From: Oscillospiraceae bacterium
GTDB lineage: Bacteria > Bacillota > Clostridia > Oscillospirales > CAG-272
NCBI GenBank assembly: GCA_015064725.1
Contig: SVRQ01000003.1
Span: 29,372 to 93,371 of the forward strand
Direction: 5' to 3'
Length of the DNA stretch: 64,000 nucleotides
Below the pieces are notes generated by a model. It was given only the letters and a program-made list of their open reading frames with translations, was not told where the DNA came from and did not search any database. The position numbers and the translations under genes are program-made. Below, piece after piece: positions 1 through 64,000 of the stretch (its first letter is position 1; every line of letters begins with the position of its first letter).

Positions 1-32
1 ATTTTAACATAAAAATTTTTGGTCAGCAATAT

Positions 33-57
33 AAAAGGACGGGCAAGCCGTCCTTTT
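33..57 (-). terminator. Rho-independent terminator hairpin below the GNAT gene (A/T-flanked, possibly bidirectional)
   Basis: aaaaggacgg-gcaag-ccgtcctttt forms a perfect 10-bp stem with A/U-run ends, 6 nt past the stop of the minus-strand ORF. Confidence 0.6.
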
Positions 58-62
58 ATATC

Positions 63-830
63 TCACATCAATTTATATATTACCGTTTCTTTTCTTATCT
101 CGGCAATGCCAAGAGCCCTTGCAAGATTTACAGAGCCTTCGCTGTTGGCACAAACATAATACGGCACACCGTTTTTATTTTCACATTCAAGCGCAAACGC
201 CTTTACCAAAGCGGATGCCGCCCCCAAACGCCTGGAACTCGGGTGAACGTACAGCATTACAATATCATAGCATCCTTTTTCTATGCTGTCGTAAACCAAG
301 TAACCGAGCAAGGCGTTTTCCTTTTTGGCAATGAGGATATTTTTCATAAATTTAATTCTTTGCGGCAAAAACACCCATTCCCTGTTGGGCAAGGAAGAAA
401 TATATTCAATATCGTTTTGGTCTGGTGCGGATACGGCAATGTCGCCGTTCGCACTTATTTTTTCGGCGTTTTTGATAGCACCGTAAATTCCCCAATGCTT
501 CTCCCCTTGGTCTTCGCTTTTTTCAAGCAAAAAAGCGCCGTTCAAAAAAGATACGTCCGTGTCCTTATCAAGCGAAAAATATATATCTTTTCCCTTTTCT
601 TTTGCGAAAGCAACCGCCTCTGATATAAGAAAAACATCGTCCGTATGTACCGAGATAACAACGTCATCTTCTGCTCTTGCGGAAACAAATTTATGCTCTG
701 CAAGCTCCTCTGTCGAATTTGCAAAAACCGTTACGTTTTTCGGCATAAACTTTAAATCTTCAAGGTCGTAATAAAAATATTCAATATCTTTTTTCATACA
801 AGATATTGCTGTCAAATTGTCTATTATCAT
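63..830 (-). CDS. GNAT-family N-acetyltransferase with an N-terminal extra domain
   Basis: 255-aa ORF. The C-terminal part has acetyl-CoA motif A-like VHPSSRRLGAASALV. GGAGAA RBS lies upstream of the ATG at 830. Confidence 0.7.
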   Translation of the reverse strand: MIIDNLTAISCMKKDIEYFYYDLEDLKFMPKNVTVFANSTEELAEHKFVSARAEDDVVISVHTDDVFLISEAVAFAKEKGKDIYFSLDKDTDVSFLNGAFLLEKSEDQGEKHWGIYGAIKNAEKISANGDIAVSAPDQNDIEYISSLPNREWVFLPQRIKFMKNILIAKKENALLGYLVYDSIEKGCYDIVMLYVHPSSRRLGAASALVKAFALECENKNGVPYYVCANSEGSVNLARALGIAEIRKETVIYKLM

Positions 831-846
831 AATTTTCTCCTAATTC

Positions 847-1533
847 TCATTGCGGTCTGTATTTGAATTTATTTATTTTTTTGAAGTATTTATAAACTGC
901 AATCATTATAGCAATCACAAAAGTTAAAACACATAAACCAATAAATATCACCAACAAGAAAATAGGCGGTGCATAAGAAAAATCACTTTCAAGTTCCAAT
1001 CCGCTTAAACTCATATAAAGATAATAGCCTTGAATCTTCCCTCTTATATTCCACACCTTTGCGGAATTGCTTACACCCAGAACTTTTCCGTCCTCGTCAA
1101 GATATGCAAATTTAGCTTCCTTATATTTCTCTGCCAGATAATCACAGTCGTAAGTTCCTTCACGGCTTAGATTTGCGTATGCATCAGGAGCAAAGGTTAC
1201 TATCGTACCCCACTCATCATATCGCGGTGCCATCTCCGAAACTGCATCCGAAACGTGAAACGTATAGCTTACAAAGCCGTCGCTGTTTAATTTTGAAATT
1301 TCGCTGTCGGCAGAAATATTGTATTTTTCTCCGTTTGCTTCATTAAAGCCAACGTAACACTCGTCACTCTCGGATATAGGCAAAAGCAGTTCCACATACA
1401 CCGTTCCATTCGGCATTTTTTCGGTATCCAAATCAACTCTGAAATCCCACATAGTTTCAAAAGCCGCCACGGTTACTGAAAACAAAAGAAAAATGCATAC
1501 GAAGATCATAAAAGCCGAAAATTTCTTTTTCAT
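847..1533 (-). CDS. Hypothetical secreted/membrane-anchored protein
   Basis: Start chosen at the internal MKKKFSAFMIFVCIFLLFSVTVAA signal-like N-terminus. C-terminal TM segment PPIFLLVIFIGLCVLTFVIAIMIAV. No recognisable domain. Confidence 0.6.
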   Translation of the reverse strand: MKKKFSAFMIFVCIFLLFSVTVAAFETMWDFRVDLDTEKMPNGTVYVELLLPISESDECYVGFNEANGEKYNISADSEISKLNSDGFVSYTFHVSDAVSEMAPRYDEWGTIVTFAPDAYANLSREGTYDCDYLAEKYKEAKFAYLDEDGKVLGVSNSAKVWNIRGKIQGYYLYMSLSGLELESDFSYAPPIFLLVIFIGLCVLTFVIAIMIAVYKYFKKINKFKYRPQ

Positions 1534-1795
1534 ACTTTTACCCACCAAACCTTTTTCTTTTATTATACCACACGCCAAACGCGCTTGCAAGTTAATTTTC
1601 GCCGTTGCGAGGAAAGGCACGCACGCATATCTTCACGCATATAATATAGCAGAGCGAAAGCTCTAGCAATATATGTAAAAATTTGGCGCACGCTTTGCGC
1701 GCTCTTTGTGATTTGAAAACGCAAAATAAGGTAAAAATACGAACAGAAAGATAAATCTTTCCTAAAGTTAAACAAGCAAAGAGAGTGTGATATAA

Positions 1796-2209
1796 ATGAC
1801 CGTTAAAAGAGGAGATATATTTTATGCCGACCTGAGCCCTGTTGTCGGCTCCGAGCAAGGCGGGCTTCGCCCCGTACTCATCGTTCAAAACGACGTGGGC
1901 AACAAATACAGCCCCACCGTTATCGCTGCGGCGATAACGAGCAAGCTGGACAAAGCAAAGCTTCCAACGCATATCGATATTTTTGCAGAAGAATTCGGTC
2001 TTTCCAAAAACTCCGTGGTACTTCTCGAGCAGATACGCACGCTTGACAAACGCCGTCTGCGCGAGAAGATGGGACACCTTGACGAAGTACTTATGCAAAA
2101 AGTCAACGATGCCATAACGATAAGCTTCGGTCTTTCCGCAGAGCAATACGAGAGAGAGGAGCTCAGTGCCGCCGCAGGAACTCCCGTAGGGGGCATTGTG
2201 ACCGCTTGA
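1796..2209 (+). CDS. mazF: MazF/EndoA (PemK-family) mRNA interferase toxin with about 20-aa C-terminal extension
   Basis: Colinear with B. subtilis EndoA: [44 protein letters not shown]...KAKLPTHI...[14 protein letters not shown]. Confidence 0.9.
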
Positions 2210-2263
2210 ATACGCAAACTTAAATAAAAATCGTTTTTATAAAATAAAATTTACAATTTACTA

Positions 2264-2292
2264 TTGAAATAAAGCGCAAATAAGGATATAAT
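2264..2292 (+). promoter_or_regulatory. SigA-type promoter of yajC
   Basis: TTGAAA - 17 nt - TATAAT, about 30 nt upstream of the yajC ATG. Confidence 0.6.
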
Positions 2293-2322
2293 ATAAGAAA
2301 AATATTACAATCGAGGTATCTA

Positions 2323-2775
2323 ATGAACTCTATCCTTATGTTTTTGGACCAGGCTGCGGCAACGGGCGATGCAGGCACTGCAAGCACGGGCGGCAATCTG
2401 CTTGCCACGATCCTTCCTTTTGCGCTCGTTATCATCGTTTTCTACTTCTTCTTGATCCGCCCCCAGAGAAAACAGGAAAAAGAAGCAGCTCAAATGCGCG
2501 ACAGCCTTCAGGTTGGCGATGAAGTTACAACTATCGGCGGTATCATCGGCCGTGTTGTAAGCATCAAAGATGAAACGTTCACACTTGAAACAAGCCGCGA
2601 CAGAACAAAAATGCGCTTCCTTCGCTCCGCTATCAAGAGCGTTGACGTAAAGGTTGCGGACCTTCGCGCTGCAGAGGCTGCTGCTGAAGAAGCACCCGCA
2701 GAAGCTCCCGTTTCCGAAGAAAAACCTGCCGAAGAGGGCAAAAAAGCAAAAAAATCCAAAAAAGACGCTGAATAA
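2323..2775 (+). CDS. yajC: Preprotein translocase subunit YajC with A/E/K-rich C-terminal tail
   Basis: Single TM, then IRPQRKQEKE....LQVGDEVTTIGGIIGRVVSI, the typical YajC core. Confidence 0.9.
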   Translation: MNSILMFLDQAAATGDAGTASTGGNLLATILPFALVIIVFYFFLIRPQRKQEKEAAQMRDSLQVGDEVTTIGGIIGRVVSIKDETFTLETSRDRTKMRFLRSAIKSVDVKVADLRAAEAAAEEAPAEAPVSEEKPAEEGKKAKKSKKDAE

Positions 2776-2781
2776 GCTTTT

Positions 2782-2812
2782 AAAACCGCGGAATTTTCAT
2801 CCGCGGTTTTTT
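2782..2812 (+). terminator. Rho-independent terminator of yajC
   Basis: aaaaccgcgg / ccgcggtttt stem followed by a T-run. Confidence 0.8.
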
Positions 2813-2967
2813 GCTTGTGCAGTAAAATCCTTAAAACAGCCCTCGCCGTTTTGCTTTTGTTATATAAACGAGGAAACACAATAGACAAGCGTTCGGAAGT
2901 CCACTTTCTTGTAATAATCCCGCCCTTTCGCGCATATGATTTAGCAAAACAAAGGGAGGTTTATTTT

Positions 2968-3393
2968 ATGAACAGATCTATTTTTGCAAAAACAAACGAA
3001 GAAAAAAATCTTTTTTTATGCGCCCTGCGCGGACTTGCCGTTGCGGCGATATGTGCGCTTGCGCTCGCACTCATCTCTTCCGTTGCTTGCGTATGCCTTG
3101 AAGACCCCGATAAATACATAAAGATATTTGCGCTTATCTGCCTTTTTGCCTCTGCGGGCATCGGGGGGCATATAGCCGCGCGCGCAAAAGGCAAAACCGC
3201 GTTTCTCTGCGGAAGCATCGTGGGAATTATGATGATCGGCGTCATAACGCTTCTCTGCCTTATAATGTCGCTGCCGATAAATATGGCGCTTTTTGCAATA
3301 TGTGCGCCAACGGTGCTCGTAACGGCAATTCTCGGTGCGGTAACCGGTGTGGGTAAACAGAAAAAGCCGAAAAGAAAAAAGAAAAAATTTTAA
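2968..3393 (+). CDS. Small polytopic membrane protein (function unknown)
   Basis: Start at MNRSIFAKTNEE preceded by GGGAGG RBS. Three to four hydrophobic helices and a K-rich C-terminus. Confidence 0.7.
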   Translation: MNRSIFAKTNEEKNLFLCALRGLAVAAICALALALISSVACVCLEDPDKYIKIFALICLFASAGIGGHIAARAKGKTAFLCGSIVGIMMIGVITLLCLIMSLPINMALFAICAPTVLVTAILGAVTGVGKQKKPKRKKKKF

Positions 3394-3397
3394 ATTC

Positions 3398-3424
3398 AAG
3401 ACCGCGTATGCGGTCTTTTCTGTT
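3398..3424 (+). terminator. Rho-independent terminator
   Basis: aagaccgc-gtat-gcggtctt followed by ttctgtt. Confidence 0.75.
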
Positions 3425-3482
3425 GTGTAAAACAAAAAAATATGTTATTATATATCTATATAAACTAAAATGGGAGATCTTT

Positions 3483-4001
3483 ATGAAAAATTATTTCGTG
3501 CCGGACCATATGTTTGCCGGATTTTGGGAAATCACCCCCGAATTTATAAGCTCGCTCGGCGTTCGCGCCATAGTTCTCGATATAGATAATACCCTTGTAA
3601 CGTACGGAATGGAAGAACCAACGGAAGAAGTTATTAGCTGGGTGCGCGGTATGCAGGAAGCAGGGCTTCTTCTCTCCATCGCATCCAATAATCACGCACC
3701 GCGCGTTGAGAAATTCAACGAAAAGCTCGGACTTTTTACTATGTGCGAAAGCGGCAAGCCCTCGCGCAAGGCGGTCAAGAACGCCTGCGCACGCTTTGGC
3801 GTAAAACCCTTCGAATGTGCCGTTATAGGCGACCAGATATTTACGGACGTGCTCTGTGCATCCCGTTCCGGTGCCGTATCCATCCTTGTAACACCGCTGC
3901 CTTATGACGAAAACTTGTTTTTCCGCTTCAAGCGAGTTTGCGAAAAGCCGTTCATCCGCGCATATAAACGCCGCGAAGCCGGAAAAAACAAACGTAAATG
4001 A
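3483..4001 (+). CDS. yqeG: YqeG-family HAD-IIIA phosphatase
   Basis: HAD motif I VLDIDNTLV, motif ASNN, and GDQIFTD near the C-terminus. Start at MKNYFVPD. Confidence 0.85.
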   Translation: MKNYFVPDHMFAGFWEITPEFISSLGVRAIVLDIDNTLVTYGMEEPTEEVISWVRGMQEAGLLLSIASNNHAPRVEKFNEKLGLFTMCESGKPSRKAVKNACARFGVKPFECAVIGDQIFTDVLCASRSGAVSILVTPLPYDENLFFRFKRVCEKPFIRAYKRREAGKNKRK

Positions 4002-4017
4002 GTCAAGAGGATAAATA

Positions 4018-6282
4018 ATGATAATAGAAAACATACACATAGTAAACTTTGGCAAGCTTTCGGATTTTCACCTTGATCTTACCGAGGGTGTAAATATAAT
4101 AGAAGGCAAAAACGAATCCGGCAAATCAACCGTATGCGCGTTCATAAAATTCGTCCTTTACGGGCTTCCCGCAAAAGCGGAGGAGCGCGAACGCGCAATA
4201 AGCTGGAAAAGCGGAAACTGCGCAGGCTCTCTTACCTTGCGCGAGGGTGAACGCACTTACCGAATAGAGCGCGAAGCCGTCGCCGTTAAAAACTCCGAGG
4301 GAAAGCTCTCCTACCGCGAGCGCACCGCAGTATATGACGGCGAAACGGGCAAGCAAGCATTCAAATCATCCACCCCCGGCGAGGTCTTTTTCGGCATACC
4401 CCGCACAGTTTTTGAAAGCACCGCTTTCGTAGGACAGCTTGAGGGCTCAAAGGTCGGCGGTAAAACGCTGTCCGAGGCGGCGGAAAATATCCTTTTCTCC
4501 GCTGACGAAAGCGTCAACACAAAAAAAGCCGTCAAAAAGCTTGACGAAGCGCGTGTTTACCTCTACCACAAAAACAAGCGCGGCGGCAAGATATACGATT
4601 ATATAAACGAGCGCACGATACTTGCGGAGTCGCTTGACGAAGCACAGCGAAACAGCGCGCAGATAATAAACCTTGAAGGCTCCGCCCGTGCTATCTCCGA
4701 AGCAAAAGCGGCAGCCAAACAACGCCTTGCCGCCGTAACCGAGGAGCTTGCGCTCTTTGAACGTTACGGGATAAAGAAAAACTGCTTGAAGCTTCTTGAG
4801 GAAAAGAAAAAAAGCGAGACCGCGGCGCAAAAGCTCCACGAGCTTATGACGCATGACCGCTACGGCGAAAGCAATATGACGGACGAACGCTTTATAGAGC
4901 TTATGGAAAGTGAGAAATTCGAGCTCGCAAGCCTTGAACGCGATTTTGAAAACTCCAGGGAAGCGATCGACAGCATTACAAAAAAGCTCGACAAAATGAA
5001 CGCAAAGCTCAATAATTTCCAACACCTCGGTGAAAACGAAACTAGGGACGAGCTTATCGAAAGCGCACAAAGCGCACGAAAAAGCAAAGATCTTTTTATT
5101 AAAATATGCGCCCTGCTCGGTGCGCTTGGCACAGCACTTGCAATCTGCGCGTTTGCGCTTCCCTTGCTCGCCGTTTTCGGCGCGATATGCCTTGTCGGCG
5201 CAGTAGCGTTGCTTGGAATCTGCGCCCGCAAAGGCAAGACCGAAGCGGGCATTTACCGCCGCTTCGGCTGTTCCACACGCGCGGAATTTGAAGAGCTTTT
5301 GGCTGCGGCGCAAAACGATAAGGTCGCCATTTCTCTTATTGAGGAATCCAAGGCGGAAGCTCTGCGAAAGCGCGAATATGCGGAAGAAAAGCTTGAAACG
5401 CACAAAGCCCGAATATGCGCTATCCTTGCGGGAGCCCAATTCCAAATATCGGGAAACATTCGCAAGGATATGGAAGAAGCCGTATCGCTTGCCAAAGCAT
5501 CGCTTGAAAATATGCGCTCCATAGCGCAGGAGAAAAGCGCGGCAGATGCAAAAATGCAGGAGATAGCCGCCGTACTTTCCACCTATCCCGACGAAGAAAA
5601 GGAGCGTGCCATAACGGAAAGCTTCGACGAAGAAGCAATGGAGAGCATCGATTTCGGTGCGAAAAAGCGCGAGCGCGATTTTCTCGTTCTTTCCATCAAT
5701 TCTCAAACGGAAAAGCTGCACGATATAGAGTGCGAGCTCGCCTCCCTTTCCTCCGTGCGCGCCCGTCCTGCGGAGATCGCACAGAGCATATCCGCGCTGG
5801 ACGGCAAGATAGACTCTCTTACGGAAAAATTTGAGGCATATATGCTTGCAATAGAGTCAATAGAAGCGGCAAGCGGGAAACTGCGCGACGCCGTTTCCCC
5901 TAAGATAGCAAAAACGTCAAGCAAGCTCCTTTCGGGGCTTTCGGGCGGAAAATACCGCACGGTATTTATGGACTCCGACTTCGGCATGAGTTATTCCGAC
6001 GGCGGTATCACACGCGACGTGTCCTCTCTTTCCGCCGGCACTTCCGATATAGCGTACATAAGCCTTCGCTTGGCTCTTATCGATACGCTTTGCAAGGAGT
6101 TTATGCCGCCTCTCGTTTTTGACGAAAGCTTTGCCCGCCTTGACAGCGAAAGGCTCGCCCTCGCGCTCCGACTTATAGATGCAACGCTCGGAAAAAACGC
6201 ACAGGCGATAATATTTACCTGCCATAAAAGAGAGCAAGAGCTATCAAAAAATGTAATTAAATCAAACATATTGTCGATTTAG
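4018..6282 (+). CDS. Rad50/SbcC/YhaN-like AAA ATPase with a central transmembrane hairpin
   Basis: Walker A GKNESGKST at the N-terminus. Long coiled-coil-like E/K/A-rich arms. Hydrophobic ICALLGALGTALAICAFALPLLAVFGAICLVGAVALLGICA in the middle. Signature-like LSAGTSD and Walker B PLVFDESFARLD at the C-terminus. Confidence 0.8.
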   Translation: MIIENIHIVNFGKLSDFHLDLTEGVNIIEGKNESGKSTVCAFIKFVLYGLPAKAEERERAISWKSGNCAGSLTLREGERTYRIEREAVAVKNSEGKLSYRERTAVYDGETGKQAFKSSTPGEVFFGIPRTVFESTAFVGQLEGSKVGGKTLSEAAENILFSADESVNTKKAVKKLDEARVYLYHKNKRGGKIYDYINERTILAESLDEAQRNSAQIINLEGSARAISEAKAAAKQRLAAVTEELALFERYGIKKNCLKLLEEKKKSETAAQKLHELMTHDRYGESNMTDERFIELMESEKFELASLERDFENSREAIDSITKKLDKMNAKLNNFQHLGENETRDELIESAQSARKSKDLFIKICALLGALGTALAICAFALPLLAVFGAICLVGAVALLGICARKGKTEAGIYRRFGCSTRAEFEELLAAAQNDKVAISLIEESKAEALRKREYAEEKLETHKARICAILAGAQFQISGNIRKDMEEAVSLAKASLENMRSIAQEKSAADAKMQEIAAVLSTYPDEEKERAITESFDEEAMESIDFGAKKRERDFLVLSINSQTEKLHDIECELASLSSVRARPAEIAQSISALDGKIDSLTEKFEAYMLAIESIEAASGKLRDAVSPKIAKTSSKLLSGLSGGKYRTVFMDSDFGMSYSDGGITRDVSSLSAGTSDIAYISLRLALIDTLCKEFMPPLVFDESFARLDSERLALALRLIDATLGKNAQAIIFTCHKREQELSKNVIKSNILSI

Positions 6283-6414
6283 CCTATAAAATTTAATATT
6301 TTTTGAATTTTGTGTGAAATATTCACAAAAGGTCTTTATTTTTCATAAAATTTATGCTATAATATGGGTGTAGAGGAAATATCCCCTGCAATACTCAAGA
6401 AAGGCGAAAAAACT

Positions 6415-6948
6415 ATGAAAATCAATTTTTTGTTAAGACACGTGGCTATTGACGACAAGACAAAGACGATCATCGAAAAGAAGATCGCAAAGCTTGACAA
6501 ATTCTTCGAAAGCGACAAGGAAGCGCTTGTTACGCTTCGCAAAGCCGGAGATACGGAGATCCTTGAACTTACGATCCATTCCGTAGGAATGATTTTCAGA
6601 AGCGAGGTCAAAAGCGAAAGCTTCCTGCACGCTATAGACATCGCAGTTGACATTATCGAACGCCAGATCCGCAAAAACAAAACGAAGCTTGCGCGCAAGC
6701 TCCGTTCCACAGCATTCGACAAAACATCGGCTTCCGATGACATTGCAGAACCCGTTGAGGAAGAACAGCACGGCGAGATCCGCGTAAAAGAATTTGCCCT
6801 CAAGCCAATGCCCGTTGAAGAAGCTATCCTTCAGATGAATCTTCTCGGTCACTCATTCTTCGTTTTCGAGGATCAGGCAACAAGCAAGATATGCGTAACA
6901 TACAAACGTGACGACGGCGAATACGGCCTTATCGTTACAAATAAATAA
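6415..6948 (+). CDS. hpf: Ribosome hibernation-promoting factor, long form
   Basis: N-terminal S30AE/RaiA-like domain (KIAKLDKFF...LELTIH) plus the C-terminal long-HPF dimerisation domain (MPVEEAILQMNLLGHSFFVFED...YKRDDGEYGLI). Confidence 0.9.
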   Translation: MKINFLLRHVAIDDKTKTIIEKKIAKLDKFFESDKEALVTLRKAGDTEILELTIHSVGMIFRSEVKSESFLHAIDIAVDIIERQIRKNKTKLARKLRSTAFDKTSASDDIAEPVEEEQHGEIRVKEFALKPMPVEEAILQMNLLGHSFFVFEDQATSKICVTYKRDDGEYGLIVTNK

Positions 6949-6990
6949 GCTGAACTTCTTTTTTCATAAAACTCCTTAATAAATTATTAC

Positions 6991-7020
6991 AAAAAAGACG
7001 CACACCGTGCGTCTTTTTTG
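6991..7020 (+). terminator. Rho-independent terminator of hpf
   Basis: agacgcac-acc-gtgcgtct followed by tttttg. Confidence 0.8.
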
Positions 7021-7108
7021 TTTATTCCTTATTCTATTGCTTTTCTGCCGTATTCGTGGTATTATAATATATTATAATGATGAATTTTACAGTAAGGTAG
7101 GCTCTATT

Positions 7109-9097
7109 ATGCCCAACAAAAACGATGTAGTAACAATAGAAATAACGGACGTCACTCTTGAAGGGCTCGGTGTCGGCAAAACGGAGGAGGGTTACGTCCT
7201 CTTCGTTCCGCAGACCGCCCCGGGCGATATAATAAAGGCAAAGATCCTCAAAACGCTTTCATCCTACGGATATGCCAAGGTTGAAGAGATACTCACCCCA
7301 TCCGAGGCAAGGATAGAGGTGGATTGCCCCGTATTTTCCAAATGCGGCGGCTGTGTTTTCCGCCATATCAGCTACGAAAAAGAGCTTGAAATAAAGAAGA
7401 ACCTCGTTGACGCGCAGTTCGCCCGTATCGGCGGACTTGACGTTCGTTGCGATGGCATCACCCCGTCCCCCGAAAGAGATCGTTACCGCAACAAAGCGCA
7501 GTTCCCCGTTGGGCGCGATGAAAAGGGACTCTATTTCGGCTTTTTTGCCTCCCACAGCCACAGAATAATCAAATGCGAAAACTGTGCCCTGCACCCTGCG
7601 TTTTACACGGATATTCTTAACGCCATCAAGAAATGGGGCGACAGATACAATATCTCCGCATATGACGACGAAACGCGCAAAGGGCTTTTGCGCCATATCT
7701 ACATCCGCGACGGCAGAAGCAGCACAGAGATAATCGTTTGTCTTGTTGCAACGGGCAACACGCCAAAAACGAAAGAGCTTATCGCGTCATTGCTTGCAAC
7801 GGGGCTTAATATCGTGGGCGTTGTGCTTTGCATCAACGATAAAGAGGGCAACAGCATCCTTTCCGATAAATTCCGCACGCTCTACGGCAAAGACCATATG
7901 ACTGACACGCTCTGCGGACTTGAATTTGATATTTCCCCGCGCTCTTTTTATCAGGTAAACCACGACGGCGCAGAAAAGCTCTACTCCATCGCCGCGGAAT
8001 ACGCAGGTCTTACAGGAAACGAAACGCTTATCGACCTTTATTGCGGCACCGGAACGATAGGTCTTTCTATGGCAAACCGCGTAAAGAAGCTTATCGGCAT
8101 AGAAATAATCCCCGATGCCGTTAAAAATGCAGCCGCAAACGCTGCGCGCGCAGGCGTTGAAAACGCAGAATTTATTTGCGCCGATGCGGGCAAAGCGGCG
8201 CTCGACCTTGCCGAAAGAGGTATTGCGCCCGAGGTCATAGTTGTCGATCCCCCGCGTAAGGGTCTTTCCGATGACGTTATAAAAGCCATCTCCGATATGT
8301 CGCCCGAAAGAGTTGTTATGATCTCCTGCAACAGTGCAACAGCCGCGCGCGACGCAAAAAAGCTTTCCGAGGTTGGCTTTGTCCCCACAAAAATGCAGGC
8401 GGTGGATATGTTCCCAAGAACAGGGCACGTGGAGACGGTCGTGTGTCTGAGCAGGGAAAAGGCCGACGATTATAGAAAGGAATCGAAAATGATTTCTGAC
8501 GAAAAAAGCGCATACAAGTCTTGGAGCAATCTGAAAAAGCAGATGAACGATTTGCTTTGTGATTCCCTTAAGGGCAAAATTTCGTATTTCTACACCAGTT
8601 ATCACGAAGTCCACAACGCTTACGGCAGAGCGACTATTCAATATGAGAAAAAAGAGATAGTTGCTTTTTCGTGGGATAGGCAATATGAGCAGGTGCAGGA
8701 CATTAAAGAACAATACAAGAAAATGAATAATGTTCCTTCCATGCTTGTGGACTACGAAGGAAGCCTAAATGCATATAAGGTTGCAAATATCGCTGCTACC
8801 AAGGAAAAGTGGATGCCGAATTGCACGTTGTGCGAAACTGATTTCCTCAATTCCCTAACCATTTACCTCAAAACCGACATCGCAACATCGCTCCGCTCCG
8901 ATAACTATTTGCTGCGTGTGTTCGCATATATGGACAGACGAGTTGGAAAGAGAACCCTTATTAAGATTAAGGACGATGTAGAAAACCTGCCCGATTGGGT
9001 GAAACAATTCTATCGGATTCGTTGTGAGGCAGATGGTATTATTTTCCCACCTAAACGAATTACAGACGAGACGGTTGTTTGTCTGACAAGAAAATAA
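7109..9097 (+). CDS. rlmD: 23S rRNA (uracil-C5)-methyltransferase RlmD/RumA, read in frame into an unrelated module of about 200 aa
   Basis: TRAM N-terminus; Fe-S cysteines CPVFSKCGGCVFRH; SAM motif IDLYCGTGTIGLS; catalytic MISCNSAT; normal family end ...GHVETVVCLSRE. No stop follows, so the frame continues through MISDEKSAYKSW... and ends ...ETVVCLTRK*. Confidence 0.85.
   Translation: MPNKNDVVTIEITDVTLEGLGVGKTEEGYVLFVPQTAPGDIIKAKILKTLSSYGYAKVEEILTPSEARIEVDCPVFSKCGGCVFRHISYEKELEIKKNLVDAQFARIGGLDVRCDGITPSPERDRYRNKAQFPVGRDEKGLYFGFFASHSHRIIKCENCALHPAFYTDILNAIKKWGDRYNISAYDDETRKGLLRHIYIRDGRSSTEIIVCLVATGNTPKTKELIASLLATGLNIVGVVLCINDKEGNSILSDKFRTLYGKDHMTDTLCGLEFDISPRSFYQVNHDGAEKLYSIAAEYAGLTGNETLIDLYCGTGTIGLSMANRVKKLIGIEIIPDAVKNAAANAARAGVENAEFICADAGKAALDLAERGIAPEVIVVDPPRKGLSDDVIKAISDMSPERVVMISCNSATAARDAKKLSEVGFVPTKMQAVDMFPRTGHVETVVCLSREKADDYRKESKMISDEKSAYKSWSNLKKQMNDLLCDSLKGKISYFYTSYHEVHNAYGRATIQYEKKEIVAFSWDRQYEQVQDIKEQYKKMNNVPSMLVDYEGSLNAYKVANIAATKEKWMPNCTLCETDFLNSLTIYLKTDIATSLRSDNYLLRVFAYMDRRVGKRTLIKIKDDVENLPDWVKQFYRIRCEADGIIFPPKRITDETVVCLTRK
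8432..8460 (+). repeat. Left copy of an imperfect direct repeat covering the rlmD terminal codons
   Basis: gagacggtcgtgtgtctgagcagggaaaa (ETVVCLSREK). Partner copy is at 9068-9094. Confidence 0.7.
9068..9094 (+). repeat. Right copy of the direct repeat (restores an rlmD-like C-terminus plus stop)
   Basis: gagacggttgtttgtctgacaagaaaa (ETVVCLTRK*). Three mismatches in the first 20 nt relative to the left copy. Confidence 0.7.
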
Positions 9098-9188
9098 CCG
9101 CAAATCCGTAGGGACAGGCGTCCCCGACTGTCCAAAACATTCCCACACAAAAACAAATTACAGCAATATATTTTATGAGGTAAATGCT

Positions 9189-9554
9189 ATGAAATTTTTA
9201 AAAATAGACGGAATAATAGAAATCCCCGATGAAATGAATACAGACGACTTTATCGATTCATATATTGAATTTGTAGAAAAACATAACTGTTATTTCGGAG
9301 GAAGCTTTAATAATGTTACAGAACAAGAGCAAGCCCACAAATATTCCTCCAACCACAAAGAACAATTATTACATGACAATGTGTGCGGTTGTTTTCATTG
9401 TTTAAATATTTTTTCTCCCGAAAAAATAACGAATTGGCTGGGCGAGAAAACCGCTGTTTGTCCTTACTGCGGAATTGATGCGGTGATAGGCGAAAGCTCG
9501 GGCTCCCCGATAACAAAAGAATTTCTTGAAAAAATGAAAAAATATTGGTTTTAA
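9189..9554 (+). CDS. Hypothetical zinc-ribbon protein
   Basis: 121-aa ORF with GAGG RBS. C-terminal CGCFHC...(24 aa)...CPYCG four-Cys motif. Lower G+C than the flanks. Confidence 0.6.
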   Translation: MKFLKIDGIIEIPDEMNTDDFIDSYIEFVEKHNCYFGGSFNNVTEQEQAHKYSSNHKEQLLHDNVCGCFHCLNIFSPEKITNWLGEKTAVCPYCGIDAVIGESSGSPITKEFLEKMKKYWF

Positions 9555-9575
9555 CAATTACACAAGAGGCATCAT

Positions 9576-10217
9576 ATGAACATTCACGAAAAAATGCTTT
9601 CGGGAAAGCTTTATCTTCCCGGTGACGAAGACATTATGGCAGCGCAGACGCTCTGCCTTGAAAAATTATACGATTACAATGCCACACGCCCAAGCGAAGC
9701 AAAAAAAAGAGCAGAACTTCTTCGCGAAATGTTCGCAGAAATTGGCGAAGGATGTTACATAGAGCCTCCGCTTCATGCGAATTGGGGAGGTAAGCATTGT
9801 CACTTCGGCAAAAACGTTTACGCAAACTTTGGACTGACTCTCGTTGACGACGGAGAAATTTTCGTGGGCGACTTTACGATGCTCGCGCCAAACGTGATCC
9901 TTGCAACGGCAGGTCACCCGATACTTCCCGCACTGCGCGAAAAGGCTTTTCAGTATAACGCGCCCGTTCACATCGGCAATAATTGCTGGATAGGTGCGGG
10001 AGCCGTGGTGCTCCCCGGCGTAAGCGTGGGAGATAACTCCGTCATCGGCGCAGGTAGCGTTGTTACAAAGGATATTCCCGCGGGTGTTGTTGCAATTGGC
10101 AACCCCTGCCAAGTTTTGCGAAAGATAAACGAAAAAGACAGAGAATTTTATTTTAAAAACAGAAGGATAGACCTTTCTGACCCCGATTTATCGGTGGCTT
10201 TGGACGATATTAAGTAA
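9576..10217 (+). CDS. Maltose/galactoside-type sugar O-acetyltransferase (hexapeptide-repeat family)
   Basis: Maa/LacA-like N-terminal helix (MLSGKLY...), then left-handed beta-helix repeats [31 protein letters not shown]. Confidence 0.85.
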
Positions 10218-10234
10218 TAAACCGAGGTAAACTT

Positions 10235-12151
10235 ATGAACGATTTTTTGCCCATTTCAAGAGAGGATATGGTAGCCCGCGGCTGGGACGAGGTGGATTTT
10301 GCCTATGTCATCGGCGACGCTTACGTTGACCATTCCTCCTTTGGTCCTGCGATAATCAGCAGACTTCTCGAAGCGCACGGCTACCGCGTGGGTATCATCT
10401 CCCAGCCCGATTGGAAAAACGACGAAAGCATCAATATTTTCGGGCGTCCGCGCCTTGGCTTCCTCGTTTCCGGCGGAAATATGGACTCGATGGTAAACCA
10501 TTACTCCGTTTCAAAAAAACGAAGAAGCACGGACGCTTTCACCCCCGGCGGCGTTATCGGCAAGCGCCCGGATTACGCAACGGTGGTATATTGCAATCTT
10601 ATTCGCCACACATACAAGGACGTGCCGATAATCATCGGCGGTATTGAAGCAAGCCTTCGCCGCCTTGCCCACTACGATTATTGGTCCGACAGCTTGAAGA
10701 GAAGTATTCTTCTCGATTCACAGGCGGACCTTATCTCCTACGGTATGGGCGAGCACAGCATCGTTGAAATAGCAGATGCGCTCGCAAGCGGTCTTGCCGT
10801 GAGCGACATCACGTTCATCGACGGCACTGTTTATAAGACAAAATCGCTCGAAGACGTTTACGATTACGAGCTCCTTCCCTCCTATGACGAGCTTAAAGCA
10901 AACAAAATAACTTATGCAAAGAGCTTTTACACGCAGTATTGCAACACAGACCCGTTTTCCGGCAAGCGCCTTGTAGAGCCTTACGACAAGAGCCGCTACG
11001 TTGTGCAAAATCCCCCTGCAAAGCCTCTTACGGAATCCGAAATGGACAGGGTCTACAGTCTGCCATATATGCGCGCATACCATCCGTCTTATGAGGCGGC
11101 AGGCGGTGTTCCCGCGATAACGGAAATAAAATTCAGCCTTGCAAGCTGCCGCGGATGCTTCGGCGGTTGCAGCTTTTGCGCACTCACGTTCCATCAAGGA
11201 AGAATTATACAATCGCGCAGTCATCAATCTCTCCTTATTGAAGCGGAAAAGATGACGCACGAGCCCGATTTCAAGGGGTATATCCACGACGTAGGCGGTC
11301 CGAGCGCAAACTTCCGCCATCCCTCCTGTGACAAGCAGCTCGAAAAAGGCGTTTGCAAAAACCGCCAATGCCTTTTTCCAAAGCCTTGCCCCAACCTCAA
11401 GGTAAGCCACAAAGATTACCTTTCTCTTCTTCGCAAAATGCGTGAGATCCCCGGTGTAAAAAAGGTGTTCATCCGTTCCGGTATCCGTTTTGACTACGTT
11501 ATGGCGGACAAAGACGATACGTTTGTAAAAGAGCTTTGTAAATATCACGTAAGCGGTCAGCTCAAAGTTGCTCCCGAGCACGTTTCGGACAAGGTGCTAT
11601 CCCTTATGGGTAAGCCGCAGAACAGCGTTTACCGCGCATTTATCGAAAAATACAAAAAGGTAAACGATGCCCTTGGTATGAAGCAATACGTTGTTCCCTA
11701 TCTTATGTCCTCACACCCCGGTTCTTCCCTTAAAGAAGCAATCGAGCTTGCGGAATACCTGCGCGACATCGGATATATGCCCGAGCAGGTTCAGGACTTT
11801 TATCCCACCCCCTCGACGATCTCAACTTGTATGTATTACACCGGCGTCGATCCGCGTAATATGCAACAAGTTTACGTTGCGCACAATCCGCACGAAAAAG
11901 CAATGCAGCGCGCGCTCATCCAATACCGCAACCCTGCAAACTATGCGCTTGTAGAAGAAGCTCTCAAAAAAGCAGGACGCGAGGACCTTATCGGCTTCGG
12001 TCCGAAATGCCTTATCCGCCCGCGCAAAAATCCTCCTAAAAAAGAGGAAATGCGCCCCTCTCAAGGCAAAAAAAGTGCGCCCGCCGCAAAGCAGAGCGCA
12101 AAAGGTGCAAAACCGCAGAGCCGAGCACCGCATGGAAAAACAAAGAGATAA
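10235..12151 (+). CDS. ygiQ: YgiQ-family (UPF0313) radical SAM protein
   Basis: Typical N-terminus [29 protein letters not shown]. Cluster motif [11 protein letters not shown]. Basic C-terminal tail. Confidence 0.9.
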
Positions 12152-12195
12152 ATCATTTTAGTTAAAAATGCAATAAATCCTTCATAAATATAGCA

Positions 12196-12233
12196 AAACC
12201 CGATGAAATAATTTCATCGGGTTTGTGTTTTTT
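12196..12233 (+). terminator. Rho-independent terminator of ygiQ
   Basis: aaacccgatgaaat-a-atttcatcgggttt, a 14-bp stem followed by gtgtttttt. Confidence 0.85.
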
Positions 12234-12295
12234 CAAAATAAATATTCTCGGCAAGGGCATAAATTTACAGCCGTCTTATCCACTGCAATTACATT

Positions 12296-12760
12296 TTATA
12301 TAGACACAAGCATCAGCCAATCCGCAGGCATCATAAATACATACGGTGCCGTCGCAAAGGAAAATACAAGCGACAATTTTAATCTTATTTTTTTATCTTC
12401 TTTTTTAAACGTGATAAAATAATCAAAAAAGAAAATCATTACCGCGGAAATGATAACTGCAGGAACGGTCAAAAAAAGTTCCGTTCCGTGTCGAAAGAGC
12501 CTGAATCCCAAATGAAACATCAGCATATATGCAGCTCCTACGGCATAAGAAGCAAATCCGAAAGCGTACAGCTTGAATATATATTTTTTATACCATTGTT
12601 TTTTTGCGGGAACTTTCAATATAAGCAGAGCGAGCAAAAGGACGGCGCTGTTTACCGCAAAAGGAACAAGAATATCAAAAAGCCAAAGATTAGGGAAAAA
12701 CAACAATATCCAAGACGGCCAAGCAACACCGCAAAGCTTTACGTCGTTTTTGTTTTTCAT
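12296..12760 (-). CDS. Hypothetical polytopic membrane protein
   Basis: Start at MKNKNDVKLCG with GGAGGT RBS. Four to five hydrophobic helices. Confidence 0.65.
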   Translation of the reverse strand: MKNKNDVKLCGVAWPSWILLFFPNLWLFDILVPFAVNSAVLLLALLILKVPAKKQWYKKYIFKLYAFGFASYAVGAAYMLMFHLGFRLFRHGTELFLTVPAVIISAVMIFFFDYFITFKKEDKKIRLKLSLVFSFATAPYVFMMPADWLMLVSI

Positions 12761-12825
12761 TATAATACCTCCGCAATTTAATAAATCGGCAAAGAAATAT
12801 CTTTGCCGATTTAAGGTTTTGTTTT

Positions 12826-14250
12826 TTATTCTTTGCCGTCCCAGCAATACGTGCAGAGCTTGCACTTGGGAAGACCGATAGCTTTTACGATACCCTCAAG
12901 AGATTGGAACTCGAGAGATTTGAAGCCGAGATTTTCCGCAATGACGGAGCGAAGCTTCTTTCCGCGTTCCGTGTTGCTGTTGCTGTATTCGTCAAGGTGG
13001 TTAAATCCTTCCTCACCCTCAAGCTCCATAATGGTGCGTCTTGTAATAAGCTCCATTTCGCTGTTGGAGGAGGAGAAGTTAAGGTATTTGCAGCTATACA
13101 TAATAGGCGGGCAGGCAGAGCGCATATGGACCGCTTCCGCACCGTTGTCATAAAGGAAATCTACCGTTCCTTTAAGCTGCGTACCGCGAACTATGGAGTC
13201 ATCCACAAAGAGAAGATTTTTTCCCTTTATGAGGTCGTGGATGGGGATCTGCTTCATTTTCGCAACTCTGTTGCGCTCGTTCTGGTGAGTGGGGGTGAAG
13301 CTGCGCGACCACGTGGGAGTATATTTGATAAAGGGGCGCGCAAAAGGAATACCGCTTTTGTTAGCGTAACCGATAGCGTGGGGAGTACCGGAATCCGGCA
13401 CACCGCTTACGTATTCAACGCCCTGTGCGTTTTCCGCGGCTTTATCCTGCTCGGCAAGTATCTCGCCGTTGCGGTAACGCATCATTTCTACGTTCACGCC
13501 CTCGTAAGTGGAGGTAGAATAGCCGTAATACGTCCAAAGGAAAGAGCAGATGCGCATTTCCTTGCCTGCGGGCGAAAGCTCCTTTACCTCGTCCGCCGTG
13601 ATCTCCACGATCTCGCCGGGGCCAAGCTCCTTGTATATTTCATAATCAAGCTTTTGGCTTGCAAAGGACTCAAACGTTACGCAGTATCCGTCCTCGCTCT
13701 TGCCGATAATAACGGGAAGTCTGCCGAGCTTATCGCGCGCGGCGATAATAGCGCCGTTATCCTTGAGGATGAGGATGGACGCCGTGCCCTCTATAGACTC
13801 CTGAGCGAATTTAATTCCCTCTGCAAAATCACCCTTTTGGTTGATCAGCGAAGCGATAAGCTCTGTAGAATTGATATTTCCGCCCGTCATTGCACTGAAA
13901 TGACCGTGCGTAAAAGAAAGGTATTGATCTATAAGCTTGTCCGCATTATTTATGATGCCTATCATACAGATGGCGTACGTTCCGAGAGTGGAACGAATTA
14001 TCATCGGCTGGGGATCGTAATCGCTGATACAGCCGATGGCGGAATTACCGTGCATCTCATCAAAAATTTTATCGAACTTCGTTCTGAAGGGAGAGTTCTG
14101 GATATTATGTATATCTCTCTGAAGTCCAACGTCCGGCGCATATGCCGCCATACCGCCGCGGCGTGTGCCGAGGTGGGAATGGTAGTCCGTACCGAAAAAC
14201 ACGTCTGAAATTACATCGCGCTTACAAACAGCGCCAAAAAAACCGCCCAT
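12826..14250 (-). CDS. Amidophosphoribosyltransferase-family protein (PurF paralog lacking the Cys1 nucleophile)
   Basis: Ntn-amidotransferase-like N-domain, but the N-terminus is MGGFFGAV, not MCG. PRPP-binding loop LLFVDDSIVRGTQLK. C-terminal Cys cluster CKLCTYCWDG. Confidence 0.8.
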   Translation of the reverse strand: MGGFFGAVCKRDVISDVFFGTDYHSHLGTRRGGMAAYAPDVGLQRDIHNIQNSPFRTKFDKIFDEMHGNSAIGCISDYDPQPMIIRSTLGTYAICMIGIINNADKLIDQYLSFTHGHFSAMTGGNINSTELIASLINQKGDFAEGIKFAQESIEGTASILILKDNGAIIAARDKLGRLPVIIGKSEDGYCVTFESFASQKLDYEIYKELGPGEIVEITADEVKELSPAGKEMRICSFLWTYYGYSTSTYEGVNVEMMRYRNGEILAEQDKAAENAQGVEYVSGVPDSGTPHAIGYANKSGIPFARPFIKYTPTWSRSFTPTHQNERNRVAKMKQIPIHDLIKGKNLLFVDDSIVRGTQLKGTVDFLYDNGAEAVHMRSACPPIMYSCKYLNFSSSNSEMELITRRTIMELEGEEGFNHLDEYSNSNTERGKKLRSVIAENLGFKSLEFQSLEGIVKAIGLPKCKLCTYCWDGKE

Positions 14251-14441
14251 AAAAGCCTCCGTTTGCTTTGTATAAAGCCAAATAGAAAAAGTACGTAAAT
14301 ATTATATCACAACACAAAAAAAGCTGTCAATAACCAAAAGAAAATACCGTCAAAAAAACGAAAAAACGCTTTTTACCAAAGCATTTTTATGGCATTATTT
14401 CGAGTAATATCGCGTAAATTTCTTGAATACAAAATAAGTTT

Positions 14442-15074
14442 ATGATATTATATTATTTACAGAGAACATTTTTTTCGGAAAGAACGGTGATTTTTTTGGT
14501 ACGTTCGCTCAAAGAGATACGAAAATATCTTGACAAAAATAAAAAAGAAATAGAATACGACGGCGAAGGCAGGGCTGTTATAGAGCTTCGCGTGCTGGAT
14601 GACAGCGCGTTCCTCTCCCCTTACAGCACGGCGCGTCATAATATCATTTCGGAAGAGGTCTCCGATTTTATAGAGCACAGCCTGCGCGGTGTTCCGCACG
14701 AAAAAGCGGTGCATTTTTGCATACACAGCGACGTTATTACTCCCGAAGAGCAGCGCGAATACACAAAAGCTATACACAGCCACTATGCGGATAAATACTC
14801 GGATTCGCGTATGGAAAAGAAGCATCTGCACAGAATGGCGGCGATAATGACACTCGTTGCGGTGATAGCGCTCTCTCTCATAATCGGATTTGATGCGAAA
14901 GGCCTAAGGAACGAGGTCTTCACGGAAATAGTGGATATTTTCGCGTGGGTATTTATGTGGGAGGCCGTGGATATATTCTTCCTGCAATGTACGCTTCTGC
15001 GTTTCAAACAGCAAAGGTATCTCCGCCTTGCGGACAGCAAGATAGAGTTCCTTCCCCTTTCAAAAGGCAAATAA
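14442..15074 (+). CDS. Hypothetical membrane protein (start uncertain; in-frame GTG 14487 and TTG 14496 are alternatives)
   Basis: 210-aa ORF, a soluble N-half then two TM helices (AAIMTLVAVIALSLIIGF, IFAWVFMWEAVDIFFL). Confidence 0.5.
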   Translation: MILYYLQRTFFSERTVIFLVRSLKEIRKYLDKNKKEIEYDGEGRAVIELRVLDDSAFLSPYSTARHNIISEEVSDFIEHSLRGVPHEKAVHFCIHSDVITPEEQREYTKAIHSHYADKYSDSRMEKKHLHRMAAIMTLVAVIALSLIIGFDAKGLRNEVFTEIVDIFAWVFMWEAVDIFFLQCTLLRFKQQRYLRLADSKIEFLPLSKGK

Positions 15075-15103
15075 CGGATACATATAATTACGGAGGAATT
15101 TTT

Positions 15104-15883
15104 ATGAAAACCATAGCAGTTATAACGGGTGCTTCCAAGGGCATCGGCAAAGAATTTGCCGATAGGATAGCCGAATACGGCAAGGTTGACGAGGTATGGG
15201 CAATAGCAAGGAGCGCGGATAAGCTTGAAGCCCTCAAAGAAAGCGTACCGTACCCCGTGCGCCCCATCGCGCTAGACCTTTCGAGAGAAGAAAGCTTCAG
15301 GGAATACGCTTCCCTTCTCCGGGAGGAAAAGCCATTTATAAAGCTGCTTATAAATTGCAGCGGCTTTGGCAAATTCGGCGCAGTAACGGACGTGCCTACA
15401 AGCGAAAACCTCAATATGATAAGCCTTAACTGCGCAGCTCTCACCGCAATAACGCAAGAGTCGCTTCCCTATATGGGAAAAGGCTCCGACGTTATACAGA
15501 TCGCAAGCGTTGCCGCTTACCAGCCCATCCCCTATATCGGCGTTTACGGCGCAACGAAAGCGTACGTGCTAAGCTTCTCCCGCGCGCTGAACCGCGAGGT
15601 AAAGGGAAAAGGCATCCACGTTATGGCTGTCTGCCCTTTTTGGACGAAAACGGAGTTTTTCAACCGCGCCATTAACAAGGATGACGGCAAAGTAATAGTA
15701 AAAAAATATGCGGCTATGTACATGCCTTCTCAGATAGTTGGCAAGGCATACCGCGATATAAAGAAGAAAAACAAAGACGTAAGTATGTACGGCTTCGTTG
15801 CCAACGCGCAAACCCTTGCAACAAAGATATTGCCGCACAAGCTTATTATGAGCTTCTGGCAGAGCCAACAAAAACTGAAATGA
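15104..15883 (+). CDS. SDR-family oxidoreductase
   Basis: TGASKGIGKEF Rossmann motif and catalytic YGATKAY. GGAGG RBS before the ATG at 15104. Confidence 0.85.
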   Translation: MKTIAVITGASKGIGKEFADRIAEYGKVDEVWAIARSADKLEALKESVPYPVRPIALDLSREESFREYASLLREEKPFIKLLINCSGFGKFGAVTDVPTSENLNMISLNCAALTAITQESLPYMGKGSDVIQIASVAAYQPIPYIGVYGATKAYVLSFSRALNREVKGKGIHVMAVCPFWTKTEFFNRAINKDDGKVIVKKYAAMYMPSQIVGKAYRDIKKKNKDVSMYGFVANAQTLATKILPHKLIMSFWQSQQKLK

Positions 15884-16788
15884 ACGTAAAAGAGCTTTAT
15901 TCAAGCTGCACTCTCTGCCCGCGCGAGTGCAGAGTAAACAGAAACAAAGGGCAAATCGGCAGGTGCGGTATGACAGCAGAACTGAAAGCAGCGCGCGCCG
16001 CGCTCCATATGTGGGAAGAGCCGCCGATTTCGGGCAAAAACGGCTCGGGAACGGTATTTTTCTCCGGCTGTCCGCTTTCCTGCGTATTTTGCCAAAACTC
16101 CGAGATCTCCCGCGATGCGGACGGAAAATATATAGACAGCTCCCGCCTTGCGGAAATTTTTCTGGAGCTTCAGGCTATGGGTGCGCACAACATAAACCTT
16201 GTAACACCCACGCACTTTGTGCCGCATATAACAGAAGCACTCGATAAAGCAAAAAAAGAGGGGCTTACCCTCCCCGTTCTTTACAACTGCGGCGGCTATG
16301 AAAGCGCCGAAACGCTTCGTCTTTTGCGCGGATATATAGATATTTACCTGCCGGATTTCAAATATTGGAGCTCGGATATTGCCGCAAAATATTCCCGTTG
16401 CCGCGATTACAGGGAAAAAGCGCAGGAAGCGCTTGCGGAAATGGTGACCCAAACAGGGCCTCCCGTTTTCGACGAAAGCGGAATTATGAAGCGCGGTACC
16501 GTTGTGCGCCATCTTGTGCTTCCCGGGAACACAGCGGATTCCATTAAGGTAATAGAATATCTTCATAAAACATACGGCAACAAGATATACATAAGTATCA
16601 TGAGCCAATATACCCCCATGGAAGGAATAAAAGAGCATTTTCCCGAACTTGCGCGAAAGCTTACAAAGTATGAATACGATAAGGTCTTAAGATTTGCCGC
16701 CGACATCGGCGTAACTCAGGGCTTTACGCAGTACGGAAGCGCCGCCGCAGAAAGCTTCATTCCGAAATTCGACCATACGGGCGTGTGA
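15880..16788 (+). CDS. Radical SAM protein (PflX-like activating-enzyme family)
   Basis: CPLSCVFCQN CxxxCxxC motif plus N-terminal CTLCPRECRVNR...GRCG auxiliary cysteines. ATGA start/stop overlap with the SDR gene. Confidence 0.8.
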   Translation: MNVKELYSSCTLCPRECRVNRNKGQIGRCGMTAELKAARAALHMWEEPPISGKNGSGTVFFSGCPLSCVFCQNSEISRDADGKYIDSSRLAEIFLELQAMGAHNINLVTPTHFVPHITEALDKAKKEGLTLPVLYNCGGYESAETLRLLRGYIDIYLPDFKYWSSDIAAKYSRCRDYREKAQEALAEMVTQTGPPVFDESGIMKRGTVVRHLVLPGNTADSIKVIEYLHKTYGNKIYISIMSQYTPMEGIKEHFPELARKLTKYEYDKVLRFAADIGVTQGFTQYGSAAAESFIPKFDHTGV

Positions 16789-16855
16789 TAAAGCAGTCCG
16801 TGTCCGCTTCAAAAAACTCTATTGAACCGCGCGAGCATCGCGTGGTTTATTATAC

Positions 16856-16892
16856 AAAAAAACTCCTCCGTATCAAACGGAGGAGTTTTTTG
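16856..16892 (+). terminator. Rho-independent terminator (overlaps the convergent marR-family 3' end)
   Basis: aaaactcctccg-tatcaaa-cggaggagtttt followed by ttg. Confidence 0.75.
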
Positions 16893-17385
16893 TATTCATT
16901 ATTTTTGCTTCGCCTTTTTCAACAAATTCCTGCTCGCGCTCCTTTGCGATCCTTGCAAGGTTTGCGTGCAAACGTTCGAGAATGGAGTAAAAGACCTCCA
17001 GCTCCTCATCGCTGACACCTATATCAGCCTTGTTTTGTATTTCCATAGCCTCGTGCCAGATAACACGTGCAAGAGCCCTGCCCTTTTCCGTAAGCACAAG
17101 GCGCGTATTATAATTTCTGCGGGTGCCCGTACAGCCAACGTATTCTATATATCCGTCGGAGCAAAGCTCCGCTATCTCGCGCGAAACAAGGGAGCGATCC
17201 ACCTGTCTGTTCGCGGCGATCTCCGTTGCCGTAAGCCCTTCGGGATGTGCGTAAAGATTATATATCCAAAAAACGTGAACGCTTTTTATTCCAAGGTACG
17301 GCACGGTATCTATCTTTATTTTGTGAATGACCTTTGAAATATTATCAATAAGAAGTGTAAATCTGCCAAATCGTTCGAGTTCCAT
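16873..17385 (-). CDS. MarR-family transcriptional regulator
   Basis: Start at MELERFGRF. Winged-HTH region LTATEIAANRQVDRSLVSREIAELCSDGYI...RRNYNTRLVLTEKG. Confidence 0.8.
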   Translation of the reverse strand: MELERFGRFTLLIDNISKVIHKIKIDTVPYLGIKSVHVFWIYNLYAHPEGLTATEIAANRQVDRSLVSREIAELCSDGYIEYVGCTGTRRNYNTRLVLTEKGRALARVIWHEAMEIQNKADIGVSDEELEVFYSILERLHANLARIAKEREQEFVEKGEAKIMNTKNSSV

Positions 17386-17465
17386 ATTTTCTCCGTAATG
17401 TTTTTGTACTTCATAAATTATATAATTTTTTCGGGGAAATGTCAATATCCCAAGAGAAAACCAAC

Positions 17466-19166
17466 TCAATCTATTGTTTTGTCTATTTTGAACCTCTGTA
17501 TCTTGCGAAGGGTGTTTTTGGGGAAATCCTCCGTTCTTACTTTAAGAATGCCTACCTTCTTGTAAGGAACGGCTATTCTGTTATATTCATCGATATATTT
17601 CTGCATATGAGCGTGCATATCCTCCACCCCGTTTGCCTTGCAGTATTCCGCATCGGGGAAAATTTCCAGAACGATGGCATTGTGCTCAAGTCCTCTTGCG
17701 CTCTGCCCCTCGTAAACGATGGCATCCTGCACACCGGGGACGGCGGCAAACACCTTTTCTATCTCTTCGGGGTAAACGTTCTTACCGTTAGAAAGAATGA
17801 TAAGATTTTTAAGTCTGCCCGTAATATAGAGCGCACCGTCGCTGTCAAGCCTTCCGAAGTCACCCGTTCTGAAATATCCTTCTTCGTCGAAAACGTCGGC
17901 CGTTGCCGCTTCATCACGGTAGTATCCAAGCATTACGTTCGGACCTTTAACGCGGATCTCTCCCTCTCCGTTGTCGTTGGGGTCCGCTATTTTTACTTCA
18001 TCTGAGGGGAGAACGAAGCCAACGCTTCCCTTTACCTGTTTTTTGTTACGGTTTACGGAGATCAGGGGGGCGCACTCCGTAATACCGTAACCGTTGATAA
18101 CGGTGACACCCCATGCATCAAACGCATCTATAAGCTCCTGGCTTATGGGCGCACCACCGGAAATAACAAACTGCAATTTGCCGCCGAATGCTTCAAGAAT
18201 ATCCTTGAAGAATACGCGGCGCCTATCTATGCCGACTTTACGAAGACCGTTGCTGACCTTCATCATATTCGCAACAACAGCTTCCTTGCCCTTATCCTTG
18301 ATATTCGCCATTATCTTGCGGTAAAAGGTCTCAAGATATAGCGGTACGAGAACAAGGTGGGTAGGTTTTTCGGCTTTAAGCTCCTTGAGAACGTAGCGTG
18401 TGCCCATAGAAAGGTAAAGCTCCGCGCCCTTGGAAAGATGACCCAGCACGTTTATCGTTGAACCGAACGTATGGTGAAGCGGCAAAAGCGCAATGGATTT
18501 TTCCGTAACGTCGATATATTTAAGACCTTCCGCTATATTGGAAAGGAGCATCTTCTGCGTAAGCATAACGCCCTTGCCCTTGCCCGTGGTTCCCGAGGTG
18601 AAAACGATTATCGCAAGCGCATTCGGGTCAAGCTTGTTTTCAAAATAGGAGTTATCGCCCTCTTCATACTTTGTGCCGCCCGCGAAGATAAGTTCCTTGA
18701 GTCTTTCTTTGCCATCCGTTGACTTACCGTTGAGCAGGATGTGCTCCTTGATATTTGCCTGTTCGAGAATAGCAGATGCCTTTTCTTCCATTTCGCGGTC
18801 GCAGAAAAGATATTCGCACTCCGCAAAAGCGGCTGTGCTTGCAAGGTCGGACGGCTCCCATTCCGCGTCAAGCGGAACGATGACAGCACCGGCGGAAATG
18901 AGCGCAAGATAAGAGCATATCCAATTATATGACATCTTACCCGTGACTACAACGTGCTTACCTGTATAGCCGCGCGCAATAAGCTCCGTTCCGAGCGCAC
19001 AAACGTCCTCGCCAAGTTGTTTATAGGAAATTTTTACGGTTTCTTTATCTTTAATATTTTTTCTGTAGGAATATGCAGTCTTGCCTGCATACTTTTTGGA
19101 ACAATCTGCAACGAGTTCGCGCATATTTGCATATTCGACCGAGGGATTTAAAGCGTAGTTTTTCAT
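17466..19166 (-). CDS. AMP-dependent synthetase / long-chain fatty-acid-CoA ligase
   Basis: AMP-binding motif FTSGTTGKGKGVMLTQ, then GYGITE..., YFRTGDFG, GRLKNLIILSNGKNVYPEEIE. Confidence 0.85.
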   Translation of the reverse strand: MKNYALNPSVEYANMRELVADCSKKYAGKTAYSYRKNIKDKETVKISYKQLGEDVCALGTELIARGYTGKHVVVTGKMSYNWICSYLALISAGAVIVPLDAEWEPSDLASTAAFAECEYLFCDREMEEKASAILEQANIKEHILLNGKSTDGKERLKELIFAGGTKYEEGDNSYFENKLDPNALAIIVFTSGTTGKGKGVMLTQKMLLSNIAEGLKYIDVTEKSIALLPLHHTFGSTINVLGHLSKGAELYLSMGTRYVLKELKAEKPTHLVLVPLYLETFYRKIMANIKDKGKEAVVANMMKVSNGLRKVGIDRRRVFFKDILEAFGGKLQFVISGGAPISQELIDAFDAWGVTVINGYGITECAPLISVNRNKKQVKGSVGFVLPSDEVKIADPNDNGEGEIRVKGPNVMLGYYRDEAATADVFDEEGYFRTGDFGRLDSDGALYITGRLKNLIILSNGKNVYPEEIEKVFAAVPGVQDAIVYEGQSARGLEHNAIVLEIFPDAEYCKANGVEDMHAHMQKYIDEYNRIAVPYKKVGILKVRTEDFPKNTLRKIQRFKIDKTID

Positions 19167-19194
19167 AACACGTTTCTCCGTTCTTTTAAATTTT

Positions 19195-19254
19195 GTTTAC
19201 CTGTCAACATTCATTATTTTTATTATAGCATAATTATGTTTACTTGTCAACATT
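19195..19254 (-). promoter_or_regulatory. Two direct 17-nt repeats (candidate MarR operator pair) bracketing the ligase promoter
   Basis: gtttacctgtcaacatt (19195-19211) and gtttacttgtcaacatt (19238-19254), 16/17 identical. Confidence 0.5.
19222..19250 (-). promoter_or_regulatory. Consensus SigA promoter for the ligase-marR unit
   Basis: Minus strand reads TTGACA - 17 nt - TATAAT. The -35 overlaps the cca stop codon. Confidence 0.65.
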
Positions 19255-20611
19255 TGCTTTTGTTTTTTCTTGCATAAGCAAGTGTTGCTTTCAGAGCCTC
19301 GTCCTTATCAACCCCCGCAAGGCGCAGTTTGTGTGCGTGATCAAGAAGCTTTCCGAAATTTTTTCCCGGGGTAAGCCCCGCTTCCGTAAGATCGCGCCCT
19401 CTGACGTAGGGTCTTGCCATAATTTCTTCAAAGATCCCAAGCCTTTCAAAAAGGAATTCATCGTAAGATACGGGCGCGGACGAACACACCCTGCCAAGGT
19501 GGTCTGCTTTTGCAATATAAACAAGATCGCGCGGGCAAAATGCGGCATCGAACATCTTGTTCGTTGCCTTTACGGAAGAGCCCATCGCGGCAAGCGCATT
19601 CGGACGCATATGAAGCCCTGCAAGGTTGAGCACGTATTTTATTACAGCCGTTTCATTTGTTATCCTTTTCAAAAAACGTTCTATTATCGGAAGCCCCTCT
19701 GTTTCGTGACCGTATGCGTGGATCTCCCCGTTTATAATGCTTGTACAAACAGCCTTGCCGAAATCGTGGCAAAGCGCTGTGAGCATAAAGGCAAAAGGAG
19801 CCGAGGTCTTATCGCGCAAGCGCGCTGCCTCGTCCAGCACCATCATCGTATGGTTCCAAACGTCCCCTTCCGCGTGGTGGCGCGGCGGCTGTTGCACTCC
19901 GATAAGTGCCTCAAGCTCCGGAAACCACTCGGAAAGCTTATCCATCTCTTTCAAAGCTTCAAAAAACACGGACGGGCGCGCCGCCTTGATCAGTGCTTTT
20001 TTCATCTCCCCCTCCACGCGCTCTCGCGAAAGGTGGGAAAGCGATATTTTACGGCACAGGAGAATCGTTTCTTCCGCTATGGAAAACTCAAAGCGCGCGG
20101 CAAACTGTGCCGCACGAAGCACGCGAAGCTCATCCTCTGCAAAAGTTTCGCCCGAAACGTGGCGAAGCACCTTGCGCTGAAGATCCGCCATTCCGCCGAA
20201 TTCGTCAACTATCTCACCCGTAAGCACGTCGCGCATTATCGCATTCACAGTGAAATCCCTGCGTTTTGCCGCCGTGCGCGTGCCGATAAAAGGATCTACA
20301 GTTGTTTCAAGATCCCTGTGTCCCCTGCCCGTTGCGTGCTCGCGCCGAGGCATAGCTATATCTATATTGTGGCCTTTGAGCGCGTATATACCAAAGCTTT
20401 CACCAATGGAGATGCGTTTTCCAAAGCTATCAAGTATTTTTTCAAGCTCCTCGGGGTAAACGCCGTGTATTTCTATATCGATATCCTTGTTTTCTTTTCC
20501 CATAAGCGCATCGCGCACGTATCCGCCCACAAAATAAGCCCTGCCTCCAAGGTTTGCAGCCTCCCGCGCGATATTTTTCGCCATTTCAAGATCTTTTTCA
20601 AAATCATTCAT
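19247..20611 (-). CDS. cca: CCA tRNA nucleotidyltransferase with C-terminal HD domain
   Basis: Pol-beta NTase motif GGYVRDALMG...DIDIE, and HD region PPRHHAEGDVWNHT...HDFGK. Confidence 0.85.
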   Translation of the reverse strand: MNDFEKDLEMAKNIAREAANLGGRAYFVGGYVRDALMGKENKDIDIEIHGVYPEELEKILDSFGKRISIGESFGIYALKGHNIDIAMPRREHATGRGHRDLETTVDPFIGTRTAAKRRDFTVNAIMRDVLTGEIVDEFGGMADLQRKVLRHVSGETFAEDELRVLRAAQFAARFEFSIAEETILLCRKISLSHLSRERVEGEMKKALIKAARPSVFFEALKEMDKLSEWFPELEALIGVQQPPRHHAEGDVWNHTMMVLDEAARLRDKTSAPFAFMLTALCHDFGKAVCTSIINGEIHAYGHETEGLPIIERFLKRITNETAVIKYVLNLAGLHMRPNALAAMGSSVKATNKMFDAAFCPRDLVYIAKADHLGRVCSSAPVSYDEFLFERLGIFEEIMARPYVRGRDLTEAGLTPGKNFGKLLDHAHKLRLAGVDKDEALKATLAYARKNKSKC

Positions 20612-20740
20612 ATTATCACCTACTTATTTTTTATTTTATCATAATAAATAGATTTCAACAATATAATTTTTGCTAATTATTCAAGTGAACTCCATTTAGT
20701 TCACAAAAAACAGCGCAAGAAAGGTCGGAAGAATCTCTCT

Positions 20741-20782
20741 AAAACTAAAAAGAATGAGCCCGGTTCAATACCGAGCTCATTC
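20741..20782 (-). terminator. Rho-independent terminator of the 1067-aa island gene
   Basis: Minus strand reads gaatgagctcgg-tattgaa-ccgggctcattc followed by tttttagtttt. Confidence 0.8.
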
Positions 20783-20798
20783 GCAAGCAATTTAATAT

Positions 20799-23700
20799 TT
20801 AATCAATTTGCGGAGTTTTAATAAGTTCCATAAGTTTATCATATGAGTCTGCATTCTCTAACTGATTTTTTGAGGGAAAATGATCGTAATCCAAAAAGGT
20901 GATATCTTCCAATATTTTTTTCAAAAGAGTTACCAATTCGTCTTCTGTTTTAGCAGAATGATCCGGGATTTTTTCTTTAAAAATTTCTTTTAAAGCAAAA
21001 TTAGTGCAATGGAGCATCATCCGGACCAAAAACCAGAAATAACGTTCGTGGATGTCTTCTTTCTTTAAGTACCCAGTATATGCCGTTGCCATATCCTTGT
21101 TCAAGCAATGCGTTGATTCAAATTTATAGCTATTGAGCATTCTTGTTGCACCGCACAAAAGAAGCAGTTCATTCTGCGTATCCGCATCAATGGGGGCTTT
21201 TTTATTATAAACCGGATTATATAAGCGTTGATAGTAATCGGTGTAAATTATGTTTTTAAGCAATAATTCCTCGTCCCTACTAGCATTGTAGGCTTTTTTA
21301 CTACTACCAAAGTAGGCTTTTAATAATTTGGTTGCGCTATTGTCAAATTGCTCCGAAAGATCGGAAAATGCGTAAAAGGCCAAATTATTAGCAATAATCC
21401 CGGAAGGAGAATACTCCGTTTCTTTAAATTTAAGGATATCATTTAAAATGCTTTTTGGGCTATCTTGTGCACAGCCTTTAATTGAATATGTCTTATGATC
21501 AATCCAAACACGGTCTTGAAACTCAATAGCTTTTTTTAATAGAGGATAACTTGAGATTCCCTCATTTTCACACAGGTTTTGAAGCAAAAAGAACTCCGGC
21601 TGACCGTTCATAGTTGTTGTTTCTTCACCTAATCCCAATGCTTCGTTGAATTTTTCAACGGGATAACACTTAAAAAACTTATCGCGGTTGATCAATTCTT
21701 TCAGCAAGGGGACTTGCTGAGGATAGAGCTGTTTCAAGAAACAAGCACGAAACATATTCTCTTTTGACTTAAAAGAATAATCGTTCTCCGCATATAAAAT
21801 ATACGTCAAAATCATCAATGCACTTACTTGTTGAGGGCGCTCCTTTGCTTTGTATTCATTTGCTTTTTTGCAAAGTTCAGAGATGATTTCTTCCTTCTTT
21901 TTATGATCGCCAATATTTTTATACACTGAAATGGCGAACAGGCTCGTCGCTGCCACATTATAATGGAGATGATCAGACGTTTTGGGAAGATCATAATTGA
22001 TCATATCGTTAACGATACGGTTGACATCGAAATCATCGCTTAAAGTTGCCGCAGAAGCAAATACTTCAAGGAAAATTCGTTCCCATTTGTTCCGGAAATA
22101 ATAGTTGTCAGAGTTTTTTGCTTTTTCTAATACGATAGCATTGTCTTTGGCATGCTCAAACATTTGTTTGAGAGTCCCTTCTGAAAAGAAACCTTTATTA
22201 GCACCATCAAAATCGTCTTTTGTAAAATAACACGGAGACGGTTTTTCTTTTATTTTTTTTGCCAAACGTCCAAGTGCAATCTTTATATCAAAGCTACTAT
22301 ATCGGCAGTACTTTTTTGAAAAAATACAGCTGATTTTTTCATTTAAATTGTTTAAACAAGCTTCATACAAAGGTAAAATATCTACTTTGAATGTTATTTT
22401 TCCATTCGAGGGAGTCCAGTCTATGTTTATTTTAGATACTTTTTTCAAAAGTTTTATTGATTCTTCAGTATAATAATTTATTGTTTTTGGAAAAAAAAAT
22501 TCAAATTCGAGGGGGATTTCTTTTGTCACCTGACTTTCTAATTTTTTTACAATTGGATATTCAATAGACGCTTGTATCGTATCGGTATTATTTTCGTATA
22601 ACTCCTCTATGCGTTGCAAGTTTTCATTTATTTTTTTGTCGATTGATTCTTGCGTGTGTTCATCGCACTGAATTTGCCAACCATCATCTTGCAATTTTTT
22701 TATAGTGGATTGCAGAGGGAATATGCTTGAGACTTTTTGAACTATTTCACAAGGGTCATATATTATATCCATTAAACGCGCGGTTAGGTCGTAGTCCTTG
22801 TTATTGTTATTGTTATTGTTATTGTTATTGTTATTGTTTTTGTTTTTGCTTTGGTTCTTGTTTTTATCTTGGATAAATTGAATAAGAATACTATTCAATT
22901 CTTCTTCATCATTGATTGGAGTTTGTCCTATACATTTCAAAATTGCTATCAAAAGACAGAGTTCTTTTTCAATATCATATAGGCGAGTTTTGTTTAAAGC
23001 TCTCCCTACTATTTGAGGAAGTGAACCAGTTTCTTTATTAGAACTTTTTGGAAAGTTAAAAGTAGTAAGAGTCTTTCCTTTAAATAGCAAAATAACATCA
23101 TATCTGTTGCTATTTATGGTTTCAGCACACACCTCTTTTGCGTCTTTTTTTTGAATAGAATCTAAATCTAACGAGTAAGTTTTTTTGTTGTCATCCGCTG
23201 TAGAATGGCATGCAATCAGAGTTGAAATCAATTTTGCGAGCTTTAACTTTCCGTTTTCAAAATATTTTAATTTGGCGTTCAAATCCTGTATAATTTTCTC
23301 GAAATCCAGTTTCGTTGGGGAGTTTGAATCTTTATTTTTGTTTGTAATTGCCGAGGATTCGGAGGCGCTATAATCTGAACAATTATAAAGGTGTAATAGT
23401 TCTTCCTGGACGCTCGAAAAAAACCGTTTTGCATAACATTCCTTGATTTCGTCTATTTTCCCCAAATCAAGTTCTAACCATTCGTAAAGCTGATAAGCCA
23501 ATTTAGATAAATATTGGTTGCTCGAAGTATTGCTCGAAGTATTGCTCGAAATCTGACTAGTTTCGAATTGCATGTGGTTATTTCTTTTTAATGAATTTAT
23601 ACGATTAATATCATTTTTTATATTGATGAGATTATTGGAATAATCACGGGAACAAACACAGTAATCGTATATATGCTCTATGGTATAATCCATATAGTTA

Positions 23701-24002
23701 TTTATATAAATGTCACTTAAATCATCCATTGATACATATTCCTCAAACTGTATAATTTCCCCGTTTATCTTCAGGCAGCTTTCAAGAATAGGCGACAAAT
23801 TCCGGTTTAATTCGACAGCTTTTTTTATCACGTGGATAGCAATTTTAATAAGTTTGGTGAGGTCTCTTTTGTCAGCGCGTGTGATTGTCGTATATTTTTT
23901 TCTACGTGTATAAGCTTCCTCATAACAGTTTTTTATTAAAGTGTCATACGTGCAATTATAAATTCCCAATATATCTTCGAGTTTTTCTATTGTTGTACCC
24001 AT
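20799..24002 (-). CDS. Large orphan protein (1067 aa), AT-rich, N/K/I/Y-rich, with an internal poly-Asn tract
   Basis: Single uninterrupted ORF in AT-rich DNA. By eye there is no Walker A, HEPN, HD, nuclease or protease motif. Confidence 0.75.
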   Translation of the reverse strand: MGTTIEKLEDILGIYNCTYDTLIKNCYEEAYTRRKKYTTITRADKRDLTKLIKIAIHVIKKAVELNRNLSPILESCLKINGEIIQFEEYVSMDDLSDIYINNYMDYTIEHIYDYCVCSRDYSNNLINIKNDINRINSLKRNNHMQFETSQISSNTSSNTSSNQYLSKLAYQLYEWLELDLGKIDEIKECYAKRFFSSVQEELLHLYNCSDYSASESSAITNKNKDSNSPTKLDFEKIIQDLNAKLKYFENGKLKLAKLISTLIACHSTADDNKKTYSLDLDSIQKKDAKEVCAETINSNRYDVILLFKGKTLTTFNFPKSSNKETGSLPQIVGRALNKTRLYDIEKELCLLIAILKCIGQTPINDEEELNSILIQFIQDKNKNQSKNKNNNNNNNNNNNNNKDYDLTARLMDIIYDPCEIVQKVSSIFPLQSTIKKLQDDGWQIQCDEHTQESIDKKINENLQRIEELYENNTDTIQASIEYPIVKKLESQVTKEIPLEFEFFFPKTINYYTEESIKLLKKVSKINIDWTPSNGKITFKVDILPLYEACLNNLNEKISCIFSKKYCRYSSFDIKIALGRLAKKIKEKPSPCYFTKDDFDGANKGFFSEGTLKQMFEHAKDNAIVLEKAKNSDNYYFRNKWERIFLEVFASAATLSDDFDVNRIVNDMINYDLPKTSDHLHYNVAATSLFAISVYKNIGDHKKKEEIISELCKKANEYKAKERPQQVSALMILTYILYAENDYSFKSKENMFRACFLKQLYPQQVPLLKELINRDKFFKCYPVEKFNEALGLGEETTTMNGQPEFFLLQNLCENEGISSYPLLKKAIEFQDRVWIDHKTYSIKGCAQDSPKSILNDILKFKETEYSPSGIIANNLAFYAFSDLSEQFDNSATKLLKAYFGSSKKAYNASRDEELLLKNIIYTDYYQRLYNPVYNKKAPIDADTQNELLLLCGATRMLNSYKFESTHCLNKDMATAYTGYLKKEDIHERYFWFLVRMMLHCTNFALKEIFKEKIPDHSAKTEDELVTLLKKILEDITFLDYDHFPSKNQLENADSYDKLMELIKTPQID
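22798..22838 (-). repeat. In-frame hexanucleotide microsatellite (AATAAC)n encoding poly-Asn
   Basis: The plus strand reads (gttatt) about six times, encoding NNNNNNNNNNNNN inside the 1067-aa ORF. Confidence 0.9.
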
Positions 24003-24046
24003 AATATTGTCTCCGCATAATTTTTTTATTAATCATATCTAATTTT

Positions 24047-24070
24047 TATAGTACCATATATGGTACTATA
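24047..24070. promoter_or_regulatory. Perfect 24-bp palindrome (operator-like) in the divergent island promoter region
   Basis: tatagtaccatatatggtactata equals its own reverse complement; 45 nt upstream of the 1067-aa gene start. Confidence 0.6.
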
Positions 24071-24219
24071 AAGTCAATATCTGCATCGTTACAAAAACAA
24101 AAATCCCTTGACGTTAATCCGTCAGATGGCGACGAAATGCCATTTAACAACAATATTTACAAAAAGCAAAAACTCACAGAAAGTAGTCAAAGATATCAAA
24201 AACATCTTGGATAACAATA

Positions 24220-24248
24220 TTGTGGATTTTTATTTAAAGAATTATAAT
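24220..24248 (+). promoter_or_regulatory. Candidate promoter for the plus-strand island operon
   Basis: TTGTGG - 17 nt - TATAAT, about 80 nt upstream of the ATG at 24331. Confidence 0.4.
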
Positions 24249-24330
24249 AAAGATAAGAAAAAAACCAGAAAATTCTTCTGCTTCTTTTCACTCATCAACC
24301 ATCCACACCGTCCAAAAATAGGAGGACCCT

Positions 24331-24621
24331 ATGAATAAAACCATTTACACCATCCGCACAAACCAGAAGCTCCATAAGCTCTTCGAAACGGCGAGGGAGA
24401 GCTTCTTTGAAAAGAATGACCCCCAAACAGCAAAAAGACTGTTGACTGAAGCTATTGACCTTTACGAACAGAATGTCGAAAAGATTGATAGTGACCTTGC
24501 TTACGAAATTGAAGGCTTCTATAAGACCTTGTTGCAGACATTGGGCAATATCTACTTCGACGAAGGCAACTTCGACGAAGGCGAAAAGCTTGTTCATAAA
24601 TTCTACGATTATAAACTTTGA
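24331..24621 (+). CDS. Small TPR-like hypothetical protein (96 aa)
   Basis: AGGAGG RBS. TPR-like helix pair ...LLQTLGNIYFDEGNFDEGEKLVHKF. Confidence 0.6.
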   Translation: MNKTIYTIRTNQKLHKLFETARESFFEKNDPQTAKRLLTEAIDLYEQNVEKIDSDLAYEIEGFYKTLLQTLGNIYFDEGNFDEGEKLVHKFYDYKL

Positions 24622-24643
24622 TATGAAAGGAGATAATTCTACT

Positions 24644-25189
24644 ATGGAAAAACACACAAATTACGAATTTGAACTGCTTGCCTCCCACCACTTGACTCGA
24701 TCGTTGCTTTCATTGCTTACCGGAAGCGATGATCTGGACATCCTCAATTATTTTGAGACTGCCTACACAGTCGAGGCTGAAGATTACGAAAAACTGAACG
24801 CGGTCGCAAGAGCAATCGATTCGTATGTATTACAGACTATCGACAAAATACCGAATGGCACCACCTGTAAAGTCGAAAGAGATTTGCTTCGCGATTACAT
24901 AGTGCTTTGCTGGAGCAACTGGCAGTATTGGAAGAAATCGGACGATCTCTTCCAAGATGATAGTATCGCGGCAAAACTCTTTTTAGACAAGCTTCATCTC
25001 ACGATCGACAGCGCAGAAGCGAAAGCCATTTTCTCTGACGTATATGACTGCTCGATGGGAATATACGAGATCGAGGAGGTTGCCGAAGGACAAGTTGAAG
25101 GGGCTAAAGAAGCAATTCTTTTCGAGCTTGAAGCACGCCGAAAAGTGAAAAAATATCGCGATCTTGCTCAAAAAACAAAAAAAGAATAA
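24644..25189 (+). CDS. Hypothetical protein (181 aa)
   Basis: Start at MEKHTNYEF with AAGGAG RBS, 22 nt after the preceding gene. Acidic, with no recognisable motif. Confidence 0.6.
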   Translation: MEKHTNYEFELLASHHLTRSLLSLLTGSDDLDILNYFETAYTVEAEDYEKLNAVARAIDSYVLQTIDKIPNGTTCKVERDLLRDYIVLCWSNWQYWKKSDDLFQDDSIAAKLFLDKLHLTIDSAEAKAIFSDVYDCSMGIYEIEEVAEGQVEGAKEAILFELEARRKVKKYRDLAQKTKKE

Positions 25190-25443
25190 AAAGGAGGAGA
25201 CAAAATGGATACGATTTAAAATCCCACAAATACCCAAAATATGGAAAAGAAACTCACAAAAAATACTCAGAACACCTAAGAAGGGTCTGGGCGGCGCCAT
25301 TGTAAATCCCTGCTTTTCGTGGCATCATAGAATCAGAAAAAACGCCACCTCAAAATACTAATTTTCGAATGGTGAAGACAAAGCTGCCCCTGCGATTGCA
25401 GGGGCAGCAAAAAATAATTGCGATAAACGAAAGGATTTAAAAA

Positions 25444-26871
25444 ATGAATAACACGAATGATTTTTATATCTATGAAAACTATGATAATTATGACGATGAA
25501 AATGAAATTCAAGAAGATGAATACCACCAATACAGAGATAGCACGTATGAAATAATTTCAAAGGTCGCCTACCTCATTGGTATCCCGAAAAGCGTTTTTG
25601 TTAATCCGAATCATCCTCCCAAAATCGAAGTATACGATCGCATTGATAAAGACAAAAATGCTCGTATAATTAGACACCTGTGCGTTATTCGCAATCATAT
25701 AGAGCGCGGCTTCAAACACATAAATAACAAAATGAAGTTCGAATATACCAATAGATCCATCTTGTCTATGCCTGAGTACATTCCTCCCGAGAGCATTCGC
25801 CAGCTTAATGAAGACGGCGTGAACTTTTATAAATCCTCCAACACCCAGCTTTGTCAGCACGTTATAGAGATCAACCGTATCATTTGCGATCGAATTAACA
25901 ACTGCAAAAATCTCTTCCCTCTTTGGTTGAATTGGCAATTCATACGAAATCTGTTTATTATGCCTAACGGCTTGACTGAAACCGGTACCAAATCAGCCGC
26001 CGATTTATTCTATGACAACCTTAGTCTATATCCCTATAAAGTTTATATCAACTGGAAACCTCAAGAACAAGGCAATATCCTGTATAATGATAAAAAATTC
26101 GTCAGTCTTTTGTATGAGTGGAACGGCTCGATATTCACCGATTACAGCAAAGTGTCGGATGCAAGCACCTATATTAAAGGAACGATATACGATTTCGTTG
26201 ACGATAGCGAAAAAGTAGTCATCGTTGTAGACTGCGAGAATTCAGATCCCTACAAGCTGAGTGCAACGCTCCGCAACCTCGACTACACGCACACCAAAAA
26301 GATATCGTCCATCATTCTCTTCGATGACGTTCACACCGCATCGGCTTGGCGAATCCTTGAACAGTTTACGAATATCCCGGTAGAGCACGTGATGACAGAG
26401 AGAGTCAAAGAAAATAAATCCTTGGTCGATATGAAATTGGCACTTAGAGCGAGCAAGGAGCATTACACTAATAACGTGGATGCTTTCGTAATCGTATCTT
26501 CGGATTCGGATTATTGGGGTCTTATAGAATCTATGCCTGATGCAAAATTTTTGGTGATGGTTGAACGCGAAAATTGTGGACCCGACCTCAAAAACGCGCT
26601 CGTAAATGCAGGCATCTTTTACTGTTACATCGATGACTTTTACTCCGGCAATGCAGATGATGTCAAACACAGTGCTATTTTCAAGGCAATGTATGAGTAC
26701 ATCGATCGTAAGGTATCTCTTAATATCAACGATATGTTCGATGAGGCGTTGCAGGTTACTCGTGCCGAGATGACAACCGCAGAGAGAAATCAGTTTATTG
26801 CCAAGTACATAAAGACTATGCAAATGAAGATTGATGAAAACGGAAATCTCCAACTTGAATTCAAAAAATAA
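25444..26871 (+). CDS. NYN/LabA-like (PIN-fold) nuclease domain protein with a large unknown N-terminal region
   Basis: The C-terminal third carries NYN-type acidic motifs VVIVVDCENSDP ... SLVDMKLAL ... DAFVIVSSDSDYWGLI. The first ~270 aa are unassignable. Confidence 0.65.
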   Translation: MNNTNDFYIYENYDNYDDENEIQEDEYHQYRDSTYEIISKVAYLIGIPKSVFVNPNHPPKIEVYDRIDKDKNARIIRHLCVIRNHIERGFKHINNKMKFEYTNRSILSMPEYIPPESIRQLNEDGVNFYKSSNTQLCQHVIEINRIICDRINNCKNLFPLWLNWQFIRNLFIMPNGLTETGTKSAADLFYDNLSLYPYKVYINWKPQEQGNILYNDKKFVSLLYEWNGSIFTDYSKVSDASTYIKGTIYDFVDDSEKVVIVVDCENSDPYKLSATLRNLDYTHTKKISSIILFDDVHTASAWRILEQFTNIPVEHVMTERVKENKSLVDMKLALRASKEHYTNNVDAFVIVSSDSDYWGLIESMPDAKFLVMVERENCGPDLKNALVNAGIFYCYIDDFYSGNADDVKHSAIFKAMYEYIDRKVSLNINDMFDEALQVTRAEMTTAERNQFIAKYIKTMQMKIDENGNLQLEFKK

Positions 26872-26891
26872 CAAAAGAAAGGAAAGCAAAA

Positions 26892-27773
26892 ATGAGTGAA
26901 AAAAACGCAATTATCGGAACTATAATCGGCGACGTTGTGGGTTCCATTTACGAATCCAAAAATAGAAACACACCTTCGGTGTTTGATGAATGGTTTCCTA
27001 AGGTGAGAGAATGTAGATTTACCGATGATTCCGTACTGACCATCGCGGTAGCAGATGCTATAATGCAAACCGAAAAAAAGAAAGACGATAAGCATTTTGA
27101 GCGATTTTTTAAGGAAAGTCTGATTGACAATTTTCATTATCATTCAAGACAGCGTTCTTGCAGTTTTGAATATAGATTTTTGGATTGGCTCATACGCCGA
27201 GAAACACGTCCATATAATAGCAAAGATAATGGCTCTGCGATGAGAGTTTCTCCTATAGCATACACGTCCAAAACAATGGAAGACGTTTTGGATATGGCAA
27301 AGCTCAGCGCGCAAGTCACACATAATAACCACAAGGCTATTAAAGGCGCACAAGCAGTTGCAGCAGCAATATTTTTTGCGAGAACGGGACACGGCAAGGA
27401 GGAGATTCGCCGATTTATCGAAGAACGCTTTTACAAGCTGTCGTTTACCCTTGACGAGATTCGCCCCATCTATAAATATGATATCTCGTGTAACAATTCT
27501 ATTCCTCAAGCGATAGTTGCTTTTCTGGAAGCCTCCGATTTTGAAGAGGCAATAAATAACGCCATTTCTCTCGGTGGCGGCACGTTAGCATCCATCGCAG
27601 GAAGTATTGCCGGTGCGTATTATCCCATTCCCGAATATCTTCGCGATAAGGTCCTTACGTACCTCACTTCCGAGCAGACGGATATTGTGCTTCAGTTCGA
27701 AAAGCAATATGTATGCCATTTTCCTTTTTGTCGAAGAGAACTTCTATCGGAAACGCTATATTGGAATGCTTAA
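26892..27773 (+). CDS. ADP-ribosylglycohydrolase-fold protein, probably degenerate (metal-site motif lost, 3' end runs into the convergent gene)
   Basis: ARH motifs IIGDVVGS, FTDDSVL and NGSAMRVSP are present. The C-terminal GGDSDT motif of the paralog at 36773 is replaced by GGG-TLAS. Twenty non-homologous residues follow before the stop. Confidence 0.7.
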   Translation: MSEKNAIIGTIIGDVVGSIYESKNRNTPSVFDEWFPKVRECRFTDDSVLTIAVADAIMQTEKKKDDKHFERFFKESLIDNFHYHSRQRSCSFEYRFLDWLIRRETRPYNSKDNGSAMRVSPIAYTSKTMEDVLDMAKLSAQVTHNNHKAIKGAQAVAAAIFFARTGHGKEEIRRFIEERFYKLSFTLDEIRPIYKYDISCNNSIPQAIVAFLEASDFEEAINNAISLGGGTLASIAGSIAGAYYPIPEYLRDKVLTYLTSEQTDIVLQFEKQYVCHFPFCRRELLSETLYWNA

Positions 27774-28605
27774 AGCTACAAAGTTTGAATATTTTACGAA
27801 AGGTATCGGAATATACCTTTCTATCTTCAGTTATGCTAGGATGAAAAACTTTTGCCGCAAGATAAGGATTGTTTTTTATCTTGAAAACTTTACCTTCCAA
27901 TCCAGATCCGATCTCTTCGTCAGTGACCACGGCAAGACCGTCCTTCGTATAAAGCACGGGTGCGGCAGTATTGAATTCGAAAGGACGGGCAACGAATTCC
28001 GTTGCCTGAGTCACTGTGGTCACATTACCCCCATCCTTCTTGTCTGAGTCCTTTTTGGACTCAGACTTGGGCGGGTTTTCGTGCTCGTATATGCTTTCGA
28101 TTGTGTAAGAATATGTATTAATAAGATGTAACGGGCGTTTGTGAGCTACAGCTGAACCAATAGCTTCATAGGCGTTTTTGAGCGCCTCTATGAGTTTTAC
28201 GTCTTGCGTGAATACGATTATGGGCCCGGAAAGTATGTTATGAACAACCTCGCGGATAATCACCTGGTCAGCGAAGGCATTTTTAATGTATGCCGTAGGC
28301 TTACCTGCTACGTGAATATAACCCTTGTCGAGCAATCCGGCAAGATTAACGAGCCTCTGTTTCGCGGTAAAAGAGAGCTGCAGATTGTCTTTTGCAAGTG
28401 CCTTTTTCTCCAATTCTTCCACTACCACCAAGGGTACTACTATGATAGGCATTTTCTTGTTTTCGATAGCGGGGATAATATAATCCGTCATTATGGAGTT
28501 GAAGTGGTCGCCCAAAATGAATGCAGTATCGAGAATGGAGAGTATGTTGCAGCCCAAAATATGGGAAAACGTGGTCTTGTTGAGGGGCTTATTGTTGACT
28601 TTCAT
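27664..28605 (-). CDS. PIN-like domain fused to a protein-kinase N-lobe only (possible truncated remnant)
   Basis: Start at MKVNNKPL with AAGGAG RBS. PIN-type acidic positions ILDT, VVEELE, FADQVI, FTQDVKL. After a K/S/D linker come the Gly-loop IGSGLEGKVF and the beta3 lysine AAKVF. The ORF stops about 59 aa later, before any HRD/DFG region. Confidence 0.6.
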   Translation of the reverse strand: MKVNNKPLNKTTFSHILGCNILSILDTAFILGDHFNSIMTDYIIPAIENKKMPIIVVPLVVVEELEKKALAKDNLQLSFTAKQRLVNLAGLLDKGYIHVAGKPTAYIKNAFADQVIIREVVHNILSGPIIVFTQDVKLIEALKNAYEAIGSAVAHKRPLHLINTYSYTIESIYEHENPPKSESKKDSDKKDGGNVTTVTQATEFVARPFEFNTAAPVLYTKDGLAVVTDEEIGSGLEGKVFKIKNNPYLAAKVFHPSITEDRKVYSDTFRKIFKLCSFKHSNIAFPIEVLFDKKENGIHIAFRTEAQYPSARK

Positions 28606-28642
28606 AGTGTGAATCTCCTTTATGTAAAAATATTTTTTGATT

Positions 28643-29251
28643 TTAAGCGACTTCGCATTTGGCGGAAGTGTTATGGATGACATCGATGATTTTGTTTTCT
28701 ACGTAATCGTACTTTGCACGAATATCATCGAAAACGGGGATCTCAATGAAGTTGTTATGAGAAAGTAGGACGGCACGGGTTTGTTTCGCAAGAAGCCTTA
28801 TTTCATCTCTCGATTCTTGACGATAAAGATTGCCGTTTTTGGTATCGTTTACAAGATCAACAGCGCTGTCGAAATAGAACACCGCATCGTAGAGGTTGAG
28901 TATTTCGTCATAATCAAAGAGCTTTTTATATTCCTCGGGCATATAGACTGCCAGTCCGGAAATAAGCGATCGATCCGCGATAAGCACCACGGTATCCGAG
29001 GTTGCTGCAGCGGCGTCTTTAGCTGACCCGATTTCTTGAAGCTGAAGCTTCATAACATCAAGCTGAAAGCCGATTGTACCTCCGGAACGGGTAGGGTTTG
29101 CTTGGAACAGCTTTGTTGCTGCCTCCTCCGCGAAGATGAATCGGTATCCGCGGATGGGGTGCTTAGTGAATTGGTTGCTGAGGTAGTTCAAAGTAGAGCT
29201 CTTACCGCTAAGAGGTCCTCCGTCAAAACCAATTATTATAGGCTTGTACAT
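28643..29251 (-). CDS. P-loop NTPase (AAA_28/NadR-kinase-like)
   Basis: IIGFDGGPLSGKSST Walker A, FAEEAAT, and a Walker-B-like VVLIADRS. AGGAGA RBS. Confidence 0.65.
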   Translation of the reverse strand: MYKPIIIGFDGGPLSGKSSTLNYLSNQFTKHPIRGYRFIFAEEAATKLFQANPTRSGGTIGFQLDVMKLQLQEIGSAKDAAAATSDTVVLIADRSLISGLAVYMPEEYKKLFDYDEILNLYDAVFYFDSAVDLVNDTKNGNLYRQESRDEIRLLAKQTRAVLLSHNNFIEIPVFDDIRAKYDYVENKIIDVIHNTSAKCEVA

Positions 29252-29285
29252 ATTTGTCTCCTTTCTTTTTTGAATTTCTGATTAA

Positions 29286-29314
29286 ATTATAAGATATGCA
29301 GGCATGGATGTCAA
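29286..29314 (-). promoter_or_regulatory. Consensus SigA promoter for the NTPase / PIN-kinase genes
   Basis: Minus strand reads TTGACA - 17 nt - TATAAT. The -35 is embedded in the inverted repeat GTCAA-nn-TTGAC. Confidence 0.65.
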
Positions 29315-29405
29315 AATTGACACCAAAGGCATTTCTTTTTGTTTTGTATGCTTTTTGTGAGTTTCTAAAAGAGTATTGGAAATCAAGTGCTTTTTAAAAC
29401 GGTGC

Positions 29406-29672
29406 TTAATAACTGAATACAACACTTTCCGGACGAAAGAGGTATATGTTGCCTTGAATATTGTCGGTACTCTTATTATTATCAAATGCCTTAATGATTG
29501 AAACAAGAAGTTGCGATTGCGAATCGAATAAGCTGTTACAGAAACCATACAAAAGATGTTCACCGTCTGTTGCTTCTAAAAACGAACCCTTTTTGTTTGT
29601 CCAAAGAACTTTCGCCTTAAGAGTATCATACCCCGAAACAATTCCATCCGCCTCATAATACTTAACAGCCAT
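29406..29672 (-). CDS. Hypothetical small protein (88 aa)
   Basis: AAGGAGG RBS 7 nt before the ATG. No recognisable motif. Confidence 0.55.
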   Translation of the reverse strand: MAVKYYEADGIVSGYDTLKAKVLWTNKKGSFLEATDGEHLLYGFCNSLFDSQSQLLVSIIKAFDNNKSTDNIQGNIYLFRPESVVFSY

Positions 29673-29699
29673 AATGTCCTCCTTTTTTTATCGTGGATG

Positions 29700-29725
29700 A
29701 AAAACAGAAGAATTTTCTGTTTTTT
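29700..29725. terminator. A/T-flanked hairpin (bidirectional terminator-like) 28 nt upstream of the 88-aa gene
   Basis: aaaacaga-agaattt-tctgtttt, with A5 before and T-run after on both strands. Confidence 0.5.
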
Positions 29726-29726
29726 C

Positions 29727-29991
29727 TGATTTCATTTTATCAAAAAAAATTAAATTTTGGAATTGCGCTGCCCATATCGTTTTCTTCTATTGTGAGTGTT
29801 TTTTGTGAGTTTGGTGAACTATATTAAGCAAAGGTTAAAGGTATGAATCACCTATATCCCCTGTGATATCATTTTATCAAAAAAATTAAATTTTGGAATT
29901 GCGCCGCCATATCGTTTTCTTGTATTGTGAGTGTTTTTTTGTGAGTTTGCTGAACTATATTAAGTGAAGGCCAAATGTATAAATCGCCTCC
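29727..29991. repeat. Tandem direct duplication of a non-coding unit of about 127 nt (period about 137 bp)
   Basis: Unit 1 is 29727-29853 and unit 2 is 29864-29991. The first ~105 nt are nearly identical (tgat.tcattttatcaaaaaaa.ttaaattttggaattgcgc...tattgtgagtgtttttt.gtgagttt.gtgaactatattaag). There is no conserved ORF on either strand. Confidence 0.9.
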
Positions 29992-30085
29992 AATGGTATA
30001 AATTACTATTTTAATTTGTAAAAAACAAAAAAACGAAGCTCTTCATTCTTTAATTCAAGTCTTTATACTTTAAATATGCATTTAT

Positions 30086-30116
30086 CCTCTGACGAATTAA
30101 CGTCAGGGGCTTTTTG
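30086..30116 (+). terminator. Orphan Rho-independent terminator (no upstream plus-strand ORF)
   Basis: cctctgacg-aattaa-cgtcagggg (9 bp including one G-U) followed by c-ttttt. Confidence 0.65.
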
Positions 30117-30150
30117 TGTACAATGTTCCTGCTAATATTAAGCTCATTTA

Positions 30151-30179
30151 TTGACTTTATCACTCCACCGTAGTAAAAT
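30151..30179 (+). promoter_or_regulatory. Promoter of the S8 peptidase gene
   Basis: TTGACT - 17 nt - TAAAAT, about 90 nt upstream of the ATG at 30269. Confidence 0.55.
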
Positions 30180-30268
30180 ATTATTAAGATTTAAACATAT
30201 CCGCTTTATGCAGATGGGTTGGGCATTTTGCGGATAAGACCCTACAACCCGACAATGAGGCAAAAACA

Positions 30269-33200
30269 ATGACTAAAACCTTAAAAAGAATTTTGGCATC
30301 TGTTATGACCTTGGCGTTTGCGATAAACGCAGGAACTGCGCTTGCAAGCACCGCCTTTGTGGAAGAAGAGCTTCCCACCGCCGAGGAAATAATAACAGAC
30401 GCCATCCAAACAAGCACTGATGATATCGCGGAATACAATGGTGATATCACAGACGAAAACGGCAAAATGATCGTTCCCTTTGACGTGGCATATCCCGAAG
30501 CGTTTGCAAGCGGTGATTTTGCATACGACACAAGTTCCTTGTTGATCAAAATGAGCATGGATTTTGACGGTGAGCTCACCGACGGTCTTCGTGATTGCGG
30601 TTTTTCTGCTATTGAGGAATTGTTTACCATATCGAATACCGTGTGGTACAAGGCGTTTATTGCGGAAGGTACTGATATTCATACTGCTATGGGTAATGCT
30701 CGTGAAAACGAAGAGATTTTACTGGCAGACTATGATTATATAGTTAAAACTGCATCGGTGGAAGAAAGCAGTACGCCCGTCATAGCGACATCCTCTGAAA
30801 CCCAATGGTGGGGAGGCAGTGTTGCGGGAAATAGCAGGATTTCCGAACAATGGTATCTCAATAGCTGCAACATACAGCAAGTATGGGCGGCATTGGAGGC
30901 AGAAGGCATCAATGCAGGTGGATCATCGTCTGTTATTGTAGCTGTCATTGATTCTGGAGTAGACTATACTCATCCTGACCTCACAAGCAGTATGTGGGTT
31001 AACAAAGGAGAAATTCCCGATAATGGTATCGATGACGACGGAAACGGGTACATAGATGATATATATGGTTGTAGCACCATTGGCAGTAAATACGACCATA
31101 ATGGTAACCCAATGGACGACAATGGTCACGGTACACACGTTGCAGGTATTATAGGTGCGTCAAACAATAAAGAGGGTATTGTAGGCATTGCCTATAATTG
31201 TAAAATAATGGCTATTAAGGCAGGGACTGAAATATTAAATACTTCCGATATTGCCGAGGCCATTCTTTATGCGTATGAAAATGGTGCTGAGGTTATCAAT
31301 ATGTCGTTCGGAGGAGCTACACCTAATTTAGCCATTCAAGAAGCATTGGAATTAGCTGCAACAAGAGCAATATTGGTCGCAGCGGCAGGCAATGATGGCA
31401 AACCAGATGTGGATGGATTTTATATAAAAGCATTACCTCATTTTCCTGCGAATTTGCAATATGTTATCGGAGTTATGAGTGTCAATCAAATGGGAATAGA
31501 GTCCCAGTTTTCAAACTGGGAGTTTAATGATACATATAATGTGTATGCTCCCGGTGAAGGCATATTGAGTACGTATCCTGGTGGAAAATATGTGCGGTTA
31601 AGTGGCACATCAATGGCTGCACCTATTGTTTCAGGAATTGCAGCATTATTACGATCTAAATATTCGGATAGAGACTCTTTCCCAGCAAAATATGTGACGG
31701 CACAGATATGCGCTACAGGCACCAAAGATGCTATTTGCTGTGATATTAACAAGCATGTTAGGCTTTTAGTGGATGGAAGTATTGGCTCCCCTCATGAAAC
31801 AGCTAAAATTGTAAATGCTTATGCTGCACTAATGACAGTCCCTAAGCCAGAAGTAACATTATACGATGCGTATATATTTGATGATAAAACAATATCCGAT
31901 TCAAACAATGGTGACGGATTTGTGGATGCGGGAGAAACTATTTATATCGGTGCCATTTTGCAGAATACATGGGGAATGTCAAAAGATACCATTGTTACAA
32001 TAAGTAGCACCGATCCATATGTGGAAATTATTCAAGCCTCCTCAAATTTCGATGGTGTTGGCACTTTCTCGTTAAAAGATCAGCTTGTTCGAAATAATAG
32101 TAATATTGTTGTTGGAACTAATGAACCGTTAATTGTGAAGATAAGCAAAGATTGTCCACATAATTATCTCGTTAAACTAAATTGTAATATCGTTTTTAAA
32201 AACGGATTAAATGAGAAGGATTCATCGAGTTATAACTCGTCACGCCCAATTACGTTTAAGACCATAAGAGCCACGGAAATTCCAACTATAATTGATAAGG
32301 ATATAACTTTGACCAACGAGCATCTGTATGTTTTGAAAGCGGACACATTTGTATTAAAGGATGTAACCATTACAATAGATGCCGGTGCCGTGATAGATAT
32401 GATGAGCAATTCGCTAACTGGATATGGAACAGTTTATTTTAATGGAACAGAAAATGAAAGGATTACTGTTACAAGCACCCCCATTCCAGGATCATCTCGC
32501 AATTCTACTTTTTCTATTCCTGAAGTAATAGTAAATTATACGGATATTGTTGAGGTAGGATCCTTTGGGTGTACCAGCTTCAATTATAGCACATTTACTT
32601 CAGGCGGTTCGAGTAGTCAGTGGTTTAGTGCAGATCATATATACGCTTCTACATTGCGTGATGCTAGTATAAGTGCAGGACTGGTTGAAAAATCAGAAAT
32701 TATTTATACAGATTATGCTAATCGTTACAGTGATTATAAAATAAAAGCTACCAGAGTTATTGAAACAAGTATGTTGAATGACTCTGATCGCCCCACATCT
32801 AAAATATATATTGCTGGTAGTAGCGAGGAGTGCAGATTTGTGGGACCTTGGAAATTTTTTGATAGTTCGAGTTTCGTACCGTCCAAAAATCTTTATTCAA
32901 AATGTATTTTTCAAAACAGTGCTATAGGAAATCCATATTACAGTTCTGGAGGGATGGTAGACAAATTTTTTGTTAATGATTCAACAAAAACAACTTATTT
33001 ATGTGTTCGCCTTGGACAAAGTCTACGTGTACATCCTCTTATCGGTGAGACTATAGCGAACCTGTTTGGGGGACATTTGCTTTGCATAGAATCAACTGAA
33101 GAGTATAATTGGTTAATTGAGCAGGGCGTGTCAGGACATTGCGGATTGGTATTTGGTAATGAAATGTGGTTAAACGGAGAGTCATTGGAGACTTTTATTG

Positions 33201-34828
33201 AAATCGTTGATTGGGGTAACCATGGGGCAGATACAACAATTTTAGGGGAATTCAACAACCTATCACTTAGCCAAGGTGGCGTTAGCGCAGCAGGTAAAAT
33301 TCTTTTCTATGATGATTATGATACTGGATATTACGATAAAGATGTCTATGTGATCGAAATAGTAAATTCGAATATTTCAAATATTACAGAAGCTAATGAT
33401 ATTTTGGCTGATTATATGGCATCAACTCGTGGTCAAATACGATTGGTTTATGATTGTTCCATAGTCAATAACTTGGCTAGTGGTCAAATCAATGCGCTGT
33501 CTAGTAATAATGTCGGTAACTATGAAGAAATTGTAACATTGAGTATAGACGGCTTATATTGGGGAACAACGGATGAAGAGATGATAGAATATCAAATTCT
33601 TCATTTTAACGATGAACCATATCGTCGTGATATACTTGATTATTCTGGTTATCTTACGGAGGCTCCCTCCGACACAATGCCATTTGTTGTTGATGCTTAC
33701 CTTCTTAACCAAAACGGTGCACGTGTTCGTACTGTCAACAACGAAACCGTGACCTTCGTGGTGGAGTTTAACCGAGATATGGATACGAGCGTTCCTTTGA
33801 AGGTATCTTTCGGTTCTTCTGCAGAATATTTCTACGAGGACTACAACATTTCGGAATACGGCAATTGGGTAACTCCTCAACGTTGGGAAGCAACATACAC
33901 CCTCAAGACCGTCATCGAAAACGGTAACCACACCATCAAGGTGGAAAACGCTCAAGCCGCAGACGATGAATATCTCAAGCTTTACGACATTCCCGGACGC
34001 TTTATGTTTGAAATTGATACTACTGCCGCTCAGGCACTTATTATGCAAGGCCATGCTACCGAAACTGGTATCCAGCTTTCGTGGACGCAGGATGATTTCG
34101 ATATTCTGATGGGATACAACGTATACCGCTCCGACCGAGAGGATGGTTATTATCAGCGTTTGAACACGTCTGTTATTCCTTTCGATCAAAAGGAATTTTT
34201 CGATGATACTGTAGAACCCGGCAAGGTTTATTATTACAACTTCACCGTTGTCAAGACAGACCTTACCGAATCGGAGCCTTCGGGTAAGATTTCGCTGATG
34301 TCTATGGATACGATGGCACCTAACATCTATCACTCCCCTGTTCGCTCGGGCTTTGTCGGCACGAATATCGTTGTCGGCGCCACCATCACCGATAACCTGA
34401 TGATACGCTCCGCGGCGCTTTATTGGCGCGTTATCGGTGAAAGCGATTGGCATAGATCCGATATGACCGCGCTTAATAGCTCCTATACGGGCGTTATCTA
34501 CGGCAACAGCGTAACGCTTTCGGGTGTTGAATATTACATAGAGGCTTTCGACGGCGTGAGCCATACATACAAAGGCTCTGCGGAAAATCCGTATCAAATA
34601 TCCGTTCAGCAGGCTGTGGATGCAAGTTCCCTTGGCGATGTTGACGGTGACGGTATCATAACTTCCAAGGATGCGCTTATGCTGATGCAGGCGGCAAACG
34701 ATCTTCTCAATCTCACGGAAGAGCAGTTCTTGCGCGCCGACATCAACAAGGATAAGGAGCTTTCCGCCGCAGAAGCTCTCCGTATCCTCCAATACGTAAG
34801 CGGAAAAATAACTACGATTACGGGTTAA
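30269..34828 (+). CDS. Secreted multidomain subtilisin-like (S8) serine peptidase with C-terminal dockerin
   Basis: Signal peptide MTKTLKRILASVMTLAFAINAGTALA. Catalytic triad AVIDSGVDYTHPDL / DDNGHGTHVAGII / LSGTSMAAPIVSG. C-type-lectin-like GGHLLCIESTEEYNWL. FN3-like LSWTQDD...GYNVYRSD...YYYNFTVV. Dockerin DVDGDGIITSKDALMLMQ...ADINKDKELSAAEALRILQYV. Confidence 0.9.
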   Translation: MTKTLKRILASVMTLAFAINAGTALASTAFVEEELPTAEEIITDAIQTSTDDIAEYNGDITDENGKMIVPFDVAYPEAFASGDFAYDTSSLLIKMSMDFDGELTDGLRDCGFSAIEELFTISNTVWYKAFIAEGTDIHTAMGNARENEEILLADYDYIVKTASVEESSTPVIATSSETQWWGGSVAGNSRISEQWYLNSCNIQQVWAALEAEGINAGGSSSVIVAVIDSGVDYTHPDLTSSMWVNKGEIPDNGIDDDGNGYIDDIYGCSTIGSKYDHNGNPMDDNGHGTHVAGIIGASNNKEGIVGIAYNCKIMAIKAGTEILNTSDIAEAILYAYENGAEVINMSFGGATPNLAIQEALELAATRAILVAAAGNDGKPDVDGFYIKALPHFPANLQYVIGVMSVNQMGIESQFSNWEFNDTYNVYAPGEGILSTYPGGKYVRLSGTSMAAPIVSGIAALLRSKYSDRDSFPAKYVTAQICATGTKDAICCDINKHVRLLVDGSIGSPHETAKIVNAYAALMTVPKPEVTLYDAYIFDDKTISDSNNGDGFVDAGETIYIGAILQNTWGMSKDTIVTISSTDPYVEIIQASSNFDGVGTFSLKDQLVRNNSNIVVGTNEPLIVKISKDCPHNYLVKLNCNIVFKNGLNEKDSSSYNSSRPITFKTIRATEIPTIIDKDITLTNEHLYVLKADTFVLKDVTITIDAGAVIDMMSNSLTGYGTVYFNGTENERITVTSTPIPGSSRNSTFSIPEVIVNYTDIVEVGSFGCTSFNYSTFTSGGSSSQWFSADHIYASTLRDASISAGLVEKSEIIYTDYANRYSDYKIKATRVIETSMLNDSDRPTSKIYIAGSSEECRFVGPWKFFDSSSFVPSKNLYSKCIFQNSAIGNPYYSSGGMVDKFFVNDSTKTTYLCVRLGQSLRVHPLIGETIANLFGGHLLCIESTEEYNWLIEQGVSGHCGLVFGNEMWLNGESLETFIEIVDWGNHGADTTILGEFNNLSLSQGGVSAAGKILFYDDYDTGYYDKDVYVIEIVNSNISNITEANDILADYMASTRGQIRLVYDCSIVNNLASGQINALSSNNVGNYEEIVTLSIDGLYWGTTDEEMIEYQILHFNDEPYRRDILDYSGYLTEAPSDTMPFVVDAYLLNQNGARVRTVNNETVTFVVEFNRDMDTSVPLKVSFGSSAEYFYEDYNISEYGNWVTPQRWEATYTLKTVIENGNHTIKVENAQAADDEYLKLYDIPGRFMFEIDTTAAQALIMQGHATETGIQLSWTQDDFDILMGYNVYRSDREDGYYQRLNTSVIPFDQKEFFDDTVEPGKVYYYNFTVVKTDLTESEPSGKISLMSMDTMAPNIYHSPVRSGFVGTNIVVGATITDNLMIRSAALYWRVIGESDWHRSDMTALNSSYTGVIYGNSVTLSGVEYYIEAFDGVSHTYKGSAENPYQISVQQAVDASSLGDVDGDGIITSKDALMLMQAANDLLNLTEEQFLRADINKDKELSAAEALRILQYVSGKITTITG

Positions 34829-34832
34829 TGCT

Positions 34833-36485
34833 ATGAAGAAAAAATTTTTATCTTTATTTTTAGCAACACTCTTAATGTTCATCGCTTTATCTCCCGCTAT
34901 TATGGCGGAAGATGAAGCCGTTCCGACTCCATCAATTTACGCAACCACAACAAGCACGTATACAGGAAATTACGCTTATATCACCATCAAAGCAAAGGAT
35001 TTTCAGAAGGTTGCAAGCCTTGATATCTCCCTTTTCTACGATAGCGAAATTATGAGCGTTAGCAGTTCCTCGATTTTATCTTTCGCTAGCGGAACACAGT
35101 ATTCCATAAACAGTACGACTCCGGGTGAAACGCACTTCAGTATGGTGGCAGTAAACGGGCTTGAAGGAAGCGGAGATATATTTCAGATTGGATTCAAGAT
35201 AAACTCCGGCGTTGCCGCAGGAAAATATCCCGTTATCGTTGCTGCGGGAAGTGCTTATGACATAACTCTTACTCCCGTTATGATCACAGCATCCAACGGT
35301 TACGTGGAAATAAACGAAGTTATGCAGACCACACCGAAAATATCGTTTTATTCAAACTCTGTATATTCATCTATGCAGGGCGACACGGTAAAAGTATCAT
35401 TTTCTGCTTCTGACCTTCGCAGTCTTGCGTCTGCGGATTTTGAAATCAATTATGATAAAGATATTCTTGGTTTGGAATCAATTGAGCTTGGAAGCAAGCT
35501 TACAAGTGCCGCCGGAGCTGTTTATTCGATAAACGATGGCACACCCGGGTATGCTAAAATTTCATATATCGCTATGAACGGGCTCACCGGTTACGTTGGA
35601 ACGGTAGTCACGTTGACATTCAAGGTGCTTGCAAACGAGGACACTGAGACATATGTTAAAATGAGGGTAAACGGTGTATGTGATTCACTTCTGAATACAA
35701 TGGAAGCTAACTCTCCCCAAGCAACTGTAACAGTGCAAAAAAGGCCTGTTAGTGTGATTTTGCCCAATATTTATATCGGGTCTTACGATGGAACGGAACA
35801 AGAATTCTCAATACCCGTTATCGCAGAAGGCAAGACTGCTTTGGCAGCAGGAGATTTTACTGTCGAATATGATGGAGATGTCTTTTCTTGCGTCGGAGCA
35901 ATAAACAGAAATGGTGATGTATTGATTGCCAACACTTCAAAATCGGGCAAGGTCACTTTCTCGTATATCTGCGAAAGCGGAATCGTGGAAGATAGCGAAA
36001 TAGCTTTCCTTACTTTTAAAAAGATAAATTCTTCCGTATGTTCCACGGATGTGACAATTTCGGGCAAAAATTTGGTCGATGCCAATTTCAACTCCATATC
36101 GGCTGAATATATTCCCTCCAAAATTGCTGTTCACACTAAAGGAACTCAAGTTGATTGCACATTAGACAAGTTTTGTACTGTATGTAATAAATTGATAGAG
36201 AAAAAATCCGATCATATTTATGATGACAAAAACGATATGATATGCAATAAATGCGGTCTTACAAAATATATCCCCGGCGATATGAACGGAGATAAAGAAG
36301 TGGATACAGACGATGCAATATACCTTCTTCGCCATGTGTTGTTGAGCTCTACTTATCCAATAAATCAACCCGGCGATGTTAATGGGGATGGTGCTTTAGA
36401 CACTGATGATGCGATATATCTGTTGCGTCACGTACTGCTTCCTAACTCCTATCCTCTCACTTCTCAGCAAGAGCATCTGCAGTGA
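34833..36485 (+). CDS. Scaffoldin-like protein: signal peptide, three or more cohesin-like modules, Cys-rich linker, C-terminal dockerin-like duplicated segment
   Basis: Repeated cohesin-type segments (ITIKAKDFQKVASLDISLFYDSEIMSV; VKVSFSASDLRSLASADFEINYDKDILGL; IPVIAEGKTALAAGDFTVEYDGDVFSC). Tail GDMNGDKEVDTDDAIYLLRHVLL...GDVNGDGALDTDDAIYLLRHVLL. Only 4 nt after the S8 stop. Confidence 0.8.
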   Translation: MKKKFLSLFLATLLMFIALSPAIMAEDEAVPTPSIYATTTSTYTGNYAYITIKAKDFQKVASLDISLFYDSEIMSVSSSSILSFASGTQYSINSTTPGETHFSMVAVNGLEGSGDIFQIGFKINSGVAAGKYPVIVAAGSAYDITLTPVMITASNGYVEINEVMQTTPKISFYSNSVYSSMQGDTVKVSFSASDLRSLASADFEINYDKDILGLESIELGSKLTSAAGAVYSINDGTPGYAKISYIAMNGLTGYVGTVVTLTFKVLANEDTETYVKMRVNGVCDSLLNTMEANSPQATVTVQKRPVSVILPNIYIGSYDGTEQEFSIPVIAEGKTALAAGDFTVEYDGDVFSCVGAINRNGDVLIANTSKSGKVTFSYICESGIVEDSEIAFLTFKKINSSVCSTDVTISGKNLVDANFNSISAEYIPSKIAVHTKGTQVDCTLDKFCTVCNKLIEKKSDHIYDDKNDMICNKCGLTKYIPGDMNGDKEVDTDDAIYLLRHVLLSSTYPINQPGDVNGDGALDTDDAIYLLRHVLLPNSYPLTSQQEHLQ

Positions 36486-36500
36486 AATTGAATATGTCAA

Positions 36501-36537
36501 AAAAGAGGTAGGACTTTTTATCCTACCTCTTTTAATT
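36501..36537 (+). terminator. Rho-independent terminator of the scaffoldin gene
   Basis: agaggtagga-cttttta-tcctacctct followed by tttaatt. Confidence 0.8.
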
Positions 36538-36691
36538 ATGTAAAATTCTTTTGTATCCAATTTGGCACTTTATATTTTGCGCAAAAATATTTTTGTTTAA
36601 ACATACATTAAATACAGCGAATTTTGCTCCGGTACGCATAAACATACATCAAAATATGTATATATTCACGCCAACAACAATTTGCAATAGA

Positions 36692-36750
36692 GTCAAATAT
36701 ACTTGACATACCTCAATTCATATGCTATACTATTGTCAAATATATTTGAC
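36692..36750 (+). promoter_or_regulatory. Consensus promoter flanked by two 16-bp palindromic operator-like sites
   Basis: TTGACA (36703-08) - 17 nt - TATACT (36726-31). gtcaaatatacttgac (36692-36707) overlaps the -35. The perfect palindrome gtcaaatatatttgac (36735-36750) lies just after the -10. Confidence 0.7.
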
Positions 36751-36772
36751 TTCAATAAAAGTTGGTGAATTT

Positions 36773-37564
36773 ATGATAGGTGCAATTATAGGCGATATTG
36801 TCGGTTCGGTATATGAGTTTAAAAACGTAAAGTCCAAACGTTTCAAATGGTTCGCCAAAGGATGCAGGATAACGGACGATACCGTCCTTACTGTTGCCGT
36901 GGCAGACGCTCTGCTCGACATTGCGGCAGCAAACGACGAGGCAAGCTTTAAGGAGCTGCTTATCGACAAATTTCATTACCACGCGCGCAACCATTTGCTT
37001 TGCGGATTCGGAGCCCGCTTTTTATCTTGGGTATCCAAGCAGCAAAGAACGCCATATAACAGCTTCGGAAACGGAAGCGCTATGCGTGTATCCCCTGCGG
37101 CATACGCCGCAAGCACCCTGGAGGAAGCACTTTATCTTGCGAAGCTCTGCGCAGAAATAACTCACGATCATCCGGAGGGTATAAAAGGCGCTCAATGCAC
37201 CGCAGGAGCGATATTTCTTGCAAAAATCGGATACAGCAAGGAGGATATCAGATCGTTTGCAGAAAAATATTACGATCTCTCGTTCACACTTGATGAAATA
37301 CGCCCCGTATATAAATACGAAATATCCTGCCAAGGTTCCGTGCCGCAGGCAATAGTCGCTTTTTTGGAAGCCAAGAACTTTAAAGATGCTATTTCAAACG
37401 CCATTTCCATCGGTGGGGATAGCGACACGATAGCAGCTATAACCGGCTCCGTTGCGGGGGCATATTACCCGATATCCGAAAAGCTTCGCAAAAAGGCTTT
37501 TTCTTACCTTGATTTCGAAGCGACCGACATTATTTTGCGGTTTGAAGAAAAATTTATAAAATAA
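36773..37564 (+). CDS. ADP-ribosylglycohydrolase-family protein (intact motifs)
   Basis: MIGAIIGDIVGS, ITDDTVL, NGSAMRVSP and GGDSDTIAAITGSVAGAYY are all present. Confidence 0.85.
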   Translation: MIGAIIGDIVGSVYEFKNVKSKRFKWFAKGCRITDDTVLTVAVADALLDIAAANDEASFKELLIDKFHYHARNHLLCGFGARFLSWVSKQQRTPYNSFGNGSAMRVSPAAYAASTLEEALYLAKLCAEITHDHPEGIKGAQCTAGAIFLAKIGYSKEDIRSFAEKYYDLSFTLDEIRPVYKYEISCQGSVPQAIVAFLEAKNFKDAISNAISIGGDSDTIAAITGSVAGAYYPISEKLRKKAFSYLDFEATDIILRFEEKFIK

Positions 37565-37575
37565 GGAGCGCGTCT

Positions 37576-37782
37576 ATGTGCAATGACCGAATGAAAGAAC
37601 GGCGAAGTACGCTTGGGCTTTCGCAGGCAGAGCTTGCAAAGCGTATAGGCGTTTCACGCCAAACCATAAATATGATAGAAAACGGCGGATATAACCCCAC
37701 CATAGAGCTTTGCATTCGCATCTGCCGCGAGCTTGGGGTAACGCTCAACGATTTATTTTGGAGGGAAAACGATGTTTTATGA
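37576..37782 (+). CDS. XRE-family helix-turn-helix transcriptional regulator (68 aa)
   Basis: LSQAELAKRIGVSRQTINMIENGGYNPTIELCIRICRELGVTLNDLF. AAGGAG RBS. Confidence 0.85.
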   Translation: MCNDRMKERRSTLGLSQAELAKRIGVSRQTINMIENGGYNPTIELCIRICRELGVTLNDLFWRENDVL

Positions 37783-39193
37783 CGAAAGAATAGAGCGCGA
37801 ACGCGGCCGTATCTCGCGCAATATCATAATAATTTCCGTTATAGGCGCACTAATTTACGGTGCGCTCAATCTTGCAAATATGCTGCTCTGCCTTGAAAGA
37901 CCCGCATTCAGGCATTTTATGCACCTCGGTATGGAGGCTATTATAATTTTAAGCGGCGTTATCATTCTCTGCCTCGGTGCATTTAAATATTTTTCCCCGT
38001 GTGATGAGCGCGGAAACGCCGAGCGTAATATTTTCTACAACAAAGCAAGTACCGTACATCTTCGCATCGCCCTCTGCGCGTGGGCGTGCCTTATGCCGCT
38101 TGCAGCGCTCCGCCCGCTTCCGAGCATAAATTTTTATGCGCTTCCCTACGATTACGGTATGTACCTGCTTTTCTTCCCCATTGTGATATACAGTGTATAT
38201 TCATTCAAAAAAAGTGAAATTTATTTCAATTATTCGATTCTCGACAGCAAGGATTACTACAAAAACGTATTAAAAAACATCGGAAAGCTCGGTTTTTACG
38301 CGCTCGCCCTCCTTGCGATCTCGCTCTCAACACTCTGTTTCTCCATCCTCATAATAAATATCACGCCAAAAGAATTTTTGTCCTGCGCCCTTTCCGTATT
38401 TTTAACGTATTTTTTCTGCTATGCAAGCGTTTCCGCGCTGTACCTGCTTCTTTCCGTCCTTGAAAAAGCAAGCTACGATAACGAAAAAATGCTCATCTCC
38501 AAAGCTACAGTCATCTCCTTTGTCATCTGCGTGGGTCTGATATTTTTAATGGCGGGCTTCTCCATTGCCGCTTCCTCTTATATAAACGCACTCTCCCGTG
38601 AGGAAATAAACTCCTTCGCTATGATGGGCATCACCGTGGGAGAGCTCGTTGCGCGTGCAAATTACATAATAAGCGGAATGAAAACGCTTTCCGTCCTTGC
38701 GCTTACACTCAGCCTTACTTATTTCTGCTGCGAATTCGGCAGGGTGAGGAAAAGCAAGCTCTTTTCACGTTCAGCGGCGGCGTTCCTTTGCATCGCGGGG
38801 ATAAAAAACTTCTTCCTTTCCTGCTACCAGATAGCTATGGTCATCACGATACAGGTCGTGCGCGATATGGGCGTGAATATGGACGGCTTTTACCTTGAAC
38901 ATTCGCTTTCGCTTTGGTACACCGACCTTTCCTATACCGCAAGCTTTTTGCAGCTCGTCTGCATCTGCCTTATGATAATCGCCCTCGTTCGCGGCGGTGC
39001 GCTGCACAAAGCGCACATTCTGAGCATACCGATAATCACAGTTATGCTTTGGATACTTATCTTCCTTGAAACACAAACCAATGCAGCGCAATTTTCCTAT
39101 GTTATAAACGTATTCTACCCCATTATCCCCATATACTGCGTTTTCCTTGTGATCTCCATCGGTAAAAAGAGTGCAGATAGCTTTGACAGGTAA
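37772..39193 (+). CDS. Polytopic membrane protein of unknown function, translationally coupled to the XRE gene
   Basis: 473 aa with ten or more hydrophobic helices. 11-nt overlap with the XRE ORF. Confidence 0.7.
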   Translation: MFYDERIERERGRISRNIIIISVIGALIYGALNLANMLLCLERPAFRHFMHLGMEAIIILSGVIILCLGAFKYFSPCDERGNAERNIFYNKASTVHLRIALCAWACLMPLAALRPLPSINFYALPYDYGMYLLFFPIVIYSVYSFKKSEIYFNYSILDSKDYYKNVLKNIGKLGFYALALLAISLSTLCFSILIINITPKEFLSCALSVFLTYFFCYASVSALYLLLSVLEKASYDNEKMLISKATVISFVICVGLIFLMAGFSIAASSYINALSREEINSFAMMGITVGELVARANYIISGMKTLSVLALTLSLTYFCCEFGRVRKSKLFSRSAAAFLCIAGIKNFFLSCYQIAMVITIQVVRDMGVNMDGFYLEHSLSLWYTDLSYTASFLQLVCICLMIIALVRGGALHKAHILSIPIITVMLWILIFLETQTNAAQFSYVINVFYPIIPIYCVFLVISIGKKSADSFDR

Positions 39194-39256
39194 CATCTCT
39201 GCCATATTGCACAAAAAAACAGCGCAAACTTTATACATTGTTTTTGCAAAAAAGGG

Positions 39257-39285
39257 TTGACAAATCCCACATATGAATGTATAAT
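39257..39285 (+). promoter_or_regulatory. Consensus SigA promoter of argG
   Basis: TTGACA - 17 nt - TATAAT. Confidence 0.7.
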
Positions 39286-39295
39286 ATGCACGTTC

Positions 39296-39313
39296 GATGA
39301 ATAAATATTCCGA
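39296..39313 (+). promoter_or_regulatory. ARG box (ArgR/AhrC operator) downstream of the argG -10
   Basis: gaTGAATAAATATTCcga fits TNTGAATWWWWATTCANW. A weaker half-like site TGAATgtatAATAT overlaps the -10 (39274-39287). Confidence 0.55.
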
Positions 39314-39345
39314 AATTACTTTCCCAAAGGAGATTACATACAATT

Positions 39346-40575
39346 ATGGTCAACAAAGAAAACATCAAAAAAGTCGTTCTCGCCTACTCCGGCGGTCTTG
39401 ATACATCCATCATCATCCCGTGGCTTAAAGAAAACTACAACAACTGCGAGGTAATCGCGGTTTCCGGCAACGTAGGTCAGGCAGACGAACTTGAGGGTCT
39501 TGAAGAAAAAGCCCTCAAAACAGGCGCTTCCAAGCTCTACGTTGAGGACCTCACGGAAGAGTTCGTTGACGATTTCATCGTTCCCACGATGAAGGCAGGC
39601 GCAATTTACGAAGAATACCTCCTCGGTACTTCCTTTGCCCGCCCCGTTATCGCAAAACGCTTGGCGGAGATCGCTATTGCAGAGGGCGCAGACGCTATCT
39701 GCCACGGCTGCACGGGTAAGGGTAACGACCAGGTTCGTTTCGAGCTTACACTCAAGCACTTCGTTCCCGATATGCCTATCATCGCTCCCTGGCGTGAATG
39801 GGACATCAAATCCCGCGACGAAGAGATCGAATATGCGGAAGCACACAACGTACCTCTCAAGATAAACCGCGAAACAAACTATTCCAAGGATAAAAACCTC
39901 TGGCACCTTTCCCACGAAGGTCTTGACCTTGAAGACGTTGGAAACGAGCCTCTTTACGAAAAGAAGGGCTTCCTTGAAATGGGCGTTTCCCCCATCGATG
40001 CTCCCGACGTTCCCACTTACATCACTCTCGATTTTGAAAAAGGCGTACCCGTTGCTCTTAACGGCGAGAAGATGAGCGCAAAGCAGATCATCCTCGCCCT
40101 CAACGAGCTCGGCGGTGCAAACGGCATCGGCCTTCTCGATATTGTTGAAAACCGTCTTGTTGGTATGAAATGCCGCGGCGTATATGAAACTCCCGGCGGT
40201 ACTATCCTCTACAAGGCTCACGAATACCTCGAAACACTTTGCCTTGACAAGATGACGGCGCATAAGAAAGCAGAGCTTGCTATCACATTTGCAGACCTCG
40301 TTTACAACGGTCAGTGGTACACACCTCTTCGCGAAGCTCTTTCCGCATTCGTTGACAAAACACAGGAAAAGGTTACCGGTAAGGTTCGCCTTAAACTCTA
40401 CAAAGGCAACATCATCAAAGCCGGTGCTTGGAGCGATTACTCCCTCTACTCCGAAGAGATCGCTACGTTCGGCGAAAGCGACTATAACCAGAAGGACTCC
40501 GAAGGCTTTATCAACCTCTTCGGTCTTCCCATCAAGGTTCAGGCTATGGTCGATAAGAAAAACGCAAACAAATAA
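39346..40575 (+). CDS. argG: Argininosuccinate synthase
   Basis: [18 protein letters not shown], the ATP pyrophosphatase motif. Full-length similarity pattern to ArgG. Confidence 0.95.
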
Positions 40576-40583
40576 TTTTCGCA

Positions 40584-40622
40584 ATATCCGCAGGTACTCT
40601 GCCTGCGGATATTATTTTTTTG
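40584..40622 (+). terminator. Rho-independent terminator of argG
   Basis: atatccgcagg-tactctg-cctgcggatat followed by tattttttt. Confidence 0.85.
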
Positions 40623-40787
40623 ATAACTTCTTGCGCAAGCGTTCTTGTTGTGATAGAATGGATAAAGAACGTAAAACGCACCTTGCCGACTCCGCCGCAA
40701 AAGCGGCAATAAATGCCTTCCTTTCGGGGAAGGTGGATCTTGCAAAGCAAAAGACGGAAGAGGTAAAATATTCAAGGAGGTATTTTT

Positions 40788-41192
40788 TTGAATTTAATTA
40801 TATGTTTGGACGATAAAAACGGTATGATGTTCAACAAGCGCCGCCAAAGCCGCGACAGCGTGCTTTGCGAGCGTGTTCTTTCGCTTTTCGGCGGCGATCT
40901 TTATATGAGCACATATTCCGCAAAGCTATTCCCCGCAGATGCGCCCCTCACCGTATGCGATTTTGCCGCTTGCAAAGATAAAGACGGCTTTTTCTTCGCG
41001 GAGGATACGGAGCTTTCGCTTGACAGCGCAGAGAAAATAATCATATACCGCTGGAACCGGCACTATCCTGCCGATAAACACTTTAACTTCGACCTTGCTT
41101 CCCTCGGGTACGAGCTCACCTCAAGCACCGATCTTACGGGAAGCTCCCATCCCGTAATAACAGAGCAGATATTTAAAAAGAAAGGAAAATAA
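40788..41192 (+). CDS. Hypothetical protein (134 aa; TTG start)
   Basis: AAGGAGG RBS 6 nt before the TTG. N-terminus MNLIICLDDKNGMMFNKRRQSRD is reminiscent of DHFR/RibD-C-like folds, but this is not verified. Confidence 0.55.
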   Translation: MNLIICLDDKNGMMFNKRRQSRDSVLCERVLSLFGGDLYMSTYSAKLFPADAPLTVCDFAACKDKDGFFFAEDTELSLDSAEKIIIYRWNRHYPADKHFNFDLASLGYELTSSTDLTGSSHPVITEQIFKKKGK

Positions 41193-41194
41193 AA

Positions 41195-41932
41195 ATGGCT
41201 TACAGACGCAAAAAGAAAAATAATCTCCCCAAAATTTTGACCTCGGTCATCGTCATAATCCTCGCACTTCTGAGCGCTTACTTCGTTGTGCCCGAGGTTC
41301 TTCCCGATAATAACAACGTTCCCTCATACGTTGACGTCGCTTCCATTCCCGAATATTCGGACAGCCCCTTCGTCGCCATAAACGGAAACGTGCCGTACTT
41401 TGAAGAAGCGGACTACACTACGCTATCCTATGAAAAATACAGCGAGCTTGATGATCTCGGAAGATGCGGCGTGGTTATGGCTTGCTGCGGCAAGGACATT
41501 ATGCCCAAGGACGGCGAAGACCGCGGAAGCATCAGCAACGTGACCCCCTCCGGCTGGGACCAGGAAAAATACGATACAGACCTTGTAAGCGGCGGCTATC
41601 TTTACAACCGCAGCCATCTTATCGGCTGGCAGCTAACGGCGGAAAACGATAACGAAAAGAACCTTATCACAGGCACAAGATACTTCAACGTGGACGGTAT
41701 GCTCCCGTTTGAAAATATGGTTGCGGACTACATACGCGAAACGGGCAACCACGTTCTTTACAGAGTTACACCCATCTATGAGGGCGATAACCTCGTTGCA
41801 AGCGGCGTTATTATGGAAGCATACTCCGTGGAGGACGAGGGCGATGGCATTTGCTTCAACGTATATTGCTACAACGTGCAGCCCGGCATCGTTATCGACT
41901 ACGCAACGGGCGCAAGCGCACTTGCAGACTGA
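41195..41932 (+). CDS. Membrane-anchored DNA/RNA non-specific endonuclease (EndA/NucA-like DNA-entry nuclease family)
   Basis: N-terminal TM anchor. Core ...GWDQEKY...YLYNRSHLIGWQLTAENDNEKNLITGTRYFN..GMLPFEN.V..YI..T.NHVLYRVTPIY. Confidence 0.75.
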   Translation: MAYRRKKKNNLPKILTSVIVIILALLSAYFVVPEVLPDNNNVPSYVDVASIPEYSDSPFVAINGNVPYFEEADYTTLSYEKYSELDDLGRCGVVMACCGKDIMPKDGEDRGSISNVTPSGWDQEKYDTDLVSGGYLYNRSHLIGWQLTAENDNEKNLITGTRYFNVDGMLPFENMVADYIRETGNHVLYRVTPIYEGDNLVASGVIMEAYSVEDEGDGICFNVYCYNVQPGIVIDYATGASALAD

Positions 41933-41964
41933 CCAAATTAAAATAAACGAAAGAGGAAACTACA

Positions 41965-43344
41965 ATGGATAAAATGTGGGCAGGAAGATTTTCCAAGGCT
42001 CTTGATAAAACAGCGGACGATTTTAACTCGTCCATAAGCTTCGATAAAAAAATGTACCGCCAGGATATAACGGGCTCTATGGCGCACGCCGCTATGCTCG
42101 GTTACAAAAACATCATCGCAAAGGATGAAGCGGACAAGATCATCGCGGAGCTTGAAAAAATCCTCGCGGACCTTGAATGCGGCGCGCTCGATATAGACGA
42201 AAGCTGCGAGGACATACATATGTTCGTGGAAAAGGTGCTTACGGACCGCTTGGGCGACCTTGGCAAAAAGCTCCACACGGCAAGAAGCCGCAACGACCAG
42301 GTAGCGCTCGACCTGCGTATGTACCTGCGCGACAAAACAGACGAAATAACAGCGCTTCTCAAAGAGCTCGTTTCCGTTATTTCCAACAAAGCGGAAGAAT
42401 ACAAAGCAACGATAATGCCCGGCTATACGCACCTCCAGCGCGCACAGCCGATCACATTCGGCCACCATCTTATGGCTTATGCAATGATGTTCCTGCGCGA
42501 TATCGACCGCCTTGCAGACGCAAAGAAGCGTATGAATATATGCCCCATCGGCTCCTGCGCTCTTGCGGGAACCACTTACGATACGGACAGAAGATTTGAA
42601 GCACAAAAGCTCGGCTTTACCTCCGTTTGCCTTAACAGTATGGACGGCGTTTCCGACAGAGATTTCTGCGTTGAGTTTCTTTCCTGCGCCGCGCTCATTA
42701 TGGTGCATCTCTCCCGCTTCTCCGAGGAGATCATACTCTGGTCCAGCTGGGAATTCAAGTTTATAGAGCTTGACGATGCTTTCACAACGGGCTCCAGCAT
42801 TATGCCGCAGAAGAAAAACCCCGATATGGCAGAGCTTTCCCGCGGTAAATCCGGCAGGGTATTCGGAGATCTTATGACTATGCTTACCGTCCTCAAGGGT
42901 CTTCCCCTTGCATACAACAAGGATATGCAAGAGGACAAGGAAGCCGTGTTCGATGCTTGCGATACAGTGAAGATGTGCCTTGAGGTGTTCACCCCTATGC
43001 TTGCCACGGCAAAGGCAATTCCCGAAAATATGCGCAAAGCAGCTTCCGCAGGCTTCATCTGCGCCACGGACCTTGCCGATTACCTTGTAAAGAAAGGCTT
43101 GCCCTTCCGCACGGCATACAAGATAGTGGGAAGCGCAGTCGGCAAATGCGTTGCCGAAGGCAAAACGCTTGAAACGCTTACAATGGAGGAATACAAAGCC
43201 CTCTCCGACGTATTCGAACCCGATCTTTTTGAAGCCATCGACCTTGACGCTTGCGTAGAAAAGCGCATCTCCCTCGGCGGAACAAGCCCGCAGAACGTGC
43301 AGATGCAGGTAGATTTTGCAAGAAACGAGATTAAAAAATATTGA
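41965..43344 (+). CDS. argH: Argininosuccinate lyase
   Basis: MWAGRFSK... N-terminus and fumarate-lyase signature GSSIMPQKKNPD. Confidence 0.95.
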   Translation: MDKMWAGRFSKALDKTADDFNSSISFDKKMYRQDITGSMAHAAMLGYKNIIAKDEADKIIAELEKILADLECGALDIDESCEDIHMFVEKVLTDRLGDLGKKLHTARSRNDQVALDLRMYLRDKTDEITALLKELVSVISNKAEEYKATIMPGYTHLQRAQPITFGHHLMAYAMMFLRDIDRLADAKKRMNICPIGSCALAGTTYDTDRRFEAQKLGFTSVCLNSMDGVSDRDFCVEFLSCAALIMVHLSRFSEEIILWSSWEFKFIELDDAFTTGSSIMPQKKNPDMAELSRGKSGRVFGDLMTMLTVLKGLPLAYNKDMQEDKEAVFDACDTVKMCLEVFTPMLATAKAIPENMRKAASAGFICATDLADYLVKKGLPFRTAYKIVGSAVGKCVAEGKTLETLTMEEYKALSDVFEPDLFEAIDLDACVEKRISLGGTSPQNVQMQVDFARNEIKKY

Positions 43345-43346
43345 TA

Positions 43347-43378
43347 AAAATTCCCGCTTTTGCGGGAATTTTTGCTTT
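43347..43378 (+). terminator. Rho-independent terminator of argH
   Basis: aattcccgc-tttt-gcgggaatt followed by tttgcttt. Confidence 0.85.
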
Positions 43379-43517
43379 AAAACGGCAAAATTTTATAAAA
43401 TTCTATTAACCGCACCTTAATTTTTGCGCATACTATTGCAAGAGAGACCCCATTTATGCTATAATTATTGTGTATAAGCACCAAATGTTCGCACAGCTTT
43501 ATTTTAAGGAGTTAATT

Positions 43518-44087
43518 ATGGCTCAACAGCTTAAAAAAATATACATAATATTAAGCCAAACGGGAACTCTGCTTTCCAACATACTCAAAACCGCAACGGG
43601 AGCTACGTATAACCACGTTTCAATAAGCCTTGATCCGGAGCTTCGCACAATGTACTCCTTCGGAAGGCTTAACCCAAGAAATCCTTTTATCGGCGGCTTT
43701 GTAAAAGAATCCATCGTAGGCGGCACGTTTGCACACTTTCCAAAAACAGAGGCACTTGTTCTCGAAATCAACGTGACCCCGTATCAATATTCAAAAATGA
43801 AATACAAGCTTGAAACAATGGCTTGCCGTGCCTCGCTTTATCATTATAATTACATAGGGCTTTTCCTTGCCATATTCAAGATAAGATATAAAAAGCGCAA
43901 CTGCTTCTATTGCTCCGAATTTGTAAAGGATATGCTTATAAAATATAAAGTGAAACGCGAAAAGGAGTTTGATAAAATAACCCATCCCATATATTTTTTA
44001 AACTTGAAAAACACGCGCCGCATCTATTCGGGCAAGTTAAAATCATACAAGTATCCGCAGCTTGCAGCCGCAAATAAGCAAGCTTAA
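43518..44087 (+). CDS. Hypothetical protein, possibly YiiX-like permuted papain/NlpC-P60 fold
   Basis: Start at MAQQLKKIYIILSQTG. YNHVSISLD and CFYCSEFV motifs resemble that family. Assignment is tentative. Confidence 0.5.
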   Translation: MAQQLKKIYIILSQTGTLLSNILKTATGATYNHVSISLDPELRTMYSFGRLNPRNPFIGGFVKESIVGGTFAHFPKTEALVLEINVTPYQYSKMKYKLETMACRASLYHYNYIGLFLAIFKIRYKKRNCFYCSEFVKDMLIKYKVKREKEFDKITHPIYFLNLKNTRRIYSGKLKSYKYPQLAAANKQA

Positions 44088-44262
44088 AAAGCGGGCATTG
44101 CCCGCCTCTGCTCGCTCGCCTATTTATGCTTTTCATCCATATGAAAAAAACAAACGGCGAGGTCTGCTTTTACTCAATTTTTCGGGCAACAAAAAATCAC
44201 TTGACATTATTCTCTTTTAAAGATATTATATTTATTAAGAATAAATTTTTAAAGGAAAGATT

Positions 44263-45195
44263 ATGACGGTAATTGATTTAAAAACCGGGAAAGAATGTTC
44301 TCTTCCCGAAGGGGCGCGCCTTTCCTGCGCGCTTGGCAATTTCGATGGTGTTCATATCGGACATCGGGAGCTTCTTTTGGAGGCGGCGCAAAAAAACTGC
44401 GGTGCAAACACAAGTGCCGTTTGGACCTTTCGCGTGCATCCCTCCCTCTGCCGCCGCATACCGTCCGTCAAAATATTGACCTCCACCGAGCAAAAGCTTG
44501 AATTGTTCACGGAAAGCGGGATAGAATATGCCATCCTTGAAGATTTCGAAAATGTTTGCAACCTTTCCCCCGAAGAATTTGCAAAAGAGCTTCTTATAAA
44601 AAAGCTCGGGGTTTGCCACGCTGTTTGCGGCTTCAATTTTTCCTTTGGAAACAAAGCAAGCGGAAACGCAAAAATGCTGAAAGATTTCTTCCGGGAATGC
44701 GGCAAAAGCGCAAGCATTATCCCGCCCTGTACGCTTGACGGAGATACCGTAAGCTCATCTCTTATACGGGAAAAGATAGAAGCCGGAGAGATAGAAAGCG
44801 CAAAAAAGCTTTTGGGGCATCCGTTCTCCATTTATCTTCCCGTAACGGAAGGCAGAAAGCTCGGCAGGACCATAGGCATTCCCACGATAAACCAGGTCTT
44901 CCCCGAAAATTACGCAATTCCCCGCTTCGGCGTTTACGCCTGCCGCTGTCACGTTGACGGCAAGACGTATTTCGGCATTGCCAACGTGGGCGTGCGTCCC
45001 ACTATTACCGAAGCGGTAAAACAGACCAACTGCGAAACGCATATACTTGATTACAGCGGATACCTATACGGAAAAAAAGTCCGTGTGGATTTTTGTAAAT
45101 TCATCCGCGCAGAAGTCAAATTCCCGAGCGTGGATGCGCTCGCAAACGAAATACGCCGAAATATAGATGAGATACGCAAATATTTCGGCATCTGA
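44263..45195 (+). CDS. ribF: Bifunctional riboflavin kinase / FMN adenylyltransferase
   Basis: GNFDGVHIGHRELL nucleotidyltransferase motif. C-terminal kinase part GRKLGRTIGIPTIN...GVRPT. Confidence 0.9.
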   Translation: MTVIDLKTGKECSLPEGARLSCALGNFDGVHIGHRELLLEAAQKNCGANTSAVWTFRVHPSLCRRIPSVKILTSTEQKLELFTESGIEYAILEDFENVCNLSPEEFAKELLIKKLGVCHAVCGFNFSFGNKASGNAKMLKDFFRECGKSASIIPPCTLDGDTVSSSLIREKIEAGEIESAKKLLGHPFSIYLPVTEGRKLGRTIGIPTINQVFPENYAIPRFGVYACRCHVDGKTYFGIANVGVRPTITEAVKQTNCETHILDYSGYLYGKKVRVDFCKFIRAEVKFPSVDALANEIRRNIDEIRKYFGI

Positions 45196-45212
45196 AAGGC
45201 GGATATAAGCGT

Positions 45213-46502
45213 ATGAAAAGAAAAATTTCTATCTTTCTTTGTGCGCTTATGCTCTTTGCTTTTGTATTCGGCATATCGGCGCACGCCGCTATGTACGACC
45301 AAAACAAAATAAACTCGACATATGCCGCTGTGTATAACGCAGAAAAAGGCACTTTTCTCTTTGAAAAAAATGCAGACGTGCGAATAAGCGCATCAAACTG
45401 TGCAAAAATTATGACAGCGGTGCTCGCACTTGAGCATTACGCAGACCTCGATATGGTGATAACAGTTCCGCTTGCATCCATACAAGGGCTTGACGGGGCT
45501 ACGATATTCGGGCTTCTTTCCGGAGAAAAAGTTACGGTGCGCGACCTCATCTATACGATGCTCGTTGGCAACTGCAACGATTCCGCGTCCGTCCTTGCCT
45601 GCGATATGGAAAAAACGAACGCGCTCTTCGCGCTTAAAATGAACGAAAAAGTAGCCGAAATAGGTCTTACGGATACGTTCTTTAAAAATTCCACGGGACT
45701 TGGCGCAAAGGATTCCTACACGACCGTCAAGGATTGCCTCCTTCTCGCGTCCTATGCGCTCGGGATAGACGGCTTTTCCGAGATCGTCAACACAGCAAAA
45801 TATACCGTTTACGAAACCAACAAGCACGGTAACAAAACGGTCTATACAAAAAATTATTTTCTCTCCAAGCAGACCTTCGCGGACTATTATTGGCAAGATG
45901 CAAGCGGATTTTCCGCAACGTACACGGACGAAGAGGGCTACGGTCTTATTTCAACGTACACCGCATACTCTATGACGTACATATGTATGTGTACGGGTGC
46001 GCACAAAAGCGACAGCGGCAAGATCCTTGCATACGGCGACGTAAAAAATCTTCTTCGCTGGGCATCGGAAGAATATACAACGCTAAAGGTCTTGGACAGC
46101 TCCAAGATATTTGACGAGCTTCCCATAAAGCTTTCGGGGGAAAGAAATTATGTCCCCGTCGTTCCGGAGGCTTCGCTATACGCTTACCTTCCCCACGATA
46201 CGGATATCGGCACAGCCATAGAACAGCGGTATGAGCTATCCGTAAAAGAGCTGGAAGCGCCCGTGGAGATAGGCGACGTTGTTGGCAAGGTAACGCTTTA
46301 TTACGAGGGCAAGGAGATAGCCTCCTGCAATCTGGTCACAAAATTTTCCGCAGACAGAAGCACCGCCCTTGCGTTCCGCGCCTCTCTTTTCAGCCCGCAG
46401 ATGATAATAGCCGTTGCAATTTCCGCGCTCCTCTGTGTGGGAATCGGAACGCTTCGGTTTTTTGCTCTTTCCAAGATATTAAAAAGAGGCAATTCCGAAT
46501 GA
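45213..46502 (+). CDS. PBP5/DacA-like D,D-carboxypeptidase homolog with all three catalytic motifs substituted
   Basis: Signal peptide. Family-conserved context retained (..AKIMTAVLALE.., FKNSTGL). SxxK reads NCAK, SxN reads NCN, KTG reads SAT. C-terminal TM anchor. Confidence 0.75.
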   Translation: MKRKISIFLCALMLFAFVFGISAHAAMYDQNKINSTYAAVYNAEKGTFLFEKNADVRISASNCAKIMTAVLALEHYADLDMVITVPLASIQGLDGATIFGLLSGEKVTVRDLIYTMLVGNCNDSASVLACDMEKTNALFALKMNEKVAEIGLTDTFFKNSTGLGAKDSYTTVKDCLLLASYALGIDGFSEIVNTAKYTVYETNKHGNKTVYTKNYFLSKQTFADYYWQDASGFSATYTDEEGYGLISTYTAYSMTYICMCTGAHKSDSGKILAYGDVKNLLRWASEEYTTLKVLDSSKIFDELPIKLSGERNYVPVVPEASLYAYLPHDTDIGTAIEQRYELSVKELEAPVEIGDVVGKVTLYYEGKEIASCNLVTKFSADRSTALAFRASLFSPQMIIAVAISALLCVGIGTLRFFALSKILKRGNSE

Positions 46503-46565
46503 TCGCACTTACATAGTAAAAACAAAAAACGTAAATAATAAATTTTTGAAAGGATGTGTTATATT

Positions 46566-46874
46566 ATGAGTAAAGACACAGCAACAAAAGAAGTAGAAAA
46601 GGTGGAAAAAGGTATGAAAAAATGTATTGAAGGTATGAAAGAAAAGCAGATCGAAGTAAACTTCAAATGCACACAGTACGATGCACTTATGGTAGCCCTC
46701 GGTGCAACGGCAGCTCTTGTGGGCGTTCACATCATTATGAGCGTTCGCAGAAAAGCCAAGATCAAAAAGCAGCTTGCCAAAAAGTACGAAAAGAAATGCG
46801 AAAAAGAAGTTGAAAAAAGAGTAAAAAGAGAAGTTAAAGAGCTTGCAAAAGCCACAGAAGAAGAAGCGAATTGA
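46566..46874 (+). CDS. Small K/E-rich membrane-anchored hypothetical protein
   Basis: One TM (ALMVALGATAALVGVHIIM) flanked by charged K/E repeats. Start at MSKDTATKE preferred over the upstream ATG. Confidence 0.5.
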   Translation: MSKDTATKEVEKVEKGMKKCIEGMKEKQIEVNFKCTQYDALMVALGATAALVGVHIIMSVRRKAKIKKQLAKKYEKKCEKEVEKRVKREVKELAKATEEEAN

Positions 46875-46972
46875 TTCGCTTCTTCTTTCTTTTTTATTCT
46901 CCTATTGAAAAATATGCGTAAATGGTGTATAATAATTCCATATTAAATATTATAAAAAGAGAGGAAATCATT

Positions 46973-47698
46973 TTGAATTTCAACGTCAATAGCTCGTTCC
47001 TTTACATTATCGCGGTCTGCGTGATAATATTCGTGCTTGCACAATCCGTTTTCTTCCTTGTCCGCGCCTACCGCAGAGGAAAAGAGATCGGTATGAGCCC
47101 TGCAAAGCTACGCAAGACGATCTTCTCCACATCCATCTTTACAATAGCCCCCGCCATCTCCATCCTTTTGGGTGTTGTAACGCTTTCCAAGTTTTTGGGT
47201 ATTCCCTTGCCTTGGATAAGAATGAGCGTTATCGGTGCGCTTACTTATGAGCTTCCCGCAGCGGAAAGCGCGGCAAGTGCGCTCGGTGTTTCTATGTCCG
47301 AAACGATAACGGACCCCGCTGTTTATACAACGGTTGCCTGGGTCATGACCATCGGCATAATCCCCAGCATCATCCTTCCGCCCATCCTTATGAAAAAGAT
47401 CAAGGGAGGTATGCTCAAGGTAAAAAGCAAGGACGCAAAATGGGGCGATATCTTTATGACCTCGCTCTTCCTCGGTATGATCTCCGCCTTCCTCGGCGTT
47501 GTTTTTGCTCACGTCAGAGAGGGGCTTGCAGGCTTTATCCCGCTTTTCGTTTTGCTCGTTTCCGCGGCAATTATGGGTATATGCGGTCTGCTTATCAAAA
47601 AGTTCAACCTGAAATGGTTGGAAACGTACGCGCTTTCCATCAGTATGGTCGGTGCGCTCGTTTTCGCCGTTCTTATAACGCCCGTCATCGTGGGTTAA
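46973..47698 (+). CDS. Polytopic membrane protein (DUF5058-like; TTG start)
   Basis: GAGAGGA RBS then TTG. Six or more helices. First gene of a tightly spaced three-gene unit. Confidence 0.6.
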   Translation: MNFNVNSSFLYIIAVCVIIFVLAQSVFFLVRAYRRGKEIGMSPAKLRKTIFSTSIFTIAPAISILLGVVTLSKFLGIPLPWIRMSVIGALTYELPAAESAASALGVSMSETITDPAVYTTVAWVMTIGIIPSIILPPILMKKIKGGMLKVKSKDAKWGDIFMTSLFLGMISAFLGVVFAHVREGLAGFIPLFVLLVSAAIMGICGLLIKKFNLKWLETYALSISMVGALVFAVLITPVIVG

Positions 47699-47710
47699 GG
47701 AGGCAGAAAA

Positions 47711-48364
47711 ATGAATAACTATTTGAAAAAGACCGATATATACGGGAAAATATGGATATGGACAGCGGCTCTCGTTGTAATTATGGTTCCCGTTGCCGTT
47801 TGCGTCGCATATAACGCTTGGCCGCCCATCACAGCGGTGCTCAAAGGACTTCTCGGCGTTGCTCCTATGTTCTGGACCGTCGGAGTTATAGAAGTAATAA
47901 CATACACTCCTATGCTCGGCACGGGCGGAACATACCTTGCCTTCGTTACGGGCAACCTTACAAGCATAAAAGCCCCCGCCGCGCTCAACGCGATGGAAAA
48001 CCTCGGCGTTAAGGCGGACAGCGAGGAGGGCGAGGTAGTTTCCACTATCGCTATTGCGACATCCTCCATCGTAACAACGCTCATAATATTGCTCGGCGTT
48101 TGCCTGCTTGCTGTCATCTCCCCCATTCTCAACTCCCCCGCGCTCCAGCCTGCGTTCGACAACATACTTCCCGCGCTCTTCGGCGGTCTGGGCGTTGTAT
48201 ATATCAGCAAGAATTGGAAGCTTTCCATAGCTCCTCTTGTATTTATGATAGTCCTCTTCCTCCTTGTTCCCTCCCTTGCAGGCTCTGTCGGTGTCCTCGT
48301 TCCCGTCGGAATAATCATCACTCTTGCCGCAGGCAGATTTATGTACAAGAAAGGTTGGCTCTGA
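47711..48364 (+). CDS. Polytopic membrane protein of unknown function
   Basis: 217 aa with six or more helices. 12 nt after the previous gene, and 1 nt before the next. Confidence 0.65.
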   Translation: MNNYLKKTDIYGKIWIWTAALVVIMVPVAVCVAYNAWPPITAVLKGLLGVAPMFWTVGVIEVITYTPMLGTGGTYLAFVTGNLTSIKAPAALNAMENLGVKADSEEGEVVSTIAIATSSIVTTLIILLGVCLLAVISPILNSPALQPAFDNILPALFGGLGVVYISKNWKLSIAPLVFMIVLFLLVPSLAGSVGVLVPVGIIITLAAGRFMYKKGWL

Positions 48365-48365
48365 T

Positions 48366-49799
48366 ATGGTCGGCTTCGTTATACTCGGCGCGCTTGCCGT
48401 TCTTATTGCAGTAGTCCTTATCCGCACGCTTACGTTCAGACCCAAGCCCCTGCCCCCTGTAAAAGAAGAAAATATAGAGCTTGACAGAGAAAAAATCGTT
48501 GCGGATATGGTCGATATGATACGCTGCAAAACGGTTTCAAACCGCGATGACTCTCTTGTTGACCGTGCGGAATTTGAAAAATTTCAAATACTTCTTGAAA
48601 ACCGTTTTCCGCTTATACATAAAAGCTGTACTCTCACAAAGATCGGCAAGACGGGTCTTCTCTACCTTCTCAAGGGAAGATCCTCCGAAAAGCCGTCCGT
48701 TTGTATGGCGCATTATGACGTTGTTCCTGTAAATGAAGAAGGCTGGGACACGCCCGCATTCGAAGGCATCATAGAAAACGAGTGCATAATAGGCAGAGGT
48801 ACGCTTGATACGAAAGGCACGCTCTGCGGCATTATGGAAGCGCTTGAAAAAATGCTCTCTGACGGTTTTGTTCCCGAAAACGACCTTTATCTTTCCTTCT
48901 CCGGCGAGGAGGAGATAGACGGTACTTCCTGCCCCGAAATAGTTTCCTACCTTGAAGAACACGGCGTAAAGCCCGCCATCGTACTTGACGAGGGCGGTGC
49001 CGTTGTCAAAAATATATTTCCCGGTGTCAAAAAAGAATGTGCGCTCATCGGTATTGCGGAAAAAGGCGGCGTAAACCTTAAATTTTCTATGGATTCCGAG
49101 GGTGGACATTCCTCCACACCGCCCGTACATACCATATGCGGAAAGCTTGCCAAGGCCATTTCCAACATTGAATCAAAGCCTTTCAAGAAAAGACTTACAA
49201 AGCCCGCAAAGGAAATGTTCGATACAATGGGCAGAAACGCCACGTTCCCGATGCGAATGGTGCTTGCAAACCTTTGGCTCTTTATGCCCCTGCTCGATCT
49301 TGTCGGCAAAAAAACCGGCGGCGAGCTTAACGCGATGATCCGCACAACGGTAGCTATCACCCGTATGGAGGGCAGCGAAGCTTATAACGTCCTGCCGCCC
49401 AGCGCAAGCTTCGGCGCAAATATGCGCCTTATCAGCGGCGATACGATAGACTCCGCTATGGATTATCTTAAAAAGACCGTGGATAACGACAAAATAAAGA
49501 TAGAACTTGTAAGCGGTATGAACCCCTCCATAAGCTCCGATACCTCCTGCGAGGAATGGGGCAAACTTGAAAAAGCTATCCACGAAACGTGGACGGATGC
49601 GCTCATCTCCCCCTATCTTATGATGGCGTGCAGCGATTCCCGCCATTACTGCAGGATAACGGACAGAGTTTACCGTTTCTCCGCGATGCGCCTTTCCAAG
49701 GAGGAGCGCGCTATGATACACGGAAACAACGAGCGTATTCCAATAGAAACGCTGCTAAAGACAGTGGAATTTTACGTTAGATTTTTAAAGCTGCTTTAA
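48366..49799 (+). CDS. M20-family metallopeptidase with N-terminal TM anchor
   Basis: MVGFVILGALAVLIAVVLI anchor. CMAHYDVVPV, GRGTLDTKG, and FSGEEEIDG metal-ligand contexts. Confidence 0.8.
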   Translation: MVGFVILGALAVLIAVVLIRTLTFRPKPLPPVKEENIELDREKIVADMVDMIRCKTVSNRDDSLVDRAEFEKFQILLENRFPLIHKSCTLTKIGKTGLLYLLKGRSSEKPSVCMAHYDVVPVNEEGWDTPAFEGIIENECIIGRGTLDTKGTLCGIMEALEKMLSDGFVPENDLYLSFSGEEEIDGTSCPEIVSYLEEHGVKPAIVLDEGGAVVKNIFPGVKKECALIGIAEKGGVNLKFSMDSEGGHSSTPPVHTICGKLAKAISNIESKPFKKRLTKPAKEMFDTMGRNATFPMRMVLANLWLFMPLLDLVGKKTGGELNAMIRTTVAITRMEGSEAYNVLPPSASFGANMRLISGDTIDSAMDYLKKTVDNDKIKIELVSGMNPSISSDTSCEEWGKLEKAIHETWTDALISPYLMMACSDSRHYCRITDRVYRFSAMRLSKEERAMIHGNNERIPIETLLKTVEFYVRFLKLL

Positions 49800-49804
49800 A
49801 AGCA

Positions 49805-49838
49805 AAAACGCCATCCCAAGGTGGCGTTTTTACTTTTA
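49805..49838 (+). terminator. Rho-independent terminator
   Basis: aaacgccatc-ccaa-ggtggcgttt followed by ttacttttac. Confidence 0.75.
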
Positions 49839-49904
49839 CTATTGATTTTCCTGCGCTCGATATGTATAATAAAATATATACTATAATTAAAAGGAAGATC
49901 TTTT

Positions 49905-50606
49905 ATGTGGAACGGAAAGAAAAAAGCCATAACCTTCAGCTATGACGACGGTATCTCCCAAGATATACGCCTTGTAGAGCTTTTTAACAAATACGGTCTT
50001 AAAGCAACCTTTAATATAAATTCGGAGCTTCTGGGAAAACCGGGCAAGCTCATCCGCAACGGCGTGGAGGTGCGCCACGATAAGATAGCACCCGAAAGAG
50101 TAGCAACGATATATGCCGGCCACGAGGTCGCGGCGCATACGCTCACGCACCCGTTTCTCCCTCGCACGGCAGATGCAGAGGTAATCCGCCAAGTAGAGGA
50201 AGACAGAAAAAATCTTTCCGCGCTCTGCGGATACGAGGTGGTCGGTATGGCATATCCCGGCGGCGGCCCCGGCGGAAACCACGATGCGCGCGTAGAAAAG
50301 CTCATCCGTGAAAACACCGGCATAAAATACGCACGCGGCGTTGAAACGAACGCAAGCTTCGCACCGCAAAAGGACCTTATTGCATTCGTTCCCACGGTCT
50401 ATCACCTCGATACGGACAAAATGTTCGCCCTTGCAAAAGAATTTTTGGAAAGCGCTCCAAGCACCCCGGCACTCTTCTATATCTGGGGTCACTCCTATGA
50501 GTTCGATGCGTGGAACTATTGGGAACGCTTTGAAGAATTTTGCCGCCTCGTTTCCGGCAAGGAGGACGTATTCTACTGCACCAACCGCGAGGCTTTTGGT
50601 CTTTGA
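49905..50606 (+). CDS. Polysaccharide deacetylase (CE4) family protein
   Basis: ITFSYDDG (TFDDG-type motif 1) and HEVAAHTLTHP (His-His motif 2). Confidence 0.8.
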   Translation: MWNGKKKAITFSYDDGISQDIRLVELFNKYGLKATFNINSELLGKPGKLIRNGVEVRHDKIAPERVATIYAGHEVAAHTLTHPFLPRTADAEVIRQVEEDRKNLSALCGYEVVGMAYPGGGPGGNHDARVEKLIRENTGIKYARGVETNASFAPQKDLIAFVPTVYHLDTDKMFALAKEFLESAPSTPALFYIWGHSYEFDAWNYWERFEEFCRLVSGKEDVFYCTNREAFGL

Positions 50607-50713
50607 TATCTTGCAAAACGCACTTTTTTTCAAAATATATTGCCTAATTTCGTTTTACGTGGTATAATTACCTTGGCGTACGCCAAATTGTACAAAAAAC
50701 GGGAGAAGCATAA

Positions 50714-51367
50714 ATGAAAACAGTCATCTTTGATATGGACGGATTGCTCGTAGATTCCGAAGTCCGCGCTATAAAAGCCTGGCGCGAGGTCGCAAATGAA
50801 TACGGTATTCCCGATATCGAAGCCTTGTTCCCCTATATGATGGGCACAAACCCCGAAACACGCAGAGTAATTTTTGAAAAGCATTACGGCACAGCTTATA
50901 ACTTCCCCGAATGCAACGAAAAGGTGCGTGACCTTGCCCACAAATACGAGGAAGAAGAACCCATCCCCCTTAAAAAGGGTGCAAAAGAGCTGCTTTCATT
51001 TCTCAGCGAAAACGGGTATAAGATCGGTCTTGCTTCCTCCGGCAAGAGGGAAACGATAGAACGCAGAATGAAAGGCCACGGTCTTTGGCAATATTTCGAC
51101 GTTGTCATCTCCGGCGAGATGGTAAAGATCAGCAAGCCGGACCCCGAAATATTCCTCCTCTGCGCCGAAAAGCTCGGCGTTTCCCCGTCCGATTCCACGG
51201 TACTTGAGGATTCCCCAAACGGCATCACCGCCGCAAAAGCCGCAGGTATGCGTCCCGTTATGGTTCCCGACCTCTATATGCCCGAAAAAAATATCGCAGA
51301 AATGGCATATGCGGTATATGACTCTCTCTTGGAGGTAAAGACCGCTTTTGAAAACGGCAACCTTTAA
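50714..51367 (+). CDS. HAD-family hydrolase (beta-phosphoglucomutase-like subfamily IA)
   Basis: VIFDMDGLLVDSE motif I, LASSG motif II, and EDSPNGITAAKAAGM motif III/IV. Confidence 0.85.
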   Translation: MKTVIFDMDGLLVDSEVRAIKAWREVANEYGIPDIEALFPYMMGTNPETRRVIFEKHYGTAYNFPECNEKVRDLAHKYEEEEPIPLKKGAKELLSFLSENGYKIGLASSGKRETIERRMKGHGLWQYFDVVISGEMVKISKPDPEIFLLCAEKLGVSPSDSTVLEDSPNGITAAKAAGMRPVMVPDLYMPEKNIAEMAYAVYDSLLEVKTAFENGNL

Positions 51368-51430
51368 TATAGTTTTTTACTGTTCGACAGCAAAAATAAA
51401 TTCACCAGCAAACTGAAAGGAAATTTTAAG

Positions 51431-52711
51431 ATGGAAATTAGCGGAAAGAGAATGTATTCTCTCTTGAAAAAACTCAACTTTGTACGTCTTTCCACAACGG
51501 AAGGGGAAAAACGTGCGGCTGCCATTATCGCAGACGAAGTAAGAGAAGCAGGAATAGAGCCCAAGATCGAAACGTTTATGGCTCCTCGCTACGAAATCAA
51601 AAAAGTTAAATTCGAGGTAACGGAGCCTGAGGCACGCGAATATGAGGTTTCCGGCTACGGCTTCTCCGGCAATGCCGCAAAGGACGGCATCGAAGCCGAA
51701 TTTTACTACCTTGAATCTTTCGATGAAATGTGCCTTGAAGGCGCAAAAGGCAAGATAGTTTTTGTAGCCGGCGGCGTTAACGTTGAAAACTACAAAAAGC
51801 TTGTTAAAGCAGGCGCGCTCGCTTTCGTTGCGACCTGCGGCACTTGGACGGACAAAAAGAGCGAAACAGACCTTGATGAGCGTATGCTCCGCCCCATTCA
51901 TACGGACGAGGGCGTTATCCCCGGCGTATGCATGAGGATAGCGGACGGTCTTCGCCTTGTAGCATCCAAGCCGAAAAAAGTAAAGCTCACGCTCGAACAG
52001 GAAGAAGGCGAAGCCGAATCCCAGAACATAGTTGCGGAAATTCCCGGCACAAAGTTCCCCGAGGAGGTCATCGTTTACACAGCTCACTATGACTCCGTTG
52101 TTTTCAGCCCCGGTATGTTCGATAACGCTTCCGGCTCTGCAACGATACTCGAGCTTCTTCGTTACTTTGCAAAGAATCCCCCCTTGCGCACACTCAAATT
52201 CATTTTCTGCGGTTCCGAGGAAAGAGGCCTTCTTGGCAGTAAGGCTTACGTTGCAGACCACAAGGACGAGCTTGCAAACTACAGACTCTGTGTAAACGTG
52301 GATATGACAGGTCCGCTTCTCGGCTTTGACTGCGTAAGAGTTATGGGCGATGCGTCCCTTTGCTATGCCCTTGAGTTTATGAAAAAAGAAATAGGCTATG
52401 CAACGGAAATCAAACAGGATATCTACTCCTCCGATGCCATCCCCTTTGCCGATAACGGCATTCCCGGCGTAAACTTCATCCGTACAGCGGCTGACGGCAC
52501 AACGAGAGTTCATACAAGATATGACGTTATCACTCAGGTCGATCCCGCAAAAATGGCAAGAACCGCGGCATTCGCTCTTGAATTTTCCAAGAGAACGGTC
52601 AACGCGGCATACTTCCCCGTTGAACGTAAGCTCCCCGCGGAAATAACCGAAAGAGTTGAAATATACCTTCGCAAAAAGAAACCCGAGCATAAGGAAAAAA
52701 GTTTTAAATAA
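51431..52711 (+). CDS. M28-family aminopeptidase
   Basis: YTAHYDSV and FCGSEERGLLGSKAYV zinc-ligand contexts, plus DAIPFADNGIPG. Confidence 0.8.
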   Translation: MEISGKRMYSLLKKLNFVRLSTTEGEKRAAAIIADEVREAGIEPKIETFMAPRYEIKKVKFEVTEPEAREYEVSGYGFSGNAAKDGIEAEFYYLESFDEMCLEGAKGKIVFVAGGVNVENYKKLVKAGALAFVATCGTWTDKKSETDLDERMLRPIHTDEGVIPGVCMRIADGLRLVASKPKKVKLTLEQEEGEAESQNIVAEIPGTKFPEEVIVYTAHYDSVVFSPGMFDNASGSATILELLRYFAKNPPLRTLKFIFCGSEERGLLGSKAYVADHKDELANYRLCVNVDMTGPLLGFDCVRVMGDASLCYALEFMKKEIGYATEIKQDIYSSDAIPFADNGIPGVNFIRTAADGTTRVHTRYDVITQVDPAKMARTAAFALEFSKRTVNAAYFPVERKLPAEITERVEIYLRKKKPEHKEKSFK

Positions 52712-52731
52712 TCTAACATAGAAGTTTTAAT

Positions 52732-52759
52732 AAAGACCGCTTGCGCGGTCTTTATTTTT
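52732..52759 (+). terminator. Rho-independent terminator
   Basis: aaagaccgc-ttgc-gcggtcttt followed by atttttc. Confidence 0.8.
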
Positions 52760-52903
52760 CTTCCATATATTATATATACAAACATTGTCGAAAATTCGCG
52801 CCATATAAATTTTCACTTTTTGGTTTTTTCTGTATAAACGCGCTAAAAGCGGCGAAAATATATGTAGCTTCACATAGCCGTAAGGCAGAAAGGAATTACA
52901 AAT

Positions 52904-53590
52904 ATGAATATGAACCAGAAAAAACAGAAACTCAACAAAGGCATCGGCATTGCCGTGGCTATCCTGCTCGCGCTCACGCTCTTCGTAACGATCATAGCGT
53001 TCTCCGTAAGCAAGCGAACGAAAGACCCCGCAAACACAACGGGCAGCACGAGCACGACAAAAAACTCCTCCGCAACGCAGGCGTCAACGGATGCAACGTC
53101 AAGCACGTCGGAATCCCCCTCCACACAAACGGGTATTGAAAAGCTTTCCTTCGTTTGCCCCGTAAGCGGTACTCTTATCAAGGATTATTCCGCAGATATC
53201 CCCGTTTTCTCCCTCACGATGGAGGATTACCGCGTTCATTGCGGCGTGGACATTTCGGCTGATGCAGGCACAAACGTTTTGGCGGCGGCAATCGGAACTA
53301 TCTCCAAGGTTGAATTCGATCCCCTTATGGGACAGACGGTGGAAATAACACACAGCGAAGGCTGCGTCACTATCTACAGAAACCTTCAGACGAAAATGCC
53401 GGAAGGTATTGAAGTCGGCGCAAGCGTTGATGCAGGCGACATCATCGGCTACGTTGGCGATACCGCACTTATCGAGATCTCCGATTCTCCTCACCTCCAC
53501 CTCGAAATGAAAAAAGACGGGGAATCCGTCAACCCGCTTTCCTTTATCAAGTTTGAAAGCGTGGACAGCAGCACAGATTACGAGGATTGA
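52904..53590 (+). CDS. M23/LytM-family peptidase with N-terminal membrane anchor
   Basis: TM IGIAVAILLALTLFVTIIAF, S/T-rich linker, VHCGVDI (HxxxD) and SPHLHLE (HxH). Confidence 0.85.
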   Translation: MNMNQKKQKLNKGIGIAVAILLALTLFVTIIAFSVSKRTKDPANTTGSTSTTKNSSATQASTDATSSTSESPSTQTGIEKLSFVCPVSGTLIKDYSADIPVFSLTMEDYRVHCGVDISADAGTNVLAAAIGTISKVEFDPLMGQTVEITHSEGCVTIYRNLQTKMPEGIEVGASVDAGDIIGYVGDTALIEISDSPHLHLEMKKDGESVNPLSFIKFESVDSSTDYED

Positions 53591-53614
53591 GCCTTTTTAT
53601 AAACTCCGTTTTCT

Positions 53615-53655
53615 ATCCGAGAGGGCTTTTGCCCCCTCGGATATGTCATTTTTTG
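53615..53655 (+). terminator. Probable terminator of the M23 gene
   Basis: atccgagaggg-cttttg-ccccctcggat (one mismatch), with the T6 run 6 nt downstream. Confidence 0.5.
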
Positions 53656-53756
53656 TCGAAAAATCGGGCGTTTTTATTCCCGTGTAAACGCCGCCAAAAT
53701 ATGGGTTTTGTAACAAAACTGTAATATTTTTTTTGGTGTAAGTTAACGAAAATCTA

Positions 53757-53785
53757 TTGACAAATTGAACTAACGGTGATATTAT
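53757..53785 (+). promoter_or_regulatory. Strong SigA promoter with extended -10
   Basis: TTGACA - 17 nt (ending tga) - TATTAT. Confidence 0.65.
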
Positions 53786-53879
53786 ATTAGTAAACACGGT
53801 GCGAGGTATTAGTTCGGACAATATCTTGTACGGTAAATTTCTTTCAAAAAAATTAAAAAATTTAAAGGAGATTTTTCTT

Positions 53880-54878
53880 ATGAAGAAGAAAATTTTGTCC
53901 CTCTTCCTCTCTGTAGCCTTGCTCGTGGCAGCTTGCTCTGTTATGGCAGCTTGCGGTGAAGAAGAAACAACAGAAGCTACTGTAACAACAGAAGCTACAA
54001 CAACTACAGAAGCAACAACAACACAGGCAACAACAACACAGGCACCCGTTGTAACAACAACAACACAGAAAGTTGAAACAACAACAACTCTCGCTCCCGT
54101 TACAACAACAACAACAGCAAAAGTTGAAACAACAACAACAGCTGAAACAACAACAGTTACAACTGTTCCCGCTGAAACAACACAGATCGCTCTCAACAAC
54201 GTTCTCGACTTCAACAACGGCGAATCTTGCATCGCTCTTCTCAACAAAGCTACATACAACAAAGACGTAGTTGCTGTTGAAGCAGAAAAAGACGGTATCG
54301 TTATCTACGCTAAGAACAACTATGACAGCAGCAACAACGTTGCTAAAGAATCCGATTTCGAAGTAACATTCGACGTTTCCGACACAACAATCAAGTCCGG
54401 TTACGGTACATACGCTGGTCGTCCCTGGTACGTTACAGACACAGGTTCTGTATGGAACGGTACACACCAGTACATGGCAATCAGCTTCAAGCCCGCTGAA
54501 GTAGAAACTCTCACATCTGCTCAGAGACTCTACATGGTTCTCACATTCACATTTGAAGACGGCAAGTCCGTTACACTCTACAAGAGATACGATAACCTCG
54601 CAGCTGATGCTGAAGGCAACATCGTTATGACTCTCGACCTCGTAAAAGAGTTTGCTGCTACAAATGGTCTTACAACAGACAAGATGCCTACATCCTCTTG
54701 GGGCGATGTTAAGACAGTTAAGTCCGTTACAATCAACCCCCTCGGCGCAGGCTACGCTTGGTCCACAACTGCAGCTAACCTCTACGTTCCCACAGCAGGC
54801 GACAACATCACAATCAACCACATCGTATTCTCCGCTGACTTCGATGCAGCTGTTAAATACGGCACAGACGCTGAATAA
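53880..54878 (+). CDS. Lipoprotein with Thr-rich linker and unknown C-terminal domain
   Basis: MKKKILSLFLSVALLVAACSVMAACG lipobox, about 75 aa of T/E/A/V low complexity, then a beta-rich domain. Highly biased codon usage. Confidence 0.8.
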   Translation: MKKKILSLFLSVALLVAACSVMAACGEEETTEATVTTEATTTTEATTTQATTTQAPVVTTTTQKVETTTTLAPVTTTTTAKVETTTTAETTTVTTVPAETTQIALNNVLDFNNGESCIALLNKATYNKDVVAVEAEKDGIVIYAKNNYDSSNNVAKESDFEVTFDVSDTTIKSGYGTYAGRPWYVTDTGSVWNGTHQYMAISFKPAEVETLTSAQRLYMVLTFTFEDGKSVTLYKRYDNLAADAEGNIVMTLDLVKEFAATNGLTTDKMPTSSWGDVKTVKSVTINPLGAGYAWSTTAANLYVPTAGDNITINHIVFSADFDAAVKYGTDAE

Positions 54879-54891
54879 TTTCAGTTAAATC

Positions 54892-54923
54892 AAGAGGACG
54901 TCAAAAGACGTCCTCTTTTTTTA
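54892..54923 (+). terminator. Rho-independent terminator
   Basis: gaggacgtc-aaaa-gacgtcctc followed by ttttttt. Confidence 0.9.
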
Positions 54924-55063
54924 TGCAATAGGAAATCGCGCCGAAACGTTGCAAGTGTAATTTTCTATTATGCAAAAAAAGACCCCAAGATCCGCTATAT
55001 ATTTTCAACAAACAAAAGGAAGATATTTTTACACATTTTTATTGTGCAAATATCATATATTTG

Positions 55064-55092
55064 TTGACAAAATCAAACCAAAATGCTATAAT
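55064..55092 (+). promoter_or_regulatory. Consensus SigA promoter with extended -10
   Basis: TTGACA - 17 nt (ending tgc) - TATAAT. Confidence 0.7.
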
Positions 55093-55163
55093 AAATGCAG
55101 ATATATTTGCTCCCTTTCTCGCGGCGCAATATAAAAAAATTTAATAAAAGGAGATTTATCCCT

Positions 55164-56675
55164 ATGAAAAGAGTATTGTCAATAGTATTGGCACTTATGC
55201 TCCTCTGTGGTGTATTCGCTCTTGCTTCTTGCGGCGACAGCGGTTCTACACAGACATCAAGCACAACCGATAACCTCGGTCCCGGCGAAGGCACAGAACC
55301 TACAACAGTCCAGACAGAAATGCCTGCACCCGGCGAAGACGACGAATACGGTTTGAAACCCCTCGCCGGTTACGAAAACGTAAACTTCGGCGGCAAGATC
55401 TTCACTTTCGAAGCTGTTCTTGACAACGCTGACTGGAACTGCTATGAAATCGCAGTTGCAGACGAAGATGCTTCTGACTCCCTCTCCATGGCTATCATCA
55501 GAAGAAACGACACAATGATGGAACTTTACAACTGCGGTATCGAGCAGGTTGCAAGCTCCGAAGGCATTCTTGCAAATGACTTTGCTACAGAACAGTGCCA
55601 CATTGACATCGCTGCTACACACTACAACCTTCTTGGCAAAGGCAACGGTAACTACTACAACTTCAATGACCTCGTTAACCTCAAGAATCCTTGGTGGGAC
55701 CAGGGCTTCGTTAACGACGTAATGGTTGACGGTTTCCTCTACACAATTATCGGTGACTTCTCCCTCACATCTTTCGATGCTACTTGGGTTATGTTCTACA
55801 ACAAAGAAGTTCTCGACCAGAACGAAAAGCTCCGTGGTACAGACCTCTACGCTCTCGTTGAAAACGGCGAATGGACTATCGACAAGTTCACAGAACTCGT
55901 TCAGAAAGCTAAACAGGACGATGGTGACCAGGTTATGGCAACAGGCACAGCCGACATCTACGGTCTTGTTACTTCCACATTCGGTATCCGTGGTCTTTAC
56001 TTCGGCGCAGGCGCAAGCTACGTTACAAAGTCTGAAGACGCTGCCGGTAACACAACATTCACACACGGCTTCAACGACAACGCTTCTCTCGTAGCTCAGG
56101 CTGTTATCGACATCTATGCTGACGATGCAGTTACAATCGCAGGTTACACAACAGTTGGTTCTCAGCTCACAAACGGTCTTACACTCTTCGCTCCCGAAAC
56201 ACTCGACAAAGCAAGAAACTGGTCCGATGCAGGTCTTAAGAACTTCGGTATCGTTCCTCACCCCGTTTACAGCGCAGAACAGCTTGCTACAGTTGGTTAC
56301 AAGCACAACGTTGACAACCACCTTATCTACTACGTAGTTCCCACAACTCTTAACTACGACCTTTCCATCATCTCCAACTTCCTCGAACTTTGGGGCTTCC
56401 ACTCCAGATACATTGTTTACCCCGAATTCCTTAACCTCTACAAGTACAACTGGACAAACTCCGAAGAAGATGCTGAAATGATCGACATCATCATGAACTC
56501 CAGAACATTTGACCTTGGCTACCAGGGCAACTGGGGCGGCGTTGACTCCGAACTTATCTCCGGCGTTCAGGGCGGCACAAACATCGTTTCTCAGATCGGT
56601 GCTGAACTTGGCGGCGTTGTAGAAGAAAGAGCTGAACAGTACAAGCAGACTCTTAAGGAAAACGCTAAAGCGTAA
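55164..56675 (+). CDS. Large lipoprotein, probably an extracellular solute-binding protein (orphan, no adjacent permease genes)
   Basis: MKRVLSIVLALMLLCGVFALASCG lipobox. About 500-aa alpha/beta protein with SBP-like composition. Assignment of the SBP family is tentative. Confidence 0.7.
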   Translation: MKRVLSIVLALMLLCGVFALASCGDSGSTQTSSTTDNLGPGEGTEPTTVQTEMPAPGEDDEYGLKPLAGYENVNFGGKIFTFEAVLDNADWNCYEIAVADEDASDSLSMAIIRRNDTMMELYNCGIEQVASSEGILANDFATEQCHIDIAATHYNLLGKGNGNYYNFNDLVNLKNPWWDQGFVNDVMVDGFLYTIIGDFSLTSFDATWVMFYNKEVLDQNEKLRGTDLYALVENGEWTIDKFTELVQKAKQDDGDQVMATGTADIYGLVTSTFGIRGLYFGAGASYVTKSEDAAGNTTFTHGFNDNASLVAQAVIDIYADDAVTIAGYTTVGSQLTNGLTLFAPETLDKARNWSDAGLKNFGIVPHPVYSAEQLATVGYKHNVDNHLIYYVVPTTLNYDLSIISNFLELWGFHSRYIVYPEFLNLYKYNWTNSEEDAEMIDIIMNSRTFDLGYQGNWGGVDSELISGVQGGTNIVSQIGAELGGVVEERAEQYKQTLKENAKA

Positions 56676-56687
56676 TCATTTATAACA

Positions 56688-56718
56688 AAAAAAGACACGG
56701 TTCGCCGTGTCTTTTTTA
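56688..56718 (+). terminator. Rho-independent terminator
   Basis: aaagacacgg-ttcg-ccgtgtcttt followed by tttatt. Confidence 0.9.
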
Positions 56719-56782
56719 TTGCATAGGAAATTGCGCGCGTAACGTGCAAAATTTTTCTTGTTCAAACAAAGTTTTACTTATG

Positions 56783-56816
56783 AAAAAAACACGGCTTTAA
56801 AAAGCCGTGTTTTTGT
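56783..56816. terminator. Bidirectional terminator hairpin (A7 upstream, T4gttt downstream)
   Basis: cacggctt-taaa-aagccgtg. On the minus strand it is followed by ttttttt, so it ends minus-strand transcripts coming from 57040. Confidence 0.7.
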
Positions 56817-56820
56817 TTAC

Positions 56821-57040
56821 ATAGAAGTTCCCGCCCGGCCGTGTAGCCTCGATTAATCCCCTGCATTTGAGCAAGGACGGATCCCTTATCCTCTTACTTT
56901 GTGCTCCCAGCGTCCGTTCAAGTCGTGACAAAGCAGGACTTTAGGGGAGGTCTGCATTCCCATAAGAGGCCACAGGTTCCAATTGTAAGGTGTAGGTATA
57001 ATACAAAGCGTATCACGAGAGGGGCAGGAAATTTGCAAAT
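56821..57040 (-). ncRNA. Candidate structured non-coding RNA of unknown class (or structured 3' UTR of the DUF1292 gene)
   Basis: ORF-free stretch that is G+C-rich, whereas other intergenic DNA here is AT-rich. Several 6-8 bp complementary segments. In two helices the imperfect position is a G-U pair only in the minus-strand transcript. Followed by a terminator on that strand. Confidence 0.4.
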
Positions 57041-57065
57041 TTAGTATATGCGCATTTGGAAAAGA

Positions 57066-57356
57066 TCATTCATTCCCTTTAAGAACATCGTAATCGATCT
57101 CGGAGAAAAATTCATCCTCCACCAAATCCGCAACAGAGTCATACTCTTCGTCATCCTCAATGGAAACAAGGCTTATATCGCCGTCTTCGGCATCTTCTGC
57201 GCGAAGGATAACGTAAGCACCCTCGTCATTATCTTCAAGAGGAATGAGAACGTAATATTCGTTACCGTCGTATTCGACAGTTCCGACCAATTCAAAATCC
57301 ACAGGATTGTCGTTTTCATCTATAAGAGAAAGTATTTCTCTTTCGTTATTGTTCAT
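57066..57356 (-). CDS. DUF1292-family small acidic protein
   Basis: MNNNEREILSLIDENDNPVDFELVGTVEYDGNEYYVLIPLED... typical DUF1292 pattern. Confidence 0.8.
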   Translation of the reverse strand: MNNNEREILSLIDENDNPVDFELVGTVEYDGNEYYVLIPLEDNDEGAYVILRAEDAEDGDISLVSIEDDEEYDSVADLVEDEFFSEIDYDVLKGNE

Positions 57357-57474
57357 TATAGGAAGTCTCCTTAGAGTATTTCATCGACATATATATTGTA
57401 TAACAAAATCGTCCATTAGTCAAGCGGAGAACGGTGTATTTTTTAATCTTTTTGAAAAAAATACATTTTTTGAA

Positions 57475-58065
57475 TTATTCCTTGATATATTTCCAATATT
57501 TTACGAGATAATCCATACCCGACCAAATAGTCATAACAACCATAGCCGCAAGAAGAACGTAAAGCGCACCGCGAAGCACCTGAGCAACAAGCTCGTTGCC
57601 AATCACAGCCGTCAAAAACGGCTCCAGGATGGCGATGGAAACGAAGAGCATCTGAACTGTTGTCTTTATCTTTCCGAGCATTGCAGCCGCTATAACAGAG
57701 CCGTCCGCGCTTGCCGCAACAAGGCGCATAGACGTTACCGCGAGCTCGCGGAGAATAACTATCGCTGTTGCAAACGTAAGGAGTATGCCGTAAAGAGAAC
57801 CTGCATTTCCGTAGCAAAGGCAAAGCAGAGATGCCATTACCATAACCTTATCCGCAACAGGATCAAGGAACTTGCCAAGGTTAGTTACAAGACCGTATTT
57901 GCGTGCAATGCTTCCATCGAGGAAGTCCGTGCAAGCCGCAACGATATATATTACCGCCGCGATAAGGTAGCTCCAATATCCGAGCCCTAAATTGCAGAGA
58001 TAAAATACCATAAATACGGGAACAAGGATAACGCGCAAAAGAGTAAGTTTATTCGGTAGATTCAT
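57475..58065 (-). CDS. pgsA: CDP-diacylglycerol--glycerol-3-phosphate 3-phosphatidyltransferase
   Basis: NLPNKLTLLR N-terminus. CDP-alcohol transferase motif DFLDGSIARKYGLVTNLGKFLDPVADK. Confidence 0.9.
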   Translation of the reverse strand: MNLPNKLTLLRVILVPVFMVFYLCNLGLGYWSYLIAAVIYIVAACTDFLDGSIARKYGLVTNLGKFLDPVADKVMVMASLLCLCYGNAGSLYGILLTFATAIVILRELAVTSMRLVAASADGSVIAAAMLGKIKTTVQMLFVSIAILEPFLTAVIGNELVAQVLRGALYVLLAAMVVMTIWSGMDYLVKYWKYIKE

Positions 58066-58083
58066 AAAAGCCCTTCCCTTTCT

Positions 58084-59430
58084 TTATCGAACTATATCGC
58101 CGATAAGGTCATAGTCAATAACGTCATCGATCTTTACGTTAACAAATTCGCCGGGGGCAATGCGCTTTTTGCCGATCTCGGGGCGGAAGTAAATCTTCGC
58201 ATCGATGTCGGGTGCATCTGCCGTGCTTCTGCCGAAATAAGTTTCGGCGGCAACGTCATATGCTTCGCAAAGAACCTTAACTGTCTTTCCTATGAGGGCT
58301 TCGTTCTTTTTCTCCATAATATGGAGCTGCTCGCGCATTATAATATCGTAGCGTTCCTGCTTCGTCTGCTCATCGATCTGATCTTCAAAATCGTAAGCAG
58401 GTGTATCCTCCTCGCGGGAGTAAGTGAACGCGCCGAGCCTGTCAAACTGAGCTTCCTTGATGTATTCGCAAAGCTCGTTGAAATCTTCTTCGGTCTCGCC
58501 GGGGAAGCCGACCATAACCGTTGTACGGATAACGATTCCGGGAACCTCTTCGCGAAGTCTTTTCACAACGTCGCGTATAACGGAGCCGTCGCCGTGGCGG
58601 TTCATACGCTTCAGCACGTTGTTGCTGATATGCTGGATAGGAAGGTCGATGTATTTTACAACTCTTTCGTTATCGCGCATTTCCGCGATGAGATCCGCCG
58701 TGATCTTATCGGGGTAGCAGTAGAGAAGGCGGATCCACGGAATGCTTGTAGCATCCGTTATAGCGCGCACAAGCTTCGCAAGGCTGTACTCGCCATAGAT
58801 GTCCACGCCGTATCTGGACGTGTCCTGAGCGATGATATTAAGCTCTTTAACACCAAGATCCTCAAGTTCCTTTGCCTCCGCCACGATGTCCTCGATAGGA
58901 CGGCTGCGGAACTTGCCGCGTATGCCGGGGATAGCGCAATAAGTACACTTATTGTCACAGCCCTCAGCTATCTTAATATATGCCATATGCTCGCCCGTTG
59001 TGACGATCCTCTCGCCGCCGAGAGCGCATTCATTCTTATCATCGAACGCGCTAAACTTTTCGTCGGAAAGCACCGCTGCCACAGCATCCTCTATTTTGTC
59101 AAGGCTGCCGACGCCGATGAGCGCATCGACCTCGGGAATTTCCTTGAAGATCTCCTCTTTATAGCGTTCTGCAAGACAGCCCGTAACGATAATGGCTTTA
59201 AGATTTTCGTGCTCCTTGAGCCAAGCGATATCAAGGATATTTTCGATAGATTCCTTTTTCGCACTTTCGATAAAAGCGCAGGTATTGATGATAACAACGT
59301 CCGCTTCGGTTTCATCGGGCGTTATAGCGTAGCCCGCATTCGCAAGACGCGCAAGCATCACTTCCGTGTCGATAAGGTTTTTGGAGCAACCGAGCGACAC
59401 AAAGCCGATTTTAATTGCATTCTTATTCAT
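58084..59430 (-). CDS. rimO: Ribosomal protein S12 methylthiotransferase
   Basis: MTTase N-domain GFVSLGCSKNLIDTE...INTCAF, radical SAM CDNKCTYC, and C-terminal TRAM domain. Confidence 0.9.
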   Translation of the reverse strand: MNKNAIKIGFVSLGCSKNLIDTEVMLARLANAGYAITPDETEADVVIINTCAFIESAKKESIENILDIAWLKEHENLKAIIVTGCLAERYKEEIFKEIPEVDALIGVGSLDKIEDAVAAVLSDEKFSAFDDKNECALGGERIVTTGEHMAYIKIAEGCDNKCTYCAIPGIRGKFRSRPIEDIVAEAKELEDLGVKELNIIAQDTSRYGVDIYGEYSLAKLVRAITDATSIPWIRLLYCYPDKITADLIAEMRDNERVVKYIDLPIQHISNNVLKRMNRHGDGSVIRDVVKRLREEVPGIVIRTTVMVGFPGETEEDFNELCEYIKEAQFDRLGAFTYSREEDTPAYDFEDQIDEQTKQERYDIIMREQLHIMEKKNEALIGKTVKVLCEAYDVAAETYFGRSTADAPDIDAKIYFRPEIGKKRIAPGEFVNVKIDDVIDYDLIGDIVR

Positions 59431-59442
59431 AATTTCCCCCGA

Positions 59443-60864
59443 TCATTTTGTGTATTTTGTGCCCTGGGGTGTATCTATAAGAGTAATTCCCTTTGCCGCG
59501 AGGTCGTTACGGATAGCGTCTGCACGGGCAAAATCCTTCGCCTTCTTTGCAGCCTTGCGCTCTTCGATAAGCGCTACTATCCACATATCTTCCTCGGGAA
59601 TAACGATCTCTTCCGCTGCTGGAGCTTTGGGTTCTTCCTTCTTACCGCTGAGAAGATCGAGCGCGAGGACTTTGTCAAGGTCAGCCGCAACAGCGCGCTT
59701 TGTAGCGTCGGAAATAGCTTTATCCTTGAGCATATCATAAAGCACTGTAAGACCCTGCGCCGTGTTTATATCGTTGCCGACAGCGTCTATAAACTTCTGT
59801 CTGTAAGCGGCAACGGCACTTTCGTCAACCTCTCCCTCTGTTTTGAGGTTTGTAATGCGTTTAAGAAGCTTTTGGTAAGCAGCTTCCGCATTTCCGAGCG
59901 TTTCCCAAGAGAACACAAGAGGCTTGCGGTAATGGCTCTGCAAGCAGAAAAGTCTGTATGCAAGGGGATTTACGTTCTTGCTTTCAAGCAAGGAAAGCGT
60001 AAGGAACTCTCCGCTGGATTTGCTCATCTTGCCGCGTTCGTCATTGAGGTGCTGAACGTGGAACCAATAGTTGCACCATTTATGTCCAACGTAAGCTTCG
60101 CTCTGCGCTATTTCATTCGTGTGGTGGGGGAAGATATTGTCCACGCCGCCGCAGTGAATATCAAGGTATTCGCCGCAGTGCTTCATACTGATGCAGGAGC
60201 ATTCGATATGCCAGCCGGGGTAACCAACGCCCCAAGGGCTATCCCACTTGAGCTCCTGAGAGTCAAATTTGGATTTTGTGAACCAAAGAACGAAGTCGCT
60301 CTTGTTGCGCTTGTTTTCGTCCTCGGAAACGTCATCGCGCACGCCGATCTTGAGGTCGTCGGAGTTATGACCCGTGAGCGCATTGTAATCCTTGACCTTG
60401 GAGGTGTCAAAATACACGTTTCCGCCCGCGATATATGCGTATCCTTTTTCGATAAGGCTTTCGATGGTCGCAATGAAGGAATCGATGCAGCCGGTTGCGG
60501 GCTCAACGACGTCGGGCGTTCTTATATTGAGCTTTTTGCAGTCCGCAAAGAATGCATTCTTATAAAATTCCGCGATCTCCATAACGGTCTTCTGCTCGCG
60601 TTTTGCGCCTTTGAGCATCTTATCCTCGCCCGTGTCCGCATCGCTTGTAAGATGACCTACGTCCGTTATATTCATAACGCGAAGAACTTCGTAGCCGTAA
60701 TAGCGAAGGAAGCGGTCGAGCGCGTCCTCCATAATGTAGGTTCGCAGGTTGCCTATATGTGCAAAATGGTACACCGTGGGACCGCAGGTGTACATTTTAA
60801 CCTTTCCCTGCTCGTTCGGAACGAACTCTTCTATCTGTCTTGAGAGTGTGTTGTAAAGTTTCAT
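59443..60864 (-). CDS. cysS: Cysteine--tRNA ligase
   Basis: MYTCGPTVYHFAHIGNLR (HIGH region) and KMSKSSG (KMSKS). Confidence 0.95.
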   Translation of the reverse strand: MKLYNTLSRQIEEFVPNEQGKVKMYTCGPTVYHFAHIGNLRTYIMEDALDRFLRYYGYEVLRVMNITDVGHLTSDADTGEDKMLKGAKREQKTVMEIAEFYKNAFFADCKKLNIRTPDVVEPATGCIDSFIATIESLIEKGYAYIAGGNVYFDTSKVKDYNALTGHNSDDLKIGVRDDVSEDENKRNKSDFVLWFTKSKFDSQELKWDSPWGVGYPGWHIECSCISMKHCGEYLDIHCGGVDNIFPHHTNEIAQSEAYVGHKWCNYWFHVQHLNDERGKMSKSSGEFLTLSLLESKNVNPLAYRLFCLQSHYRKPLVFSWETLGNAEAAYQKLLKRITNLKTEGEVDESAVAAYRQKFIDAVGNDINTAQGLTVLYDMLKDKAISDATKRAVAADLDKVLALDLLSGKKEEPKAPAAEEIVIPEEDMWIVALIEERKAAKKAKDFARADAIRNDLAAKGITLIDTPQGTKYTK

Positions 60865-60880
60865 AAAAAATCTCCGATTT

Positions 60881-60924
60881 TTAAAAAATTCACCTTTGTC
60901 GAGCTATGCCGGCAAAGGTGAATT
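60881..60924 (-). terminator. Rho-independent terminator of pckA, abutting the cysS RBS
   Basis: Minus strand reads aattcacctttg-(14 nt)-caaaggtgaatt followed by tttttt. GGAG RBS and the cysS ATG follow within about 20 nt. Confidence 0.8.
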
Positions 60925-60983
60925 CTCTTTTGTATATTTTTATTTATTCAATCTGCCGTTTTATTCAGATGAATTTATAAAAT

Positions 60984-62555
60984 TTACGCTTTAGGACCTG
61001 CGTTCACAATGTTTTCAGGCATATGTGTGTATTTTTTGAAGTTTTCCTGGAATTTAGCAGCGAGAGCTTTTGCGCTTGCTTCATAAGCGTCTTTGTCCGC
61101 CCACATGCTCTTGGGATCGAGCATTTCGGAAGGAACGTTGGGGCAGGATTTGGGAACGAGCACGTTGAAGATGGGATCGAGTTCATATTCAACAGAATCG
61201 AGCTCGCCTGCAAGAGCCGCAGAAACCATTGCACGAGTATATTTGAGTTTCATTCTCGGAACGTCGCCTGCTTTACCGCCGCACCAACCTGTGTTAACGA
61301 GGAATACGTTAGCACCTGTTTCTTTGAGCTTTTCGCCGAGCATTTCAGCATAAACGCTGGGGTCAAGCGGGAAGAAGGGAGCGCCAAAGAGTGTGGAGAA
61401 CGTTGTCTGGGGTTCTGTAATACCGCGTTCCGTACCTGCAAGCTTGCTTGTGTAACCGGAAACGAAGTGATACATAGCCATATCGTTATCGAGCTTGGAG
61501 ATGGGGGGAATTACGCCGAATGCGTCCGCTGTAAGGAATACGATCGTGGAAGGAACGCCGCCTACACCGGGGATAGCTGCATTGGGGATATAATCTACAG
61601 GGTAACCTGCACGTGTGTTTTCTGTAAGAGAACCGTCTGCATAGTCGGGAACGCCTGCTTCGTTAACGATAACGTTTTCAAGAAGTGTACCGAACTTGAT
61701 AGCGTTGTAGATCTCGGGTTCGTTTTCAGCCTTGAGGCCGATGCACTTAGCATAGCAACCGCCTTCGATGTTGAACACACCGTCGGGAGACCAGCCGTGT
61801 TCGTCGTCACCGATGAGCTTACGGTTGGGGTCTGCGGAAAGAGTTGTCTTACCTGTACCGGAAAGACCGAAGAATACAGCGGAGTCGCCTTTTTCGCCGA
61901 TGTTAGCGGAGCAGTGCATAGAAAGGATGCCCATCTTGGGAAGAACGTAGTTCATAACGGAGAATACGCTCTTCTTGATCTCGCCTGCATACTGGCTGCC
62001 TGCGATGAGAACTTCGTGTGCTTCGTAGTCGATGATGATAGCAGCTTCGCTGTGAACACCGTCGATTTCGGGAATGCACTTGAAGCCGGGAGCAGCAAGG
62101 ATAGTGAAATCGGGTTCGTATGTTTCAAGGTCTTCCGCTGTGGGACGGATAAGGAGCTGGTGGATAAACATATTCTGAGAAGCGAGTTCGTTTACAACGC
62201 GGAATCTCTGAGTATATTTGGGGTCTGCACCTGCAAAGCCGTCGAACACGAAGAGCTCTTTGTTCTGAAGGTATGCGAGCATTTTTGCTTTGATAGCTTC
62301 GTATTTTTCTTTTGCGATAGGTCTGTTGATCTTGCCCCAAGCGATATCGTCGTGGATAGTGGGTGTGTCAACGATAAACTTATCGTCGGGGGAACGACCT
62401 GTGTATTTACCTGTTTCAACAACAAGCGCACCTGTGTCGGAAAGTGTACCTTCGCCGCGCTCAAGAGCTGCTGTTACAAGTTCCGGAACGGAAAGGTTGC
62501 GGTAAACTACACCGTCGCCGGCAATACCAAGATCAATGGGAAGTAATGTTTTCAT
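60984..62555 (-). CDS. pckA: Phosphoenolpyruvate carboxykinase (ATP)
   Basis: [12 protein letters not shown] and kinase-1a loop [13 protein letters not shown], conserved over the full length. Confidence 0.95.
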
Positions 62556-62701
62556 AGATTATATTCCTCCATTTAATAGAATAACATTGTTTATGAAAAT
62601 AGTATAACATACATTAAACAAAAAATAAATAGTTTTCACAAAAATGTTTTTAAAAATTCACGTTTTTATAAAAAATTTCAGATCGTTTTTTGCATTGTTT
62701 C

Positions 62702-62740
62702 CAAACAAAAACGCCCTGCCCGCAGGCAAAGGCGTTTTTG
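62702..62740 (-). terminator. Rho-independent terminator of the ACP gene
   Basis: Minus strand reads aaaacgcc..cctg-cggg-cagg..ggcgtttt followed by tgtttgg. Confidence 0.7.
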
Positions 62741-62767
62741 TTATACCAAGGAAGAAAAAAGCGCGGA

Positions 62768-62995
62768 TCAGTTAGCTTTTTCGGCGAGGTAGTTTACAAC
62801 GTCGCCTACTGTAAGGAATGTGTGAAGATCATCTTCTTCAAAAGTTACGTTGAACTTATCTTCGCAGATGAAAACGAGGTCAGCAAGTTCAAGGGAGTTG
62901 ATGCCGAGGTCATTTACGAATTCTGCCTGGGGAGTGATCTTTTCCTCATCGATGCTAAATTCTTCAACAAGAATTTTTTTGATTTCTTCTAACAT
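62768..62995 (-). CDS. Acyl carrier protein
   Basis: 75 aa. Phosphopantetheine attachment context FVNDLGINSLELADLV. Confidence 0.85.
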   Translation of the reverse strand: MLEEIKKILVEEFSIDEEKITPQAEFVNDLGINSLELADLVFICEDKFNVTFEEDDLHTFLTVGDVVNYLAEKAN

Positions 62996-63027
62996 TTTAA
63001 AATGCTCCTTAAAGTTATATTATTATA

Positions 63028-64000
63028 TTATTTTACTTTGTAACGAAGGATCTTTCTCGAAGTATTCTTTTCAAATTCCGTTTCGCGGATCTCTACTTCG
63101 TGAATGTGTTTGAAAGCGGGAAGCTGCTTGTTGATGTCAACGATAACTTCATCAAACGTTGCTTTGATTTCTTCGGGAGTTTTGCCCTCAAACTGTGTAT
63201 AATCGGGGTAAATGAGCGCCGCGATGGACGTTTCATCGCCTTCCTCGTTCTTTCTGCCGACAACAACGGCTTCCGCAACGAGAGGATTTGCAGTAATATA
63301 CTCTTCAAGCTCTTCGGGGAATACGTTCTTACCGTTGGAAAGAATGATAACGTTCTTCTTTCTGCCCGTGATAAAGATAAAGTTATCTTCGTCGATATAA
63401 CCGATATCGCCCGTCTTGAACCAACCGTCTTCCGTGAATACTTCAACGGTTGCCTTGGGGTTCTTATAGTAACCGAGCATTACGTTGTTACCCTTAACAA
63501 CTATTTCACCCGTTTCATCTTCTTCGTGAGCTTTGTCTATACGAACCTCAACGCTGTTTACTTTAAGACCTGTGGAGTGGTATTTTTTCCAGCCCATAGG
63601 GTTGCAGGAAACGAGAGGAGAGCATTCCGTAATACCGTAGCCTTCGCAGATATTGATACCGAAGGAATCGAAATCCTTTACAAGCTCGGGACGAAGAGGC
63701 GCACCGCCGCAAACGATATATTTAAGTCTGCCGCCGAGAGCCGCGTGAACGTCTTTGAAGAGCTTGCGGCGAAGGTCGATGCCGACCTTGAGAAGTCCGT
63801 CGGAAAGCTTCATAGCAGCGCGGACCGTCTTTCTCATACCCTTCTTATCGATCTCTGCCCAGATCTTCTTGTAGATAGTTTCTACATAAAGGGGAACGAG
63901 AACGAGCGCTGTGGGTTTGTACTTAGAGAAGTTGCGAAGAGTGTTCTTTATAGAGTCATTGATCATCGTTGCCGCGCCCGCGTTGGGAAGAGCAAGCTGA
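63028..64000 (-). CDS. AMP-dependent synthetase / acyl-CoA (or acyl-ACP) ligase, 5' end outside the window
   Basis: Paralog of 17466-19166 (LVLVPLYVETIYKKI, GYGITE, WFKTGDIG, GRKKNVIILSNGKNVFPEELE). The frame stays open to nt 64000. Confidence 0.85.
   Translation of the reverse strand, partial: QLALPNAGAATMINDSIKNTLRNFSKYKPTALVLVPLYVETIYKKIWAEIDKKGMRKTVRAAMKLSDGLLKVGIDLRRKLFKDVHAALGGRLKYIVCGGAPLRPELVKDFDSFGINICEGYGITECSPLVSCNPMGWKKYHSTGLKVNSVEVRIDKAHEEDETGEIVVKGNNVMLGYYKNPKATVEVFTEDGWFKTGDIGYIDEDNFIFITGRKKNVIILSNGKNVFPEELEEYITANPLVAEAVVVGRKNEEGDETSIAALIYPDYTQFEGKTPEEIKATFDEVIVDINKQLPAFKHIHEVEIRETEFEKNTSRKILRYKVK

Follow-up and report, generated by a model that had tools for sequence, protein, structure and literature searches.

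A probable relic of a mobile-element accessory region, combining the front end of a TerY-P-like kinase operon with nuclease cargo, in an Oscillospiraceae genome

The window (the whole 64,000-nt stretch of Oscillospiraceae DNA analysed) includes seven open reading frames arranged as two facing gene groups, all at the coordinates given in a first-pass annotation of this DNA. As that annotation had also recognised, they lie in an AT-rich island: the G+C content is 0.31-0.43 across 21-30 kb versus roughly 0.45-0.50 for most other parts of the window. The features of the locus are the following.

20799-24002, minus strand: A+T-rich gene for a 1067-aa protein with a poly-Asn run and without recognisable domain
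24106-24128, plus strand: left copy of a 23-nt hairpin-containing repeat, CCTTGACGTTAATCCGTCAGATG
24126-24338: 70-aa ORF predicted by gene callers on near-identical contigs
24170-24182, plus strand: 13-nt box AAACTCACARAAA, copy 1, preceding the 96-aa/181-aa unit
24331-24621, plus strand: 96-aa ORF, first conserved gene of the plus-strand module
24644-25189, plus strand: 181-aa ORF, conserved partner of the 96-aa gene
25250-25262, plus strand: 13-nt box, copy 2, preceding the NYN gene
25444-26871, plus strand: NYN ORF, 475 aa
26892-27773, plus strand: ARH ORF, 293 aa
27664-28605, minus strand: 3'-truncated PIN-like Ser/Thr kinase gene, 313 aa (339 aa if started at 28683), full length in relatives
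27701-27713: rearrangement junction, from blastn breakpoints
28643-29251, minus strand: AAA_28 P-loop protein, 202 aa, with Walker A GGPLSGKSS and a DR motif
29286-29314, minus strand: sigma-70-type promoter TTGACA-17-TATAAT, between the 88-aa and AAA_28 genes
29352-29364, minus strand: 13-nt box, copy 3, preceding AAA_28 and about 38 nt upstream of the promoter
29406-29672, minus strand: 88-aa ORF
29727-29989, minus strand: stretch of about 136 bp duplicated in tandem, in the promoter region ahead of the 88-aa gene
29800-29812 and 29936-29948, minus strand: 13-nt box, copies 4 and 5, both within the tandem duplication
30086-30108, minus strand: right copy of the 23-nt repeat, inverted

The true start of the kinase gene is likely to be 28605, which matches the relatives. 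The 70-aa ORF, probably the eighth protein counted in the first-pass annotation, overlies a promoter region and has no homologue in the relatives, and is therefore probably spurious. The convergent ARH and kinase ORFs share 110 nt (27664-27773), an overlap that is a symptom of the rearrangement junction.

The truncated kinase gene keeps the PIN-like domain, the linker, the Gly-loop and the Lys, followed by 15 foreign codons and a stop. A full kinase domain (Pkinase, PF00069) is present in its relatives P0002 (506 aa, 80% identity) and P0003 (500 aa, 75% identity), and the catalytic D353, N358 and D371 of P0003 have no counterpart in the window protein. The fusion of a PIN domain to a kinase N-lobe, initially taken as the architecture of this protein, is thus the product of a truncation. 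The PIN-like assignment itself is supported at the family level: the window protein scores 18.1 bits against PIN_4, below the Pfam cut-off of 21.9, while 7 of 17 relatives match the family and the acidic residues D26/E63/D112/D133 are conserved. The structure model of P0003 is confident (pLDDT 83), with an alpha/beta N-terminal domain. The PIN-like domain may also exist naturally on its own, as in two short representatives, P0125 (173 aa) and P0127 (161 aa).

The position of the break is well delimited by blastn. DNA homology to the kinase genes of the related loci L009, L010 and L020 breaks off at 27712/27713; homology of the ARH gene to that of L020 runs to 27700, and homology to intact kinase genes starts at 27713. 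A tblastn search of the whole window for vWA, PP2C, the kinase C-lobe, relaxase, ParA and recombinase found none of them. A deletion with its junction at 27712/27713 would have removed the kinase catalytic lobe, the vWA and PP2C genes and all further sequence as far as the final few codons of the convergent ARH gene, leaving the 88-aa gene, AAA_28 and the PIN-like domain with a dead kinase stub. Since the window encodes no kinase catalytic lobe, vWA or PP2C, the module cannot work or signal as its intact relatives do.

The same junction also clips the ARH gene. The initial assignment of an ADP-ribosylglycohydrolase fold stands: the protein matches PF03747 (ADP_ribosyl_GH, 108.5 bits in Pfam) over its full length and keeps the first metal-binding TDD motif, as in ARH3, DraG and Tri1-type proteins. 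Residues 1 to about 274 are native, whereas residues 275-293 (the last 19 codons) are read through antisense kinase DNA and map by tblastn onto the kinase genes of L009 and L020. Besides these 19 foreign residues, the protein differs from ARH3 in its second metal-binding motif, GGDTDT in ARH3, which is shrunk to GG--GT. The aligned motif, GGDSDT, is kept both by an ARH paralogue 9 kb away (36773-37564) and by the L020 homologue. The loss of this motif and of the native C-terminus suggests that the window ARH is probably inactive.

The 202-aa protein is a P-loop NTPase, as first proposed (AAA_28, PF13521; 39.8 bits, Pfam cut-off 27), and its gene is a conserved upstream partner of the PIN-kinase in L009, L010, L022/L023, L024 and L133. 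The gene order in L009 is 88-aa gene, AAA_28, PIN-kinase, vWA (PF00092) and PP2C (PF13672), and the same order is found in L022/L023, L024 and L133/L134 at roughly 23-32% protein identity. L025 encodes a kinase bearing a Zn-ribbon together with vWA and PP2C, and zf_Tbcl is present in 3 of 17 family members. The ancestral minus-strand operon would have comprised four or five genes, for a small protein, an AAA_28 P-loop kinase-like protein, a PIN-like Ser/Thr kinase, a vWA protein and a PP2C phosphatase. In this intact ancestor, a vWA/kinase/PP2C switch might sense infection and control an effector, the fused PIN-like nuclease; AAA_28 would be a nucleotide-dependent accessory.

The TerY-P triad was reportedly set out by Anantharaman, Iyer and Aravind in 2012, and its role in phage defence was reportedly demonstrated by Gao et al. 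in 2020. TerY-P combines vWA, PP2C and STK components and defends against phage (PMC11090510; PMC7699616; bioRxiv 10.1101/2022.08.12.503731). Domain architecture and gene order point to a variant of this phosphorylation triad as the ancestor of the minus-strand module. Kinase, vWA and PP2C are adjacent in one operon in L009, L020, L022, L024, L025 and L133, the longer PIN-kinases carry the C-terminal zinc ribbon/treble clef described for TerY-P kinases, and the relatives lie in mobile-element or defence-island-like contexts. However, the kinase here has an N-terminal PIN-like domain, of which no description on a TerY-P kinase was found in the searchable literature; the short PIN-kinase forms have no OB-fold or Zn-ribbon tail; and an AAA_28 gene is conserved ahead of the kinase in four divergent lineages. 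Moreover, the window holds the 5' part of the operon only, and the triad is absent from it. The intact combination of AAA_28, PIN-kinase, vWA and PP2C appears to be an undescribed variant of TerY-P, and it is a rare one.

These comparisons modify two earlier statements. The locus had been said to match no named system, and indeed no PADLOC model recognises any of its proteins; it nevertheless maps to the TerY-P triad once the intact relatives are considered. In the relatives, PADLOC did not recognise vWA, PP2C and kinase as TerY-P, giving generic matches for the kinase and none for vWA. The kinase regions of PD-T4-6, mad6 and MkoA match the relatives' kinase domain weakly (E 1e-8 to 1e-12), within the generic kinase core, and differ in architecture and partner genes; the window kinase matches no PADLOC model, including these three. 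The proposed link to defence likewise holds insofar as the minus-strand module is the 5' part of a TerY-P-type operon, but not as a working new system, its partners being missing from the window.

The remaining proteins connect the locus to mobile elements. The 96-aa protein, first described as TPR-like, has a TPR signal below threshold (23.9 bits versus 27), and its homologues lie beside a 181-aa-like gene in L020 (69% identity) and L022 (30%). The 181-aa protein has only a sub-threshold match to HicB-like_2 (E 0.009) and homologues in the same two loci (50% and 29%). The 88-aa protein is 82% identical to the product of the L009 gene upstream of AAA_28, and 41% identical to that of an 86-aa gene of L020 located directly upstream of the 96-aa-like gene. 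The 1067-aa protein, with no match in Pfam, PADLOC, NCBIfam or PHROG, shares 30% identity over 580 aa (E 2e-56) with a 919-aa protein of L022, whose gene adjoins, divergently, an intact AAA_28-PIN-kinase-vWA-PP2C operon; genes of this type accompany the kinase operon repeatedly.

L020, a plasmid-like contig of 20.5 kb, encodes NikA, relaxase, ParA and resolvase. Close homologues of the 88-aa, 96-aa, 181-aa, ARH and NYN genes are present on it, as is an intact kinase-vWA-PP2C set; plasmid maintenance genes lie in the roughly 9 kb that separate the two gene sets. In the distant relative L022, the homologues of the 1067-aa, 96-aa and 181-aa genes have the same relative layout as in the window, with Metallophos and Sel1 genes in the place of NYN and ARH. 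The operon lies near large serine recombinases in L022 and L133. The source is probably a plasmid-like or recombinase-borne element family of gut and rumen Clostridia, from which the region has inherited parts of two transcriptionally related gene sets; on the plus strand, variable cargo follows the conserved 96-aa/181-aa pair, here an intact NYN gene and the damaged ARH gene.

The promoters point in the same direction. AAACTCACARAAA occurs five times versus 0.27 expected, always upstream of transcription units and in gene orientation; copy 1 is followed by -35 and -10 boxes and by AATCAGAAAAAA, and aligns with the other upstream regions. Ahead of AAA_28, L009 has the box at the equivalent position, and so does L022 except for one mismatch. 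Located about 38 nt upstream of each -35, it probably co-regulates all four promoters. The perfect TTGACA-17-TATAAT sequence does exist, but its place between the 88-aa and AAA_28 genes means that it drives AAA_28 and the kinase and not the entire minus-strand module, to which it had been attributed. The 23-nt repeat has two matches in the window versus none in 100 shuffles, and its copies flank a 6-kb segment holding both modules. The comparison with L022 and this pair of short inverted repeats suggest that the segment may have inverted between them.

The co-occurrence of the modules on L020 and L022 and the common box indicate that both derive from one mobile-element family and were not juxtaposed at random. 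Their co-occurrence in three divergent elements, with a shared cis box, could reflect a functional link rather than common descent alone. The original reading went further, proposing a single functional, undescribed defence or toxin-antitoxin-like system with NYN and PIN effectors, AAA_28 and kinase-like sensors and ARH as modifier. The association of the modules, the box, the failure of named PADLOC systems to match and the maintenance of the allele across samples would fit such a system. We consider it very improbable, however, given that one junction clips both kinase and ARH, that vWA and PP2C are absent from the window, that ARH is without one metal-binding motif, that L022 does without NYN and ARH, that the two sets of L020 are separated, and that NYN occurs without any other gene of the locus in 80 of 80 genome loci.

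The NYN protein is a member of a very large, highly conserved and essentially stand-alone family. The initial NYN call is sound (PF01936, 32.5 bits, Pfam cut-off 24.2): the core of the protein model matches the NYN/LabA-like VPA0982 structure (2qip) and Marf1 NYN (5yaa) in fold and acidic motifs over residues ~255-375. In contrast to these proteins, the family has two extensions that belong to no recognisable family, a conserved one of ~230 aa at the N-terminus, which is modelled poorly, and one of ~90 aa at the C-terminus; OST-HTH/LOTUS is not among the domains detected. Family members are 460-480 aa long. The protein has 2521 homologues. The motifs VDCENSDP and SSDSDYW are invariant, and the conserved motifs are intact in the window copy. 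None of 80 genome loci has another gene of the window locus within 6 kb of NYN. With L022 also having other genes at this position, a conserved partnership of NYN and ARH, with each other or with the kinase module, is not supported.

It is conceivable, though rather unlikely, that Oscillospirales and Lachnospirales use NYN mainly as a chromosomally encoded RNA-processing enzyme, which mobile elements acquire on occasion and whose presence here is uninformative about defence. Relatives in 255 species-level genomes share 60-70% identity, with many invariant residues over the full length; the neighbours are diverse (176 Pfam families among 150 neighbours, each in at most 6) and of housekeeping type in about 49 of the 80 loci; and L016-L019 have a stable single-gene NYN locus between the thrS region and polyamine genes. 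However, the contexts of members with similar identity also include ICEs, prophages and plasmid-like DNA, suggesting that the gene is often transferred horizontally. This proposal concerns NYN alone and is compatible with a mobile-element relic.

Those contexts bear on a further proposal, in which a conjugative or mobilisable element would carry the 96-aa, 181-aa, ARH and NYN genes as cargo for establishment or counter-defence, ARH reversing ADP-ribosylation by host defences or toxins and NYN cleaving host or competitor RNA; the kinase operon would be the element's defence cargo, and the window copy dead. The L020 array follows NikA-like and relaxase genes on the same strand, ARH matches the phage family phrog_6572 (8e-43), and NYN homologues occur on an ICE-like element with ArdA and ArdC-type genes, at the cargo end of a prophage and on 27 IMG/VR contigs. 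Yet the housekeeping surroundings of most NYN genes and their presence in only 2 of 50,697 phage and 1 of 72,556 plasmid records make this proposal unlikely.

Both modules are thus probably a chromosomally fixed, decayed remnant of a mobile-element accessory region and not a working new system. The relic is the front end of a TerY-P-like kinase/vWA/phosphatase operon, severed mid-gene, together with nuclease cargo, in which NYN would be an accessory gene for nucleic-acid cleavage that acts independently and was brought under the type of promoter used by the element. At least nine contigs, drawn from seven metagenome samples, share an identical truncated allele, which is stably maintained. With the PIN-like domain, AAA_28, the 88-aa gene and their promoters all apparently intact, the truncated minus-strand module may retain a reduced function.

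The locus at about 24.1-30.1 kb is most likely what remains, in decayed form, of the accessory region of a mobile element. On this reading, in which we have good confidence, it contains a deletion-inactivated TerY-P-like operon, an intact stand-alone NYN gene, a probably dead ADP-ribosylhydrolase-family (ARH) gene and conserved small genes, with paralogous promoters. All seven ORFs reported by a first-pass annotation are present where it had placed them: the 96-aa, 181-aa, NYN (475-aa) and ARH genes of the plus-strand module, and the 88-aa, AAA_28 (202-aa) and PIN-kinase (339- or 313-aa) genes of the minus-strand module. The features on which the argument turns are:

24106-24128 and 30086-30108, inverted relative to each other, two copies of a 23-nt hairpin-containing sequence
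26892-27773, plus strand, ARH gene
27664-28605, minus strand, PIN-kinase gene
27701-27713, junction within the overlap of these two genes
29314-29286, minus strand, perfect TTGACA-17-TATAAT promoter

Pfam bore out the NYN call on the 475-aa protein (PF01936, 32.5 bits against a cut-off of 24.2), the ADP-ribosylglycohydrolase call on the 293-aa protein (PF03747, 108.5 bits) and the P-loop call on the 202-aa protein (AAA_28, PF13521, 39.8 bits against 27, with a Walker A motif). The TPR-like signal in the 96-aa protein was seen again, below the Pfam cut-off. The sole addition from NCBIfam and PHROGs scans was a strong phage-ARH match (phrog_6572, 8e-43). The AT-rich character of the island is confirmed (G+C 0.31-0.43 over 21-30 kb), and, as had been supposed, no named system was matched by eight proteins at E <= 0.1 in PADLOC-DB v2. 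A toxin-antitoxin-like nature had also been proposed. In the form of a type II pair (HicB-like/YafO-like), it would involve the 181-aa protein, which scores 16.5 bits with HicB-like_2 against a threshold of 30, and the 88-aa protein, which scores 17.5 bits with YafO against 153. Because all matches of the small proteins to toxin or antitoxin families are far sub-threshold, this reading is rejected. The window contains no Rfam match at gathering threshold and no tRNA gene, and no integration-site hallmark was identified.

The principal correction concerns the PIN-like domain joined to a kinase N-lobe, which had been taken for a fusion architecture but belongs to a truncated gene. Among 5.8 billion clusters only three close relatives were found, one of them the same 313-aa protein. 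The other two, P0002 and P0003 (506 and 500 aa; 80% and 75% identity), have a complete protein kinase domain and match PF00069 over the full catalytic domain. The window protein tracks them through ...FDKKENGI, followed by 15 unrelated residues and a stop. It retains the Gly-loop and the conserved lysine, ends after the N-lobe and has no counterparts of the P0003 catalytic loop (D353-x-R-x-x-N358) and DFG-equivalent D371. DNA homology to the contigs that encode relatives (L009, L010 and the kinase gene of the plasmid-like L020) covers the stretch between about 29689 and 27713 and breaks off exactly at the latter position. On the opposite strand, the ARH ORF is homologous to the L020 ARH as far as residue 274 (DNA to 27700), its final 19 residues being the antisense of the kinase gene. 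Since the ARH 3' end is antisense kinase sequence and the kinase is clipped, the 110-nt overlap of these convergent ORFs is the signature of a junction: a deletion or rearrangement at this point clipped both genes. Searches of the 64-kb window (tblastn) with the vWA and PP2C proteins of L009 and L020 revealed neither gene, and no kinase C-lobe was found by tblastn. The kinase, vWA and PP2C features of the TerY-P triad are thus all missing from the window, where only a stump persists. The result is mainly corrective and the locus itself is ordinary as a relic; it is a deletion scar in which truncation and read-through at the junction can imitate a new fusion architecture. Loss of function is probable, the main reservation being that the surviving AAA_28 and PIN-like protein may still have a role.

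The PIN call is reasonable at the family level, given the conserved acidic positions of the N-terminal domain (D26, E63, D112 and D133), matches to PIN_4 in 7/17 family members (best E 1.8e-5) and to the PADLOC profile CARF_PIN in 2/17, and a confident N-terminal domain of α/β topology in the P0003 model; the window protein itself remains below the PIN_4 cut-off (18.1 bits against 21.9). A fold search with the whole P0003 model returned kinases only, the kinase matches swamping the PIN-like part. The PIN-kinase family is rare: when the N-terminal 298 residues were run exhaustively with HMMER against 1.84 billion representatives, no more than 18 proteins scored E <= 1e-3. Relatives were absent from two metagenome-contig scans (one with an alignment query, the other with P0003 alone), and the PIN-like domain occurs in no record of the reference plasmid or phage collections.

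The relatives reveal the intact operon. In L009 the order is 88 aa, AAA_28, PIN-kinase (500 aa), vWA (PF00092) and PP2C (PF13672). The contigs L022 and L023 have 48 aa, AAA_28, PIN-kinase, 98 aa, vWA and PP2C; L133/L134 have an AAA_28-like gene, PIN-kinase, vWA and PP2C; and L024 has AAA_28, PIN-kinase and vWA, the downstream gene being cut off. L025 has a longer form, in which the kinase measures 792 aa and bears a treble-clef zinc finger at its C-terminus; vWA and PP2C follow, and AAA_28 is missing. The vWA gene lies directly 3' of the kinase in L009, L020, L022, L024, L025 and L133, and PP2C (PF13672) is present in all of these except L024. The pattern is repeated around distant PIN-kinase relatives at roughly 23-32% identity. 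The additional 98-aa gene of L022 (8472-8768), between PIN-kinase and vWA, has no Pfam match and belongs to one lineage. Residues G11, G12, G16, K17 and D93-R94 of the AAA_28 protein are invariant in five divergent homologues; the protein has no match in viral contigs and no PDB sequence match, as a single sequence or as a profile. In two lineages that diverge from each other, a large serine recombinase gene is found only a few kb from the AAA_28-PIN-kinase-vWA-PP2C operon (L022, 473-2155; L133, 6835-8358), which suggests that the operon travels on recombinase-mobilised elements.

The TerY-P triad is defined by a kinase, a TerY-like vWA protein and a PP2C phosphatase; it is a predicted phosphorylation switch linked to conflict systems and is experimentally active against T7-like phages and Autographiviridae (PMC11090510; PMC4978471; PMC7699616; bioRxiv 10.1101/2022.08.12.503731). 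Like TerY-P, the intact relatives combine kinase, vWA and PP2C in one operon; unlike TerY-P, their kinase has an N-terminal PIN-like domain, and the short forms add the AAA_28 partner. As regards the C-terminal zinc ribbon/OB fold of TerY-P, the long family members P0133, P0137 and P0139 match zf_Tbcl or DZR_2, whereas the short forms P0002, P0003 and P0124, which are nearest to the window gene, end in a helical extension without either. PADLOC does not recognise the relatives' kinases, vWA and PP2C proteins as TerY-P components: the vWA proteins are unmatched, the kinases give generic matches only and the PP2C match is weak (E 0.004), while STK_OB is matched at 1e-5 by two distant members, P0139 among them. 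A literature search found no paper joining TerY, PP2C and a PIN domain. Given the order of kinase, vWA and PP2C together with the PIN-like domain and AAA_28, the intact operon is best called a TerY-P-like variant, and the four-gene form is, as far as checked, rare and apparently undescribed. In the intact ancestor, the vWA/kinase/PP2C switch would control the fused PIN-like nuclease, with AAA_28 as an accessory. We know of no identification of a TerY-P effector, and a kinase fused to a nuclease-like domain is a concrete, testable candidate for one. The intact ancestor is the useful by-product of this work: rare TerY-P-like operons, with 18 representative clusters in 1.84 billion proteins.

The ARH gene also appears degenerate. 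The GGDxDT motif of the ARH family provides two metal-ligand aspartates. It reads GGDSDT in the L020 homologue and in a paralogue within the window (36773-37564), aligning with the GGDTDT of ARH3 in solved structures. In the ARH ORF of the locus, which gives PDB sequence matches to ARH3 at 1e-12, the TDD motif is present and the second motif is GG--GT; this loss, together with the replaced C-terminus, suggests from sequence that the protein is probably inactive. The paralogue, 58% identical to the first ARH and 65% to that of L020, has the intact motif and opens a plus-strand group (36722-39193) continued by a 68-aa Cro/C1-type HTH protein (37576-37782) and a 473-aa protein without a Pfam match, which together look like a separate small operon.

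A conserved partnership between the NYN/ARH genes and the kinase module, implied by the first-pass annotation, is contradicted by the neighbourhoods of the NYN gene. Homologues of ARH, the 96-aa, 181-aa and 88-aa proteins, AAA_28, the kinase and the 1067-aa protein encoded beside the locus were found at 0/80 NYN loci (up to 6 kb on each side). In about 18-31 of the 80, a common ICE-like context consists of a DEAD_2 helicase gene, NYN and a 205-aa gene, adjoining BREX or type I restriction genes and ArdA/ArdC-type genes. The remaining loci have diverse housekeeping neighbours (176 Pfam families in 150 neighbours, each in 6 or fewer). In the light of this diversity and of the 0/80 count, the NYN gene is intact and essentially stand-alone, with no obligate tie to ARH or to the kinase module. 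In L011-L015, contigs of a widespread ICE-like element of gut Clostridia, a 682-aa DEAD_2-family helicase gene, NYN (68% identity) and the conserved 205-aa gene (5934-10044) lie just 3' of the BREX genes PglZ and BrxL; the three may form a separate unit.

The NYN family is large. There are 2521 homologues, the best 120 being full length at 65-97% identity, and relatives occur in 255 genomes of a scan with one genome per species, including Oscillospiraceae, Lachnospiraceae, Ruminococcus, Christensenellaceae and others. The motifs VDCENSDP and SSDSDYW are invariant, as are D263, D268, D354 and D356 in 22 sequences. No PDB sequence match was obtained; a Foldseek search with the NYN core matched 2qip and Marf1 (5yaa). 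The AlphaFold model (pLDDT 56.5) is poor outside this core, so that it confirms the core only and leaves the N-terminal 230 residues without an assignment. One copy is located at the cargo end of a prophage (L021), and 27 IMG/VR contigs carry the gene, with an ARH gene within 6 kb on 2/27; in the reference collections it is confined to a single plasmid record and to two phage records that lack annotation. This family of 460-480 aa proteins, 60-70% identical in hundreds of gut Clostridia, carried on ICEs, prophages and plasmids and with no assigned function, constitutes a second lead. A conserved leader RNA was also considered for it and rejected because other NYN loci do not share the upstream region. 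A perfect 11-bp G+C-rich hairpin (25383-25408, GCTGCCCCTGCGATTGCAGGGGCAGC) separates the predicted promoter of the NYN gene from its start codon; it has no U-tract on the plus strand and no conserved counterpart at other loci of this family. It might stabilise the mRNA or regulate it as a 5' structure, or terminate transcription on the minus strand.

The two modules in the window probably share a common origin in related elements. The 20.5-kb contig L020, with NikA-like, relaxase, ParA and resolvase genes, encodes on one strand, in order, proteins of 86 aa (41% identical to the 88-aa protein), 91 aa (69% to the 96-aa protein) and 179 aa (50% to the 181-aa protein), ARH (67.5%), a 94-aa protein and NYN (88%), and on the other strand, about 9 kb away, a kinase (89% to P0003), vWA, PP2C and an SprT-like protein. 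L022 is only distantly related and has a large serine recombinase nearby. In it, the gene for a 919-aa protein (30% identity over 580 aa to the window 1067-aa protein) adjoins the AAA_28-PIN-kinase-vWA-PP2C operon divergently, and an array convergent with that operon contains homologues of the 96-aa and 181-aa genes, with Metallophos and Sel1 genes in place of NYN and ARH. The conserved set thus consists of the 96/181-aa pair, the large protein and the AAA_28-kinase-vWA-PP2C operon, whereas the cargo, here NYN and ARH, varies. The 1067-aa protein has no match in viral contigs. Within its gene, TTGTTA repeats (22798-22857) encode a mid-protein poly-Asn tract (NNNNNNNNNNNNN), unusual in a bacterial protein.

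The promoters are likewise related. A 13-nt box, AAACTCACARAAA, is present in five copies in the window against 0.27 expected, all within 24.1-30.0 kb, oriented with the genes and each preceding a transcription unit. The alignment of the four upstream regions spans about 110 nt, in the order box, about 38 nt, -35, 17 nt, -10 and AATCAGAAAAAA. The box also precedes AAA_28 in L009; in L022 it is found ahead of four transcription units, with no more than a single mismatch. The transcription units may be co-regulated. The perfect promoter noted in the first-pass annotation is confirmed and lies between the 88-aa and AAA_28 genes. Flipping the segment bounded by the 23-nt repeats (24106-30108), which flank both modules, would give the arrangement seen in L022; as a second event, such an inversion at the repeats is plausible but unproven. 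Taken further, the L022 cluster and, rearranged, the window might represent one undescribed multi-gene conflict system of Clostridial mobile elements, composed of a 900-1070-aa protein, AAA_28-PIN-kinase-vWA-PP2C and a convergent 96/181-aa pair with interchangeable cargo (NYN/ARH or Metallophos/Sel1), with common 13-nt-box promoters and the PIN-like nuclease as effector, the window's truncated AAA_28 and PIN (and NYN) still working independently of the kinase. We consider this improbable and retain the decayed remnant as the preferred reading.

In the promoter region that precedes the 88-aa gene, about 136 bp are duplicated in tandem (29727-29989; sub-blocks 85-97% identical), so that the 13-nt box and the putative promoter are each present twice. 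A 70-aa ORF called on near-identical metagenome contigs (24126-24338, plus strand) overlaps the box, -35 and -10 of the 96-aa gene, has no homologue in the relatives and is probably a false gene call.

Several contigs from rumen and gut metagenomes (JGI, ENA) contain copies of the region that are 99.8-100% identical to it, and one source names the organism as Ruminococcaceae/Oscillospiraceae. At least nine contigs, from seven samples, have the truncated allele in identical form, which leaves no power for detecting selection. A cohesin gene and an S8 peptidase gene with a dockerin flank the near-identical copies. In the window the locus is placed between the CCA-adding-enzyme gene (19247-20611) and the S8-dockerin gene (30269-34828). 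Genes of this cellulosome type are located immediately to the right of the island (30269-36485, plus strand: a 1519-aa S8 peptidase with dockerin, then a 550-aa cohesin-domain protein), where G+C is also low (0.35-0.42).
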